Part shown: piece by piece, positions 1 to 64,000 of the stretch | How positions within the stretch are numbered: the stretch's first letter is position 1 | Layout of the letters: every line of letters starts with the position of its first letter | Assembly: GCA_041661305.1 (NCBI GenBank) | Contig: JBAZUR010000001.1 | Span: 234,101 to 298,100 of the forward strand | Direction: 5' to 3' | From: Minisyncoccota bacterium | GTDB taxonomy: Bacteria > Patescibacteriota > Minisyncoccia > Phycocordibacterales > VMEP01 | DNA length: 64,000 bases | Translations under genes and position numbers: made by a program | The notes under the pieces: model-generated | The model's database searches: none | What the model saw: only the letters and a program-made list of their open reading frames with translations | Told to the model about the DNA's origin: nothing

Positions 1-429
1 ATCTACTTGGGAAACGTAAATATCTTCAGGGCGTGTTCCACTCTTAAGCTCATCGAGTCTTGCTTGCTCAACCCTCACTGTCGCCTTGGCGCCTTCTAGT
101 TGGGCAGAAATATCAGCACTACTAACAGCAGCGATTGGTTCTCCTGCGTAAACGTGTTCGCCAACATCACGGTAGACCGCAATAACTCTCCCCCCTTTTT
201 CAAAAGAAAGATTTACGTCTTCGGCTGGCTTAACTTTGCCGGTAACAGAAACGATTTGAGATACCGTCCCCTTTTCCACGGTCGCATAATTTACAACTGG
301 GACCTCGGTCACGTTTTTGTATACAGAATAACCAACAAAAAGAGTGACGATGACGATGATAGCGGTCACCCAAGGTCGCCTAACTGAGAACGTTTTTATT
401 AAATTAAAATAGCGTAGAAAAAATGACAT
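1..429 (-). CDS. Efflux/secretion periplasmic adaptor (HlyD/MFP-like) protein, N-terminal part. The CDS runs off the window edge.
   Basis: Reverse-strand translation from the ATG at 429 gives MSFFLRYFNLIKTFSVRRPWVTAIIVIVTLFVGYSVYK... with a single N-terminal TM segment followed by a biotin-lipoyl-like beta region (EGAKATVRVEQARLDELK). This is typical of membrane fusion proteins. The ORF is open to position 1. Confidence 0.5.
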   Translation of the reverse strand, partial: MSFFLRYFNLIKTFSVRRPWVTAIIVIVTLFVGYSVYKNVTEVPVVNYATVEKGTVSQIVSVTGKVKPAEDVNLSFEKGGRVIAVYRDVGEHVYAGEPIAAVSSADISAQLEGAKATVRVEQARLDELKSGTRPEDIYVSQVD

Positions 430-519
430 TTCTTTGTTGAATTAGAAAAAACAAAGCGAATAATAGGTGAATTATATCATAAGTAGGAGTTTTGTTCACT
501 TCATTTTAGAATACATATT

Positions 520-1707
520 ATGCGTACTTCTTACTCAGCACTCGAAACATTCAAGACCTGCCCGCTGAAATACAAATATCAAGTTATTGAAAAACGCGGA
601 GCCCCAAAAAGAATTGAGGCAATTTTTGGAACCCTTGTTCATAGCGCCCTGAAGTTTATGTTTGAGCGCAACCCCCTATACCCCACACTAGATGAGGTTA
701 TTAATTTTTTTACAATAAAATTTAACGAAAAAGCTGATGGAGTTTTGTTTAATGATGAAAAAACCAAAGAAGCTGAAGAGAAAATGTACCTTGAAGAGGG
801 TGTGCGAATGTTGAAAAATTTCTATAAAAAAAATCAACCCTGGAATTTTAACGCACTCGAACTTGAAACGAGGTTTTCCTTGGATATAGAAGATGAAAAA
901 ACAAAACGCACCCACACGCTCGCCGGAATAATTGATCGCATCGACAAAAACGAGGAAAATGAGACGTACGAAATAATTGATTACAAAACCTCAAAAAAGA
1001 TGCCAGCGGAGTCAACGCTCGAAGAAAATTTACAGCTCAATTTGTATCATTTGGCGCTAACAAGGCGGTGGCCGTCAATAACATCTGGGAAAGTTAAGCT
1101 ATCACTCTATTTTTTGAAGCATAACGAAAAAATTTCATTAACCCCAAACCAAGCTGTAATCAAACGCGCGCAGGAAATGCTTCTTTCTACAATTCGTGAA
1201 GTAGAAGACAAAACAGAGAAAGACGATTTCCCACCTACACCAGGACCTTTGTGTAATTACTGTGGCTTCCGCCCTGTCTGTCCTATGTGGTCACACGAAT
1301 ACAAAGTCGAAAAAAATGAGCCTGACGAAAAAATGGTTTCTTCTGCAATTAGTGAATTCTTTGAACTAAAAGATAGTGAGGACAAAAATAAAGACAGACT
1401 CGGAGAGCTCAGAGAAATAATTATTGGTTATATGGATAAAGAAAAAGTAGAGCGTGTGTTTGGTGCTGACGGTTTTATCACGCGAACAAACCAAGAACGA
1501 GTCTCTTATGATTTAGAGAAGTTGCGCCCCACACTTGAAGCACATGGACATTGGCAAAAACTTCTTACGCCTGACGCAAAAAAGCTTGATGAAATTAACG
1601 CTGAACTTACCGAGGAGGAAATACTAGCCGTCAAAGAAGCACAAATTATAAAAAAGTTCGCAACCCTAAAATCAACAAAGAAAAAAGGGGCTGTTGAAGA
1701 AGAGTAA
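520..1707 (+). CDS. PD-(D/E)XK nuclease family protein (Cas4/RecB-exonuclease-like) with a C-terminal Cys cluster
   Basis: 395 aa. Motifs IIDRIDK...EIIDYKTSKK (D/E-x-K nuclease core) and C-terminal CNYCGFRPVCP, as in Cas4/AddB-type Fe-S nuclease domains. Confidence 0.65.
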   Translation: MRTSYSALETFKTCPLKYKYQVIEKRGAPKRIEAIFGTLVHSALKFMFERNPLYPTLDEVINFFTIKFNEKADGVLFNDEKTKEAEEKMYLEEGVRMLKNFYKKNQPWNFNALELETRFSLDIEDEKTKRTHTLAGIIDRIDKNEENETYEIIDYKTSKKMPAESTLEENLQLNLYHLALTRRWPSITSGKVKLSLYFLKHNEKISLTPNQAVIKRAQEMLLSTIREVEDKTEKDDFPPTPGPLCNYCGFRPVCPMWSHEYKVEKNEPDEKMVSSAISEFFELKDSEDKNKDRLGELREIIIGYMDKEKVERVFGADGFITRTNQERVSYDLEKLRPTLEAHGHWQKLLTPDAKKLDEINAELTEEEILAVKEAQIIKKFATLKSTKKKGAVEEE

Positions 1708-1714
1708 TTTTCTG

Positions 1715-2098
1715 TTAACTTGAAAGCCCTGGGCAATTTGCAGCAGGAGTATATCCAGCATTACGGGCCTCCTTTTCAGTTGAAAATGTTATCAAGTTTT
1801 GAGGGCTTATAGCAGAAGCGCCAGAGCACCACGGCAAAAAATACTTCTTACCGTTCTTTGAGGCAACAAAACCACTATCTACCTTTATCGAACTAATAGT
1901 GGCAGCTTTTTGCTCAAAACTGGCATTCTGTATTATTCTTACCGGCATTTTCAGCTCCTCAATTTTCGACAGCCTTCCCAAGCCAAACGACGCAAAAGCA
2001 ACCAAAATTATGGTAATTGCGGTAAATACTCCACGCTCCCCTAGCGTTCTAGCCAAATCCTTGATTTTTAGTAACAAATAATCTATAATCCGCATCAA
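1715..2098 (-). CDS. Hypothetical membrane-anchored protein with a C-terminal Cys-containing motif
   Basis: 127 aa. Has an N-terminal TM helix (FTAITIILVAFASFGLG) and a C-terminal KYFLPWCSGASAISPQNLITFSTEKEARNAGYTPAANCPG motif. Confidence 0.4.
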   Translation of the reverse strand: MMRIIDYLLLKIKDLARTLGERGVFTAITIILVAFASFGLGRLSKIEELKMPVRIIQNASFEQKAATISSIKVDSGFVASKNGKKYFLPWCSGASAISPQNLITFSTEKEARNAGYTPAANCPGLSS

Positions 2099-2154
2099 CG
2101 TAATCTTACCATAAGACCTTACGGGAAAAGGCTTTTTTAACTATTTAAAACAAT

Positions 2155-2427
2155 ATGGCAACACGAAAAGCTGGAGGTACAGCTAAAAACCTCAGAGATT
2201 CAAACGCAAAGTACTTAGGTACGAAGCTTCATGACGGCGAGACTGCAAAGTCTGGCTCTATTATTGTTCGTCAGCGCGGTACAAAAATCATGCCTGGAAA
2301 AAATGTTGGCCTCGGCAGTGATCATACTATTTTCGCCCTCAAAGACGGAAAAGTTAAATTCACATCAAAGAGAAAGGTTGGTTTCGATGGCGTAACATCT
2401 GTCAAAAAAGTTGTAAGCGTTATCTAG
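2155..2427 (+). CDS. rpmA: 50S ribosomal protein L27
   Basis: 90 aa. [16 protein letters not shown]...[34 protein letters not shown] is a canonical L27 signature. Confidence 0.9.
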
Positions 2428-2444
2428 TAAAAATTTATACTTGC

Positions 2445-2477
2445 AACAAAAAAAGGGCGATTGCCCTTTTTTTGTTT
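2445..2477. terminator. Bidirectional rho-independent terminator between rpmA (+) and rplI (-)
   Basis: Sequence AAAAAAAGGGCGATTGCCCTTTTTTTG: a GC hairpin flanked by an A-run and a T-run. Confidence 0.7.
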
Positions 2478-2495
2478 TCTTTTTTATGTAAAAGA

Positions 2496-2942
2496 TTATG
2501 CGAGGGTCTCGATAGTTAGCAAAACTTTTGCTTTCTTGTCTTTGATTGCAACTTCGATTGAAAATTCTCCAGTTTGACGAATTGGCTCTTCAAGTAAGAT
2601 CATTTCTGGTTTAACAGAAAGACGTGTTGTTTCAGCAATAGCCTTAGCAATCTCTTCTTTGTGAACTCCCGCAAACAAATGGCCGAGTTCATTAGCCTTC
2701 TCTTTCATAACAACCGCTACCCCGTTTAAATCCTGAATATTCTTTTCCAAAAGATCTTCCTGAATTTTTCGCTCAGATACTTCTGCTTTTTTCATAAGTT
2801 CAAGGCGAGCCAGTGCCTTATCGGTCGCAACCTCAACCAACTTCCTTGGAAAAAGGAAATTCTTAACAAAACCATCGGAAACCTCTTTCACTTCGTATTT
2901 CTTCCCCTGTCTTGGAACATCGTGTAAAAATATGACTTTCAT
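2496..2942 (-). CDS. rplI: 50S ribosomal protein L9
   Basis: 148 aa. MKVIFLHDVPRQGKKYEVKEVSDGFVKNFLFPRKLV is the typical L9 N-terminus. Confidence 0.85.
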   Translation of the reverse strand: MKVIFLHDVPRQGKKYEVKEVSDGFVKNFLFPRKLVEVATDKALARLELMKKAEVSERKIQEDLLEKNIQDLNGVAVVMKEKANELGHLFAGVHKEEIAKAIAETTRLSVKPEMILLEEPIRQTGEFSIEVAIKDKKAKVLLTIETLA

Positions 2943-2969
2943 GTATTTTGAATTGATTAGAGCGACAGT

Positions 2970-4190
2970 CTAGCTTTTTTTCAAAAGAATTTCAACTGCC
3001 TTCTCCATTTGAACGTCTTTACCAGCAATTAAGTCCTTTTCTGACGTAGTCGCAACAAACGTAGGGGTAATTCCGCCTTCAGAAATTGAAAGTCCATTTG
3101 GCGTGAGCCATCTTGCAATAGTTACCTTAAGTGACGTTTCTGGGGTTATTTTGACCAACTCCTGAACCGAACCCTTGCCAAAACTACGCTCCCCCACCAC
3201 AACAGCCTTTCCGTGCTCAAGAAGCGCGCCGGTCAAAATTTCTGAAGCTGAAGCTGATCCACGGTTTATTAAAATAACCATTTTCAATTTATCGTTAAAG
3301 ATGTCGTACCCTCGACTTCGATAAACTTCCTCCTCTTGATTTTTACCCAAATCTTCGCGAACGATTATCTTGCCTGCTGGTAAAAACCAACTAGCCATAT
3401 CAACAGCCGCCTCGAGATATCCGCCTGGGTTACCGCGCAAATCCAAGACGAGCTTATCACTACCAGACACAATAAATTCTCGCAAAGCCTTTGCGAATAA
3501 ATTTGGAGAATTTTCTGAAAAACTATACAGGCTAATAACAAAAACTCCATCATCTCTCAATTTAGTGTCAATTGTTGGAATATTTATCGTGTCTCTAGTT
3601 ATAGAAATTTCGATGGGCTTTGAATCACCGTTGCGAACAATAGAAAGTTTTACTGCCGTTCCTTTTTCTCCGCGAATTAATTTAACAGCGGCGTCTACTG
3701 CCATATCGGTAGTAATCTTGTCGTCAATCTTAAAAATTCTGTCACCAGCCCTAATGCCAGCCTTCTCTGCGGGCGAACCCTTAAGTGGCGAAACGACAGT
3801 CAAAACCTCATCACGCAAACCAATCTCCATACCAACTCCGCCAAACTCACCTTTTATGTCTTCCGCAAAAGCTTTTGATTCAACTGGTGGGAAAAATACA
3901 GTGTACGGATCGTCAAAAGATTTAGTAAGCCCAGAAATTGCACCCCAAACTTTTTCTTGGTCTGTTGGAATTTTCTTTTTTGAAACAAATTTTTCGTTCA
4001 AAACTGTCCAAGTCTTCCAGAAAGCTTCGAAGTCGGTCTCTATTCCCGCTGGTGCTGTTTTGTTTAATAGGGCAACTTCGTCAATGGAAGGGGAAGATTT
4101 TTTACCGAAATAAAATCCGGAACCAAAAACAACGACGAAGACAGCAACGACTAACGCGTAGTAAAAAGATTTTCGATAGCGTGAGAACAT
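2970..4190 (-). CDS. ctpA: Carboxyl-terminal processing protease (S41 family) with a PDZ domain
   Basis: 406 aa. N-terminal TM segment, GGVGMEIG and PDZ motif, GNPGGYL, and ASASEI catalytic serine region. Confidence 0.85.
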   Translation of the reverse strand: MFSRYRKSFYYALVVAVFVVVFGSGFYFGKKSSPSIDEVALLNKTAPAGIETDFEAFWKTWTVLNEKFVSKKKIPTDQEKVWGAISGLTKSFDDPYTVFFPPVESKAFAEDIKGEFGGVGMEIGLRDEVLTVVSPLKGSPAEKAGIRAGDRIFKIDDKITTDMAVDAAVKLIRGEKGTAVKLSIVRNGDSKPIEISITRDTINIPTIDTKLRDDGVFVISLYSFSENSPNLFAKALREFIVSGSDKLVLDLRGNPGGYLEAAVDMASWFLPAGKIIVREDLGKNQEEEVYRSRGYDIFNDKLKMVILINRGSASASEILTGALLEHGKAVVVGERSFGKGSVQELVKITPETSLKVTIARWLTPNGLSISEGGITPTFVATTSEKDLIAGKDVQMEKAVEILLKKS

Positions 4191-4303
4191 TTGTGGATTA
4201 TCTCACACCGAAACACCTCAGGTCAATTTTTTATAAAATTCATATTTAATTCCTTTTCTTTCTTCATTAAAACATAGTAATCTTTTTGTATTTAAACACT
4301 CTC

Positions 4304-4393
4304 AAAATACCTCCTAAAAACATTGCGCAGTGCGACGGCACGAGCATAGTAAATTTTCAGCAGAAAATTATACGCGTTTTTGGGAGGTATTTT
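4304..4393 (+). repeat. Copy A of the dispersed structured repeat family (AGCA-loop element)
   Basis: Outer 18-bp inverted repeat AAAATACCTCCTAAAAAC / GTTTTTGGGAGGTATTTT. Core CATTGCGCAGTGCGACGGCACGAGCATAG. Inner hairpin AATTTTC-AGCA-GAAAATT followed by TATACGCG. Related copies lie at 22699-22788, 22090-22220, 47631-47717, 13700-13850 and 40760-40850. Confidence 0.7.
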
Positions 4394-4464
4394 AAAAACA
4401 ATAAATAGAAACTTATTAAATCACTTGGATTAAGCGTGCAAACCGTTATATAATATCAAGAATT

Positions 4465-5379
4465 ATGCGGACCATATACAAATACAACAATGTAACTTGG
4501 ATAGATTTGGAGTCTCCAAATAAAGAAGAAATCCGGGAACTAATCGAGGAATATCAAGTTCATCCATTAGTTGCTGAGGAATTATTGGTTCCAACAATTC
4601 GCCCAAAGGTTGATTTGTATGATGATTGTATTTATTTAATACTCCACTTCCCTTCCGTGGTTCATTCACATTCAAGACATAAATCAAACGAAATTGATTT
4701 TATTATCGGGAAAAACTATATCGTCACAAATCACTACGAATCGATTGATGCAATTCATCAATTTTCAAAAATATTTGAGGTAAATTCAATTCTGAACAAA
4801 AGCAATATGGGAGACCATAGTGGCTATCTACTTTTTTATCTTCTCCGTGAGCTTTATAAAAACTTAATGGAGCAACTTTTTGACCTTGACCACAATCTAA
4901 AAAGTATCGAGGAAAGAATTTTCCGTGGCGAAGAAAGAGCAATGGTTAAAACAATTTCCCATATCAACCGGAAGCTACTAACCTTTAAGCAGGCTATTCA
5001 ATATCACAAAGGAGTGCTTGAATCGTTTGAAACTGCTGGACGACGTTTTTTTGGAGAAAATTTTGATTATCACCTACGCTCAATGCTTTCTGAGTATCAT
5101 AAGGTTTCTAGTACTCTTGAGGGTCACCGCGATACCGTCAACGAACTCCGCGACACAAACGACTCACTTCTTTCAAGTAAAACCAACGAGATTATGAAAA
5201 CTCTCACCATTATGGCTTTCATAATTTTGCCTATGACCTTTGTTGGACAAGTTTTCGGGGTTAGCTTACAAAATATCCCATTCCAAAATTCCCCTAATGG
5301 ATTTTGGATTGTAATCGGATTAATGGCATTCGTCGGAGTATTTGGCTTTTCAATATTTAAATATAAAAAATGGCTATAA
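4465..5379 (+). CDS. corA: CorA-family magnesium/cobalt transporter
   Basis: 304 aa. Cytoplasmic N-domain, then two C-terminal TM helices with MTFVGQVFGVSL at the position of the CorA GMN-loop. Confidence 0.7.
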   Translation: MRTIYKYNNVTWIDLESPNKEEIRELIEEYQVHPLVAEELLVPTIRPKVDLYDDCIYLILHFPSVVHSHSRHKSNEIDFIIGKNYIVTNHYESIDAIHQFSKIFEVNSILNKSNMGDHSGYLLFYLLRELYKNLMEQLFDLDHNLKSIEERIFRGEERAMVKTISHINRKLLTFKQAIQYHKGVLESFETAGRRFFGENFDYHLRSMLSEYHKVSSTLEGHRDTVNELRDTNDSLLSSKTNEIMKTLTIMAFIILPMTFVGQVFGVSLQNIPFQNSPNGFWIVIGLMAFVGVFGFSIFKYKKWL

Positions 5380-6761
5380 GAATTTACAACACTCTCATTC
5401 GCGACAAAGCCTTCTTTGAGCCTATTCACGAAGGTGAGGTTTATATGTATCACTGTGGGCCAACGGTATACGACTATGCCCATATTGGAAATATGCGAGC
5501 TTATGTTTTTGCTGATATTTTGCGAAGGACTTTTGAGTGGAATAAATACAAGGTTAAACAAATTATCAATATCACGGACGTTGGACACCCTTCTTCAGAT
5601 GAAGATGACGGAGAAGATAAGATAGAAACAGCTTCACAGCGTGAGCATAAATCCGCAGAAGAAGTCGCAAAATTTTATACAGATATTTTTTTTAGTGACT
5701 TAAAAAAGCTAAACGTAAATACAACAGATACTATTTTCCCAAGAGCTTCAGAACATATTCCAGAACAAATTGAATTGGTGCGAATCCTTGAAGAAAAAGG
5801 TTTTGCCTATAAGACAAGTAAGGGTATTTATTTTGACACAATGAAGTTTCCGGATTATGGAAAATTGGCCCTTTTAGATATAAAAAATTTGCGCGAAGGT
5901 GCTCGAGTTGAAATTAATCCTGAAAAAAGAAATCCTACAGATTTTTCACTTTGGAAATTCTCGCCTACCCCCGGGGTTCGTCAGCAAGAATGGGACTCAC
6001 CTTGGGGTATCGGATTTCCTGGTTGGCATATTGAATGCTCAGCAATGTCGATGAAGTATCTTGGCAATCATTTCGATATTCATACCGGAGGGGTTGACCA
6101 TATTTCTGTTCACCACACAAACGAAATCGCGCAGTCCGAAGCTGCTACAGGTGAACACCTCGCCAACTATTGGATGCATTCCGCGTTTCTAAGTATCGAT
6201 GGACAAAAGATGTCGAAGTCTATTGGAAATTTCACCACATTAACCGATATTGAAAAAAGTGGTATTTCCCCTCTCGCCTTTCGTTATTTTCTTTTGGGAA
6301 CAAACTACCGCATGCCTTTGAACTTCACGTGGTCAGCGCTTTCTGGTGCTGAAAAAGCTCTTCTGGGAATCTATCGCGAAGCTTCTCTTTTTCCAAAAGG
6401 TGGCACAGTCGACGAAGACTTCTCTTCTAGGTTTAAGGATGTTATCAACAATGACTTCAACACCCCCCAAGCGCTTGCTCTTATTTTTGAGCTTTTGAGA
6501 TCCCCTCTTCCGCCAGAAACAAAGTTCGCAACCCTTCTTGAATTTGATAAAGTTTTGGGGCTTGATATTGAAAATAGCCAAGTAGTCACAACGATTCCAG
6601 ACGAAGAAGTACCCATTCCTGTTAAAAATCTTATAGACGAAAGAGAGATCGCTAGAGCAAAGAAAGATTTCGAGAGATCAGACCTTATTCGTACAGAAAT
6701 AGCCAAATTAGGCTATCTTGTTGATGATTCTGCTGAAGGCCCTAAAGTGACCAAAAAATAG
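5370..6761 (+). CDS. cysS: Cysteinyl-tRNA synthetase
   Basis: 463 aa. CGPTVYDYAHIGN (HIGH region), KMSKSIGN (KMSKS motif) and zinc-binding Cys/His pattern. Confidence 0.9.
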   Translation: MAIRIYNTLIRDKAFFEPIHEGEVYMYHCGPTVYDYAHIGNMRAYVFADILRRTFEWNKYKVKQIINITDVGHPSSDEDDGEDKIETASQREHKSAEEVAKFYTDIFFSDLKKLNVNTTDTIFPRASEHIPEQIELVRILEEKGFAYKTSKGIYFDTMKFPDYGKLALLDIKNLREGARVEINPEKRNPTDFSLWKFSPTPGVRQQEWDSPWGIGFPGWHIECSAMSMKYLGNHFDIHTGGVDHISVHHTNEIAQSEAATGEHLANYWMHSAFLSIDGQKMSKSIGNFTTLTDIEKSGISPLAFRYFLLGTNYRMPLNFTWSALSGAEKALLGIYREASLFPKGGTVDEDFSSRFKDVINNDFNTPQALALIFELLRSPLPPETKFATLLEFDKVLGLDIENSQVVTTIPDEEVPIPVKNLIDEREIARAKKDFERSDLIRTEIAKLGYLVDDSAEGPKVTKK

Positions 6762-6855
6762 CTAAATTGGCTATTTTTATCCCCCACATACACACAGCTT
6801 AGCCCCAAACGTGACTTAAACTACCTGGGCGACAATGTGCTAATATGGAGCAACT

Positions 6856-8226
6856 ATGGCACAACTAAAAGGAAGTTCTGTTCGTGTTCCCCCACAAAAT
6901 ATTGACTCCGAGAGAGCTCTTCTTGGTGCAATAATGGTTCGATCAGATGCAATCAACGAGATTGTTGATTCTATAGAACCGGAATCTTTTTACGCTGAAA
7001 AACACCGCATAATTTACAATGCAATTCGAGAACTTTTTGCCAGAAATGAACCAATCGACGTAATTACTGTTTCTTCCAGACTAAACGACAAGAATGACCT
7101 AGAACGTATTGGTGGTCGTGCATACCTTATTGAATTAATTAATACCGTCCCTTCAACGTCAAACGTTTTACACTATGCCAATCTTGTCGACAAGACGAGT
7201 ATCTTGCGCAGACTAATCGACGCCGCAGATCATATTTCTGATTTGGGCTTTACTGAATCAAAAGAACTTGATCAAGTTTTAGACGAAGCAGAGAAAAAAA
7301 TATTCGGCATCACCAATTCCCCAAAGGTTCACAAATTCGTTAATATCAAAGACACTTTGACTGAGGCGTGGGAAAGACTGGATCATCTAAATAAGTCTGG
7401 CGACGAAATTCGCGGTGTCCCAACTGGATTTCCAGACCTTGATGCAAAAACTGCTGGTTTCCAAAAGTCTGACCTAATCATTCTCGCGGCTCGCCCATCA
7501 ATGGGTAAAACTGCTTTAGCTCTCGATATCGCAAGACTCGCCTCTACTCGTCACAATATCCCGGTTGGAATTTTTTCTCTTGAAATGAGCGCACATCAAC
7601 TCACCGACCGTATGCTTGCCGCCGAATCCCGCGTTGACGCATGGAAACTACGCACCGGCAAAATTAGCGCCGATGAAGATTTTTCTCGTTTACGCGACGC
7701 AATGAGTGTTCTTTCAAAAGCCCCTATCTATATCGACGACCAAGCCGGTAACTCCATTCTTAAAATGCGTTCTGTTGCACGTAGATTAAAAAGCGAACAT
7801 GGTCTCGGCCTTATCATTGTCGACTACCTCCAACTCATGACCACCTCAAAAAATTACGATTCTATGGTCAACCAAGTGACTGAGATCTCTCGCTCCCTAA
7901 AGAGCCTCGCTCGCGAGCTAGATATTCCAGTCCTCGCACTTTCTCAGCTCTCACGTGCCGTTGAATCACGCGGCGGACGCCCTCGCCTTTCCGACCTCCG
8001 TGACTCCGGTTCTATTGAACAGGATGCTGACTTGGTTATGTTTATTCACCGCGAAGACAAGTACAAAGATGATTCCGAGCGACCAAATATTGCTGAAATT
8101 CTTATCGAAAAACATCGAAATGGTCCAACAGGTAAAATTGAATTGTATTTCGATGACAAAAAAACAACCTTCCTCCCTGTTGATAAGGGCGACTACGCAA
8201 CACTTAGTAAGGATGATGACTTTTAA
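6856..8226 (+). CDS. dnaB: Replicative DNA helicase DnaB
   Basis: 456 aa. N-terminal ERALLGAIM, Walker A ARPSMGKT, then RecA-like C-domain motifs. No intein. Confidence 0.9.
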   Translation: MAQLKGSSVRVPPQNIDSERALLGAIMVRSDAINEIVDSIEPESFYAEKHRIIYNAIRELFARNEPIDVITVSSRLNDKNDLERIGGRAYLIELINTVPSTSNVLHYANLVDKTSILRRLIDAADHISDLGFTESKELDQVLDEAEKKIFGITNSPKVHKFVNIKDTLTEAWERLDHLNKSGDEIRGVPTGFPDLDAKTAGFQKSDLIILAARPSMGKTALALDIARLASTRHNIPVGIFSLEMSAHQLTDRMLAAESRVDAWKLRTGKISADEDFSRLRDAMSVLSKAPIYIDDQAGNSILKMRSVARRLKSEHGLGLIIVDYLQLMTTSKNYDSMVNQVTEISRSLKSLARELDIPVLALSQLSRAVESRGGRPRLSDLRDSGSIEQDADLVMFIHREDKYKDDSERPNIAEILIEKHRNGPTGKIELYFDDKKTTFLPVDKGDYATLSKDDDF

Positions 8227-8232
8227 TTATCT

Positions 8233-8847
8233 ATGGATGCTCGAGAAAAACTAGAACGTCTTTTTGCAATGTTCCCCGGCATAGGTCCACGTCAGGCTAA
8301 GAGATTTGTATATTTTCTTCTAACTCGAAATAGTAATTTTATCTCGGAACTTTCTTTAGCCCTCGCAGATGTAAAGAAAAATGTTTCTCAGTGCGCTTCT
8401 TGCTATAGATTTTTCCCTAGCGACACGAATACAATGTGTCAGATATGTCGTGGTGCAAACACCGACCAGAGCACTGTCCTTGTTGTTGAAAAAGATGTTG
8501 ATTTTGAAAACGTAAATAAAAGTGGTTTCTATAATGGTCGTTTCTTTATCCTCGGCGGACTACTCCCAATCCTCGAAGAAGAGCCTGCTAAAAAAATCCG
8601 AGCTCGCGAGCTAGTTGCAGAAATTGAGCGCCAAGCAAAACTCGGAGCTCTTAAAGAAATAATTATCGCCCTTTCGCTAAATCCCGAAGGTGAAAATACC
8701 TATCAATATGTTAAGCGCATTCTCGAACCAGTCACACAAAAATATTCTATTAGTTTAAGTACTCTTGGGCGCGGTCTTTCCACTGGTTCCGAACTCGAAT
8801 ACTCAGACGGAGAAACACTTAAATACGCAATCGAAAATAGAAAATAA
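8233..8847 (+). CDS. recR: Recombination protein RecR
   Basis: 204 aa. HhH N-terminus, C4 zinc finger (CASCYRF...CQIC) and Toprim domain. Confidence 0.9.
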   Translation: MDAREKLERLFAMFPGIGPRQAKRFVYFLLTRNSNFISELSLALADVKKNVSQCASCYRFFPSDTNTMCQICRGANTDQSTVLVVEKDVDFENVNKSGFYNGRFFILGGLLPILEEEPAKKIRARELVAEIERQAKLGALKEIIIALSLNPEGENTYQYVKRILEPVTQKYSISLSTLGRGLSTGSELEYSDGETLKYAIENRK

Positions 8848-8878
8848 AAAAAATCCGCCATCAGCGGATTTTTTTTTA
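8846..8878. terminator. Bidirectional rho-independent terminator between recR (+) and rplU (-)
   Basis: Sequence AAAAAAATCCGCCATCAGCGGATTTTTTTTT. Confidence 0.75.
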
Positions 8879-9235
8879 TTTTATCTTCTCTATAGCAACC
8901 TTGAAAAATGGCTGGCGATGTCCTCTAATCTTCAAATAGCGACTCTTGGCCTTGTATTTCATCACCTCTACTTTCTTTGCCTTTCCAATTTCTTTCAATA
9001 CTCCGGTCACTTTTGCTTCTTTTATATATGGAGTTCCGATGGTTGTATCTTTGCCGTCATCAACGAGCAAAACCTTATCAAAGACGATAGCCTCGCCCTC
9101 TTTGTGCTCACCATCCATTATTTCAATAGTAACAACATCGCCAACCGCAACGCGATATTGCTTTCCACCAGTCTTTATTACGGCAAATTCACTTGATTCT
9201 GCCTTCTTTCCTGCGGTTTTCTTGGTTACAGCCAT
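8876..9235 (-). CDS. rplU: 50S ribosomal protein L21
   Basis: The ATG at 9235 gives MAVTKK...FAVIKTGGKQYRVAVGDVV, the L21 signature. The longer GTG-initiated ORF to 9289 is rejected. A TTGCGT-16-TAAAAT promoter-like element lies just upstream on the minus strand. Confidence 0.85.
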   Translation of the reverse strand: MAVTKKTAGKKAESSEFAVIKTGGKQYRVAVGDVVTIEIMDGEHKEGEAIVFDKVLLVDDGKDTTIGTPYIKEAKVTGVLKEIGKAKKVEVMKYKAKSRYLKIRGHRQPFFKVAIEKIK

Positions 9236-9282
9236 GACAGAGTATTTTACATAAAACGAGTAAAAACGCAAGATTACCGTTG

Positions 9283-9452
9283 TTGACACTATATATATAG
9301 AATGCTACAGTCTTTTAGGAAACGAGCTAATCGCTCTTTATCGAAATAACAGCTTTCCTGACCGCACCTCCCTTCCGCTCCATGGCTTGATGGGGCGACC
9401 GCGGTCAGCCCCCGCGCCTACCTCCCCCTTCCCTTTGGCGCGGGGTTTTTTT
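9283..9452 (+). ncRNA. Candidate small structured RNA with its own promoter-like element and intrinsic terminator. Its function is unknown.
   Basis: TTGACA at 9283-9288 followed about 17 nt later by a weak -10 (TACAGT). Then comes a roughly 130-nt noncoding GC-rich segment (about 65% GC in an AT-rich genome) with nested stems: CTGACCGC...GCGGTCAG, and CGCTCCAT-GGCTTG-ATGGGGCG. It ends in the hairpin CCCGCGCC..GGCGCGGGG plus a T7 run. There is no ORF. Confidence 0.4.
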
Positions 9453-9600
9453 ATTGTTTTGTCTAATGTAATCAGTAGCAACAAAACAATAATCCCGTAC
9501 CAAAAACATCTTTGTGGACCAAAAAAGAATAGCGGAACAAAAGGTTAAAAATAATCCTCTACCTAAATGTTCGTTTTTGGTATCGAGATATTTTTTCTTC

Positions 9601-10656
9601 CTATTCGTCTTCTCGGTCGGGTCCTTCCAATATTGGAATTTCGAGTCCTGGGCTCATTCCAGTAATACGTAAAACATCCTTGTCTACCTTCTTCAATTCC
9701 CTTCCAGAAGAATTGTAATGATTGGTCACTGTTTTCAATGAATTCCCAAGCTTGCTGTGATATTCTTCGTACCCTTTTAAATGCTTTCCAAGCTCCTCCA
9801 CCCTCCTTACAATATCTTTTGCGGTCTCTTCAATCTGCATTGCTTTAAGCCCCTGAAGGACTGTTTGTAAGTATGCGAGGAATGATGTTGGAGAAACAAT
9901 AATGACGTGATACTTCCCTGCCGCGCGTTGTATCAAATTCTCTTCGTTCTCTTTTATTGAACCAACCTTATTCACCAAAAGATCATAATAAATCGCTTCG
10001 TGTGGGATAAACATAAAAGCGAAGTCCATCGTTCCCTCGTTCGGGCGAATATATTTTGCCGTTTCAGAAATACGTAATTTCAAATCGTTTAAGAACAGCT
10101 TTGCTAGACGCTCACGCTCCGCTGGATTTTTTTCGTCAATAACACGATTATAATTTTCAAGAGAAAACTTCGAGTCAACAGGAATTATTTTATCTTTTAC
10201 AAAAACAACTGCGTCAACAATTTCTCCGTCTCCAAATGCGTACTGCATTTGATAATCATTAGGAGCCATTACGTTCTTGAGTAATGTTTCCAAATAGTAT
10301 TCCCCCAAAACACCTCTTTGTTTTGGATTCTTCAAAATATCCTGCAATCCTTGAAGCTGATCTGTGACGGAAATAACCTGCTTGTTCGTTTCATCAAGAC
10401 GAGTCAACTTCTCGGTAATATCGCGAATTAAACTCTGCGATTCCACAAATTGATGCCTAACAGCTTCCTGCATATCTTTATTAGACGCGCCAAGCTTGTC
10501 ATCCATCGTCTTCGCCAAAGTCGCGAGTTGGTTTTGAATAAGTAAAAGACTATCAGTTTCAACTGCTGGTTTCCCCTGTTTTGCTGTGATTATCCAAACA
10601 ACAAAAGCTCCGATAAAAACACCAATGACTACAAAAATAATAGTTCCAACTTCCAT
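9601..10656 (-). CDS. rmuC: DNA recombination protein RmuC
   Basis: 351 aa. N-terminal TM helix, long coiled coil, and a conserved C-terminal RmuC nuclease-like region (DFAFMFIPHEAIYYDL). Confidence 0.8.
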   Translation of the reverse strand: MEVGTIIFVVIGVFIGAFVVWIITAKQGKPAVETDSLLLIQNQLATLAKTMDDKLGASNKDMQEAVRHQFVESQSLIRDITEKLTRLDETNKQVISVTDQLQGLQDILKNPKQRGVLGEYYLETLLKNVMAPNDYQMQYAFGDGEIVDAVVFVKDKIIPVDSKFSLENYNRVIDEKNPAERERLAKLFLNDLKLRISETAKYIRPNEGTMDFAFMFIPHEAIYYDLLVNKVGSIKENEENLIQRAAGKYHVIIVSPTSFLAYLQTVLQGLKAMQIEETAKDIVRRVEELGKHLKGYEEYHSKLGNSLKTVTNHYNSSGRELKKVDKDVLRITGMSPGLEIPILEGPDREDE

Positions 10657-10666
10657 GAGAAATATT

Positions 10667-11452
10667 TTACCACAACGAAGCTGTTCCCCCTCCTTTTTTC
10701 TTTGGCATCACTTCGGAAACGGCTTCACGATACAAGCAATAATCACAATCTTCAGATTCTTTTGGTGGTTCATCAAGAAGTAAACATTTCTTCGCCCCAA
10801 TTAGAGCTTCCTCAATCCACTCATCCGAACCTTTGTAAGGAATGACTTTCACATTAAATTCAAGCTTGGCGTCAAAAGCTTCTTTATCTGAGATGCCGTT
10901 GCAGTAGACGAAATACCCCACGTTTGAAACAATATGATCATTTTGGCGTAGAAGCCACTGATACACCTCCATTTGTCGCTTATATCCATCTTGCCATTCA
11001 GCATCAAGAGACACTTCCCCTTCTTTACTTGTCGCTTTGTAGTCAACAACCATTATCTCGCCGGACGGCGCTTCCCAAATATCATCCACCGCACCAGTCA
11101 CGACGAAATTTGTTTTCTTGTGTAAATATCGCACCCCGACAAAGTTGTTTCGCCAATCCTCTAAATTATCGTGCTTGAAAGGGACAGCGTCGATTTTGTA
11201 ATTTGTCATCAAAGGATGAGCTATTCCTTTGGCGCGATAAATATCAAACTCTTTTTTAAGAAGCTTATCTACGGCAGAGTTTAGAGAAAAAGGAAAACCT
11301 GGTGGCCTCCCTACCCCGAGTCTTCGGTCTAAATAAAAGCATCTTGGACACTCTAAAAATAAATCAATTTTTGAACGCGAGAGCGCAAATGGTTCGGCGC
11401 TATCAGGACTAAATTTATTCTTGGTTCGGCGCGGATTGTAATATTGGGACAT
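10667..11452 (-). CDS. PD-(D/E)XK nuclease family protein (Cas4-like), second copy
   Basis: 261 aa. LECPRCFYL N-terminal Cys pair, VVDYKATSKEGE (D-x-K core), and C-terminal CDYCLYREAV Cys cluster. Confidence 0.65.
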   Translation of the reverse strand: MSQYYNPRRTKNKFSPDSAEPFALSRSKIDLFLECPRCFYLDRRLGVGRPPGFPFSLNSAVDKLLKKEFDIYRAKGIAHPLMTNYKIDAVPFKHDNLEDWRNNFVGVRYLHKKTNFVVTGAVDDIWEAPSGEIMVVDYKATSKEGEVSLDAEWQDGYKRQMEVYQWLLRQNDHIVSNVGYFVYCNGISDKEAFDAKLEFNVKVIPYKGSDEWIEEALIGAKKCLLLDEPPKESEDCDYCLYREAVSEVMPKKKGGGTASLW

Positions 11453-11504
11453 ATCTGTGGTTTTTAATTTCTACTATTGTATACTTAAATCCACTTATAC
11501 AAAA

Positions 11505-11963
11505 ATGACACTTTACGAACAACTCAAAGGAGAACTAATAACAGCAATGAAGGCGAAGGATGAGGTCGCGCTAAACACTGTCCGCGGAATACTTTCTGCT
11601 TGCACAAACGAACTCGTTGCAACAAAGCGTACCCCACACGACACTTTAACCGACGAAGAAATTACGGCTGTTATAAAACGCGCCGTTAAGCAACGAAAGG
11701 ACTCTGTCGAGCAATACATGAAAGGCAACCGCGCTGATCTTGCTCAAGTTGAAGTAGCAGAGATTTCTCTTCTTGAAAAATACCTCCCAGAAACAATGGG
11801 TCGTGATGATATTGCTCGTGTTGTTAAAGCAAAGATTGCTGACCTTGGCGGTATCGTCGACAAATCTAAAAAAGGAATGCTAATGGGAATGGTGATGAAC
11901 GAACTAAAAGGTGTTGCTGATGGAAACGATGTTAAGGATGTAATTGACGAGCTTCTAGTCTAG
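11505..11963 (+). CDS. GatB/YqeY domain-containing protein
   Basis: Starts at the internal ATG (MTLYEQLKGELITAMKAKDEVALNTVRGIL...), matching the YqeY family N-terminus. An upstream in-frame extension is unlikely. Confidence 0.75.
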   Translation: MTLYEQLKGELITAMKAKDEVALNTVRGILSACTNELVATKRTPHDTLTDEEITAVIKRAVKQRKDSVEQYMKGNRADLAQVEVAEISLLEKYLPETMGRDDIARVVKAKIADLGGIVDKSKKGMLMGMVMNELKGVADGNDVKDVIDELLV

Positions 11964-12078
11964 TTTTCTTTTTGTTTCTAGTGTTGCCTGCCCCGTACTA
12001 AGCTTTGCTCTAGTACGGGCTTGACATATCCCTCTTTTCTGGTATGATATCAGGAGGTTACTTCATGGAGGATTTGTC

Positions 12079-12342
12079 ATGGCGACCGAGCCGTTTCACC
12101 AGAAGCTTGCCGAGCAAATTTTTTCGAAAATGACTGCGGATCACGTAACGTCGTTTGACGAAAACGTCTTCTACAAAGACCTTTACCGTCTTTTGCAACG
12201 AAACAACGCATTCGACGGAAAGGGTTACCACGGGCGAAAAATCAAACCGCTCGTGATGAAGATGTACGAAGGATACAAGGTTCCTCTCAAAGCGCCGACT
12301 GAAGCGCCCGTGCAAGAGAGCCTCGACCTCTTCGCTACGTAA
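12079..12342 (+). CDS. Hypothetical protein (87 aa) in a GC-rich island
   Basis: GGAGGA Shine-Dalgarno 6 nt upstream of the ATG. The ORF is about 50% GC versus about 38% in flanking DNA. It is followed by terminator GCGCCCCATCATGGGGCGCTATTTTTTT. Confidence 0.5.
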   Translation: MATEPFHQKLAEQIFSKMTADHVTSFDENVFYKDLYRLLQRNNAFDGKGYHGRKIKPLVMKMYEGYKVPLKAPTEAPVQESLDLFAT

Positions 12343-12360
12343 TTCCGCTCGCGTAGCAAA

Positions 12361-12392
12361 CCGCGCCCCATCATGGGGCGCTATTTTTTTGC
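12361..12392 (+). terminator. Rho-independent terminator after the 12079 gene
   Basis: Sequence CCGCGCCCCATCATGGGGCGC followed by TATTTTTTT. Confidence 0.7.
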
Positions 12393-12414
12393 CTAATATA
12401 TTTAAGAACATAAT

Positions 12415-12464
12415 CAACACATACACTATAATCTTGCTATAGCAAGATTATAGTGTATGTGTTG
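12415..12464. repeat. Perfect 50-bp palindrome (23-bp arms, TATA centre)
   Basis: CAACACATACACTATAATCTTGC-TATA-GCAAGATTATAGTGTATGTGTTG has exact reverse-complement arms. Confidence 0.9.
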
Positions 12465-12539
12465 AACCAAGTTTTTTGCCTAAATATTAAAAACAAGGCC
12501 ACCCGATATGGGTGGCAAATTCAAAACGTTGTTCGTGAT

Positions 12540-12695
12540 CTATTTCCAGCTCTCAAAGGAGTCGGTTTCGACCATCATGGGTACTTGATCCGGCTCAACT
12601 TCGGTCAGAGCCAGCGTGTCTTCTTCGAGAAGGTCGGCGATGAACTCCTCAACTGCCTGGGCAAAATTACCCCAGAGATTCTTCAAAAACTTCAT
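12540..12695 (-). CDS. Small acidic hypothetical protein (51 aa)
   Basis: MKFLKNLWGNFAQAVEEFIADLLEEDTLALTEVEPDQVPMMVETDSFESWK. GGGGGAGG Shine-Dalgarno 6-8 nt upstream. A TTCCCA-17-TATTAT promoter-like element lies upstream. A downstream hairpin GCCACCCATATCGGGTGGC plus T-run follows on the minus strand. GC-rich. Confidence 0.4.
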   Translation of the reverse strand: MKFLKNLWGNFAQAVEEFIADLLEEDTLALTEVEPDQVPMMVETDSFESWK

Positions 12696-12825
12696 GGCTG
12701 TTTCCTCCCCCGATAAGTTGAACAAAACTACCTCATTTATAATACCACGAGAGTTGAGGGATGGGAAGAGTGGAAAAATGCGCATCAAACCCCAACACCC
12801 CAAAGCTCTATGATATAATTTTTTT

Positions 12826-13245
12826 ATGTTACAAGACGACATTTTAAGTATTAAGTGGGCAAAACGTGGAGTAGTTGGTTCCATCATGCTAACTCTCATT
12901 ATTACCGCCCTAGAGTTTCCCCCACCAATTGGGTTTGAAACAAGACCTCAAGATAACGTCTCTCTTCTTTGGTTAGCGTATTTTTTTATAATTTTAATTG
13001 CTGAAATATCTGCGATACCTCTAATTTACAAAAGACCAATGCTTGGTGCGTATCTTGCAATAACCTCAGCAGTTTTAAATATTCTTTTTGTAATCGCCGA
13101 CCAGCTTCATCTACTACAGCCGGAAGTAGCAACTCCGCTCTATTCAATAATCGAGGGTGTTGGCGCGATTGTTTCAATGGCTCTTATATATTTTGCGTGG
13201 AAAGTACTTCAATTCAATTCCGAAGTTAATAATTTAATCAAATAA
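12826..13245 (+). CDS. Hypothetical integral membrane protein (139 aa, about 4 TM)
   Basis: Hydrophobic segments throughout. No recognisable domain. Confidence 0.5.
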   Translation: MLQDDILSIKWAKRGVVGSIMLTLIITALEFPPPIGFETRPQDNVSLLWLAYFFIILIAEISAIPLIYKRPMLGAYLAITSAVLNILFVIADQLHLLQPEVATPLYSIIEGVGAIVSMALIYFAWKVLQFNSEVNNLIK

Positions 13246-13249
13246 TATT

Positions 13250-13618
13250 ATGGAAATTACAATATTTTTAGCAAAATTCTGGGGTAGTCTTTTTATGGTT
13301 CTTGGTGGATTATCTATTGGAGCAAAGTTTTTAGGAAGAGTCATTGAATATACCGAGGATAAATCTGTAACAATATCTACTGGGTATATTACTTTTTTAC
13401 TTGGCTTAGCTACTGTTGTTGCACATAGCGTCTGGGTTAATGATTGGAGGCTCGTCATTACTCTTTTGGGTTGGACTACCCTACTTAAAGGAGTTATGAA
13501 AATCGGATTTCCGGAACATATCAATAAAAAAGCTCAGATGTTTAGGGGCCAGTCAGCCCTCTGGGGTGCTGTTATATTTATTTTTGGAACTTGGCTGTTT
13601 TGGATGGGGGTTAATTAA
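13250..13618 (+). CDS. Hypothetical integral membrane protein (122 aa, about 4 TM)
   Basis: Tandem with the preceding membrane ORF. Hydrophobic throughout. Confidence 0.5.
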   Translation: MEITIFLAKFWGSLFMVLGGLSIGAKFLGRVIEYTEDKSVTISTGYITFLLGLATVVAHSVWVNDWRLVITLLGWTTLLKGVMKIGFPEHINKKAQMFRGQSALWGAVIFIFGTWLFWMGVN

Positions 13619-13699
13619 GAGAAGTGGTCACGCATAATTTTCTAAGGCTTTGCAAATTTTAATGGTCACAAGTCACTAAGTTTTTTGTAGCTAACCACT

Positions 13700-13850
13700 A
13701 CAGAGAACCGCGAGTACGCTTCGGTCACGGATAAATTTTTGCTAAAATTTTCCGCTACCCCGACTCGCGCCGTCACGCTCCGTCTTTCGATTCTCTGACG
13801 CGAGTAAAGTGATTTACTCGCTTAGGGTCGCAAAAATTGGGCTTTGCTAA
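13700..13850 (-). repeat. tRNA-Glu-proximal copy of the AGCA-loop repeat family, with an additional partial fragment at 13621-13665
   Basis: In minus orientation: CAGAGAATCGAAAGACGGAGCGTGACGGCGCGAGTCGGGGTAGCGG, then the hairpin AAAATTTT-AGCA-AAAATTT, then TATCCGTGACC...CGGTTCTCTG. The outer stem CAGAGAA/TTCTCTG resembles the tRNA-Glu T-stem. This copy is close to the one at 40760-40850. Confidence 0.6.
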
Positions 13851-13856
13851 TTTTTG

Positions 13857-13928
13857 CGACCCTACAGAGAATCGAACTCTGATTCCCGCCTTGAGAAGGC
13901 GGTGTCCTAACCGTTAGACGATAGGGCC
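13857..13928 (-). tRNA. tRNA-Glu (anticodon CUC)
   Basis: GGCCCUAUCGUCUAACGGUUAGGACACCGCCUUCUCAAGGCGGGAAUCAGAGUUCGAUUCUCUGUAGGGUCG folds as a cloverleaf with a 7-bp acceptor, D-arm, anticodon loop UUCUCAA and T-loop UUCGAUU. It resembles E. coli tRNA-Glu. CCA is not encoded. Confidence 0.8.
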
Positions 13929-14034
13929 TCTTTAAAACAAAATACCAAAAAATCATAGCAATTTAAGAGGAAATTTACAATTCAAAAATGATGAAGCCCG
14001 CATTCCTGCGGGCTTTGGTCTGAGGTGAGTTGGC

Positions 14035-14232
14035 CTAGCGGGGAAAGATGATTTCCCAGATATCCCTGTAGGTTGTGGCAATCTTTTCGTTGATCCCCAG
14101 CAGATCGCCATAAATACAGGCAATTGCTATGACCACGATGATCGCGACAATGACCAGCGTTATTTCACCACTCCTGACATCCTGAAAGCGCTTGACGGCT
14201 TCCTCTCCAGGATACAAGTCATTTCCTCCCAT
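14035..14232 (-). CDS. Small single-TM hypothetical protein (65 aa)
   Basis: AAGGAGGAA Shine-Dalgarno 4 nt before the internal ATG (MGGNDLYPGEEAVKRF...). Hydrophobic core LVIVAIIVVIAIACIYG. Followed on the minus strand by terminator AAAGCCCGCAGGAATGCGGGCTT plus T-run. Confidence 0.4.
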   Translation of the reverse strand: MGGNDLYPGEEAVKRFQDVRSGEITLVIVAIIVVIAIACIYGDLLGINEKIATTYRDIWEIIFPR

Positions 14233-14357
14233 GATTCCTCCTTCGATGTCGTTATATCCACCACCTAGGCCCATCCCAAGTAGCTATGTACCATTTGCTT
14301 CCGCTACTCTACGACATTAAATACATGATTGTCAACGCTTTCAAATGAGGGCTACTT

Positions 14358-15668
14358 TTAACGGAAGCTCCACTCCTCCTCCTGTCTCACAAGAAGTTCT
14401 TTTCTTTTCTCAGGCTCCGCCATCACTTCAAGCACCGCTTTTTCCATTCGCACTCCTTGTGAACCTTTAACGAGCGCTATATCCCCTGCTTTAATTTTTT
14501 GTTCCAAAAATTTACCCGCTTCCACTGAATTCTCAAATTGAAAAATCTTTTTCTCAGAGAGCCCCGCAATGAGAGCTCCTTCGGCGATATGTCTTGCACG
14601 AATACCGACAGTAATGACCATGTTGCAAATTTTACCCGCAATTTCACCCATTCGACGATGTTCATCACTAGCGTGTTTACCAAGCTCAAGCATTTCCCCG
14701 AGCACTGCAATTTTTCGTCCGTCGCACTTCATTTTTGAAAGCGTGTCGAGAGCAGACTCCATTGCGACCGGAGAAGCGTTATATGTGTCATCGATGATAA
14801 TACTTTCCTTCACCCCTTTAATTAATTTCATTCGTCCTGGCGCCATTTCATACGTATGAAGCGCTTCTGCTGCGCGAACCATATTGAGTTCACACACATC
14901 AGCGACGGCAAGTGCGGCGAGTGCTGCATAGATATGATTCATTCCAAATCCGCCAGCCAAGTGCACGGGGATACTTGCTCGTTTTGAGTCGACACGGAAA
15001 GTTATGCCCAAGGGATATTTATCGCCATCATCTTTTTGGTATTCAATATTTTCATACGAAGCAACGAGTGTGGCATCTTTGTTAAATCCATAGCTTTCAG
15101 TTCGAGCTTTTGTTTTTTCCTTGAGAGACATTACGTCTTCATCATCTCCGTTTAAAATAAGAGTCCCGCCTGGCGATACTTCTTGAGCAAGCTCTCCTTT
15201 TTCTGCCTTTATTGCTTCTGGCGACTCAAAAAACTCCACATGAGCCGGAACTTTGCTTAAGCGCGTGATGATAGCGATATCTGGCTTAATCCATGATGCT
15301 GTTTTTTTAATATCACCTGGTCTATCGGCGCCAACCTCAAGAACAAGCCACTCAGGGTATGGCTTCCTTTGAATCAAAAGAGAAAGTCCATCAAGAAAAT
15401 TTTTTAGCCACATAAGTGGGTTGTTCCACGCATTAGGGCAACCAATAACAGTGAGTGGTACTCCGATTTCGCTATTAAAACTTTTCTCACTTTTTCGTGT
15501 TGTATAAAAATGCGACAACACGGCATAAATAGCATCCTTCGCAGAAGTTTTGCCGACAGTGCCTGTAATAGCCACAACTTTCGGTTTGTATTTCTTTAAA
15601 ATAAGTCGCGCTTCTAATGTAAGAATCGCGACTATTATTTTTTTTAGGATTGTTTTTAGAAACTGCAT
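14358..15668 (-). CDS. murF: UDP-N-acetylmuramoyl-tripeptide--D-alanyl-D-alanine ligase
   Basis: 436 aa. Mur ligase P-loop AITGTVGKTS. Last gene of the dcw cluster. Confidence 0.85.
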   Translation of the reverse strand: MQFLKTILKKIIVAILTLEARLILKKYKPKVVAITGTVGKTSAKDAIYAVLSHFYTTRKSEKSFNSEIGVPLTVIGCPNAWNNPLMWLKNFLDGLSLLIQRKPYPEWLVLEVGADRPGDIKKTASWIKPDIAIITRLSKVPAHVEFFESPEAIKAEKGELAQEVSPGGTLILNGDDEDVMSLKEKTKARTESYGFNKDATLVASYENIEYQKDDGDKYPLGITFRVDSKRASIPVHLAGGFGMNHIYAALAALAVADVCELNMVRAAEALHTYEMAPGRMKLIKGVKESIIIDDTYNASPVAMESALDTLSKMKCDGRKIAVLGEMLELGKHASDEHRRMGEIAGKICNMVITVGIRARHIAEGALIAGLSEKKIFQFENSVEAGKFLEQKIKAGDIALVKGSQGVRMEKAVLEVMAEPEKRKELLVRQEEEWSFR

Positions 15669-15683
15669 AAAGTATGTATTTTC

Positions 15684-17405
15684 CTACCTATCGGGAGGAA
15701 CTTCATAATAACTCAGTAAAAACTTGGTAATATCTATAAATGGGTAGGTTAAGGTATGTGATGCGTACTTCTCCCCTTTCGGAAATTTCGTATAAATAAA
15801 TATCAAAAACTTTGGGTTATACGCCGGGAAATATCCAAAAAACGAATGTAGATACCTATCCTCATAGTAACCTTTGCCGTTCGGGAGTGCAATTTGTGCC
15901 GTACCTGTTTTTGCAGCGATACTATAATGTTGCATTTTTACAGCCCCACCCAAGAGAGCTTTGTCGACAACCTCAACCAGCATTCTAGTTATTTCTTCTG
16001 ATGTCTCTTTTTTAAGAACTTGAGCTCCTTTTGGAGTTTCAATCACCTTGTTTAATCCTCCTTTGTAATCAATTTCGGAAACTAAATGCGGAGTAATAAT
16101 AAAACCCCCATTTCCCAAAACTGCGAGAGCTCGCACCATGCTAATTGGGGTCAGAGCAATTCCTTGCCCATACGAAGCATTCACAAACTCAATATCACGA
16201 TTGGTATTTAGGTTTGAAATAAGATTTCTTCCTTCGTTTGGTAAATCGATTCCCGTTCTCTCTGCTAAGCCAAAAGCTAAGAAATATTTTTTGAAATCTT
16301 CTTTTCCAACCTTTTGCATTGCATAGGCCGCGCCAGTATTGAGTGATTCATCAAGCACATTTTGCATCGTGGTAACACCTCGTCCGCGCTTGTCATAATT
16401 GTAAATCGTGTAGCCATTGAACGTGAGAGAGCCTGTGTCGTTGTATGTTGTTTTGGCTGTGACAACGCCCTTATCAAGAGCTACCGCCATCGTAAGAGGC
16501 TTTACTATCGAACCCATTTCGTAGACGTTTTCCACTAAAGGGTTAGAAAATATTCCCGCATTTTCCACGTCTTGGAATTTATTTAAATCAAAACTAGGGG
16601 TTATAACAATTGCATAGATACTGCCGTCATTTGGATTGATAACAATCGCCCCTGTTTCTTCTGAATCATACTTTTTGTTAATTTCCTTAGCAACTTTTTC
16701 TACATAGCTTTGTACAGAAGGGTCCATTGTTAAAACCAAATCACCTTCTTTGTCTAAAACATCGCTAGACAAATTACTCCTCAAGCTTGAAAAAACTTCT
16801 GCAAAAAAATTAACATAAAGACCATTTTTACCCCGTTCAAGAATGCCGTCATATTGTCGTTCAAGCCCATAGCGACCACCAATAACATCCCCTTTGTAAG
16901 CGGTAAAACCGATTGTCTGAGCTGCCATTTCTCCAGCTGGGTAAAACCTCCACTTTTCTTTATAAGCAGAAACTCCGGGGGCTTTTAGCGCTGTTATTGC
17001 GTCGACACTTTCTCTTGAAACCCTATGTGCTATTTCCTCATACGGGTCTTTTTCTTTTGTCGCCTTTTTAATAAAAGTATCGTGCTCTAGCTCTGGTATA
17101 TATTTTTTTAAATTCAAATATAACTCCTCTGCATTTGTTATTTTTTGAGGATTAACTGCAACGATATACCCAGATTTTAGTCCAGCAGCAGAAATTAATT
17201 TTCCATCAATCTCCTTAAAAAAAATCGAGCCACGATCAAAAATCGAGCCACGTGGTGTTGCATATTGGCGGTCTGCTATCTCGCTATAATAAGAACCGTT
17301 AACAACCTGAACAAAGAAAAGCCTGAGGATGATGAATCCCACGGCAAAGACTAAAAGGGATGAAATTAACCTAATTCTACTAGTGTGATTAATATGATGA
17401 GCCAT
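15684..17405 (-). CDS. ftsI: Peptidoglycan D,D-transpeptidase FtsI (PBP3)
   Basis: 573 aa. N-terminal TM, SIVKP (SxxK), SxN and KTGTA motifs. dcw cluster context. Confidence 0.85.
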   Translation of the reverse strand: MAHHINHTSRIRLISSLLVFAVGFIILRLFFVQVVNGSYYSEIADRQYATPRGSIFDRGSIFFKEIDGKLISAAGLKSGYIVAVNPQKITNAEELYLNLKKYIPELEHDTFIKKATKEKDPYEEIAHRVSRESVDAITALKAPGVSAYKEKWRFYPAGEMAAQTIGFTAYKGDVIGGRYGLERQYDGILERGKNGLYVNFFAEVFSSLRSNLSSDVLDKEGDLVLTMDPSVQSYVEKVAKEINKKYDSEETGAIVINPNDGSIYAIVITPSFDLNKFQDVENAGIFSNPLVENVYEMGSIVKPLTMAVALDKGVVTAKTTYNDTGSLTFNGYTIYNYDKRGRGVTTMQNVLDESLNTGAAYAMQKVGKEDFKKYFLAFGLAERTGIDLPNEGRNLISNLNTNRDIEFVNASYGQGIALTPISMVRALAVLGNGGFIITPHLVSEIDYKGGLNKVIETPKGAQVLKKETSEEITRMLVEVVDKALLGGAVKMQHYSIAAKTGTAQIALPNGKGYYEDRYLHSFFGYFPAYNPKFLIFIYTKFPKGEKYASHTLTYPFIDITKFLLSYYEVPPDR

Positions 17406-17742
17406 CTCTCAATGTTAGACCCTTTGCAACAGTGTTTTCTGAGACGAAAACAGCATTATTTGCTTCTTGGTAGCCCAAGGAGCGTGCTAAATCAAGAGAA
17501 ATAGAGTTGCCTGATGCAAGGTATTCAAGCTCAATCTCACTTAAAGATGATTTAACTATTCTAAGTTCGTTTTCCACATTTGCTCTTCCTGCAACATTAA
17601 AAATTGTACTAGCAACTAAGTAGAAATAAAATGCCATCGTAATACCCAAGACACCGAGAGCTATGTGCATTGTTGCGCCTGAAACCTCGCCCCAAGCTAT
17701 TACCGAACTTCTTGTATTTAATTTTGAAATATTTTTTTTCAT
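17389..17742 (-). CDS. ftsL: Cell division protein FtsL-like
   Basis: 117 aa single-TM protein with a coiled-coil, positioned between rsmH and ftsI as in canonical dcw clusters. Confidence 0.55.
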   Translation of the reverse strand: MKKNISKLNTRSSVIAWGEVSGATMHIALGVLGITMAFYFYLVASTIFNVAGRANVENELRIVKSSLSEIELEYLASGNSISLDLARSLGYQEANNAVFVSENTVAKGLTLRDGSSY

Positions 17743-17758
17743 AAAGAACTTTTTGAAC

Positions 17759-18727
17759 TTAAATTTTTTCGAGGATTCTCAATTTGGCACTGCGGGCTCT
17801 TGGATTTTCTTTTGTCTCTTCGTCAGTCGCAATCAATGGTCTTTTTGTAATAATTTTTGCGACACCTTCTTTTGCTTTCTCTTGAAAATATCTCTTCACG
17901 ATTCTGTCTTCGATACTATGAAATGAGATGACGGCCATTCTTCCACTTGCGTTGAGAGCCTCAAATGCCTTTGGTAGCGCATCGTTTAAGGCTCCTACCT
18001 CATCATTCACCGCCATTCGAATTCCCTGAAAAGTACGTGTTGCCGGATGAATCTTTTGTTTCTTTCTTGCGCCGTAAGGAATCGCTTGCTCAATGATTGT
18101 GGAAAGTTCGGTAGTGCTTGTGATTGGACGTGCTTCCCTGTTTTCGATAATCGCTTTGGCAATTCGTCTGGCAAATTTTTCTTCACCGTATGACGAGATG
18201 ATTAGCGTTAGTGTCTCTTCACTCCAACTATTCACTACATCAAGCGCCGTAACCTCTTCTGGTTTTGGCTCTTCGGCAAATGTCATCACTAGTGGTTCAT
18301 CTTGCCTAAAACTGAATCCTCTTCCCGATATTTCTATCTGAGGAGAACTTAGCCCAAGATCAAACAACACTGCATCGATTTTTTCCACGTTCGCATCTTT
18401 CAGTACTAAGTCGAGATTTCGAAAGTTTGTATTAAAAAATTTTATCTCGCCCTTAAAACCAAAATCAGAAAGTGTTGCTTTTGCGCGCGTGATTGCGGCA
18501 CTATCAGCATCAATGCCAATTAGTGTGCCCTTTGCTCCAATCTTTTCTGCAATTGCTTTCGTGTGACCACCAACACCAAGTGTTGCGTCAAGTGCGACAG
18601 CTCCTGCTTTTAGACTGAGACCTTCTATTGCTTCTTGTAAAAGAACTGATACATGTGAGCCCTTAGCTTCGCCCTCTTTTAGCTTATTAGGTTCAGATGG
18701 AGCACCTTTTAATATTTTCTTTTCCAT
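17759..18727 (-). CDS. rsmH: 16S rRNA (cytosine1402-N4)-methyltransferase RsmH (MraW)
   Basis: 322 aa. DATLGVGGHT SAM-binding motif and the FSFRQDEPL family signature. Confidence 0.9.
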   Translation of the reverse strand: MEKKILKGAPSEPNKLKEGEAKGSHVSVLLQEAIEGLSLKAGAVALDATLGVGGHTKAIAEKIGAKGTLIGIDADSAAITRAKATLSDFGFKGEIKFFNTNFRNLDLVLKDANVEKIDAVLFDLGLSSPQIEISGRGFSFRQDEPLVMTFAEEPKPEEVTALDVVNSWSEETLTLIISSYGEEKFARRIAKAIIENREARPITSTTELSTIIEQAIPYGARKKQKIHPATRTFQGIRMAVNDEVGALNDALPKAFEALNASGRMAVISFHSIEDRIVKRYFQEKAKEGVAKIITKRPLIATDEETKENPRARSAKLRILEKI

Positions 18728-18766
18728 GTTTTCCTAATCAGCTAACAGCTAGTTCCTAACAAGCTG

Positions 18767-19222
18767 TTATATTGCCCCTATCTCACCTAACTTCTCTGCC
18801 ATCAAATCTGCCTGCTTACCGATATTTGCTTTGTATTCACCCCAAAGCTTTTCGTTCCAAATCTCGATGCGTCCATAAACGCCCGCGATGACGACCTTGC
18901 TCTTGAGCTCTGCGAAATCTTTTAATGCATCGGGAATCAAAACTCTTCCCAATGAATCAACGTCTGTCTCAAACGCGCTCGAAAGCATAAAACGAGAGAA
19001 GCCACGCATATCTCCTCGTCCTAGTGGTAGCTCGGAAAGTTTATCCGCAAGCTTTTCCCACTGAGGCATGGTGTACACGAAAAGACACTTATCCAGTCCG
19101 TTCGTTATTACCACTTTCTTCCCCACCTCTTTTCTGAACTTGGCGGGCAAAGAAACTCTTTTTTTATCATCCAACGTGTGGACGTATTCCCCTATAAGCA
19201 TGGCTTTTAATTTCGTACCCAT
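18767..19222 (-). CDS. mraZ: Transcriptional regulator MraZ
   Basis: 151 aa. Duplicated MraZ halves (LDDKKRVSLPAKFR and LDSLGRVLIP). Confidence 0.85.
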   Translation of the reverse strand: MGTKLKAMLIGEYVHTLDDKKRVSLPAKFRKEVGKKVVITNGLDKCLFVYTMPQWEKLADKLSELPLGRGDMRGFSRFMLSSAFETDVDSLGRVLIPDALKDFAELKSKVVIAGVYGRIEIWNEKLWGEYKANIGKQADLMAEKLGEIGAI

Positions 19223-19295
19223 CGTTTCCGTTAAATGGCTAAAAACAGAAGCGATGTGGATAAAGTGGGCTAGCTAAAAATTTTCCACTTCATAC

Positions 19296-19312
19296 CACTG
19301 CATACCATTATA
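19296..19312 (-). promoter_or_regulatory. Putative mraZ (dcw) promoter -10 element
   Basis: Minus-strand GGGGTATAATGG, with TATAAT at 19305-19310, about 80 nt upstream of the mraZ ATG. Confidence 0.4.
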
Positions 19313-19416
19313 CCCCACCAGCTACCACTACATAGCAAAGTTATCCACAAAATTACACCAGGAAATAACTTCCATTAAAAGGCAATGGCGCTTCGTTTTT
19401 ATCCTTATGTACAAAC

Positions 19417-19466
19417 AAAAAACCACCCTAGCATTTACGCCAAGGTGGTTTTTTGTTGATAATATA
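19417..19466. terminator. Bidirectional rho-independent terminator
   Basis: AAAAAACCACCCTAGCATTTACGCCAAGGTGGTTTTTTG, with an A-run before and a T-run after. Confidence 0.7.
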
Positions 19467-19786
19467 TTTCCCTAAAATCGCCGGTCTTAAAAGATGAGTG
19501 ATCTTGGGGAAATTATTTGATTTACGCTAAATCAACAGCCTCTGTGGTTTCTTCTGTTGAAGAAGCTTCAGCAACTGTACCTTCGTCTGCAACAACGACA
19601 GTTTCTGTCGTCTCTTCTGTTCCTTCGTTTAAAATAACATCCATAGTAGTTTTTCTAAAAGGTTATCCTGACAATAAAATCCCGATTCGACTGCGTTATA
19701 TTAACACGAAAAAATAAAACACGCAAGTAGGTATTTAGAGGCTTCGCCTCCAAGTGGTTATTTTCTTTTCTAATTAACTAAAATCT

Positions 19787-20446
19787 CTATTTATCGAGCG
19801 TCCAATAATCACCCCTTCCAACAATTTCTAACCTAGAGCCATCTATTTTAATTGCTGTCTCATCGTCGGTGGCATACACTAAAACATTAAACCTTGTTTT
19901 CTCTATATTATTTAAAAATTCTTTTCTTACGTGTTTAAACCACTCAGAATTAAGGTGTGGTATAAAAGCAAAATCATACAATCCCATTGGAGTTCCCTCT
20001 TCGCCACCATAGTCCTCTTCTGGAAATATTTCACTATTTAAATCTTCTGACAAAAAGTGCCCAGCAACCATGCTCCCTGCGCTTATTCCCATGTACACTT
20101 TTGTATTAAGTAACGGTAAAAGAAATTCTCTTATTTTATTTTCTTTAATTATTCTCGATAGATATTTTTCATTTCCTCCACCAAAGCAAATTATGTCTGC
20201 CGCCAAAAAGTGAGGTTCCCAAACCCCTGCCGGTAAAGCAACGTCGATGATGTCAATTGATTTAAAACTATATTTCTGAAAATCTTTTAAATTTTCTATA
20301 ACCCAACCCTTATCATCTATTCCAGGGTTTGCTGCTGTTGGGACAAAAAGAATAGATACTTCTGCTAGTGGTTTACCAACAAGCTCTTCGAGAGCTTTTG
20401 CTATGTGCTCATTTTTTAACCCACTAGAGGTAAGTAATAATCTCAT
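19787..20446 (-). CDS. Peptidase E-like S51 family peptidase
   Basis: 219 aa. Class I glutamine amidotransferase-like fold signature with catalytic Ser in GISAGSMV. Confidence 0.7.
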   Translation of the reverse strand: MRLLLTSSGLKNEHIAKALEELVGKPLAEVSILFVPTAANPGIDDKGWVIENLKDFQKYSFKSIDIIDVALPAGVWEPHFLAADIICFGGGNEKYLSRIIKENKIREFLLPLLNTKVYMGISAGSMVAGHFLSEDLNSEIFPEEDYGGEEGTPMGLYDFAFIPHLNSEWFKHVRKEFLNNIEKTRFNVLVYATDDETAIKIDGSRLEIVGRGDYWTLDK

Positions 20447-20454
20447 TTATTGTT

Positions 20455-21924
20455 TTATTCTCTCGGTCGCATCGTTGGGAACAAAATAACCTCTTTAATA
20501 TTTTTCGTATTTGTCAGAATCATTACTAGTCTATCAATTCCAATTCCAACTCCAGCAGCTGGTGGCATTCCGTATTCCATTGACTCAAGGTAGCTCTCGT
20601 CCGATGGAGAAACTTCCCCTTCTCCAGCACGCTTCTTTTTGTCTTGTTCAACATATCTTTCACGCTGGTCACTTGGATCGTTGAGCTCAGAAAAAGCATT
20701 AACAACTTCAAATCCTCCGACAACAAGTTGGAATCTATCAATAAAATTCTGATTGTCTTCTTTTCGTTTTGCGAAAGGAGAAAATTCTACAGGATAATCA
20801 ACAATGAATGTTGGTTGAATTAGTTTTGGTCGACAGGTTTTTTTATAAATATTGTCGATAATTTTTTCTTTTGCGTCCGAAGGAGCAACATCAATACCAA
20901 GTTGTTTTGCTTTTAAGGATAATTCATCTTTTGTTGCCACTATCAAATCAGGGATAAGGGCGTGTCGCTTTAGCAAATCAGAATAAGAAATAACACTGAA
21001 TGGTTTTCCGAAATCAATTATTTCTTCCCCGTGTTCTACTTGCCCTTTCTTCACAACTTTCTTTGCAACGCGTCTTACAAGCGCTTCAACAAACTTCATC
21101 GCCTTCTTGGCATCACTATATGCCTCATAAAATTCAAGCATCGTAAACTCGGGGTTATGAGTGACATCAATCCCCTCGTTTCTAAAATTACGCCCAAGTT
21201 CAAAAACTTTTCTGAACCCTCCAACCAAAAGTTGTTTCAAATATAGTTCTGGCGCGATACGCAAAAACAAATCAATATCTAGCGCATTGTGGTGAGTTGA
21301 AAAAGGCTCGGCGGTTGCTCCGCCTGCAAGTGGTTGGAGAAGTGGTGTTTCTACCTCAAGAAATCCATTCTCATTAAGCGCTAGACGAATTTCACTTATA
21401 ACCGTTGAGCGAACAATAAAACGATCACGAATTTCTGGTGCCATTAATGTGTCGAGATAACGACGACGGAATCTTTCCTCAACATCCTGTAATCCATGCC
21501 ACTTGTCAGGAAGCGGACGTAAACTCTTTGAAAGCATTCTCCAGTTGGTGACAAGAATTGTTTTTTCTTTTCGTTTCGTTACAAATAAATTTCCAGATAC
21601 TTCGACAAAATCTCCTATATCAACAGTATCTCTAAAAAGCTCAAAGACTGCGTCTTCTATTTCTCCCTTTTTAAGAAGCCCCTGAAACACTCCTGTGCCG
21701 TCGTTTAAATCAAAAAATATTAGCGCACCCTGTCCCCGCACAGACATAATACGCCCAACCAAAGACAATGGTTTCTTGCGCTTGGATAATTTAGAAAATT
21801 GAGTAACCGCCTCAAGAAGTGTGGCATCTACGTTTGAAACGATTGGGTAAGGCAAAACGCCCATCTCCTTCAAGACCGCGAGCTTTTTTAACCTTTCGTT
21901 TCGAATCTCTTCAAGTGAAGCCAT
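20455..21924 (-). CDS. lysS: Lysyl-tRNA synthetase (class II)
   Basis: 489 aa. OB-fold anticodon-binding N-domain, class II motifs 1-3 (FRNEG, GGxxxGxGIDR). Confidence 0.9.
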   Translation of the reverse strand: MASLEEIRNERLKKLAVLKEMGVLPYPIVSNVDATLLEAVTQFSKLSKRKKPLSLVGRIMSVRGQGALIFFDLNDGTGVFQGLLKKGEIEDAVFELFRDTVDIGDFVEVSGNLFVTKRKEKTILVTNWRMLSKSLRPLPDKWHGLQDVEERFRRRYLDTLMAPEIRDRFIVRSTVISEIRLALNENGFLEVETPLLQPLAGGATAEPFSTHHNALDIDLFLRIAPELYLKQLLVGGFRKVFELGRNFRNEGIDVTHNPEFTMLEFYEAYSDAKKAMKFVEALVRRVAKKVVKKGQVEHGEEIIDFGKPFSVISYSDLLKRHALIPDLIVATKDELSLKAKQLGIDVAPSDAKEKIIDNIYKKTCRPKLIQPTFIVDYPVEFSPFAKRKEDNQNFIDRFQLVVGGFEVVNAFSELNDPSDQRERYVEQDKKKRAGEGEVSPSDESYLESMEYGMPPAAGVGIGIDRLVMILTNTKNIKEVILFPTMRPRE

Positions 21925-22089
21925 AATTGGCCAATTATACCGTTTTTAATAAAAAAACGAAAATCATAATGATTTTTTTATAATTATTTATTATTAAGCT
22001 TTTGCATTAAAAAACACACATGTCCGCCCCTGCTGTAAAAGTCGCGCGTCAATGGACGGTCGTGCGACATGATTTCGCCTAAATCATAT

Positions 22090-22220
22090 TCTCGTGCCAC
22101 GCATAATTTCTTGCTAGAAATTAGCTCGGCCCCGACTCGCCTCGTCAGGCTCCGTCTCTCAATTGCTTCACATATCGCAATTGAGCGTCGCACTGCGCAA
22201 TGTTTTTTGAGGGGTATTTT
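22090..22220 (-). repeat. Copy C of the AGCA-loop repeat family (a longer variant)
   Basis: In minus orientation: AAAATACCCCTCAAAAAACATTGCGCAGTGCGACG, then an inserted hairpin CTCAATTGC..GCAATTGAG, then GACGGAGCCTGACGAGGCGAGTCGGGGCCGAGC, then the hairpin TAATTTCT-AGCA-AGAAATTA, then TATGCGTGGCACGAG. Confidence 0.6.
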
Positions 22221-22294
22221 GGTGATATTGAATTCAAAAATACAACTCGCTTGGATTTTAGGAAAACACAGATGAGCCTGCTACAATTTAATAT

Positions 22295-22633
22295 ATGTCA
22301 GAAAAATTCAACCCACAACCAAATGAAAATGAGGTGAAAAATCCCTCAGAAAGGATAGCTGATTTGTCTATACTATTTAGCGAAGCCGAGTCTATTCTCT
22401 CTTCCGAGGGACGAGAGAGCGCAAAGTTATTAACACCTAAAATTTACAATGAATTAATCTCTTTAAACAAAAGGGATAAAGGAGAATATTTAACTTTATG
22501 GGTTTGGAACCCAGATGGAGATTTGAGTGAGGAGGAATTTAACGCCTTAAATCTTAAAAGAAAGTTACTGTCCAACGCCATTGGTATTATGACCGCATCT
22601 GGTGAAGTTAGGCACGACTTAAACGAGATTTAA
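22295..22633 (+). CDS. Hypothetical protein (112 aa)
   Basis: ORF with typical AT-rich codon usage. No recognisable domain. Confidence 0.45.
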   Translation: MSEKFNPQPNENEVKNPSERIADLSILFSEAESILSSEGRESAKLLTPKIYNELISLNKRDKGEYLTLWVWNPDGDLSEEEFNALNLKRKLLSNAIGIMTASGEVRHDLNEI

Positions 22634-22698
22634 ATACAAGTAACACTTTCAGTGGTATCTCGAAAAAAACCAAAGTCTATTGTATTCCTGATACCCCA

Positions 22699-22788
22699 GA
22701 GATACTATAGAAAGACATTGCGCAGTGCGACGGCACGAGCATAGCAAAAACTTAGCAAAGTTTTATGTGTGTCTTTCGATAGTATCTC
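22699..22788 (+). repeat. Copy B of the AGCA-loop repeat family
   Basis: Outer stem GAGATACTATAGAAAGACA / TGTGTCTTTCGATAGTATCTC. Core CATTGCGCAGTGCGACGGCACGAGCATAG identical to copy A. Inner hairpin AAAACTT-AGCA-AAGTTTT, which is compensatory relative to copy A. It is flanked by the direct repeats GTATCTCGAAAAAAA at 22663-22677 and 22779-22793. Confidence 0.7.
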
Positions 22789-22798
22789 GAAAAAAATC

Positions 22799-23257
22799 TT
22801 ATTCTATATCTACGATTTCGTATTGAGTGACTCCTCCTGGAGTTTTGAACTTAACAACTTCTCCTTTTTTCTTACCAAAAAGCGCTATTCCGAGAGGAGA
22901 CATATTTGAAATCTTACCAACAGACATATCTGCTTCCTCAGAACCAACAACCTCAAATTTTTGAGTTACAGAACTTCCTGATTTTTTAACGTGAACAGTT
23001 GAACCAACTTCCACCATATTGCTGTGGTGTTTTTCAATAACAACAGCTGACTTTAGTATTTCCTCAATCTGAGCTATGCGCTCTTCTGTTTTGGCCTGAT
23101 CTTCGCGGGCTTGAAGGTATTCTGCATTTTCCGAAAGGTCTCCAAGAGACTTTGCATATTCAAGTTGTTCCGCAATTTCTTTGCGTTTTGTCCCTTTCAA
23201 GAACAAGACCTCAGCCGATAATTCCTCAATTTTTTGTTTACTTAATTGATATTCCAT
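22799..23257 (-). CDS. greA: Transcription elongation factor GreA
   Basis: 152 aa. N-terminal coiled coil and a C-terminal FKBP-like domain (SPLGIALFGKKKGEVV). Confidence 0.9.
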   Translation of the reverse strand: MEYQLSKQKIEELSAEVLFLKGTKRKEIAEQLEYAKSLGDLSENAEYLQAREDQAKTEERIAQIEEILKSAVVIEKHHSNMVEVGSTVHVKKSGSSVTQKFEVVGSEEADMSVGKISNMSPLGIALFGKKKGEVVKFKTPGGVTQYEIVDIE

Positions 23258-23389
23258 AATTTAATAGTTGCGGTATTGTAGCGAAAAAGTGACCCGAAAG
23301 CAACAAACAGTAAAACTACAAAAGAAATAGCTAGATTAGTAAAATTAGTTCATTTAAACACAATAGAAACTATCCACTAACCAAATTCC

Positions 23390-25075
23390 CTATTTAAAAT
23401 ACTCCGGAGTATTAACTGTCATCCACTCAAGAACCTGACGCATAACATAAAGCCCTCCGATTGTATTTTCATGAGGCCCTCTCTCCATCACCACAACAAA
23501 AGCATAGCGTGGATTTTCGTATGGGAAAAATCCAGTAATCCAAGAGTTAACAAACTGTTTCTGTGCGCCGAGCTCTGCAGTACCGGTCTTTGCCCCAACA
23601 GAAACACCACCCATCTGAAGACCTTTTGCGGTACCCTCATCAACAGCCAACTTCATCCCCTCTCGTATAATCCTAAAATTATCAGCGGAAATAGAAACAA
23701 CTTTCGTTGGAAGATTCTGTTCTCCTGTTGTTATATGTGGGGTATAAAGTTTCCCCCCGTTTGCAACTGCAGCTATAGCGCGCACTAATTGAAGTGGCGA
23801 AACCTGAGAACCATATTGCCCAATCGAAGTATGATACGTGTCGCCTAAAAGCCATTTTGCACCATCGAAATTTTTTTCTTTCCACTCTGGGCTAGGAATG
23901 GTTCCTGCAACCTCTGTCGCAAAGTTAATACCAATTTTCTCGCCAAAGCCAAAAGCTCGCATTATGTTTCCAATCTCCACAACACCCAATCCTTTTTGGT
24001 CCGCATATCCACCGCCGATAGCATAAAAATAAACGTCACTCGAGACAGCGAGGGCTCGCCTTACATCTGTCCATCCATTTGCCCTCCAGTCCTTAAAAAT
24101 AGATGGTTTGTCTGGAAAATACGGATTTGGGATAGAGATGGAGCCAGAAGAATAAATCTGCTTGTTTGGGTCAATTATCTTTTTTTCTAGAGCACCTGCA
24201 GCAAGAAACGGTTTTACGGTTGACCCCGGAGTATACAACCCCGCTGTCACGCGGTTTAGAAATGGTTTATTTTTATTTGAAAGAAGCGCATTTATGATGC
24301 GAGTCTCATCTCCGTTTGAAAGTATTTGGGAGTTATATTCTGGATAACTAGTAAGTGCGAGTATCTCTCCATTATTAACATCTATGATAACCCCCGCCCC
24401 GCCCGTAAAACCAACCTGATTTGAAAGAGCCTCCATACTCTCGTAAAGCTTCGCAGAAACACGTGCGTCAACAGAAAGCGTCACGTTTCCTCCATCAACA
24501 GGAAGCCTCTGTGACACTTCTGATTTTAATTTTCCCGTCACATCTGACTCAACCAATCTGACCCCATTTTCGCCACGCAACATTTCATCAAATTCTCTTT
24601 CTGCACCCTGCTGGCCGGTTATTTCTGTTTGCCAAAAGTTACCACTGGAATCTAGTTTGGGATGACTTACGTAACCAACAAGATGAGCAAGACCGGGCGC
24701 AGTAGAATAGCTACGTTTTGGAAACAAATCATTTTCCCCAATCGTATTCCAAGCCAATTCAGTTTTATTTCGATCATAAATAACCCCCCTCACTGAAAAA
24801 ATCGGGATGTGTTTGAGGTGATTGCGCTCACTTGTTCGAGCGTATTCTTCCCCGAGAGCAACTTGGAACCACCAAACACGACCAACGAAAATCAAACCAA
24901 CCAACGCAAAAAACCCTCCAATCAAAAAAATACTCCCCCTAGAAATTGGCTTTTCAATTCTTCCTTCCATGTGATGAGTATCAAACCCGGGACGGTTCGC
25001 AGAATCTAGAAAAATCTCATCGGGGTCGAAGTTTTTTGAGATTATTGAATTTCTTTTATTTCTTCTAAATATCAT
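23390..25075 (-). CDS. mrdA: Peptidoglycan D,D-transpeptidase MrdA (PBP2)
   Basis: 561 aa. STVKPF (SxxK), SSD, KTGTAE. Lies downstream of mreBCD. Confidence 0.85.
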   Translation of the reverse strand: MIFRRNKRNSIISKNFDPDEIFLDSANRPGFDTHHMEGRIEKPISRGSIFLIGGFFALVGLIFVGRVWWFQVALGEEYARTSERNHLKHIPIFSVRGVIYDRNKTELAWNTIGENDLFPKRSYSTAPGLAHLVGYVSHPKLDSSGNFWQTEITGQQGAEREFDEMLRGENGVRLVESDVTGKLKSEVSQRLPVDGGNVTLSVDARVSAKLYESMEALSNQVGFTGGAGVIIDVNNGEILALTSYPEYNSQILSNGDETRIINALLSNKNKPFLNRVTAGLYTPGSTVKPFLAAGALEKKIIDPNKQIYSSGSISIPNPYFPDKPSIFKDWRANGWTDVRRALAVSSDVYFYAIGGGYADQKGLGVVEIGNIMRAFGFGEKIGINFATEVAGTIPSPEWKEKNFDGAKWLLGDTYHTSIGQYGSQVSPLQLVRAIAAVANGGKLYTPHITTGEQNLPTKVVSISADNFRIIREGMKLAVDEGTAKGLQMGGVSVGAKTGTAELGAQKQFVNSWITGFFPYENPRYAFVVVMERGPHENTIGGLYVMRQVLEWMTVNTPEYFK

Positions 25076-25085
25076 TCTTTTAATT

Positions 25086-25376
25086 TTAATAGAAAGAGAG
25101 ACGACGCTTAAGCCAAGAAATCACAAAGTAAAAAACAGTAGCAAAAAGAGTGGAGACCAAGGGGAAATTGTAAAACTTTTCCTCTGGTATGCCATAAAGA
25201 AGGTCAATTAATAATAATGCAAAAATTCCCTCGAAGTATTTTTCAAATAAAAATAATCCAGCAATGTATAAAACAAAACTACACCACCATGGCGCAAAAA
25301 ATATACTGGAAACAAGAATCGCAAAAAACAAGATTCGAACTCCTAAAATAAATGAAAAAGACTTTTCGTTATTCAT
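25086..25376 (-). CDS. mreD: Rod shape-determining protein MreD-like small membrane protein
   Basis: 96 aa polytopic membrane protein between mreC and mrdA. Confidence 0.5.
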   Translation of the reverse strand: MNNEKSFSFILGVRILFFAILVSSIFFAPWWCSFVLYIAGLFLFEKYFEGIFALLLIDLLYGIPEEKFYNFPLVSTLFATVFYFVISWLKRRLSFY

Positions 25377-25377
25377 T

Positions 25378-26169
25378 TCAATTGATTAGTACCTCAACAA
25401 GTTTTAATTCCTGCATATTAAACGGGGTCTTCAGCAAGATAACCTGAAAAGGGCTTCGTGGATCATTCACAACTGCACCAACCGTAGCAATCAAAAATGG
25501 GTTGAGTCCTAAAGAAACAACTTGTGCATCAACAGGAACATTAACATCCCTCGGAAGAGTAGCTTCAAAATTGCCGTTTCCTAAACCACGTAAAGAGACG
25601 CTTATATTGCCTTCAGATATTAGCCCTGCAGTTATCTTTCCTGGTGAAGAAAACATTTCAACTTTGGAAGTGGCGTCACCAACATTAAAAACTTCGCCAA
25701 CAACCGTACCTCCATATGTCAAAACCTGAGCTCCATTAACTATTCCACTATCAACCCCAACATCAAGGACCATGGTGTCATACGGAGAACGATTTGGTTT
25801 TGCAATTATTGCAGCGAGTACTGATCTTTTTTCAGATTTTCTCCCAAGAATATCCTTGAGTTCTGTGTTTTCCTGTGCCAATCTATCTCGCTCAAGAGAA
25901 AGAAGAGCAAAGCCAACATGTTCTGCTTTTAGGCGTGTATTTTCTTGAGAAAGTGAATTCTTAAACTGTATTGCTGACCAAAAACCAGAAAAGAAACTAG
26001 CAACACCGTCCTTTCCTTCAGAAACCAAAGCCAAAGAATTTTGAGTGCTATTTCCAAGCTGTGCAACAAACCCTTTCGCATAAACACCAGACACCACAAT
26101 GAGAGTGAGGGCAATCACAGGAACAAATACTTTAAAATAATTTTTCTTTTTATCTCGGTGGTAAATCAT
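25378..26169 (-). CDS. mreC: Rod shape-determining protein MreC
   Basis: N-terminal TM, coiled coil, and a C-terminal beta domain. Start placed at the internal ATG to avoid a long overlap with mreB. Confidence 0.8.
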   Translation of the reverse strand: MIYHRDKKKNYFKVFVPVIALTLIVVSGVYAKGFVAQLGNSTQNSLALVSEGKDGVASFFSGFWSAIQFKNSLSQENTRLKAEHVGFALLSLERDRLAQENTELKDILGRKSEKRSVLAAIIAKPNRSPYDTMVLDVGVDSGIVNGAQVLTYGGTVVGEVFNVGDATSKVEMFSSPGKITAGLISEGNISVSLRGLGNGNFEATLPRDVNVPVDAQVVSLGLNPFLIATVGAVVNDPRSPFQVILLKTPFNMQELKLVEVLIN

Positions 26170-27205
26170 CTTGTTTTTCAATAAGAATATCCTGATGGAA
26201 AACAAGGTCTTCCAAAATAATTCCAGTTCCTCTCGCTACAGCCGAAAGAGGATCGTCAGAAATATAAACTGGAATCTTCAAAACGCTATTGAGGTATGGG
26301 GCAAGTCCTTGAATAAGAGCTCCTCCTCCAACCAAGACGATACCACGATTCATAATATCGGATGTAACTTCGGGTGGTGTTCGTTCAAGCACCTCTTTAA
26401 CTGAATCCATCAAATTACCAATGGATGCGGAAATCGCTTCTCTAATGTCAGCGTCGGTGACTATAACTTCGCGAGGTAATCCTGTTATCAAGTCTCGTCC
26501 TTTTATTGATGACTCAATTGTCTCTCCTGTATCGAAAACAGAACCAATTGCAATCTTTACGCCTTCAGCTGTTTTCTCCCCTATCAATATTTTAAACTCA
26601 TCACGCAAATACGAAATAATATCTTCATTCAATCTATCTCCGGCAATTTTCAGATTTTTCGAAGCAACAATACCACCAAGAGAAATGACGGCAATGTCTG
26701 TTGTTCCACCACCAATATCAATAATCATTGAACCAACAGGATCTTTAACAGGAAGACGAATTCCAATCGCTGCAGCCATTGGTTCCTCAACAATGTGCAC
26801 TTCGCGAGCGCCAGCGTTCCTGGTTGCATCATAAACCGCGCGAATCTCCACGTTGGTAATACCGGAAGGCACACCCACAACAACGCGAGGGCGAATTGGT
26901 TTTTTTGCAATACGGTCAGCTTTGTTGATTAGATAAGCAATCATCTCCTCTGTCACTTCAAAGTCAGATATAACTCCATCAACCAATGGACGAATGGCCT
27001 TGATATGCCCTGGCGTACGTCCCAACATTTGCTTTGCTTCCATACCGACAGCAACAACTTGTCCCGTTTTTTGATTAACAGCGACAACAGACGGTTCGTT
27101 GATAACAATGCCGTGCCCTTTCAGATAAACAAGCGTATTTGCAGTACCAAGATCAATACCGATATCGTTTGAGAAAACTGAGTAAATTTTGTCGAATGGT
27201 TTCAT
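26150..27205 (-). CDS. mreB: Rod shape-determining protein MreB
   Basis: 351 aa actin-like ATPase (IGIDLGTANTLVY, DIGGGTTD). Confidence 0.9.
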   Translation of the reverse strand: MKPFDKIYSVFSNDIGIDLGTANTLVYLKGHGIVINEPSVVAVNQKTGQVVAVGMEAKQMLGRTPGHIKAIRPLVDGVISDFEVTEEMIAYLINKADRIAKKPIRPRVVVGVPSGITNVEIRAVYDATRNAGAREVHIVEEPMAAAIGIRLPVKDPVGSMIIDIGGGTTDIAVISLGGIVASKNLKIAGDRLNEDIISYLRDEFKILIGEKTAEGVKIAIGSVFDTGETIESSIKGRDLITGLPREVIVTDADIREAISASIGNLMDSVKEVLERTPPEVTSDIMNRGIVLVGGGALIQGLAPYLNSVLKIPVYISDDPLSAVARGTGIILEDLVFHQDILIEKQDDLPPR

Positions 27206-27213
27206 TTAATTAT

Positions 27214-28458
27214 TTAGGAAAGTTCTGCGATTATCTTATCGATTGCCACAATACTGGAATCTTTTTCTGTACGCTTTTTTACTTCAACTCCCCCAGCCTT
27301 CAAACTTTTTTCTGATACCAACACTCGATATGGGATTCCAATCAAATCCGCATCTGCAAATTTTTCTCCCGCAGTTTTATCTCCACGGTCATCATGAAGA
27401 GTTTCAATCCCTGCACTGTTCAACATTTCATAAACCTCCTTCGCTTTTTTAGAAACCTCTGCATCAGAACTAGCAAGCTCAAGTAGGTGCACTTTGAAAG
27501 GGGCAATCTCTTCTGGCCAAACCATTCCCTTATCGTCGGAAGTAACTTCAACCACGGTCCCCATTAATCTTCCTAGCCCAATACCATAACAACCCATGAT
27601 CACATCTTTGTCGCTACCATCTTCATCTTTGTATACAAGATTGAAAGGTTTGGAATATTTTGTCTTAAGTTCAAAAATGTTTCCAACTTCAATCGCCTTT
27701 TCTTTACGCAAATCAGATTCTCCACACTTGGGGCAAGTGCTCTGGTCGGCAATTATTTCCTCGTTAACAGCGATGCGGCAATTGTCGCAAATATGAATAG
27801 TATCTTCCCCCGCCACTGCGATTGTCTGAAATTCGTGGGAATATCTAGAAAAGCTACCACCCGAAGCAAAAGTAAAATATGTATTTTCGCCAATGCCTGC
27901 ACGCTTAAAGATATTTTCGTATGAAGTCTTCATAACTTCATAGTACTTTTTCAAATCTTCTTCGTCTTTGTGGAAGGAGTACAAATCTTTCATTATGAAT
28001 TCGCGCCCGCGCAAAATACCAGACTTCGCGCGCAACTCCATACGAAATTTATTTTGAATTTGATAAAGATAAACTGGAAGATCGCGATATGAAGAAACAA
28101 ATTTTTTCACCAACGGAACGACGACCTCTTCGTGCGTCGGACCGAGAGCATTCTCACGCCCAGAACTATCGGACACTTTATAAAGATCGTCCATTGTCTC
28201 CCAGCGACCAGTTGTCTCCCAATTTTCTTTCGGATGAAGCGATGGCATCAAAATTTCAACGCCTTCTGCCTTGTTCATTTCCTCGCGGATTATATTTTCA
28301 ATCTTTTTTAAAACACGTAAACCAAGTGGTAGGTATGTATAGACACCAGCTTGTAATTTATCGACAAAACCAGCTCTTATGAGAAGCTCCGCGTTTTTAG
28401 ACACCTCATCGGCAGGCGCTTCCTTTCGTGGTTTTGTAAAGAGTTTTGATTGCAACAT
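27214..28458 (-). CDS. proS: Prolyl-tRNA synthetase (short class II form lacking the editing insertion)
   Basis: 414 aa. MLQSKLFTKPRKEAP N-terminus, class II motifs, and a C-terminal Zn-binding CDNC...CPKCG. Confidence 0.85.
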   Translation of the reverse strand: MLQSKLFTKPRKEAPADEVSKNAELLIRAGFVDKLQAGVYTYLPLGLRVLKKIENIIREEMNKAEGVEILMPSLHPKENWETTGRWETMDDLYKVSDSSGRENALGPTHEEVVVPLVKKFVSSYRDLPVYLYQIQNKFRMELRAKSGILRGREFIMKDLYSFHKDEEDLKKYYEVMKTSYENIFKRAGIGENTYFTFASGGSFSRYSHEFQTIAVAGEDTIHICDNCRIAVNEEIIADQSTCPKCGESDLRKEKAIEVGNIFELKTKYSKPFNLVYKDEDGSDKDVIMGCYGIGLGRLMGTVVEVTSDDKGMVWPEEIAPFKVHLLELASSDAEVSKKAKEVYEMLNSAGIETLHDDRGDKTAGEKFADADLIGIPYRVLVSEKSLKAGGVEVKKRTEKDSSIVAIDKIIAELS

Positions 28459-28581
28459 AGTGCTATCTTACACTACTTTTTTAAGAAAAAGAAAAAATTG
28501 ACAAAACGAGGTAAATGACGTAAAGTTCGAAACAGAAATAATCTAGCTGGTTCTGTCACAAAACTGAATAAGGAGAATATC

Positions 28582-29037
28582 TTGACCAAACTTGACTTTA
28601 AGATACTGGCAATACTAACCACCATCGCTCTGTTTATTGGTGCGATGATTGCAACCGCCACCGAAAGCAAAACGCTTTTGTTTCTGGTAATAACCGCTTT
28701 CGTCACCTTTTGGGTAGGCGTAGCGTGGGCGTCTTTTCTGACCGAGCGTGGAATGCGGGAAAAATTCAGCCACCCACTCCCGCTCATCGACGAAGACGGG
28801 AACCTTCATCTTTTCATGAAGGTCGGGGGCTACTACAAAGTTCTCGCGTGTCTGAACTCTCACCGTGAAGCCGGAGAACATCTGTACGTACTTCGTGCAA
28901 CAAGTGGCGGTGAGGACGGCAAGGTTTTACTCGCATGGGCAGAAGAACGTCTCAATCTACCAACCAATTTCCAGGTCGTCAAAATGACCGAACAGCGTGG
29001 GGAGAGAATACGGATAACGTCCTTCGTCTTCGAGTAA
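28582..29037 (+). CDS. Hypothetical protein with an N-terminal 2-TM anchor and a cytoplasmic domain, in a GC-rich island
   Basis: AGGAGA Shine-Dalgarno 5 nt upstream of a TTG start. About 50% GC. Followed by terminator AATCGCCCGCTATATGCGGGCGATTTTT at 29053-29086. Confidence 0.5.
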   Translation: MTKLDFKILAILTTIALFIGAMIATATESKTLLFLVITAFVTFWVGVAWASFLTERGMREKFSHPLPLIDEDGNLHLFMKVGGYYKVLACLNSHREAGEHLYVLRATSGGEDGKVLLAWAEERLNLPTNFQVVKMTEQRGERIRITSFVFE

Positions 29038-29084
29038 GTTCCGCCAGTTTTTCAATCGCCCGCTATATGCGGGCGATTTTTCAT

Positions 29085-30188
29085 TTACCCAATCAATCTT
29101 GCAATATCGTGATACGTCACAACGAGCATCAAAATAATCAAAATTGCAAAACCGATAAGATTAACAGTATTGGCTACTATCGGTTTTATTGGCGAACCCT
29201 TAATCCATTCGATAATCACAAAAAAGAATCGTCCGCCGTCTAACGCTGGAAATGGAAGAAGGTTCAAGATTGCAAGGTTAACAGAAATCAAAGCGGTAAA
29301 AGAAAGCAAGTAAGCAAAACCAAACTTACTTGCCTCCCCTACCATCCCAACAATTCCAACCGGACCAGTGAGTGACGATATTTCAGATTTACCATTAAAC
29401 ATTCCACCAACCAAATCCCCGAGCGATGCGATAGTAAGATACGAAAGTGAACCTGTCGTCTTGAGCCCTTGCCAAATAGCTTCAGTTGGCGAGAGTTTTA
29501 TAATTCCAATTTCATCAATAACAACACCAACAGCATAAGTGCCACCAGGAACACTAGCAGGAGTAACAGAAATGTCGTTTGTCACACCGGCACGAGAAAA
29601 ACTAATATCAATAGACTCGCCCTTATGCTCCTGAACAAACTTTCTAAAATTATCTGGTTTTAATTGTGCTAATTTTTCCGCCTCAACTTCAACAGATAAG
29701 ATTTGATCCCCTGCTTCCAGCCCTGCCACATTCGCAGGAGAACCTTTTGAAACATCGAGCACCACCAATTTTGTATCACGTAAGCCTTCGGCAAATACTG
29801 ACTGGGCGGATGTTGGCAACCCAACCATATAGCTTGTGGAAAAAAGTACCCACGCCAAAAGGGCGTTAAAAAATATACCGGCAAGCAAAACTCCGCTTTG
29901 AACCCACTTTGGCTGAGCACCAAAACTTCGTGACAAGTCCTCCTTACTTTCTTTCACCTCGTCTTCAAATTCTGCCGGATTCTCACCAAAAATTTTAACG
30001 AAACCTCCAAACGGCAAAAGATTTAGGCTGTATTGTGTTTCTCCTCTCTTCCACGAAAAAATCTTTGGAGGAAAACCAATAGCAAATTCATCAACGCGAA
30101 TTTTTGCCCATTTTGCTGTTATAAAATGCCCAAACTCATGCACCAAAATGAGGACGAAAAGAATTATAAGAAAAAGAATAATTGACAT
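29085..30188 (-). CDS. rseP: RIP metalloprotease RseP (site-2 protease, M50)
   Basis: 367 aa. HEFGHF zinc motif, PDZ domain, LDGG motif. Confidence 0.85.
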   Translation of the reverse strand: MSIILFLIILFVLILVHEFGHFITAKWAKIRVDEFAIGFPPKIFSWKRGETQYSLNLLPFGGFVKIFGENPAEFEDEVKESKEDLSRSFGAQPKWVQSGVLLAGIFFNALLAWVLFSTSYMVGLPTSAQSVFAEGLRDTKLVVLDVSKGSPANVAGLEAGDQILSVEVEAEKLAQLKPDNFRKFVQEHKGESIDISFSRAGVTNDISVTPASVPGGTYAVGVVIDEIGIIKLSPTEAIWQGLKTTGSLSYLTIASLGDLVGGMFNGKSEISSLTGPVGIVGMVGEASKFGFAYLLSFTALISVNLAILNLLPFPALDGGRFFFVIIEWIKGSPIKPIVANTVNLIGFAILIILMLVVTYHDIARLIG

Positions 30189-30191
30189 GTA

Positions 30192-30743
30192 TTAACTTAA
30201 GATATCTTTCTCTTTGCGTTGTGTAAATTCTTCAAGTCTAGAATTAGCCTCATCTACAAACTTTTGAAGCTCATCTTTGTATCTAAATTTTTCATCCTCT
30301 GTTATTAAGCCGTCACGTTCTTGAGCTTGAATATCGGACCAAACTTTCTCTCTTTCTGTTCGCACAGAAATACGAGCTTCTTCTAGTTTGCTCTTTGATA
30401 ATTTTATTAACATCTCGCGACGCTCAGAAGAAAGTTGAGGGAAAGAAACCCTAAGACCTTCGTCGTCTGTTGAAACAGAGAGTCCAAGATTTGCCGAGGA
30501 GATAGCACGTTCTATTTCTTTAACATGAGCTTTGTCCCATGGCGCAATACGTAAAGTACGTGGGTCTTCAATCGAAACTGTTGCCAAGTGAACTATCGGG
30601 GTACGAGCGCCATAAGCCTCAACCAAGACACCGTCTAAAATAGCTGGGGCTGCTCGACCAGTATGAAGCGAAGTAAATTCGTGGAGTAACCACTCGTCTA
30701 CTTTCTTAAGTTCATCTTTAAATTGCTGAAAACTGTAAGCCAT
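30192..30743 (-). CDS. frr: Ribosome recycling factor
   Basis: 183 aa, full-length RRF signature. Confidence 0.9.
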   Translation of the reverse strand: MAYSFQQFKDELKKVDEWLLHEFTSLHTGRAAPAILDGVLVEAYGARTPIVHLATVSIEDPRTLRIAPWDKAHVKEIERAISSANLGLSVSTDDEGLRVSFPQLSSERREMLIKLSKSKLEEARISVRTEREKVWSDIQAQERDGLITEDEKFRYKDELQKFVDEANSRLEEFTQRKEKDILS

Positions 30744-30792
30744 ATTGATGTGTAGTATATGGTATTTTTTAATGAATTCAAACTTTTAAGCG

Positions 30793-31482
30793 CTAGAGCG
30801 TAATTGCCAAATATTCCACAATCATTTTTATTGATGGCGAGCGGTCTCGCAAATAACCGCGGAATTTTATTACCGTCTCAAGGGTTGCCACTTCTTCTGG
30901 TGTTGTCTTTCCATTAATTTTTTTACTTAAAACCTCTTGAAGTGCGTCCATAAAAAGAGAAGTGCGCTCTCGGTCTTTGTCTGCTATAAGTTTTTTTATG
31001 AACGGCATTTGGAGCCTCTCTGTTGGTTCCTTCTTTAAAAACTCATTGGCAATCTCCTGTATTTCACCCGCCTCGTCTAATGTTTCCCCTCCCAAAACCA
31101 CAACCATTCGTGAACGTAGCGTTGGAAGTATTGCCCGCGCATCTTTAAGAACAATAAAAAAATGAGTTCCTGCTGTTGGTTCTTCAAAAACTTTAAGGAG
31201 AGAATTTTGAGCCTCACGAGTAAAGCTCAAAGCCGAAACTACAAAAATTTTATAATCACCGCCAAGTGATTTTTCGGACTGCTTGCGCTTAAGTTCTCGC
31301 CCTTCGTCTATTCCAAGCGTTTCGTAATGAGCAATAAAAAAATCAGGATTAGCCTGACTTACAAGTCCAAAGGCTTTTTCAATTTCTGAAACAAGTTCTG
31401 GCACCAAGGTGGTTTCTCCCTCAATCAAATAAGCGTGGTGTAAGTTACCACTACCTTTATATGTCTCAAAAATTGTTTTCAT
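30793..31482 (-). CDS. holB: DNA polymerase III delta-prime subunit-like AAA+ protein
   Basis: 229 aa. HHAYLIEG, FEEP, PTLRSR motifs. Confidence 0.7.
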   Translation of the reverse strand: MKTIFETYKGSGNLHHAYLIEGETTLVPELVSEIEKAFGLVSQANPDFFIAHYETLGIDEGRELKRKQSEKSLGGDYKIFVVSALSFTREAQNSLLKVFEEPTAGTHFFIVLKDARAILPTLRSRMVVVLGGETLDEAGEIQEIANEFLKKEPTERLQMPFIKKLIADKDRERTSLFMDALQEVLSKKINGKTTPEEVATLETVIKFRGYLRDRSPSIKMIVEYLAITL

Positions 31483-31512
31483 TTTAATTTACAAGATTAA
31501 GCCTTGTAAAAA

Positions 31513-32526
31513 CTATCGCTTCGCGATTATCGACTTTTTGTAAACATCGAGGTGCTCAAGTGCGATTCCAGTCCCCTTCGCCACACAATACAATGGGTCC
31601 TCGGCCATAGTCGCCTTAACTCCAGTGCGACGAAAAACAAGTTCTGGAAAATTACGAAGCATAGAGGTTCCTCCGGTCATGATTATTCCATTATCTATAA
31701 TATCCGCCGAGAGCTCTGGTGGAGTATCCTGAAGAACGTCTTTAATCGCTTTTATCATCTGTCTTAGTTCTTTATCTATCGCCTTAACGATTTCATTTGT
31801 TGAAATTTGTGCAGTACGTGGAAGTCCTGCGATGAAATCGCGACCTTTGATGGTCATCGTCAATTCTTCGTCCATTGGCGTTGCCGAACCAATCTGAATT
31901 TTTATATCTTCTGCTGTCTTGTCTCCGATAGCCAAGTTAAAAGTTTTTTTAATGTAATCCGTAATTGCAGCATCAATACGATTGCCTGCGCACTTCACAG
32001 AGTTTGATGCAACAATCCCACCGAGCGAAATAACAGCAACGTCTGTCGTACCACCACCAATATCAACAACCATATGCCCTCGAGGTTCATGAATTGGAAT
32101 ACCTGCGCCGATTGCCGCCAAAATTGGTTCCTTCACAACATAGGCGTTTTTTGCCCCAGCTTTAATTGCAGCCTCCACGACAGCACGACGTTCTGTTGAC
32201 GTTACCCCCGCAGGAACAGAAACCATCACCTCTGGTTTAAAAATACTAAACTTCCCCATCGCCTTACCAATATAATAACGAAGCATCGCTTCGGTCACGC
32301 GATAATCAGCAATCACACCATCTCTCATTGGTCGATAAGCAATAATGCTATCTGGAGTTTTACCAATCATATCTTTTGCTTCAATACCAACAGCCAAAAT
32401 TTTGTTTTCTTGTTCAGAAACAGCAACAACTGAAGGTTCGTTTAAAACAACTCCCTTTCCAGGAAGGTACACGAGGGTATTTGCTGTCCCTAAATCTATT
32501 CCAAGTTTTTTTGTAAAAAATGACAT
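31513..32526 (-). CDS. MreB-like actin homolog (second copy)
   Basis: 337 aa. LGIDLGTANTLVY, DIGGGTTD. Stand-alone, not next to mreCD. Confidence 0.85.
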   Translation of the reverse strand: MSFFTKKLGIDLGTANTLVYLPGKGVVLNEPSVVAVSEQENKILAVGIEAKDMIGKTPDSIIAYRPMRDGVIADYRVTEAMLRYYIGKAMGKFSIFKPEVMVSVPAGVTSTERRAVVEAAIKAGAKNAYVVKEPILAAIGAGIPIHEPRGHMVVDIGGGTTDVAVISLGGIVASNSVKCAGNRIDAAITDYIKKTFNLAIGDKTAEDIKIQIGSATPMDEELTMTIKGRDFIAGLPRTAQISTNEIVKAIDKELRQMIKAIKDVLQDTPPELSADIIDNGIIMTGGTSMLRNFPELVFRRTGVKATMAEDPLYCVAKGTGIALEHLDVYKKSIIAKR

Positions 32527-32538
32527 TTATTTCGTGTG

Positions 32539-33864
32539 TTAAGCCACCACCGAGTCCGCGACCGGCATCCTTTCAATTGAAACGCCGATTGCTCTTAGGC
32601 GCTCCTCAACTCTCTCATACCCTCTATCAATGTTATAGACATTATGGATAACAGATTCACCTTTGGCAACAATACCCGCAATAACAAAGGCTAGCCCCGC
32701 TCGAAGGTCTGGGCTTTCAAGCTCCTTAGAATTAAGGGGTGTTGGTCCAGAAATTTTTACACGATGAGGATCAAACATTGTTATTTCTGCCCCCATTCTG
32801 TTTAACCATTCAACATAATTTAAACGTCCCTCAAAAATTGTCTCGAAAACCAAACTGTCACCTTTTGCTTGTGTAAGAAAAACCACCATTGGCGCTTGGA
32901 TGTCAGTTGGGAATCCTGGGTATTCGTGTGTCTTTATATCAACAGCGTTGAGTTGAACTTTTTTCTTTCCAGAAACTTTTACCGTAATAGTATTTGTGCC
33001 GACCTTAATCGGAACTCCAGAATACGTAAGTACTTCAATCAAAGATTCTAAATGTTTTGGTTCGCAGTCTGTGATAGTGACATCCTCTCCGAGTAGCGCC
33101 GCGATAACAAGAAAACTACCAGCTTCAATTCTGTCAGGTGTCGTAATGTAAGCCTTACCTTTACTCTTTAATTTTGAAGTTCCAGTAATTGTGATTGTTG
33201 ATGTTCCTGCGCCAATAATCTTTGCCCCACAACTATTCAAATATTCCGCTAATGTCTCAATTTCAGGCTCAAGAGCAGCATTTTTAATGACTGTTTTACC
33301 CTCGGCTAAAACCGCTGCCATCATAAACGTTTCTGTTCCTGTAACGCTTTGGTTCCTGAAAAATATTTCTGCCCCCCGAAGTTTTCCGCCACGAGCAGAG
33401 ATGACGTAATAAGCTTTCCCTTTTTCCCCAGACACAGAAATCTTTGCCCCCATTTTTTTGAAACCTTCCAAGAATAAATCAATCGGTCGCGCACCAATAA
33501 CACATCCACCTGGATGTGGAAAATGGACTGTCCCAAAACGTGCAAGTAGTGGACCAGTAAGGACAATAGAAGCACGCAAGCGCTTGGCGATCTCAACTGA
33601 CATTTTCCCGTTACGCATTCCTGTAGTAGAAATTTCCAAGACCCCTTTATTCTTATACTGCACATCAGCTCCTAAGTCGGTGAGTAAATCCCCCATTCGA
33701 TTAACATCTTCAATCTCAGGAACATTCTTCATTGTGAGCTTGTCGTCAAAAAGAATAGAAGCAGCCATAACCTTTAGGGCTGCATTTTTTGCGCCACGTA
33801 CGGCAATTTTTCCACGCAATTTTCGCATGCCTGCCAACCCTTTGATTAGAAAAATCTCTTTCAT
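32539..33864 (-). CDS. murA: UDP-N-acetylglucosamine 1-carboxyvinyltransferase
   Basis: 441 aa EPSP-synthase fold with the catalytic Cys region (GGCVIGARPID). Confidence 0.9.
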   Translation of the reverse strand: MKEIFLIKGLAGMRKLRGKIAVRGAKNAALKVMAASILFDDKLTMKNVPEIEDVNRMGDLLTDLGADVQYKNKGVLEISTTGMRNGKMSVEIAKRLRASIVLTGPLLARFGTVHFPHPGGCVIGARPIDLFLEGFKKMGAKISVSGEKGKAYYVISARGGKLRGAEIFFRNQSVTGTETFMMAAVLAEGKTVIKNAALEPEIETLAEYLNSCGAKIIGAGTSTITITGTSKLKSKGKAYITTPDRIEAGSFLVIAALLGEDVTITDCEPKHLESLIEVLTYSGVPIKVGTNTITVKVSGKKKVQLNAVDIKTHEYPGFPTDIQAPMVVFLTQAKGDSLVFETIFEGRLNYVEWLNRMGAEITMFDPHRVKISGPTPLNSKELESPDLRAGLAFVIAGIVAKGESVIHNVYNIDRGYERVEERLRAIGVSIERMPVADSVVA

Positions 33865-33948
33865 TGCACCATCTTACTTGGTTTTTAGTGCATCTCCAAA
33901 TTCTACTTAAAAACTAGTTTGTGGAGCATTTTTGCTATACTGGAATTT

Positions 33949-35865
33949 ATGCAGATTAGCCTCGTGACCGTTATGCCAATCGGAAAAAGCGTCTTCAAAG
34001 AACGCTTGTCTTATTTTTCGGTTGAAAACTTACCACTTGGCTCGGTTGTTAATGTCCCCCTCCGAGGACGAAGTATTCCTGCACTCGTTGTTTTGGTTGA
34101 AAGTGCAGAGGATAGTAAGGCAAAAATACGAGCTGCTTCCTTTGCAATAAAGAAAATAGAAAACGGAAAACCACGTCAACTTTTCTCGTCTGCCTTTATC
34201 GCCGCGGCCGACGAAGCGGCAGAATATTTCGCGGCACCAGCTGGCGCAATCATTGAACTATTTTCACCAAAAGCAATTCTTGAAGAAAGCGCCACCGCCG
34301 GAGAAGTAATTTCTGTTCCAAGAAAAGAACGCCCAATAACAGCAGAACAATTTGTTTTTCAGTCTGACGAGGAAGAACGACTCGTTACTTATCGTAGTTT
34401 ATTTAGAGAAGAGTTCGCCCGAGGGTTTTCCCTTTTTCTTTGCCTTCCAACCATAGAAGACGTAGAACGTTATACAACTCTCTTAGCCAAAGGCATTGAA
34501 GGATATGTCGTCACCCTACACAGCGAACTCTCAAAAAAAGAAATGGTTAGTCGTTGGCAAAGAATTGCTTCCGATACTCATCCACTTTTAATAATTGGAA
34601 CTAGTACATTCCTATCAGTTCCTCGAAATGACATTTCGACGTTTATCGTCGAGAAAGAATCGAGCAATGCTTATCGTCGTATGGGGCGTCCACACGTTGA
34701 CGCCCGCACGTTTGCCGAATTTTTGGCTAAAAAAAGTGGGGCTAGACTTATTTTTGGAGACACAATTCTTCGCGCCGAAACCCTCTACCGCCATGATGAG
34801 CACGAGTTCCCAGAATGGCGCCCCGTAAAATTACGCCTTCGCGCGCAAGCTGAAACAGTTGTTATTGATATGAAAAAAGAGCTTGAAAAGGCGTCTCCCA
34901 AAAAAACATACCCAATAATAAGTGAGCGCCTTGTTAACGAAATAAGGGAAACGATAGAACGTAACGGAAATATTTTCGTTTTTGCTGGACGACGTGGACT
35001 TGCTCCAGTAACCGTCTGCGAAGACTGCGGGGAAACTCTTATGTGTGGGCACTGCACAAGTCCTATGGTTCTTCACGAAGAAGGATCTCTCCGTTTTTAT
35101 CTTTGTCATCAATGTGGAAAGAAAATAATTTTAGGAAAACAAACCGAAGACTTGTGTCGCAATTGCGGAAGCTGGCGAATGAAACCACTTGGTACCGGAA
35201 GTGGTCGTATTGAAAGCGAACTTGAAAAAAAGTTTCCACGCTTAAACATTGTTCGCCTCGATAGCGATGTCGCTAAAACCCGAAAATCAATCACTAAGGC
35301 TATTAAAGAATTCTACGGCTCGAAAGCAACTCTGCTTATCGGAACAGAACTTGCCCTTCCGTACCTCACAGAAGAAATTGACTGTGTTGCGGCCGTCGGT
35401 ATTGATTCTCTTTTTACAATTCCAGATTTTCGAATAGAAGAACGGGTATTCCAAACACTCTCATACTTAAAAACACGAGCACGAAGAATATTTATTATTC
35501 AAACAAGGGACAAAGACAGAGAACTATTAAGCGATGTTTCAAAAGGAGACCTAGTGGGCTTCTACAGACGTGAACTTGCTGAAAGAAAACAATTTGGCTA
35601 TCCGCCTTTCGCTAAGCTTCTCAAAATCACCTACCGTGGAAAACGCGACGAGGCCGAGCGCGAAATGGCGCGACTTCACAACTATCTTCGAGTTGATCAA
35701 TTCCCAATTTTCCCCGCTTTTATACCAGAAGTTAAAAAGGAGTACCGCCTACATGGCCTACTTTCTTTCGAACCAAAACAGTGGCCCCGCAAAGATCTTA
35801 TCGAAAAGCTAAAGAGTCTCCCACTTCAATTTGATATTGAAGTCGATCCTGAAACAATTTTATAA
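33949..35865 (+). CDS. priA: Primosomal protein N' (PriA)-like protein with degenerate Walker A and DExH motifs
   Basis: PriA architecture, including the C-terminal Cys4 zinc ribbons (CEDCGETLMCGHC, CHQCGKK, CRNCGS) and C-terminal domain. Where GVTGSGKTEVY is expected it reads QSDEEERLVTY, and where DEEHD is expected it reads VEKESSNAY. Confidence 0.8.
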   Translation: MQISLVTVMPIGKSVFKERLSYFSVENLPLGSVVNVPLRGRSIPALVVLVESAEDSKAKIRAASFAIKKIENGKPRQLFSSAFIAAADEAAEYFAAPAGAIIELFSPKAILEESATAGEVISVPRKERPITAEQFVFQSDEEERLVTYRSLFREEFARGFSLFLCLPTIEDVERYTTLLAKGIEGYVVTLHSELSKKEMVSRWQRIASDTHPLLIIGTSTFLSVPRNDISTFIVEKESSNAYRRMGRPHVDARTFAEFLAKKSGARLIFGDTILRAETLYRHDEHEFPEWRPVKLRLRAQAETVVIDMKKELEKASPKKTYPIISERLVNEIRETIERNGNIFVFAGRRGLAPVTVCEDCGETLMCGHCTSPMVLHEEGSLRFYLCHQCGKKIILGKQTEDLCRNCGSWRMKPLGTGSGRIESELEKKFPRLNIVRLDSDVAKTRKSITKAIKEFYGSKATLLIGTELALPYLTEEIDCVAAVGIDSLFTIPDFRIEERVFQTLSYLKTRARRIFIIQTRDKDRELLSDVSKGDLVGFYRRELAERKQFGYPPFAKLLKITYRGKRDEAEREMARLHNYLRVDQFPIFPAFIPEVKKEYRLHGLLSFEPKQWPRKDLIEKLKSLPLQFDIEVDPETIL

Positions 35866-35867
35866 AA

Positions 35868-35900
35868 AAATAAAGGGCCCATCTTGCGACGAGCCCTTTT
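35868..35900. terminator. Bidirectional terminator between priA-like (+) and the 35916 gene (-)
   Basis: AAAAAAATAAAGGGCCCATCTTGCGACGAGCCCTTTTG. Confidence 0.65.
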
Positions 35901-35915
35901 GAGCACCACGTGTTG

Positions 35916-36404
35916 TCAAGCGGTACAGATAACACTCATTTCCACCATCCGCCCAAGCGGAATGTCGTCCGATGAACACTCGGAAACGGGGTCAATGATT
36001 TCGACGAAACCTCGGCCGTCGTCAGGGTCACCTTCGTAGCCGGTAATTTTGAACGACACCTGAACTCCGTTGTTCAAAGTGAATTCACAACTGTCGTTGA
36101 GTTCGCCGCGGATAAAGCTCGGAATCTTCAGCGCCATCTGTAAACCGCGAATTTCCTTTTCCGCGATAATCTTTGCCGTGTCGTTGGTGAACCGGAGGTA
36201 CCCCAACTCGTCGCCCCTACAGTGAAACGCGAGTTGTTGTATTCCGTTCCCAATGGGCGCGTCGTCGGGAAAACTTTCCCAATGTGACACCTCTCGTGCT
36301 CCGATATCGCACAGATCCAAAAAGGTCTCGGTCAAGAGGGCGTGTTGGGTCAGGAAAACGTAGAAAAACAGGTGGTTGTTTCGCGCAAGCGCGTTTTTGT
36401 CCAT
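35916..36404 (-). CDS. Hypothetical protein (162 aa) in a GC-rich island
   Basis: AAGGAG Shine-Dalgarno 7 nt upstream. About 50% GC. Cys-containing acidic protein with no recognised domain. Bounded by the bidirectional terminator. Confidence 0.5.
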   Translation of the reverse strand: MDKNALARNNHLFFYVFLTQHALLTETFLDLCDIGAREVSHWESFPDDAPIGNGIQQLAFHCRGDELGYLRFTNDTAKIIAEKEIRGLQMALKIPSFIRGELNDSCEFTLNNGVQVSFKITGYEGDPDDGRGFVEIIDPVSECSSDDIPLGRMVEMSVICTA

Positions 36405-36551
36405 GTGTACACTCCTTATATAGTGGACGGTTTTAAACTACAGGAGAACTTTAGGCTGTTGCCACGCTACCACCCATAATCAAATACGTCAACGATACGC
36501 AATTTACCAGCACTACGTAGTGTTTTCAAAAATCATACGTATAATTAACAA

Positions 36552-37112
36552 ATGCCTAAAAAGATAGTCCAAAACGGTGAGCCGGTCCTTCGTTCACTGG
36601 CTAAGGTCGTTCCACCCGCCGAAATTGACTCTAAAAAAATAAAGCGGGTAATAGCAGACATGAAAGTGGCTTTATCTAAGGAGCCTGACGGCGTTGCTAT
36701 AGCTGCCCCTCAAATTGGAGAATCCTTTCGTATTTTCGTCGTTGCTGGGCGCGTTTTTGCTCTTCGCACCAACGAAGAAGACCCCGAGAAAATTATGGAT
36801 CAAAAACTTTACCCCGATAAAGCCTTCATCAACCCACAAATAATTAAGCGTTCAAAAAAAGAGCGTGAGCTTCTAGAGGGATGTCTCTCTGTGCGTCACA
36901 TCTACGGCAAAATAAAGCGTAGCGAAAAAGCGACAGTGAAGGCACAGGATGAAGATGGAAAAGTTTTTACTCAAACAGGTAGTGGACTACTCGCCGAAAT
37001 ATTCCAACACGAAATTGACCATCTCGACGGAATTCTTTTTATAGACAAAGCAAAAGAACTAAGAGAGCTACATCCCGAAGACGAGGAGGGCTACAATGAA
37101 AACAATGAATAA
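36552..37112 (+). CDS. def: Peptide deformylase
   Basis: 186 aa. GVAIAAPQIG, EGCLS, HEIDHLDG motifs. Confidence 0.85.
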   Translation: MPKKIVQNGEPVLRSLAKVVPPAEIDSKKIKRVIADMKVALSKEPDGVAIAAPQIGESFRIFVVAGRVFALRTNEEDPEKIMDQKLYPDKAFINPQIIKRSKKERELLEGCLSVRHIYGKIKRSEKATVKAQDEDGKVFTQTGSGLLAEIFQHEIDHLDGILFIDKAKELRELHPEDEEGYNENNE

Positions 37113-37965
37113 TATTCCGTTTGTATTTTTTGGAACACCAGAATTTGCGGTGTCCATTTTAGAAGAACTCAAAAACGCCAAAATTGTGCCTTCTCTTATT
37201 GTCACGGCCCCCGACAAACCAAAAGGCCGTGGACTTATCCTCACCCCACCACCTGTAAAGATTTGGGCACAAGCGCACAACATCCCAGCTGTACAACCAG
37301 CAAAACTCGACAATGACTTTACTAATAAACTAAAAAATAGTTCCTACAATCTGTTCGTCGTTGCCGCTTATGGGAAAATAATTCCTAAAACAATTTTGGA
37401 TATTCCAACTAATGGAACACTCAACGTCCATCCATCACTCCTACCAAAATATAGAGGTGCCTCCCCTATTCAATCCCAAATACTTGCTGATGAAAAAGAA
37501 GTTGGGATCACAATCATGCTCATCGACGAAGAAATGGATCACGGCCCAATATTAGATATTAAAAAAATAGGAACTGAAGAAAGCACAACAGCTCCAGAAC
37601 TAGAAAATCTTTTAGCTCACGAGGGAGGGAAACTTCTTTCTGTTGTTATTCCAAAATGGATTGCAGGGGAAATAAAACCAAAGGAACAAAACCACAACGA
37701 AGCAACCTTCACAAAAAAAATAACAAAAGAAAATGGTTTAATTGTTTTGTCTGACGACCAACACAAAAATTATTTAAAATACAGAGCTTTAACACCGTGG
37801 CCGGGCGCTTATTTTTTTGCAACAAAAAATGGAAAAAAATTAAGGGTATCTATTAAAAAAGCTGAACTAATTGAAGGTAAACTAGTAGTAAAACAAGTTG
37901 TTCCAGAAGGTGGAAAAGTAATGAACTTTGATGATTTCTTGCGCGGAGACGTTGTGATAGAATAG
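37096..37965 (+). CDS. fmt: Methionyl-tRNA formyltransferase
   Basis: 289 aa. N-terminal formyltransferase domain (SLLPKYRGASPIQ) and C-terminal domain. Overlaps the def stop, as in def-fmt operons. Confidence 0.9.
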   Translation: MKTMNNIPFVFFGTPEFAVSILEELKNAKIVPSLIVTAPDKPKGRGLILTPPPVKIWAQAHNIPAVQPAKLDNDFTNKLKNSSYNLFVVAAYGKIIPKTILDIPTNGTLNVHPSLLPKYRGASPIQSQILADEKEVGITIMLIDEEMDHGPILDIKKIGTEESTTAPELENLLAHEGGKLLSVVIPKWIAGEIKPKEQNHNEATFTKKITKENGLIVLSDDQHKNYLKYRALTPWPGAYFFATKNGKKLRVSIKKAELIEGKLVVKQVVPEGGKVMNFDDFLRGDVVIE

Positions 37966-38012
37966 AAATTGGCAAGGCAGTTCCTATCAACAAAACAGCA
38001 GGAGATTAAAAA

Positions 38013-38603
38013 ATGAAAGCGACCGGAGCCGGGGTAAGACCGGGCCAAGGCAGTGCTCAAGCACCACTCGAGGTAGCGCCAACGCGGAAAGGACCGCGCC
38101 CGCCACAAATCGTTGTGGTCGCAAGAGTTCCAGGTGAGCTGAAGTCAGAAGGTGTCCGTATGGTTGGAGCCTACCAACCACTCCTTCTCGATAACGCAAA
38201 CCAAGAGCATGGTGGCGACGCATTTCGTCTTTTTTGTACAAGTGCTTCCTATAAGGTTGAGGACGAGGTCGAAATCTCGGGACAAGTCCGGATCCTCACC
38301 GCAAACGGAAGCAACGGCACCGCAGCTGAGATTATTGGGATCCAGATTTCTGGCTTCCTCAAGACGCTCGGCAAAGCAGTGGCCAAAATGCCGGGAAAGG
38401 AAACTGACCTAGCGACAAACGGCGAGCCACTACCTGTTCCCCGGGGGATTTTACCGGGAGAGTTGATTGCACTAATTCACGAAATGAACGCAGTCGTCGT
38501 CGGCAAAAAAGAATCCGAACTACTTTTGGCTCTTGCGAAAAGCGACCTGGGGAAAACCCGCCTGGACATACGGAAGGATGTCCTCGAATATCCCCCGCAA
38601 TAG
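38013..38603 (+). CDS. Hypothetical protein (196 aa) in a GC-rich island
   Basis: AGGAG Shine-Dalgarno 8 nt upstream. About 55% GC. Followed by terminator GAAGCCCGCGTTCACGCGGGCTTTTC at 38626-38652. No recognisable domain. Confidence 0.5.
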   Translation: MKATGAGVRPGQGSAQAPLEVAPTRKGPRPPQIVVVARVPGELKSEGVRMVGAYQPLLLDNANQEHGGDAFRLFCTSASYKVEDEVEISGQVRILTANGSNGTAAEIIGIQISGFLKTLGKAVAKMPGKETDLATNGEPLPVPRGILPGELIALIHEMNAVVVGKKESELLLALAKSDLGKTRLDIRKDVLEYPPQ

Positions 38604-38669
38604 CCGGTTCCCTTCAAGGAAACCAGAAGCCCGCGTTCACGCGGGCTTTTCTAATGGGTCAGATTTTTA

Positions 38670-39347
38670 TTATCGAATTTCTATCGACTGAATAATCACT
38701 GGCTCAACTGGTCTATCGCTCGTCTCGGTCTTAACGCTTTCAATCTTTAGAGCTACTTCAATTCCAGAAGTAACGTGACCAAAGACAGCATAGCTAGGTG
38801 GAAGTGGTGCCTCTGGTTGCGCCGTCACGATAAAAAACTGACTACCGTTTGTATTTGGGCCGGCATTGGCCATTGCAACAGTCCCTGTTGGATATTTTTC
38901 TTGACCAGTAAGTTCATCGTTGAATTTGTAACCAGGGCCACCGGTTCCCCATCTTTCTTTAATACTATCGTCTTTAGAAAACGGATCTCCAGTCTGAATC
39001 ATAAACCCTTTAATAACGCGATGAAACTTAATTCCATCATAGAATTTTTCTAGTGCCAATTTTGTAAAATTTGCCACCGTGTTTGGTGCTTGGTAATCAA
39101 ACTCAAATGCTATTGAACCGTAGTTCGTGTTAATTATTGCCTGTGTTGCCTTAGTATTGTCCATATTATTTTCCGTAGAATTATTGATAACCTGGTTTGT
39201 GGAGCCCGGCACGGGAATTTGTGTTTCTGTGGTGTTTGTTTTTTCGCTAGAAACAGTACTCTTTATCGATCCATAATAAACAGCTGTGCCAATGCCAGCT
39301 ATTAAAACAAGCAAACCACCCCAAACAGCAAGAGTCTCTTTATCCAT
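38670..39347 (-). CDS. ppiB: Peptidyl-prolyl cis-trans isomerase (cyclophilin type) with an N-terminal TM anchor
   Basis: FHRVIKGFMIQTGDP cyclophilin signature. Start chosen at the internal ATG to avoid overlap with hpf. Confidence 0.8.
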   Translation of the reverse strand: MDKETLAVWGGLLVLIAGIGTAVYYGSIKSTVSSEKTNTTETQIPVPGSTNQVINNSTENNMDNTKATQAIINTNYGSIAFEFDYQAPNTVANFTKLALEKFYDGIKFHRVIKGFMIQTGDPFSKDDSIKERWGTGGPGYKFNDELTGQEKYPTGTVAMANAGPNTNGSQFFIVTAQPEAPLPPSYAVFGHVTSGIEVALKIESVKTETSDRPVEPVIIQSIEIR

Positions 39348-39357
39348 ATTTAAATAA

Positions 39358-39756
39358 TTATTTTCTAAATCTTTTAATTTTCCCGAATTGCTCCCCAAAA
39401 CCACGCATCACGTCTTTCACTAACGCCTGCCCTCGACGAAGTAGCTTCCTTCTTCGGCTACGGTGTGAGTTCACTTCACTAATAATTTCGTCCTTCACCG
39501 CGTCGATTGCTGAATACAAATCAGACTCCTCAGCAACAGCGTAAAAATCCCCACCGGCAATATGCAAATTTATTTCCGCAAAGAAAATATCTCCTTGCTG
39601 ATGGTGTTTTGTTTTTACACCCACCTCAATAGACACCACGGCGCTTTCATCATTTTTATCAACAACTTTTTCTAAACTAGAAAGCTTCTTCTGCACATAC
39701 TCCGCGATGGCAGGAGTTAAGTCTGTGTTTGTAGCTTTAATTGTGTTTATTTTCAT
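39358..39756 (-). CDS. hpf: Ribosome hibernation promoting factor / RaiA family
   Basis: 132 aa. The beta-alpha-beta-beta-beta-alpha fold sequence pattern typical of YfiA/HPF. Confidence 0.8.
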   Translation of the reverse strand: MKINTIKATNTDLTPAIAEYVQKKLSSLEKVVDKNDESAVVSIEVGVKTKHHQQGDIFFAEINLHIAGGDFYAVAEESDLYSAIDAVKDEIISEVNSHRSRRRKLLRRGQALVKDVMRGFGEQFGKIKRFRK

Positions 39757-39814
39757 GTGATTAAAAATGATTAATTATTCACTTATTATAACAAAATAAC
39801 CCAACTACTAAAAA

Positions 39815-40036
39815 CTAGATATCAACCCTAAATATTTTACTGGGGCTTCTATGGCCTGAAACAAGGCGAACCTTGCCTTTAGCTACTTCAAAATGATACG
39901 CCACGAGCTCCAAAACTCGATTGTTGGCTAAATTGCGCTCAGCTGGTTCACGCACAGAAGCGTTGAAGTGGTCTTCGCTTTTTTTTACAAAAGATTCCTT
40001 TTTGGCACCTGGAATTACTTTGACTTTACAGTACAT
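39815..40036 (-). CDS. DUF167 (YggU-like) family protein
   Basis: 73 aa. MYCKVKVIPGAKKESF...KGKVRLVSGHRSPSK matches the UPF0235 pattern. Confidence 0.6.
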   Translation of the reverse strand: MYCKVKVIPGAKKESFVKKSEDHFNASVREPAERNLANNRVLELVAYHFEVAKGKVRLVSGHRSPSKIFRVDI

Positions 40037-40044
40037 TAATTAAA

Positions 40045-40470
40045 TTAAAGCACAGCTGAAATTTCCCTAAGAACGTCCTCAATCTCAGAATCGGACATAA
40101 CTGCTCTTTCGTTGCCATTGTGGTCTAGATCGCCAATTCTCACTTCTGGAATAACATGATTGTGAAGGTGTGGAATTGATTTAGATGTATTGTCTCCTTC
40201 CCTCTCTAAAACGGACATATTTTTATATCCAAGTTTTTTAAAAATCTTAAGCGCTTCTTCCTGTAAAAAATCCATATCTAAAATCTCCTTTTCAGAGAGA
40301 CCAAGAATTATTTCTTCGTGCCTAAATGGCACAACCAATAAATGGTGTTTATGATATGGCGCCAGCGCATAGGTTAAGTAAGCGGTTTCTGTTTTTAAAA
40401 TGTGACGCCCATTCCCGTTGTCGCAAAATGGACATTTGTCTAAATTCTGAAGAAAATCTTTGTATAACAT
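40045..40470 (-). CDS. HIT family (histidine triad) hydrolase
   Basis: 141 aa. CPFC zinc motif and HLHNHVIP histidine triad. Confidence 0.75.
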   Translation of the reverse strand: MLYKDFLQNLDKCPFCDNGNGRHILKTETAYLTYALAPYHKHHLLVVPFRHEEIILGLSEKEILDMDFLQEEALKIFKKLGYKNMSVLEREGDNTSKSIPHLHNHVIPEVRIGDLDHNGNERAVMSDSEIEDVLREISAVL

Positions 40471-40603
40471 GAAAAATAGTATACCTCACGAAAGATAATG
40501 AATAAACTTTTCATTTTTCTATTTTTTTGATAGCATACTAGCCACATTCCGGAGTAGTTGAAATGCGAATAAATAGAGCATTTCTACCACTCCGCATAAT
40601 ATA

Positions 40604-40675
40604 TTCCGGAGTAGCTCAGCGGTAGAGCGGTCGCCTGTTAAGCGATTGGTCACAGGTTCGAATCCTGTCTCCGGA
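40604..40675 (+). tRNA. tRNA-Asn (anticodon GUU)
   Basis: UCCGGAGUAGCUCAGCGGUAGAGCGGUCGCCUGUUAAGCGAUUGGUCACAGGUUCGAAUCCUGUCUCCGGAG has a 7-bp acceptor, D-arm GCUC/GAGC, anticodon loop CUGUUAA and T-loop UUCGAAU. CCA is not encoded. Confidence 0.85.
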
Positions 40676-40687
40676 GTTGCCAAAAGT

Positions 40688-40715
40688 AAGACGCCCCAAA
40701 AGGGCGTTTTTACTT
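40688..40715 (+). terminator. Rho-independent terminator after tRNA-Asn
   Basis: GACGCCCCAAAAGGGCGTTTTTACTTTTG. Confidence 0.6.
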
Positions 40716-40759
40716 TTGTTGCAACTCCGAGAGAGCAAGTGGCTTAAGCCACTTGCGTG

Positions 40760-40850
40760 CAGGATTCGAAAGCCGGAGCGCGACGGCGCGAGGCGGGGTC
40801 GCAGAATTTTTCAGCAGAAAAATATCTGTGACCGGACTGTCTCCGGAGCA
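40760..40850 (+). repeat. tRNA-Asn-proximal copy of the AGCA-loop repeat family
   Basis: GGATTCGAAAGCCGGAGCGCGACGGCGCGAGGCGGGGTCGCAG, then the hairpin AATTTTTC-AGCA-GAAAAAT, then ATCTGTGACCGGACTGTCTCCGGAG. The outer stem CCGGAG/CTCCGG reuses the tRNA-Asn acceptor sequence and ends with an exact 12-nt copy of the tRNA 3' end. Confidence 0.6.
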
Positions 40851-41109
40851 TTAAAAACAAAGCCGCCCTTCGTGGGCGTTTTTTGTTTTTAACTACTTGG
40901 TGCGGGATTCAAACCGAAGGCGCCTAAAAATAAGGAGTGGAACGACTATATTTTTAGTGCGTTTCGAGGCTTTGCGAGAGGCGAATCCCGTCTTATTTAT
41001 CCGTGGCCGAATCCAGTTCTCCGGAAATATTCTAAATCTTTGCTTTAGGTAGCCAACTTTTTTAACCTAAATATGGTCCCAAATTTTGGTATACTTCATA
41101 TAAGAATCT

Positions 41110-41610
41110 ATGAATAAATATTTAATAGCAGTCCTCAGTATTTTCCTTCTTGTTATAACAACTTGGTACTTTTTCGCATCACGTCCTTCGACCCCCTCTA
41201 TCTCGATAGAGTCTGGCAAATCCATTAAGCTATATTTTTATAACCCAACTCTAGACCAGGGTCCTGGTGGCGTACAATGCAGTAAAAACGGACTCGTAGC
41301 TGTTCAGCGGGTCATTCCGGAAACAACGACTCCCCTCGCGGACACAATAAAGCTTCTTCTCCGTGGTGAAATTTCCGATAAGGAGCGGGCATCGGGAATT
41401 GAAAGTGAGTTCCCGCTTCCAGATGTCACACTTAAAAGTGCAACTATTACCAATGGAGTTGCCACACTCGTATTCGACGACCCGCAAAACAAAACAGGCG
41501 GTGGTTCTTGTCGGGTTGCCATTTTGTGGGCACAAATTGAGGCAACGACAAAACAATTTCCAACAGTTAACAACGTTCGCTTCATACCCGAAGAATTGTT
41601 TCAACCATAA
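41110..41610 (+). CDS. GerMN domain-containing (sporulation/germination-like) secreted protein
   Basis: 166 aa. N-terminal signal/TM, then YFYNPTLDQGPGGVQCSKNGLVAVQRV...GGGSCRVAILWAQIEATTKQFPTVNNVRF, matching the GerMN domain pattern. Confidence 0.55.
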   Translation: MNKYLIAVLSIFLLVITTWYFFASRPSTPSISIESGKSIKLYFYNPTLDQGPGGVQCSKNGLVAVQRVIPETTTPLADTIKLLLRGEISDKERASGIESEFPLPDVTLKSATITNGVATLVFDDPQNKTGGGSCRVAILWAQIEATTKQFPTVNNVRFIPEELFQP

Positions 41611-41679
41611 AACTGTCTATCCTGTCTCAGCATCAACCCCTCTTAACTAATCGGAAGTAATTACGGTATTATTCTTATC

Positions 41680-41847
41680 ATGAATAAAATTAAAGTAATG
41701 TATTCTACTCTCGCAATATTATTTGGTGCATTTATGTTTGTTTTTGGCGAAATCGATGATAGCCCAGGCGCACAACTACTCGGGGTCATATTATTTGTAG
41801 CTGGTATCTTAATTGCCGTAAAAAATAGGAGAAAAAATTCTAACTAG
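41680..41847 (+). CDS. Small membrane protein (55 aa)
   Basis: MNKIKVMYSTLAILFGAFMFVFGEIDDSPGAQLLGVILFVAGILIAVKNRRKNSN has two hydrophobic helices. It is not in the supplied ORF track because it is under 60 aa. Confidence 0.3.
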   Translation: MNKIKVMYSTLAILFGAFMFVFGEIDDSPGAQLLGVILFVAGILIAVKNRRKNSN

Positions 41848-41984
41848 CCTACATAATACAAAATATAAATATCCCTTTATGGGGATTTTCATATTAATCG
41901 ACAATGGTTTTACTTCGTGATATAAAAACAACCAGTAAGCACTCTGTCCCAGCACATTCCACCACAAATTAGGAGGATCTCGCG

Positions 41985-42485
41985 ATGCGTTTTACACAAG
42001 GGTGTACGCGCTTGGTCATCCTCACGGAGACCATCGCGATCAAAATTGCTTTGCCATTTCGGCCATTTATTCCTTTTATAATCGTCATCCAGGCAATTTT
42101 AAGAGGTGACCTCAAGAGAAAACTGGAAAAACATAACGGAAACCTGCTTAAGGTACTGGTTCGCTGTATGACCATTGCTGGTATTGACGCAAATCGTCGT
42201 GAGATGCGGATTTCCACAATGTACCCAGAATACCCAATTGCTCGCGTACTTCGCTCTTATCTTTGGGGTTTTGTAATCGTTATGACCAAAGGAGAGCAGA
42301 TTGCGGAATCTCTTGAGCCTTGGGTTATCAACCAACTGTCGCTTCCCGACCATCTCCAGAAATCTGATCTGTTCAAGAATGACAACACTTGTTGTATCGA
42401 CGGGAGGTTCCACTTCGTTGATTACGGCGATCCATCCGCTGACGAAGTCCTACCTTTACTCTTCGGCACCCGGAGCACCAACTAG
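41985..42485 (+). CDS. Hypothetical protein (166 aa) in a GC-rich segment
   Basis: Higher-GC ORF followed by the hairpin AGCCATTTCGCGCAAGCAAGTGGCT plus a T8 run at about 42486-42520. No recognisable domain. Confidence 0.4.
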   Translation: MRFTQGCTRLVILTETIAIKIALPFRPFIPFIIVIQAILRGDLKRKLEKHNGNLLKVLVRCMTIAGIDANRREMRISTMYPEYPIARVLRSYLWGFVIVMTKGEQIAESLEPWVINQLSLPDHLQKSDLFKNDNTCCIDGRFHFVDYGDPSADEVLPLLFGTRSTN

Positions 42486-42567
42486 AGCCATTTCGCGCAA
42501 GCAAGTGGCTCTGTTTTTTTTCATTTTTATCCGCACTAAAACTGACTATGATATAGTTATCAAAATT

Positions 42568-43218
42568 ATGATTAAAAAACTAGAAAAAGACTTGAGTGTT
42601 AAACAACTGGAGGCAGAGATAGCCAGACTGAAAAATCTTGTCTATCGTGACGAGCTTACCGGAATGTTGAATAGACGTGGTTTCAACGAAGAAGCTGGTA
42701 AGGTTTTCAAATACATGTATTCAAAACATGGACTAAGTCTAAATCGACAAGGTGACACACTCCCCTTCAGTATTGTTTTTATAGACATAGATGATTTTAA
42801 GAAAGTAAACGATAAGTATGGGCACGATGAGGGAGACAAGGTTCTAAAACACACAGCAAAGATAATGGGTCGTGTTTTGAGAGAAAATGACATCTATGCA
42901 CGATGGGGTGGCGAAGAATTTGTTGTTGCATTACCTCAAGCAAACAAAAAAACAGCAGTTAAGGTTGCCGAAAAATTATGTAATGCGTTTGCAGATTCAA
43001 AAATAAAACTCGGCGGGAAGCCTGTACAAGTAACAATGAGTGTTGGCATTGTTATGCATAGCAACGAAATAAACCTTCACCAAATGATAGAGAAAGCAGA
43101 CCAGGCTATGTACAAAGCTAAAAAAAGAGGAAAAAATCAAGTTGTTACTTTCACCCACGGAGAGGAGGAAGGTAATTATTTCTTAAAATTATTACACCTA
43201 GTTAAGGGTCGAGGTTAA
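42568..43218 (+). CDS. Stand-alone GGDEF-domain diguanylate cyclase with an N-terminal coiled-coil
   Basis: Starts at the internal ATG (MIKKLEKDLSVKQLEAEIARLK...). Contains RDELTGMLNRRGF, DIDDFKKVNDKYGH, the intact GGEEF active-site motif, and KADQAMYKAKKRGKNQV. Confidence 0.8.
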   Translation: MIKKLEKDLSVKQLEAEIARLKNLVYRDELTGMLNRRGFNEEAGKVFKYMYSKHGLSLNRQGDTLPFSIVFIDIDDFKKVNDKYGHDEGDKVLKHTAKIMGRVLRENDIYARWGGEEFVVALPQANKKTAVKVAEKLCNAFADSKIKLGGKPVQVTMSVGIVMHSNEINLHQMIEKADQAMYKAKKRGKNQVVTFTHGEEEGNYFLKLLHLVKGRG

Positions 43219-43956
43219 ACCCTGTATCTCCCACTCACCAACCTTCGTTCTTTTAATTGAGTACGCCAAAGCTGGTACGCCCAATTTTTTACCTAAATCA
43301 TGGGCAAATTGCCTAACATAAAAACCAGAAGAAACTTTTAACTCCACTTCAAATAACTTAAAATCTATTTCTCCACTATTGAGTGACATCTCCCATCTTT
43401 CTTTAATTTCCTTTTGTCTAAAATCGCCTAGAACCAAATCAGCCAAAAAAAGAGCGTTTTCTAAAACATCTTTCCCTGTAATTTTCTTATGGGATATTAT
43501 TTCTGCACCACATAACGAAACTTCGTGCTCTGGGATTTCCACAATCTCTCCTTTTCTGCTTAGTTCGTGTAGCTGAACACCACCCACTGTCTTTGACGAA
43601 AACGCTGGATATTTCTGAGTAAACTTACCAACAAAATAACTCACTGACTCGGTAAATTTTTTCAGAGTAATTTCTTTTGCCCCAACTTCTGTGACCAAGC
43701 CGAGTAAATCGTGCGTATCGGTTGAAGCGCCACATAATATTTCTACTGTGTATGTTTTATCTAAACCTAGATATTTTTCTCTATTTTTATTTTCTTCGCC
43801 AATAAGCACCAACATCAATCCTTCTGCAAGCGGGTCAAGCCTTCCCGCATAAGAAAGAGTTTCGTTTGCAAGCTCTGACTTCTCTTCACGTAAACGACTT
43901 AAAGCTTGAAGAGGTGTCTCCCCTCTCTTTTTATAAATAGCCAGAACTGAATCCAT
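43198..43956 (-). CDS. truB: tRNA pseudouridine(55) synthase TruB
   Basis: 252 aa. GRLDPLAEGLMLVLIGE with the catalytic Asp, and the YTVEILCGASTDTHD motif. Confidence 0.85.
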   Translation of the reverse strand: MDSVLAIYKKRGETPLQALSRLREEKSELANETLSYAGRLDPLAEGLMLVLIGEENKNREKYLGLDKTYTVEILCGASTDTHDLLGLVTEVGAKEITLKKFTESVSYFVGKFTQKYPAFSSKTVGGVQLHELSRKGEIVEIPEHEVSLCGAEIISHKKITGKDVLENALFLADLVLGDFRQKEIKERWEMSLNSGEIDFKLFEVELKVSSGFYVRQFAHDLGKKLGVPALAYSIKRTKVGEWEIQGLTSTLN

Positions 43957-43960
43957 TTTT

Positions 43961-44371
43961 TTATTTGTGGCACTTTATACACTTACACCCTCTAGGTTTT
44001 ATGTATGCATCAAAATACTCAGTGTCATAATCATAGTTTAATTCTTCTCCAGCCTTAATATTCTTTTTAGCCAAAATATACGCACCACCTCTCCATATTT
44101 CTAATTCACAATTTGGACGACAAGAATGATTTATATAACGAGCTGTATTTGTTTTCGCGCTACCGTCAATAGTTATTTTAGAATTTATCTCAAGTAAATA
44201 TTTTCCCCGACTATAGATCTTTTCTCTTTCGGAAATCTCTCGGCCAACATATTGAATAATACACGCTCCTTTTTTTATCGGATCAAGAGTAAAAAGCCCA
44301 ATTCCCGTCTTTGAGCGCTTGGTTATGAGATTATATTCACCAGGTGTAAATTTTCCTTTTCTCACAGGCAT
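43961..44371 (-). CDS. SET-domain protein (putative protein lysine methyltransferase)
   Basis: 136 aa. NHSCRPNC, EELNYDY, and a post-SET Cys cluster CKCIKC. Confidence 0.7.
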   Translation of the reverse strand: MPVRKGKFTPGEYNLITKRSKTGIGLFTLDPIKKGACIIQYVGREISEREKIYSRGKYLLEINSKITIDGSAKTNTARYINHSCRPNCELEIWRGGAYILAKKNIKAGEELNYDYDTEYFDAYIKPRGCKCIKCHK

Positions 44372-44438
44372 ATGTATAACACGTAAATTACAATTTTCAA
44401 AAAAATTAATGGTTTTATAGTATAATTACAAAACAAAA

Positions 44439-44801
44439 ATGAATCATAAATTAGCAAAAAGTTTTACTTACGCAATAAACGGACTGAGAACCTGTTGGAA
44501 TGATGAGGCTAATTTTAAAATTGAAGTTTTCTTGGGGCTTCTTTCTATAATCACTGCGTTTTTTCTCCAAATTAAAACAATTGAGTTTGCGGTAGTTTTT
44601 ATTACTATCACCATAGTCTTAGCTGTCGAAATATTAAACACGGCTTTTGAGGAGCTCTGCGATAAATTGCGTCCAGAAAACGACCCTTATGTAGCGAAGA
44701 TAAAAGACCTCGCGGCAGCGGCGGTGCTCATTTCCTCAATGGGAGCTGTCGCAATTGGAATATTTATTTTTGGACCATACATTCTTGGCTTAAATCTTTA
44801 G
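44439..44801 (+). CDS. dgkA: Diacylglycerol kinase / undecaprenol kinase family (DgkA)
   Basis: 120 aa. Three TM helices, EELCDKL and NTAFEE motifs. Confidence 0.8.
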   Translation: MNHKLAKSFTYAINGLRTCWNDEANFKIEVFLGLLSIITAFFLQIKTIEFAVVFITITIVLAVEILNTAFEELCDKLRPENDPYVAKIKDLAAAAVLISSMGAVAIGIFIFGPYILGLNL

Positions 44802-44848
44802 TCCTAGCGGAGACCGTGCTGTTCTGATAGAAATACCAGTGAATATAC

Positions 44849-45589
44849 ATGATTACTAAAAAGTACTACAAAAAGAAGGCAAAAAAGCCACTCCCTAAGT
44901 CGGTAAAAAACCCCGACCTTATTCGTATTAATAAGTACATAAGAGACAAGGGGCTAGCCTCTCGAAAAGAAGCCGACAAGCTGATAGAAAAAGGTTTTGT
45001 CTTGGTCAATGGTAAACGAGCCGAAATGGGTATGCTAGTTGGAGCAAAAGACAAAGTAACCCTCAAGGAAAGCGGAGCGCAGAAAAAAACCTGCCTTGCC
45101 TATTACAAACCACGTGGACTGGCGACACAAACATCAACCGACGCCCCTTCGGTTATCGATGAGTGGCAAAAGAAAGGGCTATTTCCCGTCGGTCGCCTTG
45201 ATAAAGAATCAGAAGGCTTACTCCTCCTAACAGACGACGGGCGTATCACAACCTCAATTCTTGGAGCTGACTCAAAGCTAGACAAAGAATACACTGTTAA
45301 GGTTCGCGAAAAATTACGCCCGGGAATAATTGCTATTTTTGCAAAAGGAATGGAAACCAAAACATTTGGAAAACTCCTTCCCGCAAAAGCGAGAATCTTG
45401 GACGAACACGTTCTTTCAATCACAATCCACGAAGGAAAGCGTCACCAAATTAGAATCATGCTCGACGAGTTAAATTACACAGTCACATCCCTAAAGCGTA
45501 TTCGTATCGGTAAAATTTCTCTTGGAGCCTTGCGTCCCAACAACACTCGAGCATTGCGTGATTCTGAAATTGAAGAACTCCTAAAATAG
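44849..45589 (+). CDS. rRNA pseudouridine synthase (RsuA/RluB family) with an S4 domain
   Basis: 246 aa. S4 RNA-binding motif (RINKYIRDKGLASRKEADKLIEKGFVLVNGK) and catalytic VGRLDKESEGLLLLTDDG. Confidence 0.8.
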   Translation: MITKKYYKKKAKKPLPKSVKNPDLIRINKYIRDKGLASRKEADKLIEKGFVLVNGKRAEMGMLVGAKDKVTLKESGAQKKTCLAYYKPRGLATQTSTDAPSVIDEWQKKGLFPVGRLDKESEGLLLLTDDGRITTSILGADSKLDKEYTVKVREKLRPGIIAIFAKGMETKTFGKLLPAKARILDEHVLSITIHEGKRHQIRIMLDELNYTVTSLKRIRIGKISLGALRPNNTRALRDSEIEELLK

Positions 45590-46690
45590 ATGGTCTTCAA
45601 CAATTTTACTTTCTAGTTTTTCCGCTCGCACTCCAAGTAGCCTTATTTTCTTTTTTTGCGGATTTTCCTGCCTATCAAGAAAAGGAATCACTAGAGCAAG
45701 AATTGTTTGTTCAAGCTCTCTTGCTGTCTTAAAGATTTTCTTCGAAGTGAAAGAGCGTGTCTTTGTTTCAAAATCAGCAAACCTCACAGTCAGTACAACG
45801 GTACGGAAACCAACAAACCCCTCTAATTTAATTTTCTCAAACACATCAACACAAAGTGTGTTGATTTTTTTCATAACAAATTTCAAATCGAGTGTATCAA
45901 TCTCGAATGTCTCTTGCTCACCGCACGACTTCGCAATATCTGGCTCAGAAACAACATCGGAGTCGTCAACGCCGAGTAATTTCTGAAAAAGGTCGCTCCC
46001 CCATTTGCCGAACATTGAAACTAGCTTATCTTCCGAGAGTAAACGAGCCTCTTTGATGGTTTTAATTTTATTCGCACTAAAAACATCTAACGTTTTTGGA
46101 CCAACTCCAGAAATTACTGAAACTGATTTGCTAGCCAAAAAATCTGCAGACTGCTCTGGCAAAACCACGGTTAAGCCGTCGGGCTTCTCTTCTTGTGCAG
46201 CAATCTTAGAGAGCATCTTATTTGAAGCAATGCCAACAGAACAGGTAAGCCCCTCCTCTCTCTTTATCTCATCTTTTATTTTTTGAACAATTTTCTCAGC
46301 CTTCTTAAAACTACCGGCCATTGAAATATCAAAATATGCCTCGTCAATGCTTGCCTCTTCCACTAATGGCGTATATTTTCTCAAAATCGCCATAACTCTA
46401 TGAGAACTTTCAACATACTTATGAAATGCTGGTGTGATAAACACCACCCCCTGGTCCCCTCTTTTTTTTGCTTCTTCGGAAAATCGCCATGCTTTTGATA
46501 TTGGCAAAGCTGAATGAATTCCATATCTCCTCGCTTCATAGCTTGCTGTTGAAACAACACCTCGTCCGCTTCCACCTTTTGGGTCAGCACCAATAACAAT
46601 CGGCATTCCTTTCAAATATGGTTTATCGCGCACTTCAACAGAAGCGAAGAAGGCATCCATATCAAGGTGGGCAATAATACGCTCGTTCAT
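45581..46690 (-). CDS. dinB: DNA polymerase IV (Y-family)
   Basis: 369 aa. HLDMDAFFASVE, SIDEAYFD, and the little-finger domain. Confidence 0.9.
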   Translation of the reverse strand: MNERIIAHLDMDAFFASVEVRDKPYLKGMPIVIGADPKGGSGRGVVSTASYEARRYGIHSALPISKAWRFSEEAKKRGDQGVVFITPAFHKYVESSHRVMAILRKYTPLVEEASIDEAYFDISMAGSFKKAEKIVQKIKDEIKREEGLTCSVGIASNKMLSKIAAQEEKPDGLTVVLPEQSADFLASKSVSVISGVGPKTLDVFSANKIKTIKEARLLSEDKLVSMFGKWGSDLFQKLLGVDDSDVVSEPDIAKSCGEQETFEIDTLDLKFVMKKINTLCVDVFEKIKLEGFVGFRTVVLTVRFADFETKTRSFTSKKIFKTARELEQTILALVIPFLDRQENPQKKKIRLLGVRAEKLESKIVEDHLF

Positions 46691-46767
46691 TTGGATATAG
46701 ATTTTAGCACTACTAAAACAAAAACAACCGCTTGTGCGGTTGTTTTTGCAATACCGCGCGGTATTGC

Positions 46768-46980
46768 CTACATTCCCATTCCGTCTCCTTCGCTACACAT
46801 TTTGCAGTTACCACGGTGTGTGACCAATTCATACACAGCGGCCAAACCGACCAAAATGTAAACAACTTGAGCTACTGTCGAACCAAGCAATTCCACAACA
46901 TTATAACCAAACGCTACAAGCAACCAATTCAAACCTCCCACGACGAGAAGGATGAAGGAAGCCATGTGGAGCCATTTCAT
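46768..46980 (-). CDS. DUF378 family small membrane protein
   Basis: 70 aa. VVGGLNWLLVAFGYN matches the DUF378 GxNWxLVG motif. Confidence 0.55.
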   Translation of the reverse strand: MKWLHMASFILLVVGGLNWLLVAFGYNVVELLGSTVAQVVYILVGLAAVYELVTHRGNCKMCSEGDGMGM

Positions 46981-47105
46981 ATGTATTTAGTTGTTACTTA
47001 AAACTTGTAATATCGACGCTTACTAATATTGTAGTACTCACACAAAAGCGCGCCAGCAAGTAATGCACAGGTAGTAAAATTGTCATAACCTGAAAACTAG
47101 TGGGG

Positions 47106-47134
47106 TTGACTTTTCGTCAGCATTCTGCTAGTAT
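47106..47134 (+). promoter_or_regulatory. Sigma-70-like promoter upstream of the RRM protein gene
   Basis: TTGACT-17 nt-TAGTAT. It lies about 115 nt upstream of the ATG, implying a long 5' UTR. Confidence 0.5.
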
Positions 47135-47250
47135 ATTTTCATTGTAGGTTTTCTCGTGCTGTCTCTCGCAAAAGAACGTTAGTTCGGAACCGAAGCTACT
47201 CGAGATCTAGTCGCCTCACAATTGTTATTAATTAGAGACTGGATAGTTTT

Positions 47251-47529
47251 ATGGCAAAGAAATTGTATGTCGGAGGTATTCCTTATACTTCTACAGCCGA
47301 TGCTTTGAAGAATTTCTTCCAAGCTGCTGGCCCGGTTGCATCGTCAACCATTATTACTGATAAGATGACCGGCCGCTCACGCGGATTTGGATTCGTCGAA
47401 ATGGAGAACGACGCTGACGCAGATCGCGCAGTTGAACAGTTCCATGGAAAAGAATTCGAAGGACGAACTCTTACAGTTAATGAGGCTAAGCCCCGCGAGG
47501 AAGGAGCCAATCGAGAGCGCCGCTTCTAA
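47251..47529 (+). CDS. RNA-binding protein with an RRM domain (glycine-poor)
   Basis: 92 aa. RNP-2 LYVGGI and RNP-1 RGFGFVEM. Confidence 0.8.
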   Translation: MAKKLYVGGIPYTSTADALKNFFQAAGPVASSTIITDKMTGRSRGFGFVEMENDADADRAVEQFHGKEFEGRTLTVNEAKPREEGANRERRF

Positions 47530-47544
47530 TACTTAAATGTATGC

Positions 47545-47574
47545 AAAAAACTCCGCATTATGCGGAGTTTTTTG
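47545..47574 (+). terminator. Rho-independent terminator after the RRM gene
   Basis: AAAAAACTCCGCATTATGCGGAGTTTTTTG. Confidence 0.75.
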
Positions 47575-47630
47575 TTGCTTAAAAATAAAACAAAATTCGT
47601 ATATTTAACAATAGTTTGTTTATTTTTTTA

Positions 47631-47717
47631 TTTTTCCCTTAAAAAACGCGCATATCCGCCTGCTGGCGGATTGCTATGCTCGTATCGCCATACTGCGCAA
47701 TGTTTTTTAAGGGAAAA
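47631..47717 (-). repeat. Copy D of the AGCA-loop repeat family
   Basis: In minus orientation: TTTTCCCTTAAAAAACATTGCGCAGTATGGCGATACGAGCATAG, then the hairpin ATCCGCC-AGCA-GGCGGAT (GC-rich stem, same AGCA loop), then ATGCGCG, then the outer stem partner TTTTTTAAGGGAAA. Confidence 0.7.
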
Positions 47718-47792
47718 ATCTAGAGTTTTTAAGAAAAAAATTATACGTGTTTTAAAAAAGCAAAAATAAAAAATTGTTGATATAATTCACCT

Positions 47793-48416
47793 ATGAATAA
47801 AAAGGTACTTACCGGAGCAGAAAAGAAAATATTTCAAAAATTAAATACCCCACAGAAGATTCAGGATTTTATAAACAAAATACCAAATAATTTTGAGACT
47901 GGGGGCGAAACCTGCCAATCGCCAAGACGCGTGCTAAAAAGCCGTCGGGCACATTGTATTGAAGGGGCACTACTTGCAGGCGCAATACTTAATTTTCATG
48001 GACGACCTGCACTCGTTGCCCATATGCACACAACCAGGGAAGACCAAGACCACGTCATAGCGATATTCAAAGAGGGCGACCGTTTTGGCGCAATAAGCAA
48101 ATCAAACCACCTTGTCCTGCGATATCGAGATCCTGTATACCTTAATATTCGCGAACTTATGATGTCCTATTTTCATGAGTACTGGGGATTAAAAACTGGG
48201 CGTAAAAACTTACGCTCATACACCGAACCAATTGATATTATAAAGAAGTTTGGCGAATCTTGGATTATAGAAGAGAAAGAACTTTGGAATATAAATGATT
48301 TTATCTTCCACACACCACACAAAGAGATGGTTCCTAAAAATATTCTAAGAAAATTACGAGATGCAGACAAATTTGAAACACAAAATATAAGTAAAACTAT
48401 AGAGTGGAAAAAATGA
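47793..48416 (+). CDS. Transglutaminase-like (papain-fold Cys-His-Asp) domain protein
   Basis: 207 aa. RRAHCIEGALLAGAIL (Cys), DHVIAI (His), and a downstream Asp. Preceded by an extended -10 TGATATAAT very close to the ATG. Confidence 0.4.
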   Translation: MNKKVLTGAEKKIFQKLNTPQKIQDFINKIPNNFETGGETCQSPRRVLKSRRAHCIEGALLAGAILNFHGRPALVAHMHTTREDQDHVIAIFKEGDRFGAISKSNHLVLRYRDPVYLNIRELMMSYFHEYWGLKTGRKNLRSYTEPIDIIKKFGESWIIEEKELWNINDFIFHTPHKEMVPKNILRKLRDADKFETQNISKTIEWKK

Positions 48417-48456
48417 TTGTGCTATGATGTATCTCAATTAGTAATTTTCAAAAAAA

Positions 48457-49170
48457 ATGGAACATAAAAAAGAAAAAATTGAGTTATCAATACCTGGTGC
48501 CATCGTCTTAGCTGGTGTCATAATTGCGGGGGCTATTATCTTTAGTAATTCCTACAAATCTTCAGCGAACGAAGGGGTTAATTTGGGTCAAAACGCAGTT
48601 AATCCTGGGGCTCAACTTAAAGCTGTTCCTCCGATAGATGGAGATCATGTAAAGGGTGATCTTTCAAAAGCAGAAATTGTGCTTATTGAATATTCCGACC
48701 TTGAGTGTCCATTTTGTAAGCGCTTCCAGCCAACAGCAACACAAATTGTTGAACAATACGGAGGTAAGGTTGCTTTGATTTATCGCCATTTCCCCTTAGA
48801 CGCTCTACACAAAAAAGCACGAAAAGAAGCTGAAGCTTCTGAGTGTGCAGCGGAGCAAGGTGGTGACGTTGCGTTTTTCAAATACATTGAGCGCTTATAT
48901 GAAATAACACCAGCAAATGATGGTTTGGATCAAGCAGAACTTCCTAAAATTGCTGAAACTATAGGTCTTGATGTTGCTAAATTTAATGCTTGTCTTTCAA
49001 GTGGTAAATTCGCCACACTGGTTGAGGAGCAATTCCAGAGTGGAGTAAAAGCTGGCGTCACTGGAACCCCAACATCTTTTGTTCTAAACAAAAAAGGAAT
49101 ACAGGAATCAATTGTTGGTGCACAACCGATAGAAACAATCAAACAAACAATCGACAGATTGCTTAAGTAA
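48457..49170 (+). CDS. DsbA-family thiol:disulfide oxidoreductase with an N-terminal TM anchor
   Basis: 237 aa. CPFC active site in a thioredoxin fold. Confidence 0.75.
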   Translation: MEHKKEKIELSIPGAIVLAGVIIAGAIIFSNSYKSSANEGVNLGQNAVNPGAQLKAVPPIDGDHVKGDLSKAEIVLIEYSDLECPFCKRFQPTATQIVEQYGGKVALIYRHFPLDALHKKARKEAEASECAAEQGGDVAFFKYIERLYEITPANDGLDQAELPKIAETIGLDVAKFNACLSSGKFATLVEEQFQSGVKAGVTGTPTSFVLNKKGIQESIVGAQPIETIKQTIDRLLK

Positions 49171-49183
49171 AAAAATTCAAACA

Positions 49184-49216
49184 ACAAAAAACCAAGGGCG
49201 TTCCTTGGTTTTTTTT
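49184..49216. terminator. Bidirectional terminator between the dsbA-like gene (+) and the DUF59 gene (-)
   Basis: AAAAAACCAAGGGCGTTCCTTGGTTTTTTTTG. Confidence 0.75.
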
Positions 49217-49218
49217 GT

Positions 49219-49512
49219 TTAGCTACTTAACCCCATCATTGTTTTCAATTCTTCAGATGGTTGCCATGCCGGCTCAAAAGTAATCTCCACGCGAGCTTCC
49301 CCGCTCTTTAGTGAATTAATCGCATTTTCTACAGACGCAATTAGCTCATCCGCAAAAGGACACATCGGTGATGTTAGTGTCATTAAAACCTCAACCGCCT
49401 CTTCGTCTATTTTTATTTCATAAATAAGTCCTAAGGTCCAAACATCAATTCCAAGCTCTGGATCTTTAACTGTCTTTAGTTTTTCGATAACCTGTTCTTT
49501 TGTAATTTGCAT
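49219..49512 (-). CDS. sufT: DUF59 (MIP18/SufT-like) Fe-S assembly protein
   Basis: Starts at the internal ATG (MQITKEQVIEKLKTVKDPELGIDVWTLGLIY...). Contains the TSPMCPF motif. Last gene of the suf cluster. Confidence 0.7.
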   Translation of the reverse strand: MQITKEQVIEKLKTVKDPELGIDVWTLGLIYEIKIDEEAVEVLMTLTSPMCPFADELIASVENAINSLKSGEARVEITFEPAWQPSEELKTMMGLSS

Positions 49513-49513
49513 A

Positions 49514-50245
49514 CTATTCAAATCCTTTCTCTTTAAGTTCTTTGATAATTTCAACTCCACCAGAGCGAACAATCTTCCCCTCCTTCATAACATAAACCAT
49601 GCTTGGTGTTATATATTCCAAAATATTTGGATGGTGAGTCACCAAAAGAAAACCTGTCCCTTTTTCGGCAAGTGTTTTTATCGCACTGAAAACTTTCTTC
49701 ATTGAGTCCATATCAACCCCTGAATCAATCTCATCAAGTAAGGCTATGCTTGGATTTAAAACAGCGAGCTGAAGCATTTCGCTTAATTTTTTTTCACCAC
49801 CAGAAAGACCTTTGTTTACCGAGCGTTTCAAAAATTCTTCAGGAACACCAATCTCTCGCGCAGTGTTCACCGCTTCTTTGTAAAAATCGAGGGTATTTTT
49901 TTCTTCACCAACTAAATCTTTTCTAGCTTGATAGAGAAAACTAGCCAACGGAACACCAGAGATTTCTGGCAAATGTTGCATTGAAAGAAACAAACCTTGT
50001 TTGGCTTTTTTCTCTGGGTTGAAGGCGGTTATATCCTCTCCGTTTAGGTTGATACTTCCAGCAGTTATTTCGTATTTAGGATGACCCATAACAGCATTGA
50101 GAACACTTGATTTACCGGAACCGTTCGGACCCATGAGTACTGCAATATCCCCTCCGCCAACTGAGATTGAGATGTCTGTTGCAACAACCTTGCCTTCCCT
50201 TGTCGCAACGCTTAGGTCTTTTATTTCTAGATTTTTACTTACCAT
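49514..50245 (-). CDS. sufC: Fe-S cluster assembly ATPase SufC
   Basis: Walker A GPNGSGKSS, ABC signature LSGGEKK, Walker B LLDEIDSG. Confidence 0.9.
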   Translation of the reverse strand: MVSKNLEIKDLSVATREGKVVATDISISVGGGDIAVLMGPNGSGKSSVLNAVMGHPKYEITAGSINLNGEDITAFNPEKKAKQGLFLSMQHLPEISGVPLASFLYQARKDLVGEEKNTLDFYKEAVNTAREIGVPEEFLKRSVNKGLSGGEKKLSEMLQLAVLNPSIALLDEIDSGVDMDSMKKVFSAIKTLAEKGTGFLLVTHHPNILEYITPSMVYVMKEGKIVRSGGVEIIKELKEKGFE

Positions 50246-50621
50246 ATTTTGTAATACCGTCTGATAATGCCTCATATGCCAAAAGAGCGCAACGAGTTCG
50301 CGTGTGACTTATCTGCACACCCAAAAGAGAGTACATAACGCCAGGGGCAAGAAGTTTTGCTTCGGAAAGTTTCATCCCCTTAAGCTTCTCTGTAAAAAGA
50401 GATGCGCCAGCCAAACTTATTGCACAACCGTCACCTTGGAACTTCACCTCTTCAATTGTTTCCCCGTCATCCCCTAAGCGAACAGAAAAAATAAGGTTAT
50501 CTCCGCAATTAGCATTTTTCCCAACACCTGCAAATGTAGCGTCAGAAAGAGCGCCACGATTATGTGGGTGGCGATAATGCTCCATTATATTTTCTCGGTA
50601 AAGTTCTTCTTCGAAGCTCAT
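50235..50621 (-). CDS. sufU: SUF system Fe-S scaffold SufU (NifU N-terminal domain)
   Basis: 128 aa. NANCGDN, GDGCAIS, and the conserved Cys in HTRTRCALL. Confidence 0.8.
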   Translation of the reverse strand: MSFEEELYRENIMEHYRHPHNRGALSDATFAGVGKNANCGDNLIFSVRLGDDGETIEEVKFQGDGCAISLAGASLFTEKLKGMKLSEAKLLAPGVMYSLLGVQISHTRTRCALLAYEALSDGITKYGK

Positions 50622-50622
50622 G

Positions 50623-51846
50623 TTATTTTTTGAAAAATTCCTGCGCTTTTTTAACGCTCGCTATTAAGGCGTCTATATCTTCCTTTGTATTATAAAGATA
50701 AATGCTCGCTCGCACAGTCGCAGGCACCCCGAGAGCTCGCACAAAAGGTAAAGCACAGTGATGCCCACCACGTACCGCAACGTTGTCTCTACTCAAAAAT
50801 TCAATTACGTCGTGTGGGTGAATATCCAAAAGAGTAAAAGAAACTGTCCCAACATTCTCCTTTACATTTCTCTCGGAAAAAATATTAACCCCAGAAATTT
50901 CTCCAAGTTTCTCAATTAAATAAGAAGTTAATTCTTCTGTATGTGTTTTTATATTCTCAACCCCAACTTCTGTTAAATACTTCACAGCCTCAGCCATACC
51001 AATAGCTCCAGAAATATTTGGTGTCCCCGCTTCAAACTTTTCAGGACTTGAGACGAATTGCGCCTCGCTCAAATTCACATCAGTGACAATTCCACCACCA
51101 AAAAATGACGGGGTTAACTTCTCCCCAAGTTCACTTTTTAGATAAAGGGCGCCAATTCCTGTTGGTCCGCACATTTTGTGTCCTGAGAAAAACAAAGCGT
51201 CACAATCAAGCTCTTTTACAGAAACGGGCATGTGCCCAACAGCTGCAGTAGCGTCAACAACAACCAATGCTCCAACTTTGTGGGCGATATCAGCGATGCG
51301 CCGAACGTCGTTCACGACACCAGTTATGTTGCTTGCTAGTGTAATTCCAACAATTTTTGTCTTCTCCGTAATAAGCGCTTCTGCCGATTTATAATCAAGC
51401 TTAAAATTCTCATTAATATTTATATATTTCAAATTAAGTTTCTGGCGCTTTGCAAGTTCTTGTAGCGGCAGAAGCATTGCGTGATGCTCCATAATAGAAA
51501 CAACAATCTCGTCGCCTTCTTTTAAGTCGAGAGATTGCTCGAGCGTGTACGCCAACATATTTGCTGACCCTGTTGCACCAGCGGTAAAAATAATTTCATT
51601 TTTATTGGCGCCAATAAACTTGGCAACAATTTCGCGCGCGCTTTCATATGACTCACTAGCCTTCTCGCTAAGAGCGTATGCGCCACGATGAACATTACTC
51701 CTAAAACCACGGTAGTATTCATCCATTGCAGAAATTACACACTCTGGAGTTTGTGAGGATGCGGCTGAGTCTAGATAGTGCAAAGTTGCCCCGTCCGGGG
51801 TTTCAAAAATTGGAAAATTCTCTTTTATTTTCTTCACATCAAACAT
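50623..51846 (-). CDS. sufS: Cysteine desulfurase SufS
   Basis: 407 aa. PLP-lysine region (SGHKMCGPTGIG) and catalytic Cys (RGGHHCA). Confidence 0.9.
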   Translation of the reverse strand: MFDVKKIKENFPIFETPDGATLHYLDSAASSQTPECVISAMDEYYRGFRSNVHRGAYALSEKASESYESAREIVAKFIGANKNEIIFTAGATGSANMLAYTLEQSLDLKEGDEIVVSIMEHHAMLLPLQELAKRQKLNLKYININENFKLDYKSAEALITEKTKIVGITLASNITGVVNDVRRIADIAHKVGALVVVDATAAVGHMPVSVKELDCDALFFSGHKMCGPTGIGALYLKSELGEKLTPSFFGGGIVTDVNLSEAQFVSSPEKFEAGTPNISGAIGMAEAVKYLTEVGVENIKTHTEELTSYLIEKLGEISGVNIFSERNVKENVGTVSFTLLDIHPHDVIEFLSRDNVAVRGGHHCALPFVRALGVPATVRASIYLYNTKEDIDALIASVKKAQEFFKK

Positions 51847-51956
51847 AAATATCGGGCAATTATGACATATTTTGTTGTTGTTGACAACTCACTCATATTG
51901 CGGTTAAATCAGTGAAGTTCGCTAGTCCTATCAACAAAACAGAGGAGTTCTCGTTA

Positions 51957-52175
51957 ATGGAAAAACATTTCGTCGCATACGTCATCAGCCGTCACGGCCA
52001 ACAGCCGTATGCAGTTAACAGGATGATCTATCGCAAATCGCGTATTGTCATCCAGTCGATGGCCGATGTCAAAAAACTGGAAAAAGAACTGTACGAATCC
52101 CACTTCAGGGGGCACAAGAAATACGCCGGCGACTGCTGTACTCTCGTCTCTATCCAGCCGATGCCAATCAAATAA
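51957..52175 (+). CDS. Hypothetical protein (72 aa), GC-rich, inserted antisense within the suf cluster
   Basis: GAGGAG Shine-Dalgarno 9 nt upstream of the ATG (MEKHFVAYVISRHGQQPYAV...). About 48% GC. Followed by terminator AAAGCCCCCAACTCGGGGGCTTTT at 52197-52224. Confidence 0.45.
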   Translation: MEKHFVAYVISRHGQQPYAVNRMIYRKSRIVIQSMADVKKLEKELYESHFRGHKKYAGDCCTLVSIQPMPIK

Positions 52176-52220
52176 CGGCCTTAACGGCCGACACACCAAA
52201 AGCCCCCAACTCGGGGGCTT

Positions 52221-52940
52221 TTATAATACTTCTAAAAATCCAGAGACTAAAAGTTCTTGCGCTTTGTTTTCTTCTAGCCCGCGAGACATCGGATAAAAAA
52301 GTTCATCACCTGAAATATCTTTTATTGAGAGTGAGTGTGAACATCGAACATCGTTACTTGCAATATCAAGGGATGGAATAGCGTCCACTCGCGCTTCGGG
52401 AGACAAGATTAAAAATGAAGCCGATTCTTCCCCCACCGCTTTCACTTCTTTTGCCATCGCAATATCACTCCTATATATGACGTGCGCTGTGTCTTTAAGC
52501 ACACCCTTCACTTCAATTTTTGAAACAGTTTCGGAAGCTTCGTGGTAAACCTTGTGATAGACATCAACTTCTGAATCGCCAGATAAATCATAACGGCTCG
52601 TTATCGAAGCGCTTGCGCCACGACCCGCCAAAATAATATGAATGTCATTTTTTCCTTTTGCTTTCCCTTCACACGATTCACGATATTCAAACGTTGCTCC
52701 TTCCTCTACGTGAACAACAATAAGTCTTGATTTAGACAAATCATTTTCCAAAACTTTTCTTTCTCCCTGAGCAACTTCAATCACCTCTCCACCTTTTTGA
52801 ACAATAGACAAAAATTCCTCCGAAAAAGAAGATGCGATTTTGAGTCCATATTTAAAAGCATTCGGACCGGCATAAGTATATAAAATTTCTTTAGTATTTT
52901 TCATATCTTTATCCAACACTACCTTCCATCTCAAGCTCAA
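52221..52940 (-). CDS. sufD: Fe-S cluster assembly protein SufD (short form)
   Basis: 239 aa. Beta-helix repeat region homologous to the SufB C-terminus (DVRCSHSLSIKDIS). Confidence 0.7.
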   Translation of the reverse strand: MSLRWKVVLDKDMKNTKEILYTYAGPNAFKYGLKIASSFSEEFLSIVQKGGEVIEVAQGERKVLENDLSKSRLIVVHVEEGATFEYRESCEGKAKGKNDIHIILAGRGASASITSRYDLSGDSEVDVYHKVYHEASETVSKIEVKGVLKDTAHVIYRSDIAMAKEVKAVGEESASFLILSPEARVDAIPSLDIASNDVRCSHSLSIKDISGDELFYPMSRGLEENKAQELLVSGFLEVL

Positions 52941-54258
52941 TCAACTTATTTAGTTCAATTGCGTATTCAAGTGGCATGGCTTTAACAATTGGCTCTAGAA
53001 ACCCACCAACAATAAGGCGCTCCGCTTCCCTTTCGGAAAATCCACGTGAGCGGAGATAAAAAACTTCATCATCACCAAGCCGTCCAACCTTTGCTTCGTG
53101 AGAAATATTAACCCTCTTGTTATCGTTCTTTGTAGACGGGTAAGTATTTGAAACTGATTTGTCGTCTAAAATTAAAGCATCGCAAACAACAGAAGAGACT
53201 GCTCCAGTTGCTCGCTTTCCTATTTGTACAAAACCGCGATAAGTAGAGATGCCACCATCTTTAGAAACTGATTTTGAGCGAATTGTAGAAACAGTATCCG
53301 GCGCCAAGTGTAGAGCTTTTGCTCCAGTGTCCTGATTCTGCCCTTCCCCCGCGAGAACTATCCCTAAACTATCGGCCTTGGCTCCACGCCCCAAAAGTAC
53401 TGACGATGGATAAAGCATAGTCACACAAGAACCCATATTGCCGTTGACCCACTGCATCTCACCATCTTCATAAACCATCGCCTTCTTTGTATTCAAGTTG
53501 TAGGTATTACGTGACCAATTTTCAATACTTAGATATTTTACTTTCGCTCCTTTCAGCACAAAAACCTCCACACAACCAGCATGAAGTGACGAGGATGTAT
53601 ATCGTGGCGCAGAACATCCTTCAATATATTCAATCTCCGAACCTTCATCAGCAATAATTAGAGTGTGTTCAAACTGCCCCGATGACGAGCGATTCATTCT
53701 AAAATAAGCTTGCAATGGCAATCCAACTTTTACCCCTTTAGGAACGTAAATAAAAGTGCCACCACTCCAAGCTGCGCCATGTAGCATTGTGAATTTGTGG
53801 TCAGAGGATGGAACGCAGTCGGTCATAAAATATTTTTCCACAAGCTCTGGATATTTTTGCACTGCCACATCCATGTTTTCAAAAATTACTCCTTTATCGG
53901 CGAGTGACTTTTGCAAATTGTGATAAACAATTCCTGAGTCGTATTGTGCACCCACTCCACCTAAATATTCTCTTTCTGCCTTTGGAATACCAAGTTTTTC
54001 GAAAGTATCCGTGATTTCTTTTGGAAGCTCTTTCCAGTCTGTTTTCTCTTCAACGGCTGGATCAACATAGTAGACCAAGTCGTCCAAATTGAGCTGAGAG
54101 AGCGACGGCCCCCAGTCTGGTATCTTTGTCTTCTCCCACAGAGAAAAGGCCTCCAAGCGCTTTTTTAGCATCCAGGCGGGTTCTTTTTTGCTCTCTGAAA
54201 TATGGCGCACCAAAGACTCAGAAAGACCCATATTTACTGTTTTCTCCTCTATTGACAT
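52909..54258 (-). CDS. sufB: Fe-S cluster assembly protein SufB
   Basis: 449 aa, canonical SufB including CSAP and the C-terminal GFLEP region. Confidence 0.9.
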   Translation of the reverse strand: MSIEEKTVNMGLSESLVRHISESKKEPAWMLKKRLEAFSLWEKTKIPDWGPSLSQLNLDDLVYYVDPAVEEKTDWKELPKEITDTFEKLGIPKAEREYLGGVGAQYDSGIVYHNLQKSLADKGVIFENMDVAVQKYPELVEKYFMTDCVPSSDHKFTMLHGAAWSGGTFIYVPKGVKVGLPLQAYFRMNRSSSGQFEHTLIIADEGSEIEYIEGCSAPRYTSSSLHAGCVEVFVLKGAKVKYLSIENWSRNTYNLNTKKAMVYEDGEMQWVNGNMGSCVTMLYPSSVLLGRGAKADSLGIVLAGEGQNQDTGAKALHLAPDTVSTIRSKSVSKDGGISTYRGFVQIGKRATGAVSSVVCDALILDDKSVSNTYPSTKNDNKRVNISHEAKVGRLGDDEVFYLRSRGFSEREAERLIVGGFLEPIVKAMPLEYAIELNKLIELEMEGSVG

Positions 54259-54332
54259 AGAGATGAATTATATTGTAATATCACGCCAGTTGCAAATCCA
54301 ATTAAATTTAAACAAAAAAGAGGAGGGTTGCC

Positions 54333-54575
54333 GTGAGTGCTGACTTCAACGCAAATGCCATACTGAAAGGCAACGAAGACTTCGTCGCTTTTCTCCATGA
54401 ACGTGCAAGGTGGGAAAACATCCCCGCAACCTGCGACAAGAAGTGGCTTGCAGGTTTTTGGCAAAATAACAGGGGTTTGCTTTCACACCTCTTCGTTATG
54501 GAAACCGGCAAGGTGCTCTTCGTTCCAAACGATACTGCTTTCTTCCAGCAAGCCGCCGAAGCCTATCAAGGCTAG
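54333..54575 (+). CDS. Hypothetical protein (80 aa), paralog 1 of a tandem pair
   Basis: AGGAGG Shine-Dalgarno 6 nt upstream of a GTG start. KGNEDFVAFLHERARWENIPATCDKKWLAGFWQNN...QQAAEAYQG. Followed by terminator CCCCGCATCACGCGGGG plus T-run at 54594-54622. Confidence 0.5.
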   Translation: MSADFNANAILKGNEDFVAFLHERARWENIPATCDKKWLAGFWQNNRGLLSHLFVMETGKVLFVPNDTAFFQQAAEAYQG

Positions 54576-54699
54576 CTCTCTTCCGTCCCAACCAAAAACC
54601 CCGCATCACGCGGGGCTTTTTAACATATTAACGTTTTCGAAAAACATGATAGTATCAACGCAGTTGCAACTTTAACTCAACCAATCACCGGAGGGCGAA

Positions 54700-54942
54700 A
54701 TGAACACCAGTGAAATCAAAAAGGACGCAATTAAGGGCAATGAAGAATTTGTTGCGTTCTTGCACCAACACGCGAAACAGGCGAAAATTCCCAGCAGTTG
54801 CGACAAGGCATGGCTGGCGAGTGTATGGCAACGAAACAAGGTTGTTTTCATGTTTCATTTCGCTGTACAAAAAGGGGAATCAGGCTCAACCCCGCCCACT
54901 GATGAATTTCTCAGGCAGGCCGCCGAAGCCTATCAAGGCTAG
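54700..54942 (+). CDS. Hypothetical protein (80 aa), paralog 2 of a tandem pair
   Basis: GGAGGG Shine-Dalgarno upstream of the ATG. KGNEEFVAFLHQHAKQAKIPSSCDKAWLASVWQRN...RQAAEAYQG. Followed by the near-identical terminator CCCCGCATCGCGCGGGG at 54960-54988. Confidence 0.5.
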   Translation: MNTSEIKKDAIKGNEEFVAFLHQHAKQAKIPSSCDKAWLASVWQRNKVVFMFHFAVQKGESGSTPPTDEFLRQAAEAYQG

Positions 54943-55027
54943 TTCTCTTCCGTCCCAACCAAAAACCCCGCATCGCGCGGGGCTTTTTAATTTTCTAAAA
55001 GCTATCTGCCTAAAAACTAAAAGCTTC

Positions 55028-56284
55028 TTAATAATTTCTTAACCTATCTGCCTTCTCGTGTTGGCGGATTTTTTCGTGTACTTTAGCTTCAATCTGGCGA
55101 ATACGTTCACGTGTCACACCGAACTCCTGTCCCACCTCTTCAAGTGTATGCATTACTCCATCAACAAGACCATGTCTCATTTCAAGAATTTTTCTTTCCT
55201 TTGGAGAAAGATCATTTAAAATTTCTTTAACCTGATCAGAAAGAATACGGCGCGAAGATTCCTGCGCTGGAGAAAGAATAGTCTCATCAGCAATAAATTC
55301 ACCGAGAGTTGATTTGTCTTCATCATCACCGATTGGTTTTTCAAGGGAGACTGTATCTTGATTGATATTTTCAATCATGTGGATTTTTTCTACATCGATT
55401 CCCATTTCAGTTGCAATCTCTTCTGGTAATGGGTCACGTCCCAAATCTTGAGACAAACGTCGTGATACTTGTTTGTATTTAGCGATTGTTTCCACCATGT
55501 GCACAGGAATACGAATTGTTCTTGATTGATCAGCAAGAGCGCGTGTAATAGCCTGGCGAATCCACCATGTTGCATAGGTTGAAAACTTAAATCCTTTGGT
55601 CCAATCGAACTTATCAACCGCTTTATGTAAACCAAGATTTCCTTCCTGAATAAGATCGAGGAGTGTTAAGTCTGAGCTACGTCCAACGAATTTCTTTGCA
55701 ATAGAAACAACGAGGCGAAGGTTGGCGCGCCAGAGCAAATCTCTCGCTTCTTTATCCCCTTTTTCAATACGGCGGGCATACTCCTTTTCCTCATTTGCAG
55801 AAAGAAGCGGGTATTGTCCAATCTCTCTAAGATACATTTGAATAGCGTCGTACGAAGATGATTCACGGCCATAACCTCTTTTCTCTAAAATCTCTTTGGC
55901 ATCAACATCAAGTAAATTTCCACCCTCAAGAACGTCTATGCCAGCACTACCAAAGCGTTCGTAAAGTTCATCCAAAAATAAAATATTATTTTCAACGTTT
56001 GGGAATTCTTTTAAAATTTCATCATAGGTGATGAAACCACGCTTTTTACCCTTAGCGATAAGGATATCTGCTTTATCAACCAACAAATCATGCTTTGTTT
56101 TCTTTACTGGTTTTGCTGGTTTAGCCGGCTTCTTAGCCTTCACAGGTTTTTTTACAGCCACTTTCTTTACCTTCTTTGCAGGTACTTTCTTTTTTGGAGC
56201 AACCTTTTTAGCCACCTTTTTCTTAGCTGGTTTCTTCACCTTTTTTGGTGCTACTTTTGTTTTTTTGGCTTTTGCTTTTGGCAT
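55028..56284 (-). CDS. rpoD: RNA polymerase sigma-70 factor RpoD with a lysine/alanine/proline-rich N-terminal extension
   Basis: 418 aa. Regions 1.2-4.2 conserved ([29 protein letters not shown], region 4 HTH). The first roughly 60 aa read [26 protein letters not shown]... Confidence 0.9.
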
Positions 56285-56307
56285 ATTTTTAAAATTATAA
56301 AATTAAA

Positions 56308-58032
56308 TTATTGGTGGCGACTATTTTTTAAACTGTTTATTTTTTGTGAAATTTCGTTGCATTTTTTTGTTAATTCGCTGATTTCGTTTTCTCTTTTTGC
56401 GTCTCCGGAACTTTCTGCTTCTTTTAATTTTCTTACCTCTTCCTTAAATCTTTCTTCCAGACAATCTAGTTCCAGATTAATAAAAAGTTCATCCACTTCG
56501 CGAAGCAGTTTCTTTTCCTCATTATAATTATTTTCGAAAACTAAAATCATTCGCTCTCGCTCCATATCTGGAACAAGATCTATCTCCATCAAACCATAGG
56601 TGCGAGCAAGAACATCATATCGTTCCCTTAATATTTTTGGGTCGATGAGTGGATTTTTTATCCCTTCTTGCCACGACGTAATGCCGGCTATAGTAGCACG
56701 TATTTTGTTTAAGCGCGATATAGTTGGCTTCTCGGCTGTCGCAACAGAATCCTCTACAATAGGCGTACTTGGTAATTTCTTAACTTCCTCCCAAACATGT
56801 TCTTCTGCAACCTTGAGTTCATTTGCAACTTTTCCCACAAAATGAGCTTGGTCAATTTTGTTTGATATTTCTGCAATATACGGAATTACACGCTTCCCTA
56901 CTTCTCTTCTAAACGCTGGTTCATCTAATTTTTTCTCGCGAATTCCATTTAAGACAAAATCAACAATATGATTGGCCTCCTTAATAACTTTATTCCATTC
57001 ATCTTTATCTTTCGCAATTAAATCAGCAGGATCAACATCTTTTGGTAGACGCGCGACTTTCACATCAATCCCTAGAGAAATTGCTAAGCGAAATGCGCGC
57101 TCCGAAGCGTTTAGTCCGGCATCGTCACCATCAAGTGCAACAATCAAACTATCAGCAAATCTCTTTATCATCTGAAGATGGTCTGCCGTAAGCGCTGTTC
57201 CAGACAATGCCACAGTGTTGAAAGTTCCCGCTTGATGAGCCAAGAGCAAGTCCATCTGGCCTTCAACCAAGATAGCTGTGTTGCTCTGAAGCATTGCGCG
57301 CTTCGCCTTATCGTATCCATATAAGACACTGGACTTGTGATAAAGCGGTGTCTCTGGAGTATTCACGTATTTTGCGGCCTCTCCTTTGCTCGGTGCATCA
57401 AACAATCTTCCAGAAAATCCAACAATACGACCAATCGTGTTTGAAAGAGGAAACATAATTCTTCCGCGGAAACGATCATAATAACCACGATTCCCCATTA
57501 TGCTTAAGCCTGCTTTTTCAATTTCTTGGTCGGTAAAACCTTTGCTTTTTAAAACATCGTAAAGTGTGGACCAATTGGTGTCAGCATAACCCAATCTCCA
57601 GTCGGCGATTGTGCCGACATTAAGTCCCCGCTTTGTTATATATTCTTTTGCCGAAGGATTGGCACCCAAACTATTTTCAAAGAAACGGGTCGCCTCTTCA
57701 AGTACGCTATATAGTCTTTCGTATTCGCTTTTTAGTTTTGGGTCAACTGCTCGCAATTCCACACCAGCCTTATCAGCCAATGTTTTTAGCGCCGAAGCAA
57801 AATCAACTCCTTCTATTTCCTCAACAAAGCTGAAAATGTCTCCACCTCGGTTACACCCAAAACAGTGGTAAGTTCCACGAGCTGGCGAGATAAAGAAGGA
57901 CGGAGTGCGTTCGTTATGGAACGGACATCGCGCTTTGTAATTACTACCGGCCTTTTCTAATTTGATATAGGAAGAAGTAACATCAACAATAGAGAGGCGT
58001 TCTTTTATTTGTTCAACTGGTGTTGTGGACAT
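56308..58032 (-). CDS. dnaG: DNA primase DnaG
   Basis: 574 aa. Zinc-binding CPFHNERTPSF...CFGC, Toprim domain (EGQMDLL, DGDDAG). Confidence 0.9.
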   Translation of the reverse strand: MSTTPVEQIKERLSIVDVTSSYIKLEKAGSNYKARCPFHNERTPSFFISPARGTYHCFGCNRGGDIFSFVEEIEGVDFASALKTLADKAGVELRAVDPKLKSEYERLYSVLEEATRFFENSLGANPSAKEYITKRGLNVGTIADWRLGYADTNWSTLYDVLKSKGFTDQEIEKAGLSIMGNRGYYDRFRGRIMFPLSNTIGRIVGFSGRLFDAPSKGEAAKYVNTPETPLYHKSSVLYGYDKAKRAMLQSNTAILVEGQMDLLLAHQAGTFNTVALSGTALTADHLQMIKRFADSLIVALDGDDAGLNASERAFRLAISLGIDVKVARLPKDVDPADLIAKDKDEWNKVIKEANHIVDFVLNGIREKKLDEPAFRREVGKRVIPYIAEISNKIDQAHFVGKVANELKVAEEHVWEEVKKLPSTPIVEDSVATAEKPTISRLNKIRATIAGITSWQEGIKNPLIDPKILRERYDVLARTYGLMEIDLVPDMERERMILVFENNYNEEKKLLREVDELFINLELDCLEERFKEEVRKLKEAESSGDAKRENEISELTKKCNEISQKINSLKNSRHQ

Positions 58033-58118
58033 GACATCTAGCTTCTTTAGCTTTCAGCTTCTTTAGCGTTAATGCTTCACCTAACCACCTAAAAGCTAAT
58101 GCCTAAAAGCTGACTAAA

Positions 58119-61100
58119 TTATTCTTCGTCCTCTTCTTCTACGACTTCTTTTCCGCCTTTTGCCTTGAATCCAGTTCCAGCAGGAATCAATCGCCCAACA
58201 ATTACGTTTTCTTTCAAGCCACGCAAATCGTCAATCTTTCCACGAACTGCTGAGTTGATAAGCACACGTGTGACATTTTGGAATGATGCTGATGAAAGCC
58301 AACTTTTTGTTGAAAGTGCAACCTCGGTAATACCAAGAATGACTGACTCTCCTTCAGCAACATCACCGCCAGCTTCTTTGGTGCGTGCATTCTCAAGTGC
58401 AAATTCCATATTTTCTACAAGCTCTCCGACAGTAAATGAAGTATCTGCACTCTCCTTGATACGTCTTCGTGAGAACATCTGACGAATAATGATTTCTATG
58501 TGCTTACGCGAAATAGAAGCTCCTTGTAGTTCGTAAATGTTATTAATTTCTTTAATAACATATTCTTCTGCAGCTTCACGTCCACCATACTTATAAAGTT
58601 CTGCCAAATCAGCTGAACCGTCAGTAATGATGTCTCCCTTCTTTATTTTACTTCCAACTTTAACAAGCGGACTTCGTCTGAACGGAGCAACAAACTCTAC
58701 TTCTCCAACCTTACCTTTCTTTACGTCTGTTTCATCAAGTAATACTTTGATGACTTTCTCGCGGCCAACTTCGTTTATTTCAATCACTTCTCCATTAACA
58801 CTTGAAACAACAGCTGGTGATTTTGGAATTCGACGTTCGAAAATTTCTTCAACACGTGGAAGACCCATCGTAATGTCGACACCCGCAACACCTCCAGCGT
58901 GGAACGTACGCATCGTCAACTGAGTACCTGGTTCACCGATAGCTTGTGCCGCGATAATACCGACAGCTTCACCTTTTTCAACCATTCTGTTTCTTGCAAG
59001 ATCAAGACCGTAACACATACGACAAATGCCGTGCAATGTTTTACAAGTAAGAGGTGTTCTAACAAACACTTCTGTTATTCCAGCGGCTTCAATCCTCATC
59101 GCGTCGCTCTTGAGAATAAGAAATCCTTTCTTGTACATTACTTCACCTTTCTCGTCTTTGATATCAGTTGCCAAAATACGTCCGCGAATACTCTTTGAAA
59201 TTGGCACTTCGATTCCAGAAAGAGTTTCTTTTGTGATTCTCTTTGTTTCCTTCGTACCACAGTCATCTTCTGTAATCACTGAATCTTGAGCAACGTCAAC
59301 AAGCTTTCTTGTGAGATATCCTGCCTTTGCCGTGTTGAGTGCCGTGTCGGCCAAACCTTTACGAGCACCGTGAGTAGTAGTGAAGTATTCAATTGGTGAA
59401 AGACCTTCTTTATATGATGGAATGATTGGGAAATCGATTGTTCGTCCAGCAGTGTTGATAATGAGACCTTTCATTCCAGACATCTGACTCAACTGAGTAA
59501 TAGAACCTCGAGCTCCAGAAGTAACCAAGTCGTGAGCTGAACCGTTTCTATCAAGTGTTTCTGGAACAAGCTTATCAAGCTCTCCTTTAACACCCTGCCA
59601 GACCTCGATTGTCTTTCTGTATCTTTCTTCTTCAGCCAACAAACCATCGTTAAACTGACTTAGAATTTCATCAACCTTCTTTCTTCCAACAGCAACAATT
59701 TCTTTCTTTCTTGGGTGAACCTTAACATCGTCCATTCCCCATGTTGTTCCAGAGACTGTGGCGTACTTATAACCAAAGGTTTTAATCTTATCCAAAACTG
59801 CAGGAGTTTTCTCAATACCATAACGAGCAATCAATTCATCAACTAAAGCAGCGAGCTTCTTAATGTTGACCTCTTCGTTCATGTAAGGAAAATCTTTTGG
59901 CAAAATTGAATTGAAAAGAAGACGACCAACAGATGTTTCAAAAACCTTACCTTCAAACTGGTTATACTTTGGACTGTCTGTTGGTAAAACTTTAATCTTT
60001 GAACGGAAAGCAACTATATCAAAGTCGTAGGACATAATTGCGTTGTTTGGACTTGGGAAGAATTTTCCTTCACCTTTTTCACCATCAACAACTTTTGTCA
60101 TCCAGTAACAACCAAGCACGATATCGAGCTTTGGGTTAACGATTGGATCACCGTTTCCTGGCTTCAAAAGATTTCTGTTTGCAGCCATTAAGCTACCAGC
60201 TTCTTCTTGGGCTTCTTTAGAAAGCGGAACGTGAACGGCCATCTGGTCTCCATCGAAGTCAGCGTTGAAAGCTGTACAAACTAGTGGGTGCACCTGGATT
60301 GCGTTTCCTTCAATTAGTACTGGGTGGAAAGCCTGAATACCTAAACGGTGAAGTGTTGGTGCGCGGTTTAGAAGAACGTATTTTCCCTTGATTACTTCTT
60401 CAAGAATTGCCCAAACCTCTGGCACACCTTCGTCGATTAAACGACCGGCGCCACGAATGTTGTAAGCAAGCTCTCTTTCAAGAATTTTAGAAATAACAAA
60501 TGGGCGGAAAAGTTCAAGCGCCATATGCTTTGGCAAACCACACTGGTCTAAGTGAAGCTGAGGTCCAACGACGATAACTGAACGTCCAGAATAATCTACA
60601 CGCTTACCCAAAAGGTTTTGACGGAAGAGACCCTGCTTTCCCTTCAAATTGTCTGAGAGTGATTTAAGTGAACGGCGCTGAGATTGATTCATTGCCATTG
60701 CCTCAGACTGTCGACGAATTGAATTGTCGATAAGTGAGTCAACAGCTTCCTGCAAAATACGCTTTTCGTTACGCAAGATAACATCTGGTGCGCCGATTTC
60801 GAGAAGCTTTCTCAAACGATTGTTTCGGTTGATAACACGACGATAAAGATCGTTCACGTCTGATGTTGCATGACGTCCACCTTCAAGGGCAACCATTGGA
60901 CGAAGTGCTGGAGGAATTACTGGAATAACAGTCAAGAACATCCAATCTGGACGAACGTTTGAATTGATCATTGCACGAATAAGCGATAAGCGCTTTTCGG
61001 TTTTTTCTCTTTCAATAGCAGTTGTCTTTTTTGTGTTGCTTGTAAGTTCGTTCTCGAGTTTTTTCAAATCTAGATTTTTGAAAAGATTGAAGATAGCTTC

Positions 61101-61745
61101 TGCTCCGATTGTTGCCTCAAAGACTGAACCGTATTTTAAGGCATAACGGTGATATGTTGCCTCATCAAGAACTTTTCCGGTAACAATTTCACCAACTTCT
61201 TTCTTTGCAGTTGAAAGCATTTCTTTGATTTTTTCACGAGATGCTTCATCGGTCATTGATTTAACCTTTGCTTTGTATTCTGATTCTAGATTTTTAATGA
61301 TTTTATCTTTTTCCTCATCATTTATTTTTGTGACGATATAGCCAGCAAAATAAATAACCTTTTCAAGATCTGTAACTGGTACGTTCATCAAAAGACTCAT
61401 TCTTGATGGAACTCCACGGAGAAACCAAATATGAGCAACTGGACTTGCGAGTTCAATGTGACCCATTCGTTCACGGCGAACAATAGAGCGAGTTACTTCA
61501 ACTCCACATTTCTCACAAACAATATCCTTATAACGAATACGACGATACTTTCCGCAGTAACACTCAAAGTCTTTCTCAGGACCAAAGATGCGCTCATCGA
61601 AAAGACCTCCGCGTTCTGAACGGCCAGTTCGATAATTAATTGTTTCTGGTTTTGTTACCTCACCATATGACCATTCTCTGATTTTGTCTGGAGACGCAAC
61701 CGAGAGTGAAATGGCATCGAAATCGCTTGTATCAAATGTTTTCAT
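58119..61745 (-). CDS. rpoC: DNA-directed RNA polymerase subunit beta-prime
   Basis: 1208 aa. Zn-binding CYCGKY...CEKCGVEV, catalytic NADFDGD, trigger loop and bridge helix regions. Confidence 0.95.
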
Positions 61746-61758
61746 ATGTTTATTTTAA

Positions 61759-64000
61759 TTAATTGCGTCTCTTTTTTCTAAGTTCGACATCAAGGGCCAA
61801 TCCGCGTAAGTAATTGAGCATAACCGTAAATGATGCAGGTGCGTTTGGCGTTCTCACATCTTCACCCTTAATAATGGAATCAAACGTCTGTGAACGACCG
61901 ACGATATCGTCTGACTTAACAGTGAGCATTTCACGGAGAGTATGGGCTGCGCCATATCCTTCGAGAGCCCACACTTCCATTTCACCGAAGCGCTGACCTC
62001 CACCTTGCGCCTTTCCACCAAGTGGTTGCTGAGTAATGAGCGAGTACGGTCCGATGGAGCGCATGTGAATCTTGTCTTCCACCATGTGGTGAAGCTTCAT
62101 GATATACATGTATCCAATGGCAATTTCTTGATTGAACGAATCACCAGTACGACCGTCGTAAAGTTTAACCTTACCTGTTTCCGCAAATCCGGCTTTCTTA
62201 AGTTCATCACGAATTTCCTGGTCAGTTGCTCCTTGGAAAGGAGGAACGATTGCTTGGTAATTCAAAGTGTTTGCCGCGAGACCCATGTGAAGCTCGAGAA
62301 TCTGTCCCAAGTTCATACGAGAAGGAACTCCAAGTGGCGTTAAAATAACATCGATTGGCGTACCGTCTTCCATGTATGGCATGTCTTGCTCAGGCAAAAT
62401 GAGGGAGATAACACCTTTGTTTCCGTGACGTCCTGCTAGTTTGTCTCCAACAGAAATGTTTCTAAGCTGAGCGACTTCGATATGGATTCTCTTAATGATT
62501 CCGCTATCAAGTGAGTCACCACTATCGCGAGAGAAAACCTTCACACCAACAATACGCCCACGCTTACCGTGTTCCATGCGAAGTGAAGTATCTTTAACAT
62601 CGCGAGCTTTCTCGCCGAAAATCGAACGAAGGAGTCTTTCTTCTGGTGTAAGCTCTGATTCGCCTTTTGGTGTAATTTTACCAACCAAAATATCGTTTGG
62701 ACGAACTTCGGCACCAATACGAACAATTCCATCAATGTCGAGATCTTTCAATTTTGTTTCTCCAACGTTTGGAATGTCGCAAGTTGTGACCTCGGGTCCA
62801 AGTTTTGTATCACGAACATTCACAACGAACTCTTCGATGTGAATACTTGTAAACTTACTATCCTTAACAAGTCTTTCTGAAAGGATGATGGCGTCTTCGT
62901 AGTTCGAACCGTCCCAAACCATAAAACCAACCAAGACGTTTTGTCCGAGTGCTACCTGTCCGTGGTCAGACGATGATGTGTCCGCCATAACCTCACCCTT
63001 TTTAACTTTTTGGCCAACTGAAACTATTGGGCGCTGGTGGAAAACGCTAAAGTCGTTTGTTCTAGAGTAATTAACTAAAGTATATTCTTTTTCTTTTCCT
63101 GACTTTGTTCCTTCAACTTTAATTTTCTTTGCATCAACATAGGTAACCGTTCCCTCTTCCTCTGAAAGAATTAGTCGTCCAGTAAAGTGAGCAACCGAGT
63201 GTTCCATTCCTGTCGCAACAAGTGGAGCTTCCGGGATGATACAAGGCGTTGCTTGCTTCTGCATGTTGGAACCCATGAGTGCGCGACCGGCGTCGTCGTG
63301 TTCCAAGAATGGAATGAGTGATGTTGCTACAGAGAAAGGCTGTGTTGTTGAAACGTCGATGTAATCAACTTCGTTTTTATCAACCAAACCTGGTTCTGTC
63401 TTAACGCGAGCTTCAACTTTCTTTTCTAAAATATTTCCTTCTTCATCATAAGGAATGCCAGCGTGGGCAATAATGCTTCCCTCTTCTTCAAGAGCGTTCA
63501 AGTAAACAATTTCTTTTGTGATTTTTCCGTTCTTAACCTTAACGTAAGGTGTTTCGATAATACCGAAATCATTGATACGAGCATGTGTCGAAAGGTGCAA
63601 AATAAGACCGATGTTCTGACCTTCTGGAGTGTGAATTGGACAAACGCGACCGTAGTGTGAAGTGTGCACGTCACGAACTTCAAGACCGGCTCTTTCACGG
63701 GTAAGACCGCCTGGTCCAAGTGCTGAAAGCGTTCGAAGGTGTTCAATTTCGTCCAAAACGTTACCCTGACTCATAAACTGAGAGAGTTGGTTTGTTGTAA
63801 AGAATTCTTTGATACGAGCTTGGAGTGGGCGTTGGTTAACTATCTGAATTGGGAGTGTTGTCTCAGCATCAATAGTAGACATTCTGTCTTGAATGTTTCT
63901 TTTCATCTGAGCCATACCAACACGGATTTTTGCTTGAAGCATTTCTCCAACGTATCTAACACGACGAAGACCCAAGTGGTCGATATCATCAGCTTCTGCT
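61759..64000 (-). CDS. rpoB: DNA-directed RNA polymerase subunit beta, C-terminal roughly 745 aa. The 5' end lies beyond the window.
   Basis: DHLGLRRVRYVGEML, the rifampicin region, and C-terminal GGQRFGEMEVWALE. The ORF is open to the window edge. The M in the track is an internal TTG. Confidence 0.95.
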   Translation of the reverse strand, partial: AEADDIDHLGLRRVRYVGEMLQAKIRVGMAQMKRNIQDRMSTIDAETTLPIQIVNQRPLQARIKEFFTTNQLSQFMSQGNVLDEIEHLRTLSALGPGGLTRERAGLEVRDVHTSHYGRVCPIHTPEGQNIGLILHLSTHARINDFGIIETPYVKVKNGKITKEIVYLNALEEEGSIIAHAGIPYDEEGNILEKKVEARVKTEPGLVDKNEVDYIDVSTTQPFSVATSLIPFLEHDDAGRALMGSNMQKQATPCIIPEAPLVATGMEHSVAHFTGRLILSEEEGTVTYVDAKKIKVEGTKSGKEKEYTLVNYSRTNDFSVFHQRPIVSVGQKVKKGEVMADTSSSDHGQVALGQNVLVGFMVWDGSNYEDAIILSERLVKDSKFTSIHIEEFVVNVRDTKLGPEVTTCDIPNVGETKLKDLDIDGIVRIGAEVRPNDILVGKITPKGESELTPEERLLRSIFGEKARDVKDTSLRMEHGKRGRIVGVKVFSRDSGDSLDSGIIKRIHIEVAQLRNISVGDKLAGRHGNKGVISLILPEQDMPYMEDGTPIDVILTPLGVPSRMNLGQILELHMGLAANTLNYQAIVPPFQGATDQEIRDELKKAGFAETGKVKLYDGRTGDSFNQEIAIGYMYIMKLHHMVEDKIHMRSIGPYSLITQQPLGGKAQGGGQRFGEMEVWALEGYGAAHTLREMLTVKSDDIVGRSQTFDSIIKGEDVRTPNAPASFTVMLNYLRGLALDVELRKKRRN

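Follow-up and report, generated by a model that had tools for sequence, protein, structure and literature searches.

A 15-base direct repeat beside a structured palindromic element in a patescibacterial genome is probably a duplicated element end and not a target-site duplication

A short palindromic element, referred to here as copy B, lies between ORF112 and greA in a contig of a Minisyncoccota bacterium and is bracketed by two exact copies of a 15-base word. The reading that best fits the data, to which a probability of roughly 0.6 is given, is that B belongs to a family that behaves as selfish palindromic DNA and resembles the Rickettsia palindromic elements (RPEs), and that the 15-mer consists of the terminus of the element plus a decayed second copy of that terminus, instead of a duplicated target. 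The window analysed is a stretch of 64,000 nucleotides (assembly GCA_041661305.1, contig JBAZUR010000001.1, positions 234,101 to 298,100), and all coordinates given without a locus name are counted from its first letter. According to the homologs of GreA, the window falls in Patescibacteria/Paceibacterota.

The 15-mer, GTATCTCGAAAAAAA, has two exact occurrences on the + strand of the window, at 22655-22669 and 22782-22796, which are 127 bases apart from start to start and leave 112 bases in between. A preliminary description of this DNA had reported a 15-bp direct repeat around B; the exact pair is real, but the coordinates assigned to it (22663-22677 and 22779-22793) were wrong by 8 and 3 bases. 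No exact match appeared in 100 dinucleotide-preserving shuffles, so that none is expected by chance, while with up to two mismatches allowed at least two matches are obtained in 16 of the 100 shuffles, which renders that test uninformative. The similarity exceeds the 15-mer and extends over 35 bases with 80% identity (repeat family D19), from a left copy, X2, at 22646-22680 on the + strand (CTTTCAGTGGTATCTCGAAAAAAACCAAAGTCTAT, including the exact 15-mer 22655-22669) to a right copy, X1, at 22773-22807 on the same strand (CTTTCGATAGTATCTCGAAAAAAATCTTATTCTAT, including 22782-22796). The chance recurrence of a low-complexity stretch, made of an A-run and a short word, could be suspected from the fact that a G and the seven A's after it make up eight of the 15 bases and that A-runs are found after many copies of the family. 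Nevertheless, with no exact match expected in shuffles and with a similarity that reaches 35 bases in register, the probability left for a chance repeat is negligible.

Both repeat copies are contained, together with B, in a block of 165 bases that extends from the stop codon of ORF112 to the stop codon of greA (22634-22798, +). The two genes converge on B, with ORF112 at 22295-22633 (+) and greA at 22799-23257 (-). ORF112 is a small conserved hypothetical gene with no Pfam domain, whose product is a member of a small conserved family of 52 clusters; an exact look-up of the window ORF112 matched no record. The hairpin of B occupies 22699-22788, and its minimum-free-energy fold has a z of -7.2. 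In its 19-bp outer stem, P1, the 5' arm (X', 22699-22717, +, GAGATACTATAGAAAGACA) pairs with the 3' arm (22770-22788, +, TGTCTTTCGATAGTATCTC), and the conserved core of 70 bases (22709-22778, +) is matched by the covariance model of the family with 83.2 bits (E = 1.2e-23).

The right 15-mer is composed of GTATCTC, the final seven bases of the stem, followed by a G and by a run of seven A's. The overlap between the right direct repeat and the outer stem, which had been noticed previously, is therefore confirmed and amounts to the last seven bases of the 3' arm. As a whole, X1 runs from the end of this arm through the A-tract into the stop codon and final codons of greA, here in reverse complement. 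The left 15-mer is separated from the hairpin by 29 bases (22670-22698, +, CCAAAGTCTATTGTATTCCTGATACCCCA), a spacer or 'leader' that contains a TTGTATT motif. The same motif is seen some 15-20 bases ahead of many copies of the family, the sequence upstream of the hairpin shows conservation within subfamilies, and a leader stretch, TGTATTGTGTTT, is common to the loci L081 and L007. Besides pairing with the 3' arm, X' is complementary to the left repeat at 12 of 16 bases, and the 35-base similarity runs in register into the outer stem of B. The order of the parts is X2, spacer, X', core, and X1.

The unit of the family to which B is assigned consists of a three-way-junction core of 70 bases within a hairpin of about 90 bases, with an outer stem of 18-19 bp. 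The core comprises the inner 8 bp of P1, P2a, an internal loop with GSA opposite GA, P2b capped by a GRCG tetraloop, and P3, which carries an AGCA loop and a bulged A. The covariance model (R1) was built on 62 distinct copies, over which 98.3% of the cells are paired and 20 of the 25 pairs show double-sided changes, with far lower values in shuffled and slid controls. The outer stems vary between subfamilies and covary. The median hairpin length over the 62 copies is 92 bases (interquartile range 90-94), so the hairpin of B has the standard size of the family, which argues that GTATCTC belongs to the element.

Six core copies are recognized by this model in the window, three of type 1 and three of type 2. 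The type-1 copies other than B are A (hairpin 4304-4393, core 4314-4383, +, 91.6 bits), which sits between a peptidase S41 gene (-) and corA (+), and F (hairpin 47630-47719, core 47640-47709, -, 89 bits). Type 2 is represented by C (13700-13800, core 13721-13790, -, 31.8 bits), downstream of tRNA-Glu, by E (40760-40850, core 40765-40836, +, 32.1 bits), downstream of tRNA-Asn, and by the core D-inner (22099-22156, -), nested in the composite copy D (22010-22230, -) upstream of lysS. The outer part of D is a type-1-like element, into whose P2b loop this type-2 core and further hairpins are inserted; in other alleles, the D locus holds a simple 90-base copy (L003 and L004), another variant (L092) or none (L094). 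A perfect palindrome at 12417-12462, between two small ORFs, scores 17.7 bits against the element model on both strands and is probably a hairpin unrelated to the family. Two further repeats were recorded in the window. One is a 76-base direct repeat with 96% identity (54548-54623 and 54915-54990), which spans the 3' ends of two adjacent small ORFs along with their terminator-like hairpins (CCCCGCATCACGCGGGG and then T's), and the other is a 145-base repeat at 70% (26649-26793 and 31994-32138) that corresponds to mreB paralogs (26150-27205 and 31513-32526).

Searches against Rfam 15 returned two tRNAs only over the window, only tRNAs over 17 copy-bearing loci, and no relevant match in 21900-22900 with E up to 10. 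A known RNA family was ruled out because nothing was obtained either at the gathering score or with E up to 10, and a self-cleaving ribozyme or riboswitch, suggested by the fold, was rejected on account of the lack of an Rfam match, the mixed orientation, the copies in coding sequences and the rarity of G-U pairs. In a tally of the covariation table, G-U pairs account for about 20 of 1545 cells, a frequency similar to that of mismatches, which is more readily reconciled with DNA strands paired by Watson-Crick rules than with selection on an RNA. The same data bear on a switch in which X2 and X1 would compete for X' in the RNA, the alternative folds regulating ORF112 or greA. Such a switch could draw on the strong covariation of the core and on the two possible pairing partners of GAGATAC (22699-22705), namely the GTATCTC at 22655 and that at 22782, but it is made very unlikely by the scarcity of G-U pairs, the occurrence of copies in either orientation relative to genes and within coding sequences, and the absence of promoter-like and terminator-like sites from 21900-22900. 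The hairpin of B itself does not resemble an intrinsic terminator, as the A-run follows the hairpin on the + strand and the T-run precedes it on the greA strand. Moreover, the upstream copy is unique to B, and in L007, where the element is antisense between greA and lysS, X2 has been lost with no compensating change.

The uniqueness of the upstream copy was observed on searching the 250 bases upstream of 62 type-1 copies, using as query the last 10 bases of the 3' arm and the next 8. Hairpin ends were defined by stepwise stem extension, since minimum-free-energy ends are unreliable owing to long-range pairs. B reaches 16 of 18 positions and the next best copy 13 of 18, and the distribution equals that of the controls; among the 62 type-1 copies, only B has an upstream copy of its own terminus. 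Direct repeats of at least 7 bases abutting the hairpin were found in 8 of 67 copies, against 0.9 expected, and seven of these eight belong to one subfamily. This subfamily, seen in L014, L015, L050, L067, L041, L063, and L011, carries GAGCGAG, GAGTGAG or GAATGAG, in matched variants, on both sides of hairpins of 90-92 bases. These flanks of 7-9 bases are either site-specific target duplications of 7-8 bp or part of the element. They are the sole signal in the family that looks like a target-site duplication (TSD), and their geometry is unlike that of B. The preliminary description had regarded a lack of flanking direct repeats in other copies as evidence against its own proposal, and such a lack is essentially what the family exhibits, apart from this one subfamily with abutting repeats.

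That proposal was a 15-bp TSD abutting terminal inverted repeats (TIRs), as in a classical miniature inverted-repeat transposable element (MITE). An element of about 112 bases with TIRs would have been pasted into GTATCTCGAAAAAAA, and the fill-in of a staggered cut would have generated the two copies. An exact 15-mer does bracket B, and the subfamily with abutting 7-9-base repeats indicates that target duplication may exist in the family. However, the right GTATCTC is base-paired within a stem whose length is the usual one in the family, and the repeat extends in register into the stem. In the subfamily with TSD-like repeats these adjoin the hairpin directly, whereas in B a gap of 29 bases separates the hairpin from the left copy. 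The geometry of B is also absent from the other type-1 copies of the 62-copy comparison. In addition, 15 bp is unusually long for a target duplication of the DDE type.

The alleles of the B locus point in the same direction. The state seen in the window, with two 15-mers, is found in L002, L003, L004, L006, L009, and L216-L218, all with an identical GreA protein. L095, whose GreA is 99% identical, is window-like and shows a single 15-mer because its contig ends inside B. L007 (93% nucleotide identity in greA) contains B and lacks both ORF112 and the left copy, while L001 (96% nucleotide identity in greA) lacks ORF112 and the hairpin; all that it retains here is the leader and 9 bases from the start of the 5' arm, with GAGATA running directly into CTACTC at the junction. 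In the outgroups L092/L093, L094 and L219, with 78-80% nucleotide identity in greA or ORF112, there is no element, and the stop codons of ORF112 and greA are separated by 9, 3, and 3 bases, respectively. X2 is missing from L007, L001, L092-L094, and L219, and the 15-mer was not found outside window-type alleles when L001, L007, L092/L093, L094, and L219 were compared. Compared with the outgroups, the window carries an inserted block of about 160 bases, to which both repeat copies belong.

An orthologous empty site with one copy of the 15-mer, as proposed in the preliminary description, has no counterpart in these alleles: L092/L093, L094 and L219 have spacers of 3-9 bases, and L001 is a partial deletion. 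A hairpin-less spacer with a single 15-mer, ...CACTTTCAGTGGTATCTCGAAAAAAATCTTATTC..., was not found among the alleles compared, nor was a closely related allele with the same spacer and without B, the outgroups being only 78-80% identical. With three outgroup alleles that have short spacers and no 15-mer, with B present in L007 in the absence of the left copy, with a right copy internal to the stem and with a left copy 29 bases off, the classical TSD is unlikely.

L007 and L001 are most simply read, from their sequences, as deletion derivatives. A first deletion, between AAAAAAACGAAAAT and AAAAAAACCAAAGT, would have removed ORF112 and D from both, and in L001 a second one would have eliminated the hairpin between two CTA triplets. 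The reverse order, with insertion of the ORF112 block, is conceivable and less favoured, because ORF112 sits at the locus in all outgroups and is thus ancestral there. With regard to the segment itself, ORF112 and composite D (21925-22675) are bracketed by these imperfect repeats of 13-14 bases, AAAAAAACGAAAAT near lysS and AAAAAAACCAAAGT next to B; its complete absence in L001 and L007 has the appearance of a deletion mediated by the repeats. A separate gene-sized indel between close lineages affects the peptidase S51 gene downstream of lysS (19787-20446, -), which is missing from L001.

In the preferred reading, which takes the 15-mer as a duplicated element end, the right copy would be the element's own 3' terminus, formed by the outer end of the stem and the A-tract, and the left copy would be a decayed second copy of the same terminus, 80% identical over 35 bases. 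The block would then represent one unit of 127 bases (leader, hairpin, and A-tract) plus about 35 bases of terminal redundancy, or about 1.28 unit lengths. Two routes to this redundancy can be envisaged. On the one hand, more than one unit length may have been copied from a tandem or circular template, in which the 3' end would be joined to the leader (...GTATCTCGAAAAAAACCAAAGTCTATTG...). On the other hand, an older member of the same subfamily may already have been present, and B may have landed directly behind it; of that older copy, nothing but the 3' end would be left. The element probably moves as a folded single strand recognized by an enzyme encoded elsewhere in the genome, and the leader may be part of the element or of its preferred target. 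Understood as a one-off duplication of an element end, the 15-mer is unfit as evidence of cut-and-paste transposition.

A snap-back model, in which the 5' flank is copied inverted onto the 3' side, was dropped as the main model for type 1. The comparison of L001 with L007, in which GAGATACTA apparently pre-existed, was in its favour, but type-1 hairpins are uniform in length (90-92 bases), L001 retains a TTGTAYT leader and looks more like a partial deletion, and the outgroups lack the whole block. Snap-back remains a candidate for the type-2 copies.

These type-2 copies constitute a sister subfamily linked to tRNA and tmRNA genes. In the window, C and E are located 70-90 bases behind tRNA-Glu (13856-13928, -) and tRNA-Asn (40604-40677, +), respectively. 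The 5' flank of C, CAGAGAATCGAA, is antisense to the T-loop and T-stem of the tRNA over 12 bases, and the 3' flank carries a repeat of the 3' part of that tRNA, TTCTCTGTAG. Similarly, the 5' flank of E, CAGGATTCGAA, is antisense to the T-arm (T-loop/T-stem) over 11 bases, and the 3' part of the tRNA recurs as CTGTCTCCGGAG on the 3' side of the element. A metagenome scan yielded 124 type-2 cores, 106 of them with enough upstream sequence, and in 61 of these 106 a tRNA or tmRNA gene on the same strand ends less than 400 bases upstream, at a median distance of 62 bases. The hosts comprise 15 tRNA species and tmRNA, and examples beyond the window include L050, L011, L034, and L096-L175. The association is specific to the sequence of each host gene: among 62 non-redundant pairs, 28 repeat 12 or more bases from the 3' part of their own tRNA, exactly and in direct orientation, in the 3' flank, against none of 620 controls with other tRNAs, and the 5' flank is antisense over at least 9 bases in 40 of 62, against 33 of 620 controls.

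By eye, in printed examples, the direct copy begins at about position 56, in the T-loop, and the longest exact block starts at a median of 19 bases before the tRNA 3' end and reaches that end. The layout of type 2 is X (the tRNA 3' part), spacer, X', core, and X, where the inverted X', on the 5' side, comprises T-loop, T-stem, and acceptor. The interval between the repeats measures only about 130-170 bases and contains neither an ORF nor an integrase, and spacer modules are sometimes common to elements behind different tRNAs (e.g., L050 and L106). Among 137 tRNAs that lack a core, 30 (about 22%) are still followed downstream by an inverted copy of 9 bases or more. A tRNA-like fold of the type-2 5' flank was considered and rejected, as the acceptor strands do not pair (by eye). 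The tRNA-linked triplication, direct-inverted-direct, is unexplained by any standard scheme of transposition or integration alone.

B has the same order of parts, and its inner arm (TATCGAAAGAC in L007) is similar to the 5' flanks seen in type 2, so that B may be a type-1 core in a type-2-style setting, but X here belongs to no tRNA. The likeness of the inner arm is one of the arguments for an att-type origin, in which X/X' would be a recombination site, the element would have integrated at an identical chromosomal X, and the flanking X copies would be attL and attR. The same layout behind tRNA or tmRNA genes in 61 of 106 type-2 copies and the exact tRNA 3' copy in their 3' flank also argue for it, and they match the regenerated target and displaced fragment that mark the insertion of integrase-borne islands (PMC4383910). 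Nevertheless, the chromosomal X is absent from every element-less allele at the B locus, where X is not part of any tRNA. Moreover, type 2 measures about 150 bases and lacks an integrase, and at least 15 tRNA species each have a matching X/X', so that a fixed attP is no explanation. An att-type origin is consequently retained as a minority alternative, and a doubtful one.

A broader and likewise tentative proposal, considered improbable, is that the family represents miniature non-autonomous integrative elements of a new class, which would move as folded single strands with arms templated by the target. The three-way junction would act as the handle for a host-encoded or distant recombinase or for an HUH-type enzyme, and the outer stem, rebuilt from inverted and direct copies of the neighbouring sequence, would mimic a duplex target. 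In type 2, this target would be the upstream tRNA or tmRNA segment from the T-loop to the 3' end. Arms templated at each insertion would produce a direct-inverted-direct triplication, and not a TSD.

That the family is or was mobile is well supported, although not by the 15-mer, in which the preliminary description had seen the best sign of mobility and which provides no evidence of it. The support comes from presence and absence of copies, which differ between strains with identical GreA, from the nesting of copies in one another, from insertions in ORFs, and from multi-copy genomes. Tandem and nested arrangements are exemplified by L027, with three copies in a row, by composite D, and by L039, with an insertion. 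A scan of one genome per species gave 76 loci, nearly all in Patescibacteria and many in shared genomes. The hosts are Paceibacterota, Taylor-, Nomura-, Adler-, and Giovannonibacteria, and metagenome-assembled genomes (MAGs) labelled Saccharibacteria. One MAG contains at least 15 copies, and a second one at least 9. In 584 kb of those loci, the covariance model found 106 matches, tandem and facing pairs included, while neither core pattern was found in 2.9 million viral contigs. Orientation relative to the neighbouring genes is mixed, and the stop codon of an opposite-strand gene is often adjoined. Short-read contigs break inside copies A and E, for which the search for further filled and empty pairs gave only identical alleles or contigs broken within the element. 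No transposase, integrase or reverse transcriptase was found among 30 scanned ORFs of the window, all of which are housekeeping or without a Pfam match.

Thirteen copies are inserted in long ORFs of protein genes (L052, at 639-708 and 1410-1479, L020, L042, L012, L021, L029, L026, L053, L079, L049, L072, and L078), ten in sense and three in antisense. The sense copies are found in genes for RecG (two in one gene), KsgA, ComF, RecJ, Fmt, and TsaD and encode the peptide ..NIAQRDGASIAIRQQANMRV.., and the antisense ones lie in the genes for MnmA and two others. Orthologs of TsaD exist with the insert, with a decayed insert, and without it.

Other arrangements were observed at loci outside the window. 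In L003, holB is flanked by two extra divergent type-1 copies, at 1415-1554 (-) and 2280-2419 (+), which are missing at the corresponding window positions (31482-31513/30743-30793) and in L001, the intergenic DNA being replaced and not merely interrupted. In L039 (about 7240-7295) and L027 (about 7480-7520), a small G+C-rich palindrome, CCTGCCCGCGTGTAC...GCAGGCGGGC, lies within type-1 copies directly after CATT, which indicates that other mini-palindromes land in elements of the family.

Patescibacteria, or candidate phyla radiation, have genomes of about 1 Mb with few recognized mobile elements. A literature search found no palindromic or MITE-like repeats linked to this group, and the family appears to be undescribed so far; it is best designated an RPE-like palindromic repeat, characterized by its structured core and by a sister subfamily anchored to tRNA genes. 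It is conserved over a range that reaches from Paceibacterota to the MAGs labelled Saccharibacteria, and nearly identical strains differ in their copies. Short-read assemblies break in it, and essential enzymes gain about 30 residues from it; the family is therefore relevant to genome annotation, strain typing, and protein evolution in Patescibacteria.

When compared with islands integrated at tRNA or tmRNA genes, type 2 shares the direct repeat of the tRNA 3' segment, but its insert is only about 130-170 bases long and lacks an integrase, it has an extra inverted copy that forms a stem with the downstream copy, and the same core is found behind at least 15 tRNA species. A different parallel is offered by the attC sites of integrons and the attP site of the CTX phage, which are folded single-strand sites where structure is conserved over stem sequence and the unpaired bases are kept. 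In the family, structure is likewise conserved beyond stem sequence, as are unpaired bases, and the stem could rebuild a duplex copy of the target; this comparison is purely inferential.

Bacterial MITEs, such as the Correia elements, are also small, non-autonomous, multi-copy, hairpin-forming and strain-variable, and one subfamily described here shares with them abutting repeats of 7-9 bases. In contrast to MITEs, the family is most conserved in its interior and not at its termini, its outer stems differ between subfamilies, most copies, B included, lack a TSD, and no parent insertion sequence is known. REP, BIME, and ERIC sequences are similarly intergenic palindromic repeats found in either orientation. 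ERIC sequences accept internal insertions at fixed points, as the family does in composite D and L039. Unlike these repeats, however, the family has a larger and branched fold, and its copies are tolerated in coding sequences.

The closest likeness in behaviour is to the RPEs, which occur in intergenic regions and inside protein-coding genes, where they add a conserved peptide (PMC10969869). Both are short palindromes (about 100-150 bp) that encode no transposase and reach a high copy number in a reduced genome, and both combine intergenic copies with copies inside genes that add a peptide, 13 copies lying in ORFs in the present family. The differences concern the hosts, Patescibacteria here and Alphaproteobacteria for the RPEs, the structure, a core of 70 bases with a three-way junction and invariant loop bases against a simple hairpin, and the existence of a sister subfamily anchored to tRNA and tmRNA 3' ends. 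As the phyla differ, homology to the ten RPE families of Rickettsia is unlikely, and the family may best be said to work like the RPEs, a likeness of behaviour and not of membership.

Follow-up and report, generated by a model that had tools for sequence, protein, structure and literature searches.

The segment at 28582-29086 raises the question of whether GC-rich single-gene units set among housekeeping genes are recent imports or an inherited part of the genome that carries them. We addressed this in a window of 64,000 nucleotides from a Candidatus Paceibacterota (CPR) MAG (the whole stretch of DNA analysed), in which the preliminary description had seen a recurrent pattern of six self-contained cassettes, possibly acquired from a higher-GC donor such as a host organism. 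The six ORFs, designated here by their lowest coordinate, are c28582 (28582-29037, +), c35916 (35916-36404, -), c38013 (38013-38603, +), c41985 (41985-42485, +), c51957 (51957-52175, +) and c14035 (14035-14232, -). All of them are annotated as hypothetical proteins, and their neighbours are aaRS, RseP, Def, Fmt, Suf and Mur genes.

These units are a distinct compositional and architectural class of genes. As the preliminary description had stated, the six ORFs are GC-richer than their surroundings: in a window with an overall GC content of 0.41, their GC3 lies between 0.51 and 0.63, which corresponds to z = 4.1-7.1 relative to the core ORFs (n=44, at least 150 aa; GC3 0.339±0.041, maximum 0.49). 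Their codon choice differs as well, with CTG making up 28% of leucine codons compared to 2% in the core, CGG 23% of arginine codons compared to 2%, and C at the third position in 0.33 of codons compared to 0.17. Strong ribosome-binding sites, said to mark the six ORFs and to be mostly missing from housekeeping genes, were equally evident, since the energy of the SD:anti-SD duplex averaged -9.2 kcal/mol for the six units, whereas the other genes (n=59) had a median of 0.0 (Mann-Whitney p = 1.3e-4). An upstream gap precedes 38 of the core genes, and 14 of these are of a leaderless type, in which a TATAAT-like box ends 4-13 nt ahead of the start codon; a strong SD occurs in only three to four core genes. 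Every one of the six units, by contrast, has its own TTGACA/-10-like promoter, a leader of 45-70 nt and a GC hairpin followed by a T-run, and we infer from the sequence that their SD sites are functional.

The pattern proved wider than first described. An unbiased scan of the window for ORFs preceded by an SD, 40 aa or longer and lying outside typical genes, in which an internal start in a DUF378 gene was set aside, returned ten units with GC3 of 0.51-0.64 throughout: the six ORFs above and 12079-12342 (+), 12540-12695 (-), 54333-54575 (+) and 54700-54942 (+). GC-rich DNA carries long ORFs on both strands, and GC-rich MITE-like repeats are also present in the window. Pfam, NCBIfam and PADLOC contained no domain matching any of the six ORFs, which agrees with their earlier description as domain-less, the single exception being a weak PHROG match of c41985 (E = 3e-5). 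None of the GC-rich segments was covered by an Rfam family, and two tRNAs were the only RNA genes recovered. The leaders contained no SD-sequestering hairpin or thermometer-like fold, and with fold z-scores of -0.3 to +1.5 we dropped the idea of leaders that hide the SD. A 17-nt leader sequence, TCCTATCAACAAAACAG, is identical in c38013 (37982-37998) and c51957 (51926-51942); relaxed searches for leader motifs within the window gave no significant result. TCCTATCAACAAAACAG had seven matches in IMG/VR, but none of these had an SD or ATG context and we regard them as chance.

The unit at 28582-29086 illustrates this architecture. Its putative promoter on the plus strand, read from the sequence, combines the -35 box TTGACA (28498-28503), a 17-nt spacer and the -10 box TAAAGT (28521-28526). 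The divergent aaRS gene has its leaderless-type promoter back-to-back with this one, which is almost invariant across the four relatives L005, L009, L010 and L188. The inferred transcription start gives a 5' leader of about 49 nt (28533-28581) with no significant fold (z = +0.45), in which the SD AAGGAG (28570-28575; duplex -8.2 kcal/mol) is located 6 nt before the start codon and is kept in all orthologs despite ~50% divergence of the N-terminal coding part. The start codon itself is TTG in the window and ATG in relatives. The ORF (28582-29037, 151 aa, GC 0.50, GC3 0.55) is 100% identical to WC724_01580 and encodes a protein with predicted transmembrane helices at residues 6-26 and 30-61, followed by a β-rich C-terminal domain of ~90 aa; its charge distribution suggests that both termini are cytoplasmic. 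An intrinsic terminator, TCGCCCGC-TATAT-GCGGGCGA plus T5 (29056-29084, +, -16.5 kcal/mol), adjoins the stop codon of the convergent rseP gene (29085-30188, -), and in L009 and L010 it is kept through compensating changes as GCCGGCCGC..GCGGCCGGC. With these elements, 28582-29086 would be a complete monocistronic transcription unit, from a sigma-70-type promoter through an intrinsic terminator.

Comparison with relatives indicated that this allele is a mosaic. Its N-terminal transmembrane module is closest to one of two tandem paralogs in the distant relative L188, whereas its C-terminal module shares ~99% nucleotide identity with a sister strain, so that the window allele appears to be a chimera of the two modules. 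Its protein family comprises four clusters at 90% identity, and a profile search of 1.84 billion representative sequences gave eight matches, seven of which are small proteins of the same architecture (~7 representative clusters). Amino-acid motifs are kept within the family at identities as low as 22%, and dN/dS ranges from 0.23 to 0.55. The family is very small and evolves quickly, with both duplication and recombination among its members.

The remaining units share this build at separate positions. The c35916 unit (35863-36492, -) has a -35 box TTGACG (36487-36492), a -10 box TAGCGT (36464-36469), the SD AAGGAG (~36412-36417), an ORF of 162 aa (GC3 0.63) and a bidirectional terminator (35863-35899) common to a convergent 648-aa ORF. 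The c38013 unit (37958-38654, +) is led by the extended -10 element TGTGATAGAAT (TAGAAT, 37958-37963), which overlaps the fmt stop codon both here and in orthologs, and by the SD AGGAG (38000-38004); its ORF of 196 aa (GC 0.54) is followed by a bidirectional terminator (38615-38654) common to a PPIase gene. The c41985 unit (41985-42521, +) consists of the SD AGGAGG, an ORF of 166 aa (GC3 0.51) and a terminator (42483-42521), and is located 1.3 kb from tRNA-Asn, in a downstream region that varies among relatives and in which 12 nt of the tRNA 3' end are repeated. Its protein has VAIK-, D.K..N- and DYG-like motifs, which we take to be kinase-like in appearance; a kinase assignment was discarded, as there was no match among Pfam or PDB sequences. 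The c14035 unit (13996-14232, -) has the SD AAGGAGG, an ORF of 65 aa (GC3 0.59) with a single transmembrane segment and a GCCCGC..GCGGGC hairpin (13996-14013), and is placed between a murein ligase gene and tRNA-Glu, ~100 nt from the latter.

The c51957 unit (51926-52226, +), with the SD GAGGAG, an ORF of 72 aa (GC3 0.63) and a bidirectional terminator (52194-52226), had been called antisense inside the suf operon. It does lie within suf on the opposite strand, but in the 374-nt sufD-sufS spacer, where it overlaps no suf ORF. This junction is tight (~10-70 nt) in distant outgroups. A metagenome scan with SufS yielded one close locus, L103, all other hits being distant outgroups at 59% identity or less, and c51957 is for now a candidate coding ORF based on this single sister strain, which has an identical protein in the same slot. 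The additional units comprise a convergent pair, 12079-12342 (+, 87 aa) and 12540-12695 (-, 51 aa), which are SD-led with GC3 of 0.62-0.63 and their own terminators and flank a 42-nt perfect palindrome (12421-12462), and a tandem pair on the plus strand, 54333-54575 and 54700-54942 (region 54333-54998), with paralogous SD-led ORFs of 80 aa, GC3 of 0.53-0.57 and a terminator each. The gene of this tandem is thus present in two copies in the window (a 367-nt duplication), and in one copy in L103.

We then considered the proposal that the cassettes carry private terminators imported along with them. Each unit indeed ends in a GC hairpin with a T-run, but the terminators of c35916, c38013 and c51957 are bidirectional and serve a convergent core gene as well, and CCGC..GCGG hairpins of similar kind are also found behind core genes (at 2447, 8837, 19415, 46711, 47543 and 49174). 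Comparison of the hairpins therefore showed no difference in type from those that follow core genes, and we ruled out the units' terminators as a related or imported set; they are of the genome's generic type. Nor did c28582, c35916 and c38013 bear the marks of targeted insertion. No integrase, flanking direct repeats or tRNA target was present at these three, neither target-site duplications nor repeats flanked the c35916 indel, and c38013 has its -10 box within the end of the preceding gene as described above, so that a targeting mechanism finds no support there; c14035 and c41985 do lie near tRNA genes. In addition, no integrase occurred among the annotated genes examined, and no shared repeat family linked the units.

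Database searches likewise failed to reveal a higher-GC or host donor. No homolog of c28582 or c35916 was found outside a narrow clade among 5.8 billion proteins, nor of c28582 among the 1.84 billion representatives; c35916 formed ten clusters among the 5.8 billion. These large protein-database searches covered c28582 and c35916, and the relatives of c41985, c51957 and c14035 came from 90% clusters and close strains. None of the six units had a phage or plasmid relative by tblastn, and no viral relatives were found in BFVD or IMG/VR.

Relatives in the same chromosomal slot were identified for five of the six units (c28582, c35916, c38013, c41985 and c14035). Orthologs of c28582 occupy the same slot in L005, L009, L010 and L188, and those of c35916 and c38013 in L183 and L185, where core proteins share 70-98% identity and core dS is 1.1-2.8; same-slot copies of these three units are thus retained even where synonymous divergence of the core has reached saturation (L183, L185 and L188, core dS >1). 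Counterparts of c41985 and c14035 were found in the same slots in L190 and L191, respectively, representing a strain ~10% diverged. A contig scan based on DinB recovered relatives at 55% identity or less without synteny. Independent assemblies show the same arrangement. Promoter, SD and terminator are conserved among the orthologs, with a fixed spacing between SD and start codon, and CTG/CGG use is kept at a GC3 of 0.50-0.61. A foreign signature in decay is therefore not supported, and the atypical composition appears to be maintained. In-frame indels among orthologs and dN/dS values of 0.08-0.19 for c38013, 0.16-0.19 for c35916, 0.14 for c41985 and 0.07 for c14035 indicate, together with the values for c28582, that these five proteins are under purifying selection.

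Presence of c28582 and c35916 nevertheless varies among strains that are 88-95% identical, c28582 being missing in L095 and c35916 in L005-7 and L095. In L005 and L095 the 638-aa ORF is the direct neighbour of def, as sufD is of sufS in outgroups. At c28582, the gap in L095 retains TTGACA, followed 17 nt on by GATAGT in place of the window's TAAAGT, and the 3' end of the terminator, which shows that the adjacency of aaRS and rseP in this strain arose by deletion and is not a primary absence. The absences of units in general look like losses. Of the suggestion that these are a distinct class of acquired accessory genes, the distinctness and, given the losses of c28582 and c35916, the dispensability were upheld, but recent acquisition was not, as the same slots are occupied at saturated dS. 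Lineage-wide conservation with no evidence of horizontal origin, the outcome named in the preliminary description as counting against it, is largely what we observed, except that the units do not belong to the core.

We consider it probable that at least ten similarly built units form a second class of genes in this Paceibacterota genome, consisting of clade-restricted orphan small-protein genes placed between the genes of a conserved housekeeping backbone. They would be expressed by leadered, SD-dependent translation and use high-GC3, mainly C-ending codons, including the CTG and CGG codons that the AT3-rich, mostly leaderless or SD-less core genes nearly avoid. The units would be inherited at fixed, clade-wide positions under purifying selection, with occasional deletion, duplication and recombination, and we are reasonably confident that they are old, lineage-restricted and dispensable rather than recent imports from a GC-rich host.

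A recent arrival of cassettes from a higher-GC donor, inserted between genes with their own SD sites and terminators, would account for the atypical GC3 and codons, the use of SDs and the self-contained build, and also for the strain-variable presence of c28582 and c35916, the splitting of an otherwise tight sufD-sufS junction by c51957, and the location of c14035 and c41985 near tRNA genes. We nonetheless think this unlikely, and for c28582, c35916 and c38013 the evidence largely refutes it: orthologs share slots with the window across saturated core dS, L095 retains a deletion scar, the c35916 indel has no insertion footprint, the overlap of the c38013 -10 box with the fmt stop codon is conserved, the terminators are generic with three in common use, and the databases searched held no donor or mobile-element homolog. 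An ancient acquisition, or several, by the ancestor of the clade from a source that was richer in GC and used SDs, for example a CPR phage or plasmid not yet sampled, followed by inheritance, slow amelioration and homologous recombination that carried the units from strain to strain, is possible though doubtful. It keeps some plausibility because atypical codons and SD use are typical of foreign genes. Slow amelioration would fit c35916, whose GC3 drops from 0.63 to 0.53 among orthologs and whose third-position changes, polarised by parsimony, number 27 GC-to-AT against 11 AT-to-GC, a hint only, because this polarisation is biased by saturation and gives a spurious AT-to-GC excess in core genes; in c38013, however, the changes are balanced (24 versus 23) and GC3 is stable. 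The synonymous divergence of c38013, c41985 and c14035 is 2-10x below that of flanking genes and could reflect recombination that spread them between strains later on, as opposed to a long vertical history. Mosaic tracts do exist between the window and L005 (99.9% identity over 18481-22035 compared to ~95% elsewhere), but no sharp recombination tract surrounds c38013. The weak PHROG match of c41985 would also be in keeping with such a source; against it, the searches turned up no relative in a donor, phage or plasmid, and ten unrelated genes with one architecture would require a common source or convergence.

We also think it unlikely that these are native genes with very high expression, whose GC3, signals and low dS were shaped by translational selection. 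Their near-consensus -35 boxes, strong SDs and strong terminators would suit this explanation, and low dS is also seen in an RRM gene (0.05) and a DUF378 gene (0.12), both mildly GC3-enriched. However, GC3 is 0.29-0.41 in the genes for ribosomal proteins L27, L9 and L21, RRF and RpoB, which are essentially without CTG and CGG: L27, L9 and L21 (GC3 0.35-0.41) together have a single CTG and lack CGG, and RpoB has neither among 102 leucine and 81 arginine codons. Because bona fide highly expressed genes are low in GC3 and essentially free of these codons, the CTG/CGG-rich units make the opposite choice, and two of them, c28582 and c35916, have been lost outright in some strains. Finally, the ORFs could be spurious, with non-coding RNA or structural DNA appearing as long ORFs where GC-rich sequence has few stops. 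Open frames on both strands, the MITE-like repeats, and the shortness of c51957, whose only known relative is identical, could be cited in favour, yet we judge this very improbable. It conflicts with dN/dS of 0.07-0.19, in-frame indels, start codons and SDs at fixed spacing, the motifs conserved across the c28582 family, the lack of an Rfam match and the unstructured leaders, and on this evidence we regard it as refuted for five of the six units, c51957 being the exception.

The preferred reading, of inherited orphan genes, can be set against several known systems. The 'morons' of the lambdoid-phage literature (Juhala and Hendrix) are reportedly single ORFs of odd base composition with their own promoter and factor-independent terminator. 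The units resemble them in this organization, which is kept in their orthologs, in a base composition that departs from their neighbours, and in separating genes that sit side by side in relatives, albeit through deletion in the case of aaRS and rseP in L095. Unlike morons, they are part of a cellular housekeeping backbone and not of a prophage, lack homologs in phages and remain syntenic over long divergence. They differ from integron cassettes in having their own promoters at separate loci, with no intI among annotated genes; no attC was found, the 3' hairpins of the units being short GC stems with T-runs as after core genes. Like a recently acquired islet, the units are atypical in composition and codons, but orthologs in L183, L185 and L188 place c28582, c35916 and c38013 beyond the closest relatives, and donor homologs were lacking for c28582 and c35916 in the protein sets and for all six in the phage and plasmid tblastn. 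As expected of orphan genes, c28582 and c35916 had no outside homologs and the proteins are under selection (dN/dS 0.07-0.55). Most ORFans have a higher AT content than the genome they belong to, whereas the units are GC-richer, with a uniform expression architecture and a composition that is stable across orthologs. In being short, narrow-clade, dispensable, atypical in composition and faster-evolving than the core, they otherwise resemble taxonomically restricted genes and the 'atypical' genes that GeneMarkS-2 models, as outlined for that program (PMC6028130).

Comparable splits in translation initiation have been described. Mycobacterium divides its genes into leadered and leaderless sets, at least as outlined in PMC4633059 and PMC3898074, and the genome studied here would similarly use two initiation modes for different gene sets; unlike in Mycobacterium, genes led by an SD make up only a small minority and coincide with the orphan, GC3-rich, rare-codon genes, as known here from sequence. 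In some Parcubacteria the anti-SD is reduced or missing (Tsurumaki et al. 2022, PMC9297842), and core genes here are likewise almost entirely SD-less. In contrast to that case, an SD is conserved at the orphan units and at two operon-internal core genes, fmt and an FeS-assembly gene, which implies that this lineage probably still uses SD pairing.

Taken together, our results indicate that atypical composition in such genomes should not be taken as a sign of recent horizontal transfer. CPR/Patescibacteria genomes are rich in small hypothetical proteins, and within these a subclass is recognisable from its sequence by high GC3, CTG/CGG codons and an SD in a genome that hardly uses one. As a guess, its members may be strain-variable envelope or conflict-related small proteins, and the signature would offer a simple route to candidate lineage-specific envelope and interaction genes in Paceibacterota. 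It also raises the question of why atypical composition and low synonymous divergence persist in a genome with a core that avoids these codons. One rather unlikely answer is that two stable expression regimes coexist, an SD-less or leaderless core free of CUG and CGG and a dispersed, SD-dependent, GC3-rich and rare-decoding orphan set whose composition, judging by its low dS and by a GC3 that stays stable over saturated divergence, is maintained by selection. If so, the identical 17-nt leader of c38013 and c51957 would belong to co-regulation, and a shift in ribosome state or rare tRNAs, for example upon host contact or stress, could toggle the whole accessory set.

The pattern of GC-rich units in the window is real, well past chance and bigger than first described. 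Each of the six flagged units (c28582, on which we focus, c35916, c38013, c41985, c51957 and c14035, named by ORF start) combines a small ORF with its own promoter, leader, Shine-Dalgarno (SD) sequence and terminator. The window has a GC content of 0.41, and third-position GC (GC3) in the six ORFs is 0.51-0.63, compared to 0.339±0.041 in the housekeeping core (n=44 ORFs of at least 150 aa; z = 4.1-7.1). GC1 and GC2 are only slightly up (core 0.525 and 0.357; units 0.49-0.58, with 0.67 in c38013, and 0.27-0.44), so the compositional signal is mainly synonymous. Third-position C rises from 0.17 in the core to 0.33 in the units, the CTG share of Leu codons from 2% to 28% and the CGG share of Arg codons from 2% to 23%; in RpoB the counts are 0/102 for CTG and 0/81 for CGG. 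Simple translational optimisation does not explain the units, since their codon usage is unlike that of ribosomal-protein genes. Three core genes, encoding MraZ (18767-19222), a DUF378 protein (46768-46980) and an RRM protein (47251-47529), have intermediate GC3 (0.43-0.49), little CTG or CGG and no strong SD at the annotated start, and the class is therefore not defined by high GC3 alone.

SD pairing energy averaged -9.2 kcal/mol in the six units versus a median of 0.0 in the 59 other genes (p = 1.3e-4), with strong SD sequences in the core confined to fmt, an FeS-assembly gene and one or two more. An unbiased scan, independent of the earlier list and covering SD-led ORFs of 40 aa or more outside typical genes, returned ten units, all with GC3 of 0.51-0.64, once a start internal to the DUF378 gene was set aside. 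The ten comprise the six flagged units, a convergent pair (12079-12342 and 12540-12695) and two tandem paralogs (54333-54575 and 54700-54942). The self-contained, GC-rich, SD-led class proposed in the preliminary description is thus confirmed as an observation, and its interpretation partly supported. A perfect 42-nt AT-rich palindrome (12421-12462; ACATACACTATAATCTTGCTA followed by TAGCAAGATTATAGTGTATGT) separates the terminators of the convergent pair.

Every candidate has a TTGACA-type -35 element, a -10 box, a leader of 45-70 nt and a hairpin with a T-run. Each unit would be transcribed separately from a sigma-70 promoter, translation presumably begins via SD pairing, and the terminators would insulate the units and, in three cases, serve a convergent core gene as well. 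The leaders are unstructured (folding z = -0.3 to +1.5), and folding revealed no SD-sequestering hairpin in them. Promoters, SD spacing and terminators are kept in orthologs, with compensatory changes in the terminator stems. SD hexamers are constant while adjacent leader sequence diverges, which argues that this lineage retains the anti-SD, a sequence missing in about half of Parcubacteria (PMC9297842). The leaders of the unrelated c38013 and c51957 share an identical 17-mer, TCCTATCAACAAAACAG, directly 5' of the SD (37982-37998 and 51926-51942); it is conserved in the sister strain L005 and in L095, carries three substitutions in the relatives L183 and L185, and has a looser version, GTTCTGTCACAAAACTG, in the c28582 leader. 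This element could be regulatory or a translation enhancer.

Of the core genes preceded by a gap (n=38), 14 carry a TATAAT-like box of the leaderless type, ending 4-13 nt before the start codon. Many core operons begin with a gene that lacks an SD and has a TATAAT box ending 6-13 nt ahead of its ATG (e.g. 36531-36551, 47772-47792 and 12805-12825), so this Paceibacterota genome appears to use leaderless mRNAs by default; we found no literature pairing 'Parcubacteria' with 'leaderless'. The terminators proved neither private nor special in form: CCGC..GCGG-type hairpins also lie 3' of L27, RecR/L21, RRM and the FeS-assembly gene, and the c35916, c38013 and c51957 hairpins are bidirectional, ending the convergent core gene too.

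The focal ORF (28582-29037) matches WC724_01580, from a Candidatus Paceibacterota (CPR) MAG, at 100% identity, and its gene arrangement recurs in four independent assemblies, so it is no assembly chimera. All six flagged ORFs are annotated as hypothetical proteins and lie among genes for a class-II aaRS, RseP, RRF, HolB, MreB, MurA, Def, Fmt, a PPIase, HPF, Suf proteins, DnaB, DnaG, sigma-70, RpoB/C and ribosomal proteins L27, L9 and L21. As had been noted, they lack recognisable domains in Pfam, NCBIfam and PADLOC, and there was one weak PHROG match. This match (phrog_4301, E = 3e-5) belongs to the 41985-42485 protein, whose motifs ETIAIKIA, SDLFKNDN and FVDYGD we take to be reminiscent of protein kinases; it matched nothing in Pfam or among PDB sequences.

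A search of 5.8 billion proteins yielded just three homolog clusters for c28582, at 73%, 65% and 48% identity; each lies in the same aaRS/rseP slot, and a profile search of 1.84 billion representatives added about five small proteins with two TM helices and a β domain. An AF2 model from four sequences (pLDDT 62) places two helices (6-26 and 30-61) ahead of five strands, and structure search found no fold match. Lys/Arg residues precede TM1 and follow TM2, suggesting that both termini may be cytoplasmic. Compared with the 95%-identical strain, the window's gene shares 99% nucleotide identity over its C-terminal 89 codons and 48% over its N-terminal 62 codons (34% at the amino-acid level), and its N-terminal module is most similar to paralog A of a distant relative, L188 (47% aa). 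Given these mismatched affinities, c28582 is chimeric, combining two old module types, an outcome expected when tandem paralogs or alleles recombine. The L188 slot holds two tandem paralogs, each preceded by the promoter; on the same contig, L183 encodes core proteins 69-98% identical to those of the window, with dS above 1. In L095, a strain ~89% identical, the ORF is missing and the gap keeps the TTGACA-17-GATAGT promoter, the leader start and the 3' end of the terminator, so its absence reflects deletion. L009 has an additional 145-aa ORF (3438-3875) beside its homolog. Together, these changes mark the slot as evolutionarily restless.

The other units differ in distribution. In the 95%-identical strain (L005-7), ~30 nt replace the ~650 nt of c35916, with no repeats at the junction; the unit is also missing in L095. 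L183 and L185, which are more distant, have it in the same slot (65% identity), and its homolog clusters number nine, down to 52% identity. In every relative covering its site, c38013 is found, with 80-95% aa identity; the fmt stop codon and the unit's -10 box overlap. Same-site copies of c41985 and c14035 occur in L190 and L191 at ~10-13% nucleotide divergence, and the sister-strain copy of c51957 is identical. Described as antisense inside the suf operon, c51957 is in fact antisense to no suf ORF and occupies the spacer between sufD and sufS on the opposite strand; this gap is ~10-70 nt in far outgroups, so the unit was inserted sometime in the lineage's history.

Low dN/dS (c38013 0.08-0.19, c35916 0.16-0.19, c41985 0.14, c14035 0.07, c28582 0.23-0.55) indicates real protein genes, the focal one least constrained. 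dS is well below that in flanking genes for c38013 (0.26 versus 0.39-0.92), c41985 (0.13 versus 0.27-0.73) and c14035 (0.10 versus 1.03). The c38013 identity profile has a highly conserved 5' half, including the leader, and no sharp recombination tract. Elsewhere, L005 is 99.9% identical to the window over 3.5 kb (18481-22035; ~95% otherwise) and dS is near zero in MreB2 and RRF; these values point to recent recombination tracts between co-occurring strains. The DUF378 and RRM genes also have very low dS.

The units are distinct and accessory, as proposed, and they are not recent, since same-slot orthologs occur in distant relatives. The suggested higher-GC donor or host is not borne out: none is identifiable, and homolog clusters of c28582 and c35916 are few. 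Import of terminators with the genes finds no support, the hairpins being generic, and we saw no mechanism targeting intergenic sites. Orthologs of the units keep GC3 of 0.50-0.61 and CTG/CGG use (core orthologs 0.27-0.39). Polarising third-position changes, by a method biased by saturation, gave a balance in c38013 (24 versus 23) and a lean towards GC-to-AT in c35916 (27 versus 11). The composition is either maintained by selection or that of a slowly decaying ancient import that later spread among strains.

In other strains, intergenic slots of this backbone hold different small accessory genes: a membrane ORF (201 aa, AT-rich) in the sufB-sufD interval (L103 4478-5083), a ParE-like toxin pair in the holB-frr interval (L185 11758-12301), AbiEii adjoining tRNA-Asn (L183 1-1640) and the 145-aa ORF of L009 mentioned above. 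The slots are general hot spots whose occupants are not all GC-rich. The window's SufD (52221-52940) is short (239 aa), with a TTG start and a 32-nt overlap with sufB; in L103, sufB and sufD are an additional 906 nt apart. A GC-rich repeat of ~90-120 nt (core CATTGCGCAGTGCGACGGCACGAGCATAG) is intergenic at 4280-4420, 22186-22240, 22711-22797 and 47642-47707, recurs in L005 (12258-12372) and L183 (11735-11852), and lies between holB and frr in relatives and not in the window, which suggests a putative MITE-like mobile element. A second, ~85-nt family (13722-13805, 22098-22164 and 40751-40834; 78-81% identity) has two copies just 3' of tRNA-Glu and tRNA-Asn; the 12-nt tRNA-Asn 3' end, CTGTCTCCGGAG, is repeated 172 nt downstream at 40837 with a second terminator. 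The DinB/Pol IV gene (45581-46690) has typical composition (GC3 0.35) and may be an old transfer, its best relatives in species-representative genomes being only 51-55% identical and including Deltaproteobacteria and Nitrospira besides CPR.

Phage morons carry their own promoter and terminator, have odd composition and lie between genes adjacent elsewhere. The units match them in all three respects, but reside in a housekeeping chromosome with no phage link, and we found no relatives in phage genomes, plasmids, IMG/VR or BFVD. Unlike integron cassettes, they lack attC, have their own promoters and sit at separate loci. The category that suits them best is that of taxonomically restricted or atypical genes, although, in contrast to typical ORFans, they exceed the genome in GC content, have one common expression design opposite to that of the core, and hold both composition and design over long divergence. 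Because two units encode membrane proteins, and the focal family is fast-evolving, duplicated, lost and module-shuffling, we lean, by inference, towards a role as strain-variable envelope or conflict-related small proteins.

Follow-up and report, generated by a model that had tools for sequence, protein, structure and literature searches.

The locus at positions 33949 to 35865 of the window (the whole 64-kb stretch of DNA that was analysed) raises the question of what a PriA protein can do at a replication fork when its motor appears to be lost. An earlier note on this DNA had described the product as a PriA homolog lacking both the Walker A loop and the DExH box, and had proposed for it a scaffolding role in replication restart. 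We find that the product is a true PriA, based on a curated family model, its fold and the conserved priA-def-fmt position. In this Patescibacteria genome of the Paceibacteria type (Parcubacteria), the gene is probably the resident PriA ortholog, turned into a pseudohelicase, and its product would act as an ATP-independent scaffold for fork recognition and helicase loading. For this reading as a whole, which draws on alignments, a predicted model and analogy with studied PriA proteins, we estimate a probability of roughly 0.7.

The reading frame is intact on the forward strand through position 35865, whether it is counted from a TTG at 33919 or from the ATG at 33949, and the gene is indeed unbroken as had been stated before. 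The earlier length of 648 aa counts from the upstream TTG, while the homologs begin at the ATG, and we therefore corrected the protein to 638 aa. The NCBIfam model TIGR00595 (priA) scored 241.8 bits against a cutoff of 230.35, and a phmmer search against the PDB matched the PriA proteins of K. pneumoniae and E. coli (E = 2e-36). Identity with E. coli PriA is about 20-26%. The AF2 model of the window PriA was predicted with high confidence (pLDDT 91.7, pTM 0.91). In Foldseek, the nine best matches were all PriA chains, with TM scores of 0.68-0.77 and an E-value of 2e-40 for 8fak_H, and an engineered winged-helix-deletion variant of E. coli PriA (6dcr_A, TM 0.75) was among the top matches. Homology to PriA, on which the earlier description was built, is thus well founded. 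While canonical PriAs possess the Pfam domains DEAD, ResIII and Helicase_C, none of the three matched the window PriA. Our first homolog search returned solely proteins of the same clade; walk-out searches from the relatives P0110 and then P0202 led to canonical PriAs and to a Moranbacteria form. The features of the locus are summarized in Table 1.

Table 1. Features of the priA locus, in window coordinates; aa numbers refer to the 638-aa protein.
Feature	Position	Strand	Description
murA	32539..33864	-	conserved upstream neighbour
priA pseudohelicase gene	33949..35865	+	638 aa plus stop; ATG 33949 is the start common to homologs; upstream TTG 33919 gives a 648-aa ORF
3' end-binding domain	33949..34278	+	aa 1-110; PF17764 above cutoff; alignment
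Linker	34279..34347	+	aa 111-133; short, poorly conserved; replaces the winged-helix domain and the L-x-x-x-Q helix before motif I of canonical PriAs
Pseudo-motif I	34351..34392	+	aa 135-148, FVFQSDEEERLVTY, at the Walker A site; Q138, R144 and Y148 invariant; modelled helix continuous from residue 141
Pseudo-motif II	34639..34677	+	aa 231-243, TFIVEKESSNAYR, at the DEEH site; E237 in 200/201; position 236 is R, K or H
Remodelled aromatic-rich loop	34687..34707	+	aa 247-253, R-P-H-V-D-A-R; E. coli W333 is invariant P248
Pseudo-motif III	34750..34785	+	aa 268-279, IFGDTILRAETL, replacing LGSATPALETL; D271 invariant
Motif IV, retained	34975..35004	+	aa 343-352, FVFAGRRGLA; R348 and G350 invariant
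Cys-rich region	35005..35184	+	aa 353-412; four CxxC pairs, sufficient for two Zn sites
Pseudo-motif V	35329..35370	+	aa 461-474, TLLIGTELALPYLT; GT kept, KGHHF lost
PriA-specific PDFRxxE segment	35416..35445	+	aa 490-499; best-conserved stretch of the protein
Pseudo-motif VI region	35455..35514	+	aa 503-522; GRAGR arginine finger deleted (5-residue gap); QTR kept
C-terminal domain	35515..35862	+	aa 523-638; conserved YPPF; basis: fold match and conservation
def and fmt	36552..37965	+	conserved downstream neighbours (priA-def-fmt)
dnaB	6856..8226	+	canonical replicative helicase, presumed PriA client

Judged by the alignments and the predicted model, the ATP-handling elements of the window PriA are all replaced or deleted. 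In the HMMER alignment to 4NL4, FIVEKESSNAYRR stands opposite IVIDEEHDSSYKQ and the alignment begins directly past the P-loop; the MAFFT alignment with E. coli PriA places FQSDEEERLVTY opposite AGVTGSGKTEVY. At motif I the window PriA reads QSDEEERL instead of GVTGSGKT, and the clade follows the pattern Q-x-(D/E)3-R, with Q, D or E at the positions of the glycines. The residue corresponding to E. coli G224 is Gln and that corresponding to E. coli K230 (R144 here) is Arg in each of 201 relatives, and a Walker A sequence at the motif I position was found in none of them (0/201). Motif II is EKES instead of DEEH, with a clade pattern of (D/E)(K/R)E(S/N)S, and the second position of DEEH is occupied by R, K or H in 191 of the 201 sequences. 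A regex scan recovered neither GxxxxGK[ST] nor DExH/D anywhere in the window PriA, and in 121 sequences it met no Walker A at the site of motif I and no DExH at that of motif II. We also considered a Walker A or DExH hidden elsewhere in the chain and rejected it; sporadic regex matches in a few homologs lie at unrelated positions.

Both alignments and the scan thus support the loss of Walker A and DEEH. The extent of the loss had been understated, as the protein is also devoid of motif III, the aromatic-rich loop, KGH, GRAGR, the winged-helix domain and the helix that precedes motif I. Across the clade, GSATP of motif III has become GDxxLR (GDTIL in the window PriA), and KGHHF of motif V has become AL(P/L)YL. 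E. coli residues from about 110 to 190, the winged-helix domain, have no counterpart in the alignment, and no such element is seen in the predicted model. The N-terminal region is known to be variable among PriAs (PMC4504706). With motif I, the Walker lysine (Arg in all 201 relatives), DEEH and the arginine finger all altered or deleted, the earlier claim that the protein is unable to handle ATP as a superfamily 2 helicase does is strongly supported by the alignments and the model.

By the same kind of evidence, both RecA-like lobes are intact, and so are the 3' end-binding domain, the Cys-rich region with its two zinc sites and the C-terminal domain. PF17764 (PriA_3primeBD) scored 23.8 bits against a cutoff of 22.7. 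When compared with the E. coli residues of the 3' end pocket (PMC5778457), the invariant Y22 matches E. coli Y18, and E. coli K61 has its counterpart in a Lys at K68/K69 that is more than 90% conserved, while Ser replaces E. coli D17. The alignment retains the motifs that contact the DNA backbone, namely Ia, IV and the GT of motif V. All eight zinc cysteines (C357, C360, C366, C369, C386, C389, C403 and C406) are invariant or more than 90% conserved, and the zinc-binding modules are indeed kept, as had been noted. The same holds for the C-terminal domain, where the fold match and the conserved YPPF carry the assignment, the Pfam model PriA_C reaching only 16.5 bits and staying below its cutoff. 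The specificity for forks may differ, given the replacement of D17 by Ser and the missing winged-helix domain.

We infer a scaffolding role from these retained fork-binding and partner-docking parts together with two precedents. The E. coli mutant priA300 (K230R) is ATPase dead (PMC5778457, PMC4504706), and ATPase-dead K230R or K230A PriA supports PriA-PriB restart and DnaB reloading in vitro (PMC5778457, PMC10175261). In E. coli, mere fork binding triggers the pivoting of the Cys-rich region and the formation of an ssDNA pore (PMC5778457, PMC10175261), and partner proteins dock on the Cys-rich region when the primosome is assembled (PMC10175261). PriA of D. radiodurans is without ATPase and helicase activity, yet its binding to ssDNA, forks and DnaB is preserved (Lopper et al. 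2015, PMC4504706). Along these lines, and going by its motifs and predicted model, the window PriA would neither bind nor hydrolyse ATP and would not translocate or unwind. Abandoned forks and D-loops would still be recognised via the 3' end pocket and the DNA surfaces of the helicase core and the C-terminal domain, and lagging-strand ssDNA would probably be clamped, as it is by E. coli PriA. The Cys-rich region may then serve as the docking surface that recruits the DnaB-loading machinery. Since it would have no motor, the window PriA would restart only forks with exposed lagging-strand ssDNA, or would lean on other helicases for remodelling.

The DNA-binding elements are the best-retained parts of the protein, and they would also suit a role at forks that does not involve the loading of DnaB. 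The window PriA might be a fork-protection or gatekeeper factor that sits on the nascent 3' end or on the lagging template and regulates the access of polymerases or remodelers. Such a role would fit with the observation that priA has no gene for PriB, DnaT, DnaD or a loader linked to it, and with a block of replicase access by PriA prior to helicase assembly, as stated in the title of Manhart and McHenry (2013), cited in PMC10175261. However, the zinc cysteines are invariant or nearly so across a region that docks partner proteins in E. coli (PMC10175261), and the only PriA pseudohelicase studied so far contacts DnaB (PMC4504706). We therefore consider a pure gatekeeper unlikely.

The helicase-loading scaffold remains our preferred reading, and the gene neighbourhood is in line with a resident PriA. 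The order murA-priA-def-fmt is kept at most of 80 related loci, and the three closest relatives share the order of the window. At 58-59 of the 80 loci def and fmt follow priA, and many of the others stop at a contig edge. The priA-def-fmt position is also found in more divergent relatives, including the near-canonical P0353, and this gene order is widespread in other bacteria. By its gene order, the window priA is to be read as the positional ortholog. Pfam scans of 61 window ORFs detected DnaB, DnaG, HolB and RecR and none of DciA, DnaC, DnaI, DnaD, PriB, DnaT and SSB, and no PriC was seen in the window. The ORF orf162 had no match to a Pfam or PHROG family. The earlier note had pointed to a DnaB encoded nearby as a possible client. 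The dnaB gene does lie within the window, but about 26 kb from priA and unlinked to it in relatives, and it carries no weight as an argument.

If a canonical, active PriA were encoded elsewhere in the same genomes, the window PriA could be a neo-functionalised paralog. A second copy could lie beyond the DNA covered, namely the 64-kb window and 10 kb on either side of the 80 related loci, where neither E. coli PriA nor the window PriA, each used as a tblastn query, retrieved a second priA or PriA-like sequence. The priA-def-fmt position is, however, occupied by this gene in every lineage examined, including that of P0353, and even the longest contigs with a relative measure only about 0.7-1 Mb. 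Genomes as small as these seldom retain duplicates. A paralog is hence quite improbable.

The site of the former P-loop was analyzed by comparing the DSSP strings of two predicted models. In the near-canonical P0353, a strand (156-159) leads into the P-loop (160-165) and a helix begins at the Walker Lys166. In the window PriA, an unbroken helix (141-157) comes after the strand (134-138). The model thus turns the former P-loop into an acidic stretch that prolongs helix alpha-1 at its N-terminal end and closes with the invariant Arg at the Walker lysine position, and the prediction as a whole gives a confident PriA fold with a helix instead of a P-loop. A pseudo-site that is so highly conserved and shows no drift could in principle bind or hydrolyse nucleotide via non-canonical residues, e.g. 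R144, R/K236 or R508, and a second nucleotide site, weak and unmapped, has been proposed for E. coli PriA (PMC5778457). Yet phosphates would be repelled by the three to four acidic residues that stand instead of the glycine-rich loop, the model shows this loop as a regular helix, and neither the helix before motif I nor the arginine finger is left. In addition, the exchange of Lys for Arg alone kills the ATPase of E. coli PriA (PMC4504706, PMC5778457). Nucleotide binding or turnover by such a route is very improbable.

A relative of the window PriA is encoded by 423 GTDB species-level genomes. All 201 relatives examined are motor-less, with motifs I and II replaced in every one, and the loss is lineage-wide. 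Because synonymous sites are saturated (dS above 1), we used the contrast between pN and pS in place of dN/dS. For priA, pN was 0.08 against a saturated pS of 0.72-0.74, and it was below the pN of def, fmt, holB and murA. The pseudo-motifs carry 2.7-3.3 bits compared with a protein mean of 2.46. Selection on priA is strongly purifying, and the low pN, the conservation of the pseudo-motifs above the protein average and the number of species genomes bear out the earlier view that the gene is maintained. A decaying gene or an annotation artefact, as the lost catalytic motifs might suggest, is refuted by the intact ORF, its occurrence in 423 species, the low pN at saturated synonymous sites and the confident fold prediction.

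In a tree built without Deinococcus, the window clade groups with winged-helix-less, def-fmt-adjacent PriAs including the near-canonical P0353 and P0354 (79% bootstrap). As these two proteins fall within the group of CPR-like, winged-helix-less PriAs, the tree points to a loss of the motor within that group, probably separate from that in Deinococcus. The Moranbacteria form, which has degenerated differently, groups with near-canonical relatives, and hence this group has probably seen two or more losses of the motor.

A wider reading that joins these observations is tentative, and we regard it as possible but doubtful. Motor loss would be recurrent, with at least two independent events, and nearly universal over much of the Paceibacteria-type Patescibacteria, and in the window clade the nucleotide pocket would have been rebuilt as a conserved, self-occupied module. 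Here, the acidic helix cap (D/E-D/E-E) together with R/K236 and the invariant R144 would imitate a bound nucleotide and hold the two RecA lobes in a single conformation. Such a constitutively "switched" PriA would couple fork recognition directly to helicase loading without energy input. If this is true, restart in these reduced genomes would be limited to forks with lagging-strand ssDNA that is already exposed, or would need another partner.

The window clade represents a second motor-less PriA lineage, much larger and more radical than the first, with hundreds of species-level Patescibacteria genomes and a loss that probably occurred more than once. It lends support from nature to the view that what is essential and conserved in PriA is the recognition of forks and the nucleation of primosomes, not unwinding. 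A natural minimal PriA without winged helix and ATPase could serve structural and biochemical studies on the hand-over of DnaB to forks where a bacterium has neither PriB nor DnaT. For annotation, labels such as "(superfamily II helicase)" or "replication restart helicase PriA", which some relatives bear, are probably wrong in the enzymatic sense.

With canonical PriA (TIGR00595; 4NL4, 6DCR, 8FAK) the window PriA shares the order of domains, i.e. the 3' end-binding domain, two RecA lobes, the embedded two-zinc Cys-rich region and the C-terminal domain. It also shares PDFRxxE, RRG, QT and PPF/W, the priA-def-fmt position and the fold (TM 0.75), and it differs in the absence of the ATPase motifs, the winged-helix domain and the aromatic-rich loop. 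The Moranbacteria-type PriA (P0202 and relatives) likewise belongs to Patescibacteria, has no winged helix, is encoded upstream of def-fmt and is without GKT. In contrast to the window PriA, its replacements are DTSxxxDPKR and [LT]EEQDES, its motifs III and V are nearly canonical, and it clusters with P0353 and P0354 and not with the window clade. The E. coli mutants K230R (priA300), K230A and K230D keep primosome assembly, and K230R places the same Arg at the Walker lysine. However, these are laboratory point mutants with their other motifs intact, whereas the ATP site of the window PriA is wholly rebuilt. Furthermore, they need PriB and DnaT and fail in the PriA-PriC pathway, while none of PriB, DnaT and PriC was seen in the window.

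The closest precedent comes from Deinococcus, for which alone the loss of the PriA motor has been described so far; we found no description of it in the literature for Patescibacteria, the candidate phyla radiation or Parcubacteria. Deinococcus-Thermus PriA pseudohelicases are recognised by non-consensus Walker A and B motifs and a change of Lys to Arg (PMC4504706), and the window PriA displays both, with R144 at the K230 position (201/201) and a degenerate motif II. Shared features further include a full-length ortholog, lineage-wide maintenance and a proposed ATP-independent restart with fork and DnaB contact. Compared with Deinococcus PriA as described in PMC4504706, the window PriA comes from a different phylum and is without any glycine loop, motif III, aromatic-rich loop, KGH or arginine finger. 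It also has no winged-helix domain, and its pseudo-motifs form a conserved signature of their own. The Deinococcus precedent is compatible with our reading of the window PriA as a helicase-loading scaffold and lowers its novelty, while the degeneration in the window clade, set against the published account, is more radical.

The priA gene of the window is intact, and since every homolog starts at the position of the ATG at 33949 (MxIxxVIPI...), its product comprises 638 aa. An earlier note, written by a model from the sequence alone, was right about the intact frame, while its 648 aa is the length from the upstream TTG at 33919. The protein is a PriA by several measures. It scores 241.8 bits against NCBIfam TIGR00595 (priA; curated cutoff 230.35), and a phmmer search of PDB sequences returned PriA chains only (4NL4, 6DGD, 6DCR, 8FAK, 9ZBU; E ~1e-36). 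Pfam placed the PriA 3' DNA-binding domain above and PriA_C below threshold and detected no DEAD, ResIII or Helicase_C domain, all three of which are present in the canonical PriAs retrieved in the homolog search. The AlphaFold2 model (121 sequences as input) is confident (pLDDT 91.7, pTM 0.91), and PriA chains take the first nine places in a Foldseek search of the PDB (top 8fak_H, E = 2e-40). TM is 0.75/0.75 for an E. coli PriA engineered to lack the winged-helix domain (6dcr_A), and Mfd and other SF2 helicases rank far below.

Features discussed in the text
Feature	Sequence	Coordinates	Strand
priA, intact (ORF call)	window	33919 (TTG) or 33949 (ATG) to 35865	+
TATACT region	window	33934-33948	
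priA-def spacer	window	35866-36551	
orf162	window	35916-36404	-
mreB paralogs, two, full-length	window	26150-27205, 31513-32526	-
mreC	window	25378-26205	
PBP2-type transpeptidases, two	window	15684-17405, 23390-25075	
Recombination/repair cluster	window	520-1707, 8233-8847, 9601-10656, 10667-11452	
GGDEF diguanylate cyclase gene	window	42301-43218	+
SET-domain protein gene	window	43961-44371	-
murA of divergent relative	L082	4408-5907	
murA of divergent relative	L083	838-2337	
P0202 (Moranbacteria PriA)	L087	3754-5733	
P0183 (divergent pseudo-form)	L085	6001-7908	
P0353 (near-canonical PriA)	L089	7001-9004	

The earlier note had claimed that Walker A and the DExH box are lost. Alignments with HMMER and MAFFT bear this out, and a pattern scan along the whole protein found GxxxxGK[ST] and DExH/D nowhere. 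The HMMER alignment with K. pneumoniae PriA begins directly after the P-loop, with FIVEKESSNAYRR opposite IVIDEEHDSSYKQ. Judged by alignment with E. coli PriA (from NC_000913.3), the motif loss is real and wider than motifs I and II, extending to motifs III, V and VI, the aromatic-rich loop and the winged-helix region.

Helicase motifs in the MAFFT alignment
Motif	E. coli PriA	Window protein
I	AGVTGSGKTEVY	FQSDEEERLVTY
II	VIDEEHDSSYK	FIVEKESSNAYR
III	LGSATPALETL	FGDTILRAETL
V	LIGTQMLAKGHHF	LIGTELALPYLTE
VI	GRAGR	five-residue gap

The aromatic-rich loop of E. coli (K328-Y335) couples DNA binding to ATP hydrolysis, with W333 and Y335 being critical (PMC5175346). In the window PriA it reads R-P-H-V, and the W333 position is an invariant Pro across the clade that shares its pseudo-motifs. 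A counterpart to E. coli residues ~110-221, which comprise the winged-helix domain and the L-x-x-x-Q helix ahead of motif I, is almost absent in the MAFFT alignment. Correspondingly, the model has no helix in residues 113-133; P0353, a near-canonical CPR-like PriA without winged-helix domain, has a helix at 139-149 (LTSEQKEAVEAI) ahead of its motif I strand. In the P0353 model, strand 156-159 leads into the P-loop (160-165) and a helix from Lys166. The window PriA is modelled with a strand (134-138) and then an unbroken helix (141-157) that takes in the acidic tract and R144, with a helix in place of the P-loop.

Other parts of the helicase core are kept, namely the motif Ia Pro, RRG of motif IV and GT of motif V, together with PDFRxxE, QTR and YPPF. 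As the earlier reading had it, the zinc region (CxxC x4, all eight cysteines) and the C-terminal domain are retained. In standard SF2 motif assignment, the lost elements serve ATP binding and hydrolysis or the coupling of hydrolysis to DNA, and the kept ones contact the nucleic-acid backbone. In the 3' end pocket, defined by the E. coli residues (PMC5778457), Y18 is kept as Y22 and K61 as a Lys at K68/K69, and Ser replaces D17.

The pseudo-state runs through the lineage and is under selection. All of the 120 nearest protein clusters (37-93% identity) belong to Patescibacteria, named sources being Paceibacterota, Lloyd-, Taylor- and Zambryskibacteria. When each GTDB species was represented by a single genome, 423 genomes contained a relative, the nearest being Parcubacteria bacterium LiPW_30 (89%). 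The first Walker glycine is Gln and the Walker lysine is Arg in 201/201 sequences; in the same set, the three residues ahead of the lysine position are nearly always Asp/Glu, and the motif II consensus is (D/E)(R/K/H)E(S/N)S. Conservation at the pseudo-motifs amounts to 2.7-3.3 bits per position (mean over the protein, 2.46), meaning constraint rather than drift at the former active site. Compared with three relatives (88-89%), pN is ~0.08 at saturated synonymous sites (pS 0.72-0.74), and the murA, def, fmt and holB genes of these loci all have a higher pN.

The gene is the resident ortholog. The order (rseP frr holB mreB) murA priA def fmt is kept in most of 80 loci and recurs around P0179, a 28%-identical relative; searches of the window and of the 80 loci with 10 kb of flank on each side turned up no second PriA-like sequence. 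The window encodes dnaB, dnaG, holB and recR, but dnaB, described earlier as nearby, lies 26 kb from priA. A DnaB loader, SSB, PriB and DnaT were not found in the window. The cluster adjoining dnaB includes two PD-(D/E)XK/Cas4-like nucleases, recR and rmuC. Two mreB, mreC and two PBP2-type transpeptidases form an elaborate shape/elongation gene set, and a GGDEF diguanylate cyclase and a SET-domain protein are also encoded.

The priA-def spacer spans 686 bp in the window, compared with a median of 46 bp in 59 relatives and 54-56 bp in those 88-89% identical. The extra DNA, which looks like a recent insertion, holds orf162 on the opposite strand (162 aa), which has no Pfam or PHROG match and lacks a counterpart throughout the 80 loci. 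Upstream, 84 bp separate priA from the divergently transcribed murA, whose orientation varies (plus strand in most loci, minus strand in others, the window included). A TATACT hexamer lies ~10 nt 5' of the priA ATG with only a weak GGA between, which hints at a very short leader. In a divergent relative (L082, L083), the murA 5' of priA encodes a 499-aa fusion of an N-terminal HTH region (HTH_3/HTH_19/HTH_31) and the EPSP-synthase-fold MurA domain. The title 'uncultured Candidatus Saccharibacteria bacterium' stands on many MAG records with this Parcubacteria/Paceibacteria-type PriA (L002, L004-L008 and others). The window's gene order is common to L002 and L004, so titled, and L003, titled Parcubacteria; the Saccharibacteria titles look generic or wrong.

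A search seeded with P0110, the most divergent member of the window's clade, recovered the same pseudo-form in Nomura-, Vogel- and Kaiserbacteria, and even more divergent ones (P0175-P0183). Scores then fell abruptly from 234 to 174 bits, and the lower matches were canonical PriAs (GSGKT, DEEH, GRAGR). An outlier, P0202, led to a second PriA family, in Moranbacteria, that is degenerate in another way, with DTSxxxDPKR as motif I, [LT]EEQDES as motif II and nearly canonical motifs III and V. Near-canonical P0353 has GPASSGKT, DEEQ, GSATP and GRMAR and matches Pfam DEAD, ResIII and Helicase_C; the neighbourhood wecG-ligT-priA-def-fmt is common to P0353, P0202 and P0183. In a neighbour-joining tree (55 sequences, 598 columns, 100 bootstraps), a simple method open to long-branch effects, the window's clade groups with the divergent forms (bootstrap 100; 87 with P0183 included), the Moranbacteria family with P0353 and its near-canonical companion P0354 (100), and all these CPR-like PriAs together (79). 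A single clade of all pseudo-forms received 0. At least two motor losses inside the CPR-like group would be the simplest reading of this tree, and the Moranbacteria family and its near-canonical neighbours suggest that the loss was repeated or stepwise. P0234 (776 aa, from a 3-kb ENA contig) is a PriA with degenerate HAPMAHRLA, VDGEED and GLARPA that places among canonical PriAs and may represent yet another pseudohelicase lineage of independent origin. Its length leaves room for a segment separating the helicase core from the 3' end-binding domain, and its composition (Leu, Ala, Arg, Val, Gly and Pro most abundant) suggests a high-GC organism.

According to the model, the phosphate-binding loop would be gone, and the three or four carboxylates that replace it, together with the missing arginine finger, should prevent both binding and hydrolysis of ATP. 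In E. coli, fork binding alone makes the Cys-rich region pivot and uncovers the partner-docking surface, and an ssDNA pore is formed by this region, helicase lobe 2 and the CTD; DnaB reloading assays used the ATPase-dead K230A protein (PMC10175261). The priA300 allele (K230R) is near wild type in vivo, except where the PriA-PriC route is needed (PMC5778457). D. radiodurans PriA lacks ATPase and helicase activity, binds ssDNA and forks with near normal affinity and interacts with DnaB (PMC4504706). Taken with the lost loop, these precedents make it most likely that the window PriA senses forks or D-loops without ATP and nucleates the loading of DnaB, probably at forks whose lagging template is already single-stranded. 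The earlier view of a catalytically dead but maintained scaffold is supported, as far as conservation data and precedent go.

The PriA pseudohelicase concept is established for Deinococcus-Thermus, and a 2017 review, in which PriA helicase activity is described as conserved, gives Deinococcus as the exception (PMC5778457). The category of system is not new, and the function of the window PriA is one that we infer. It was already clear that PriA can do without helicase activity in its core function, so current understanding is not overturned. Full-text searches on PriA in Patescibacteria, the candidate phyla radiation and Parcubacteria turned up no account of the loss; a motor-less PriA spread over a very large uncultivated radiation should be of use to replication-restart researchers and genome annotators. 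Compared with the Deinococcus-Thermus pseudohelicase, the window form is more extreme and, in a tree built from sequences other than those of Deinococcus, the CPR-like losses would be separate from that loss and of independent origin.
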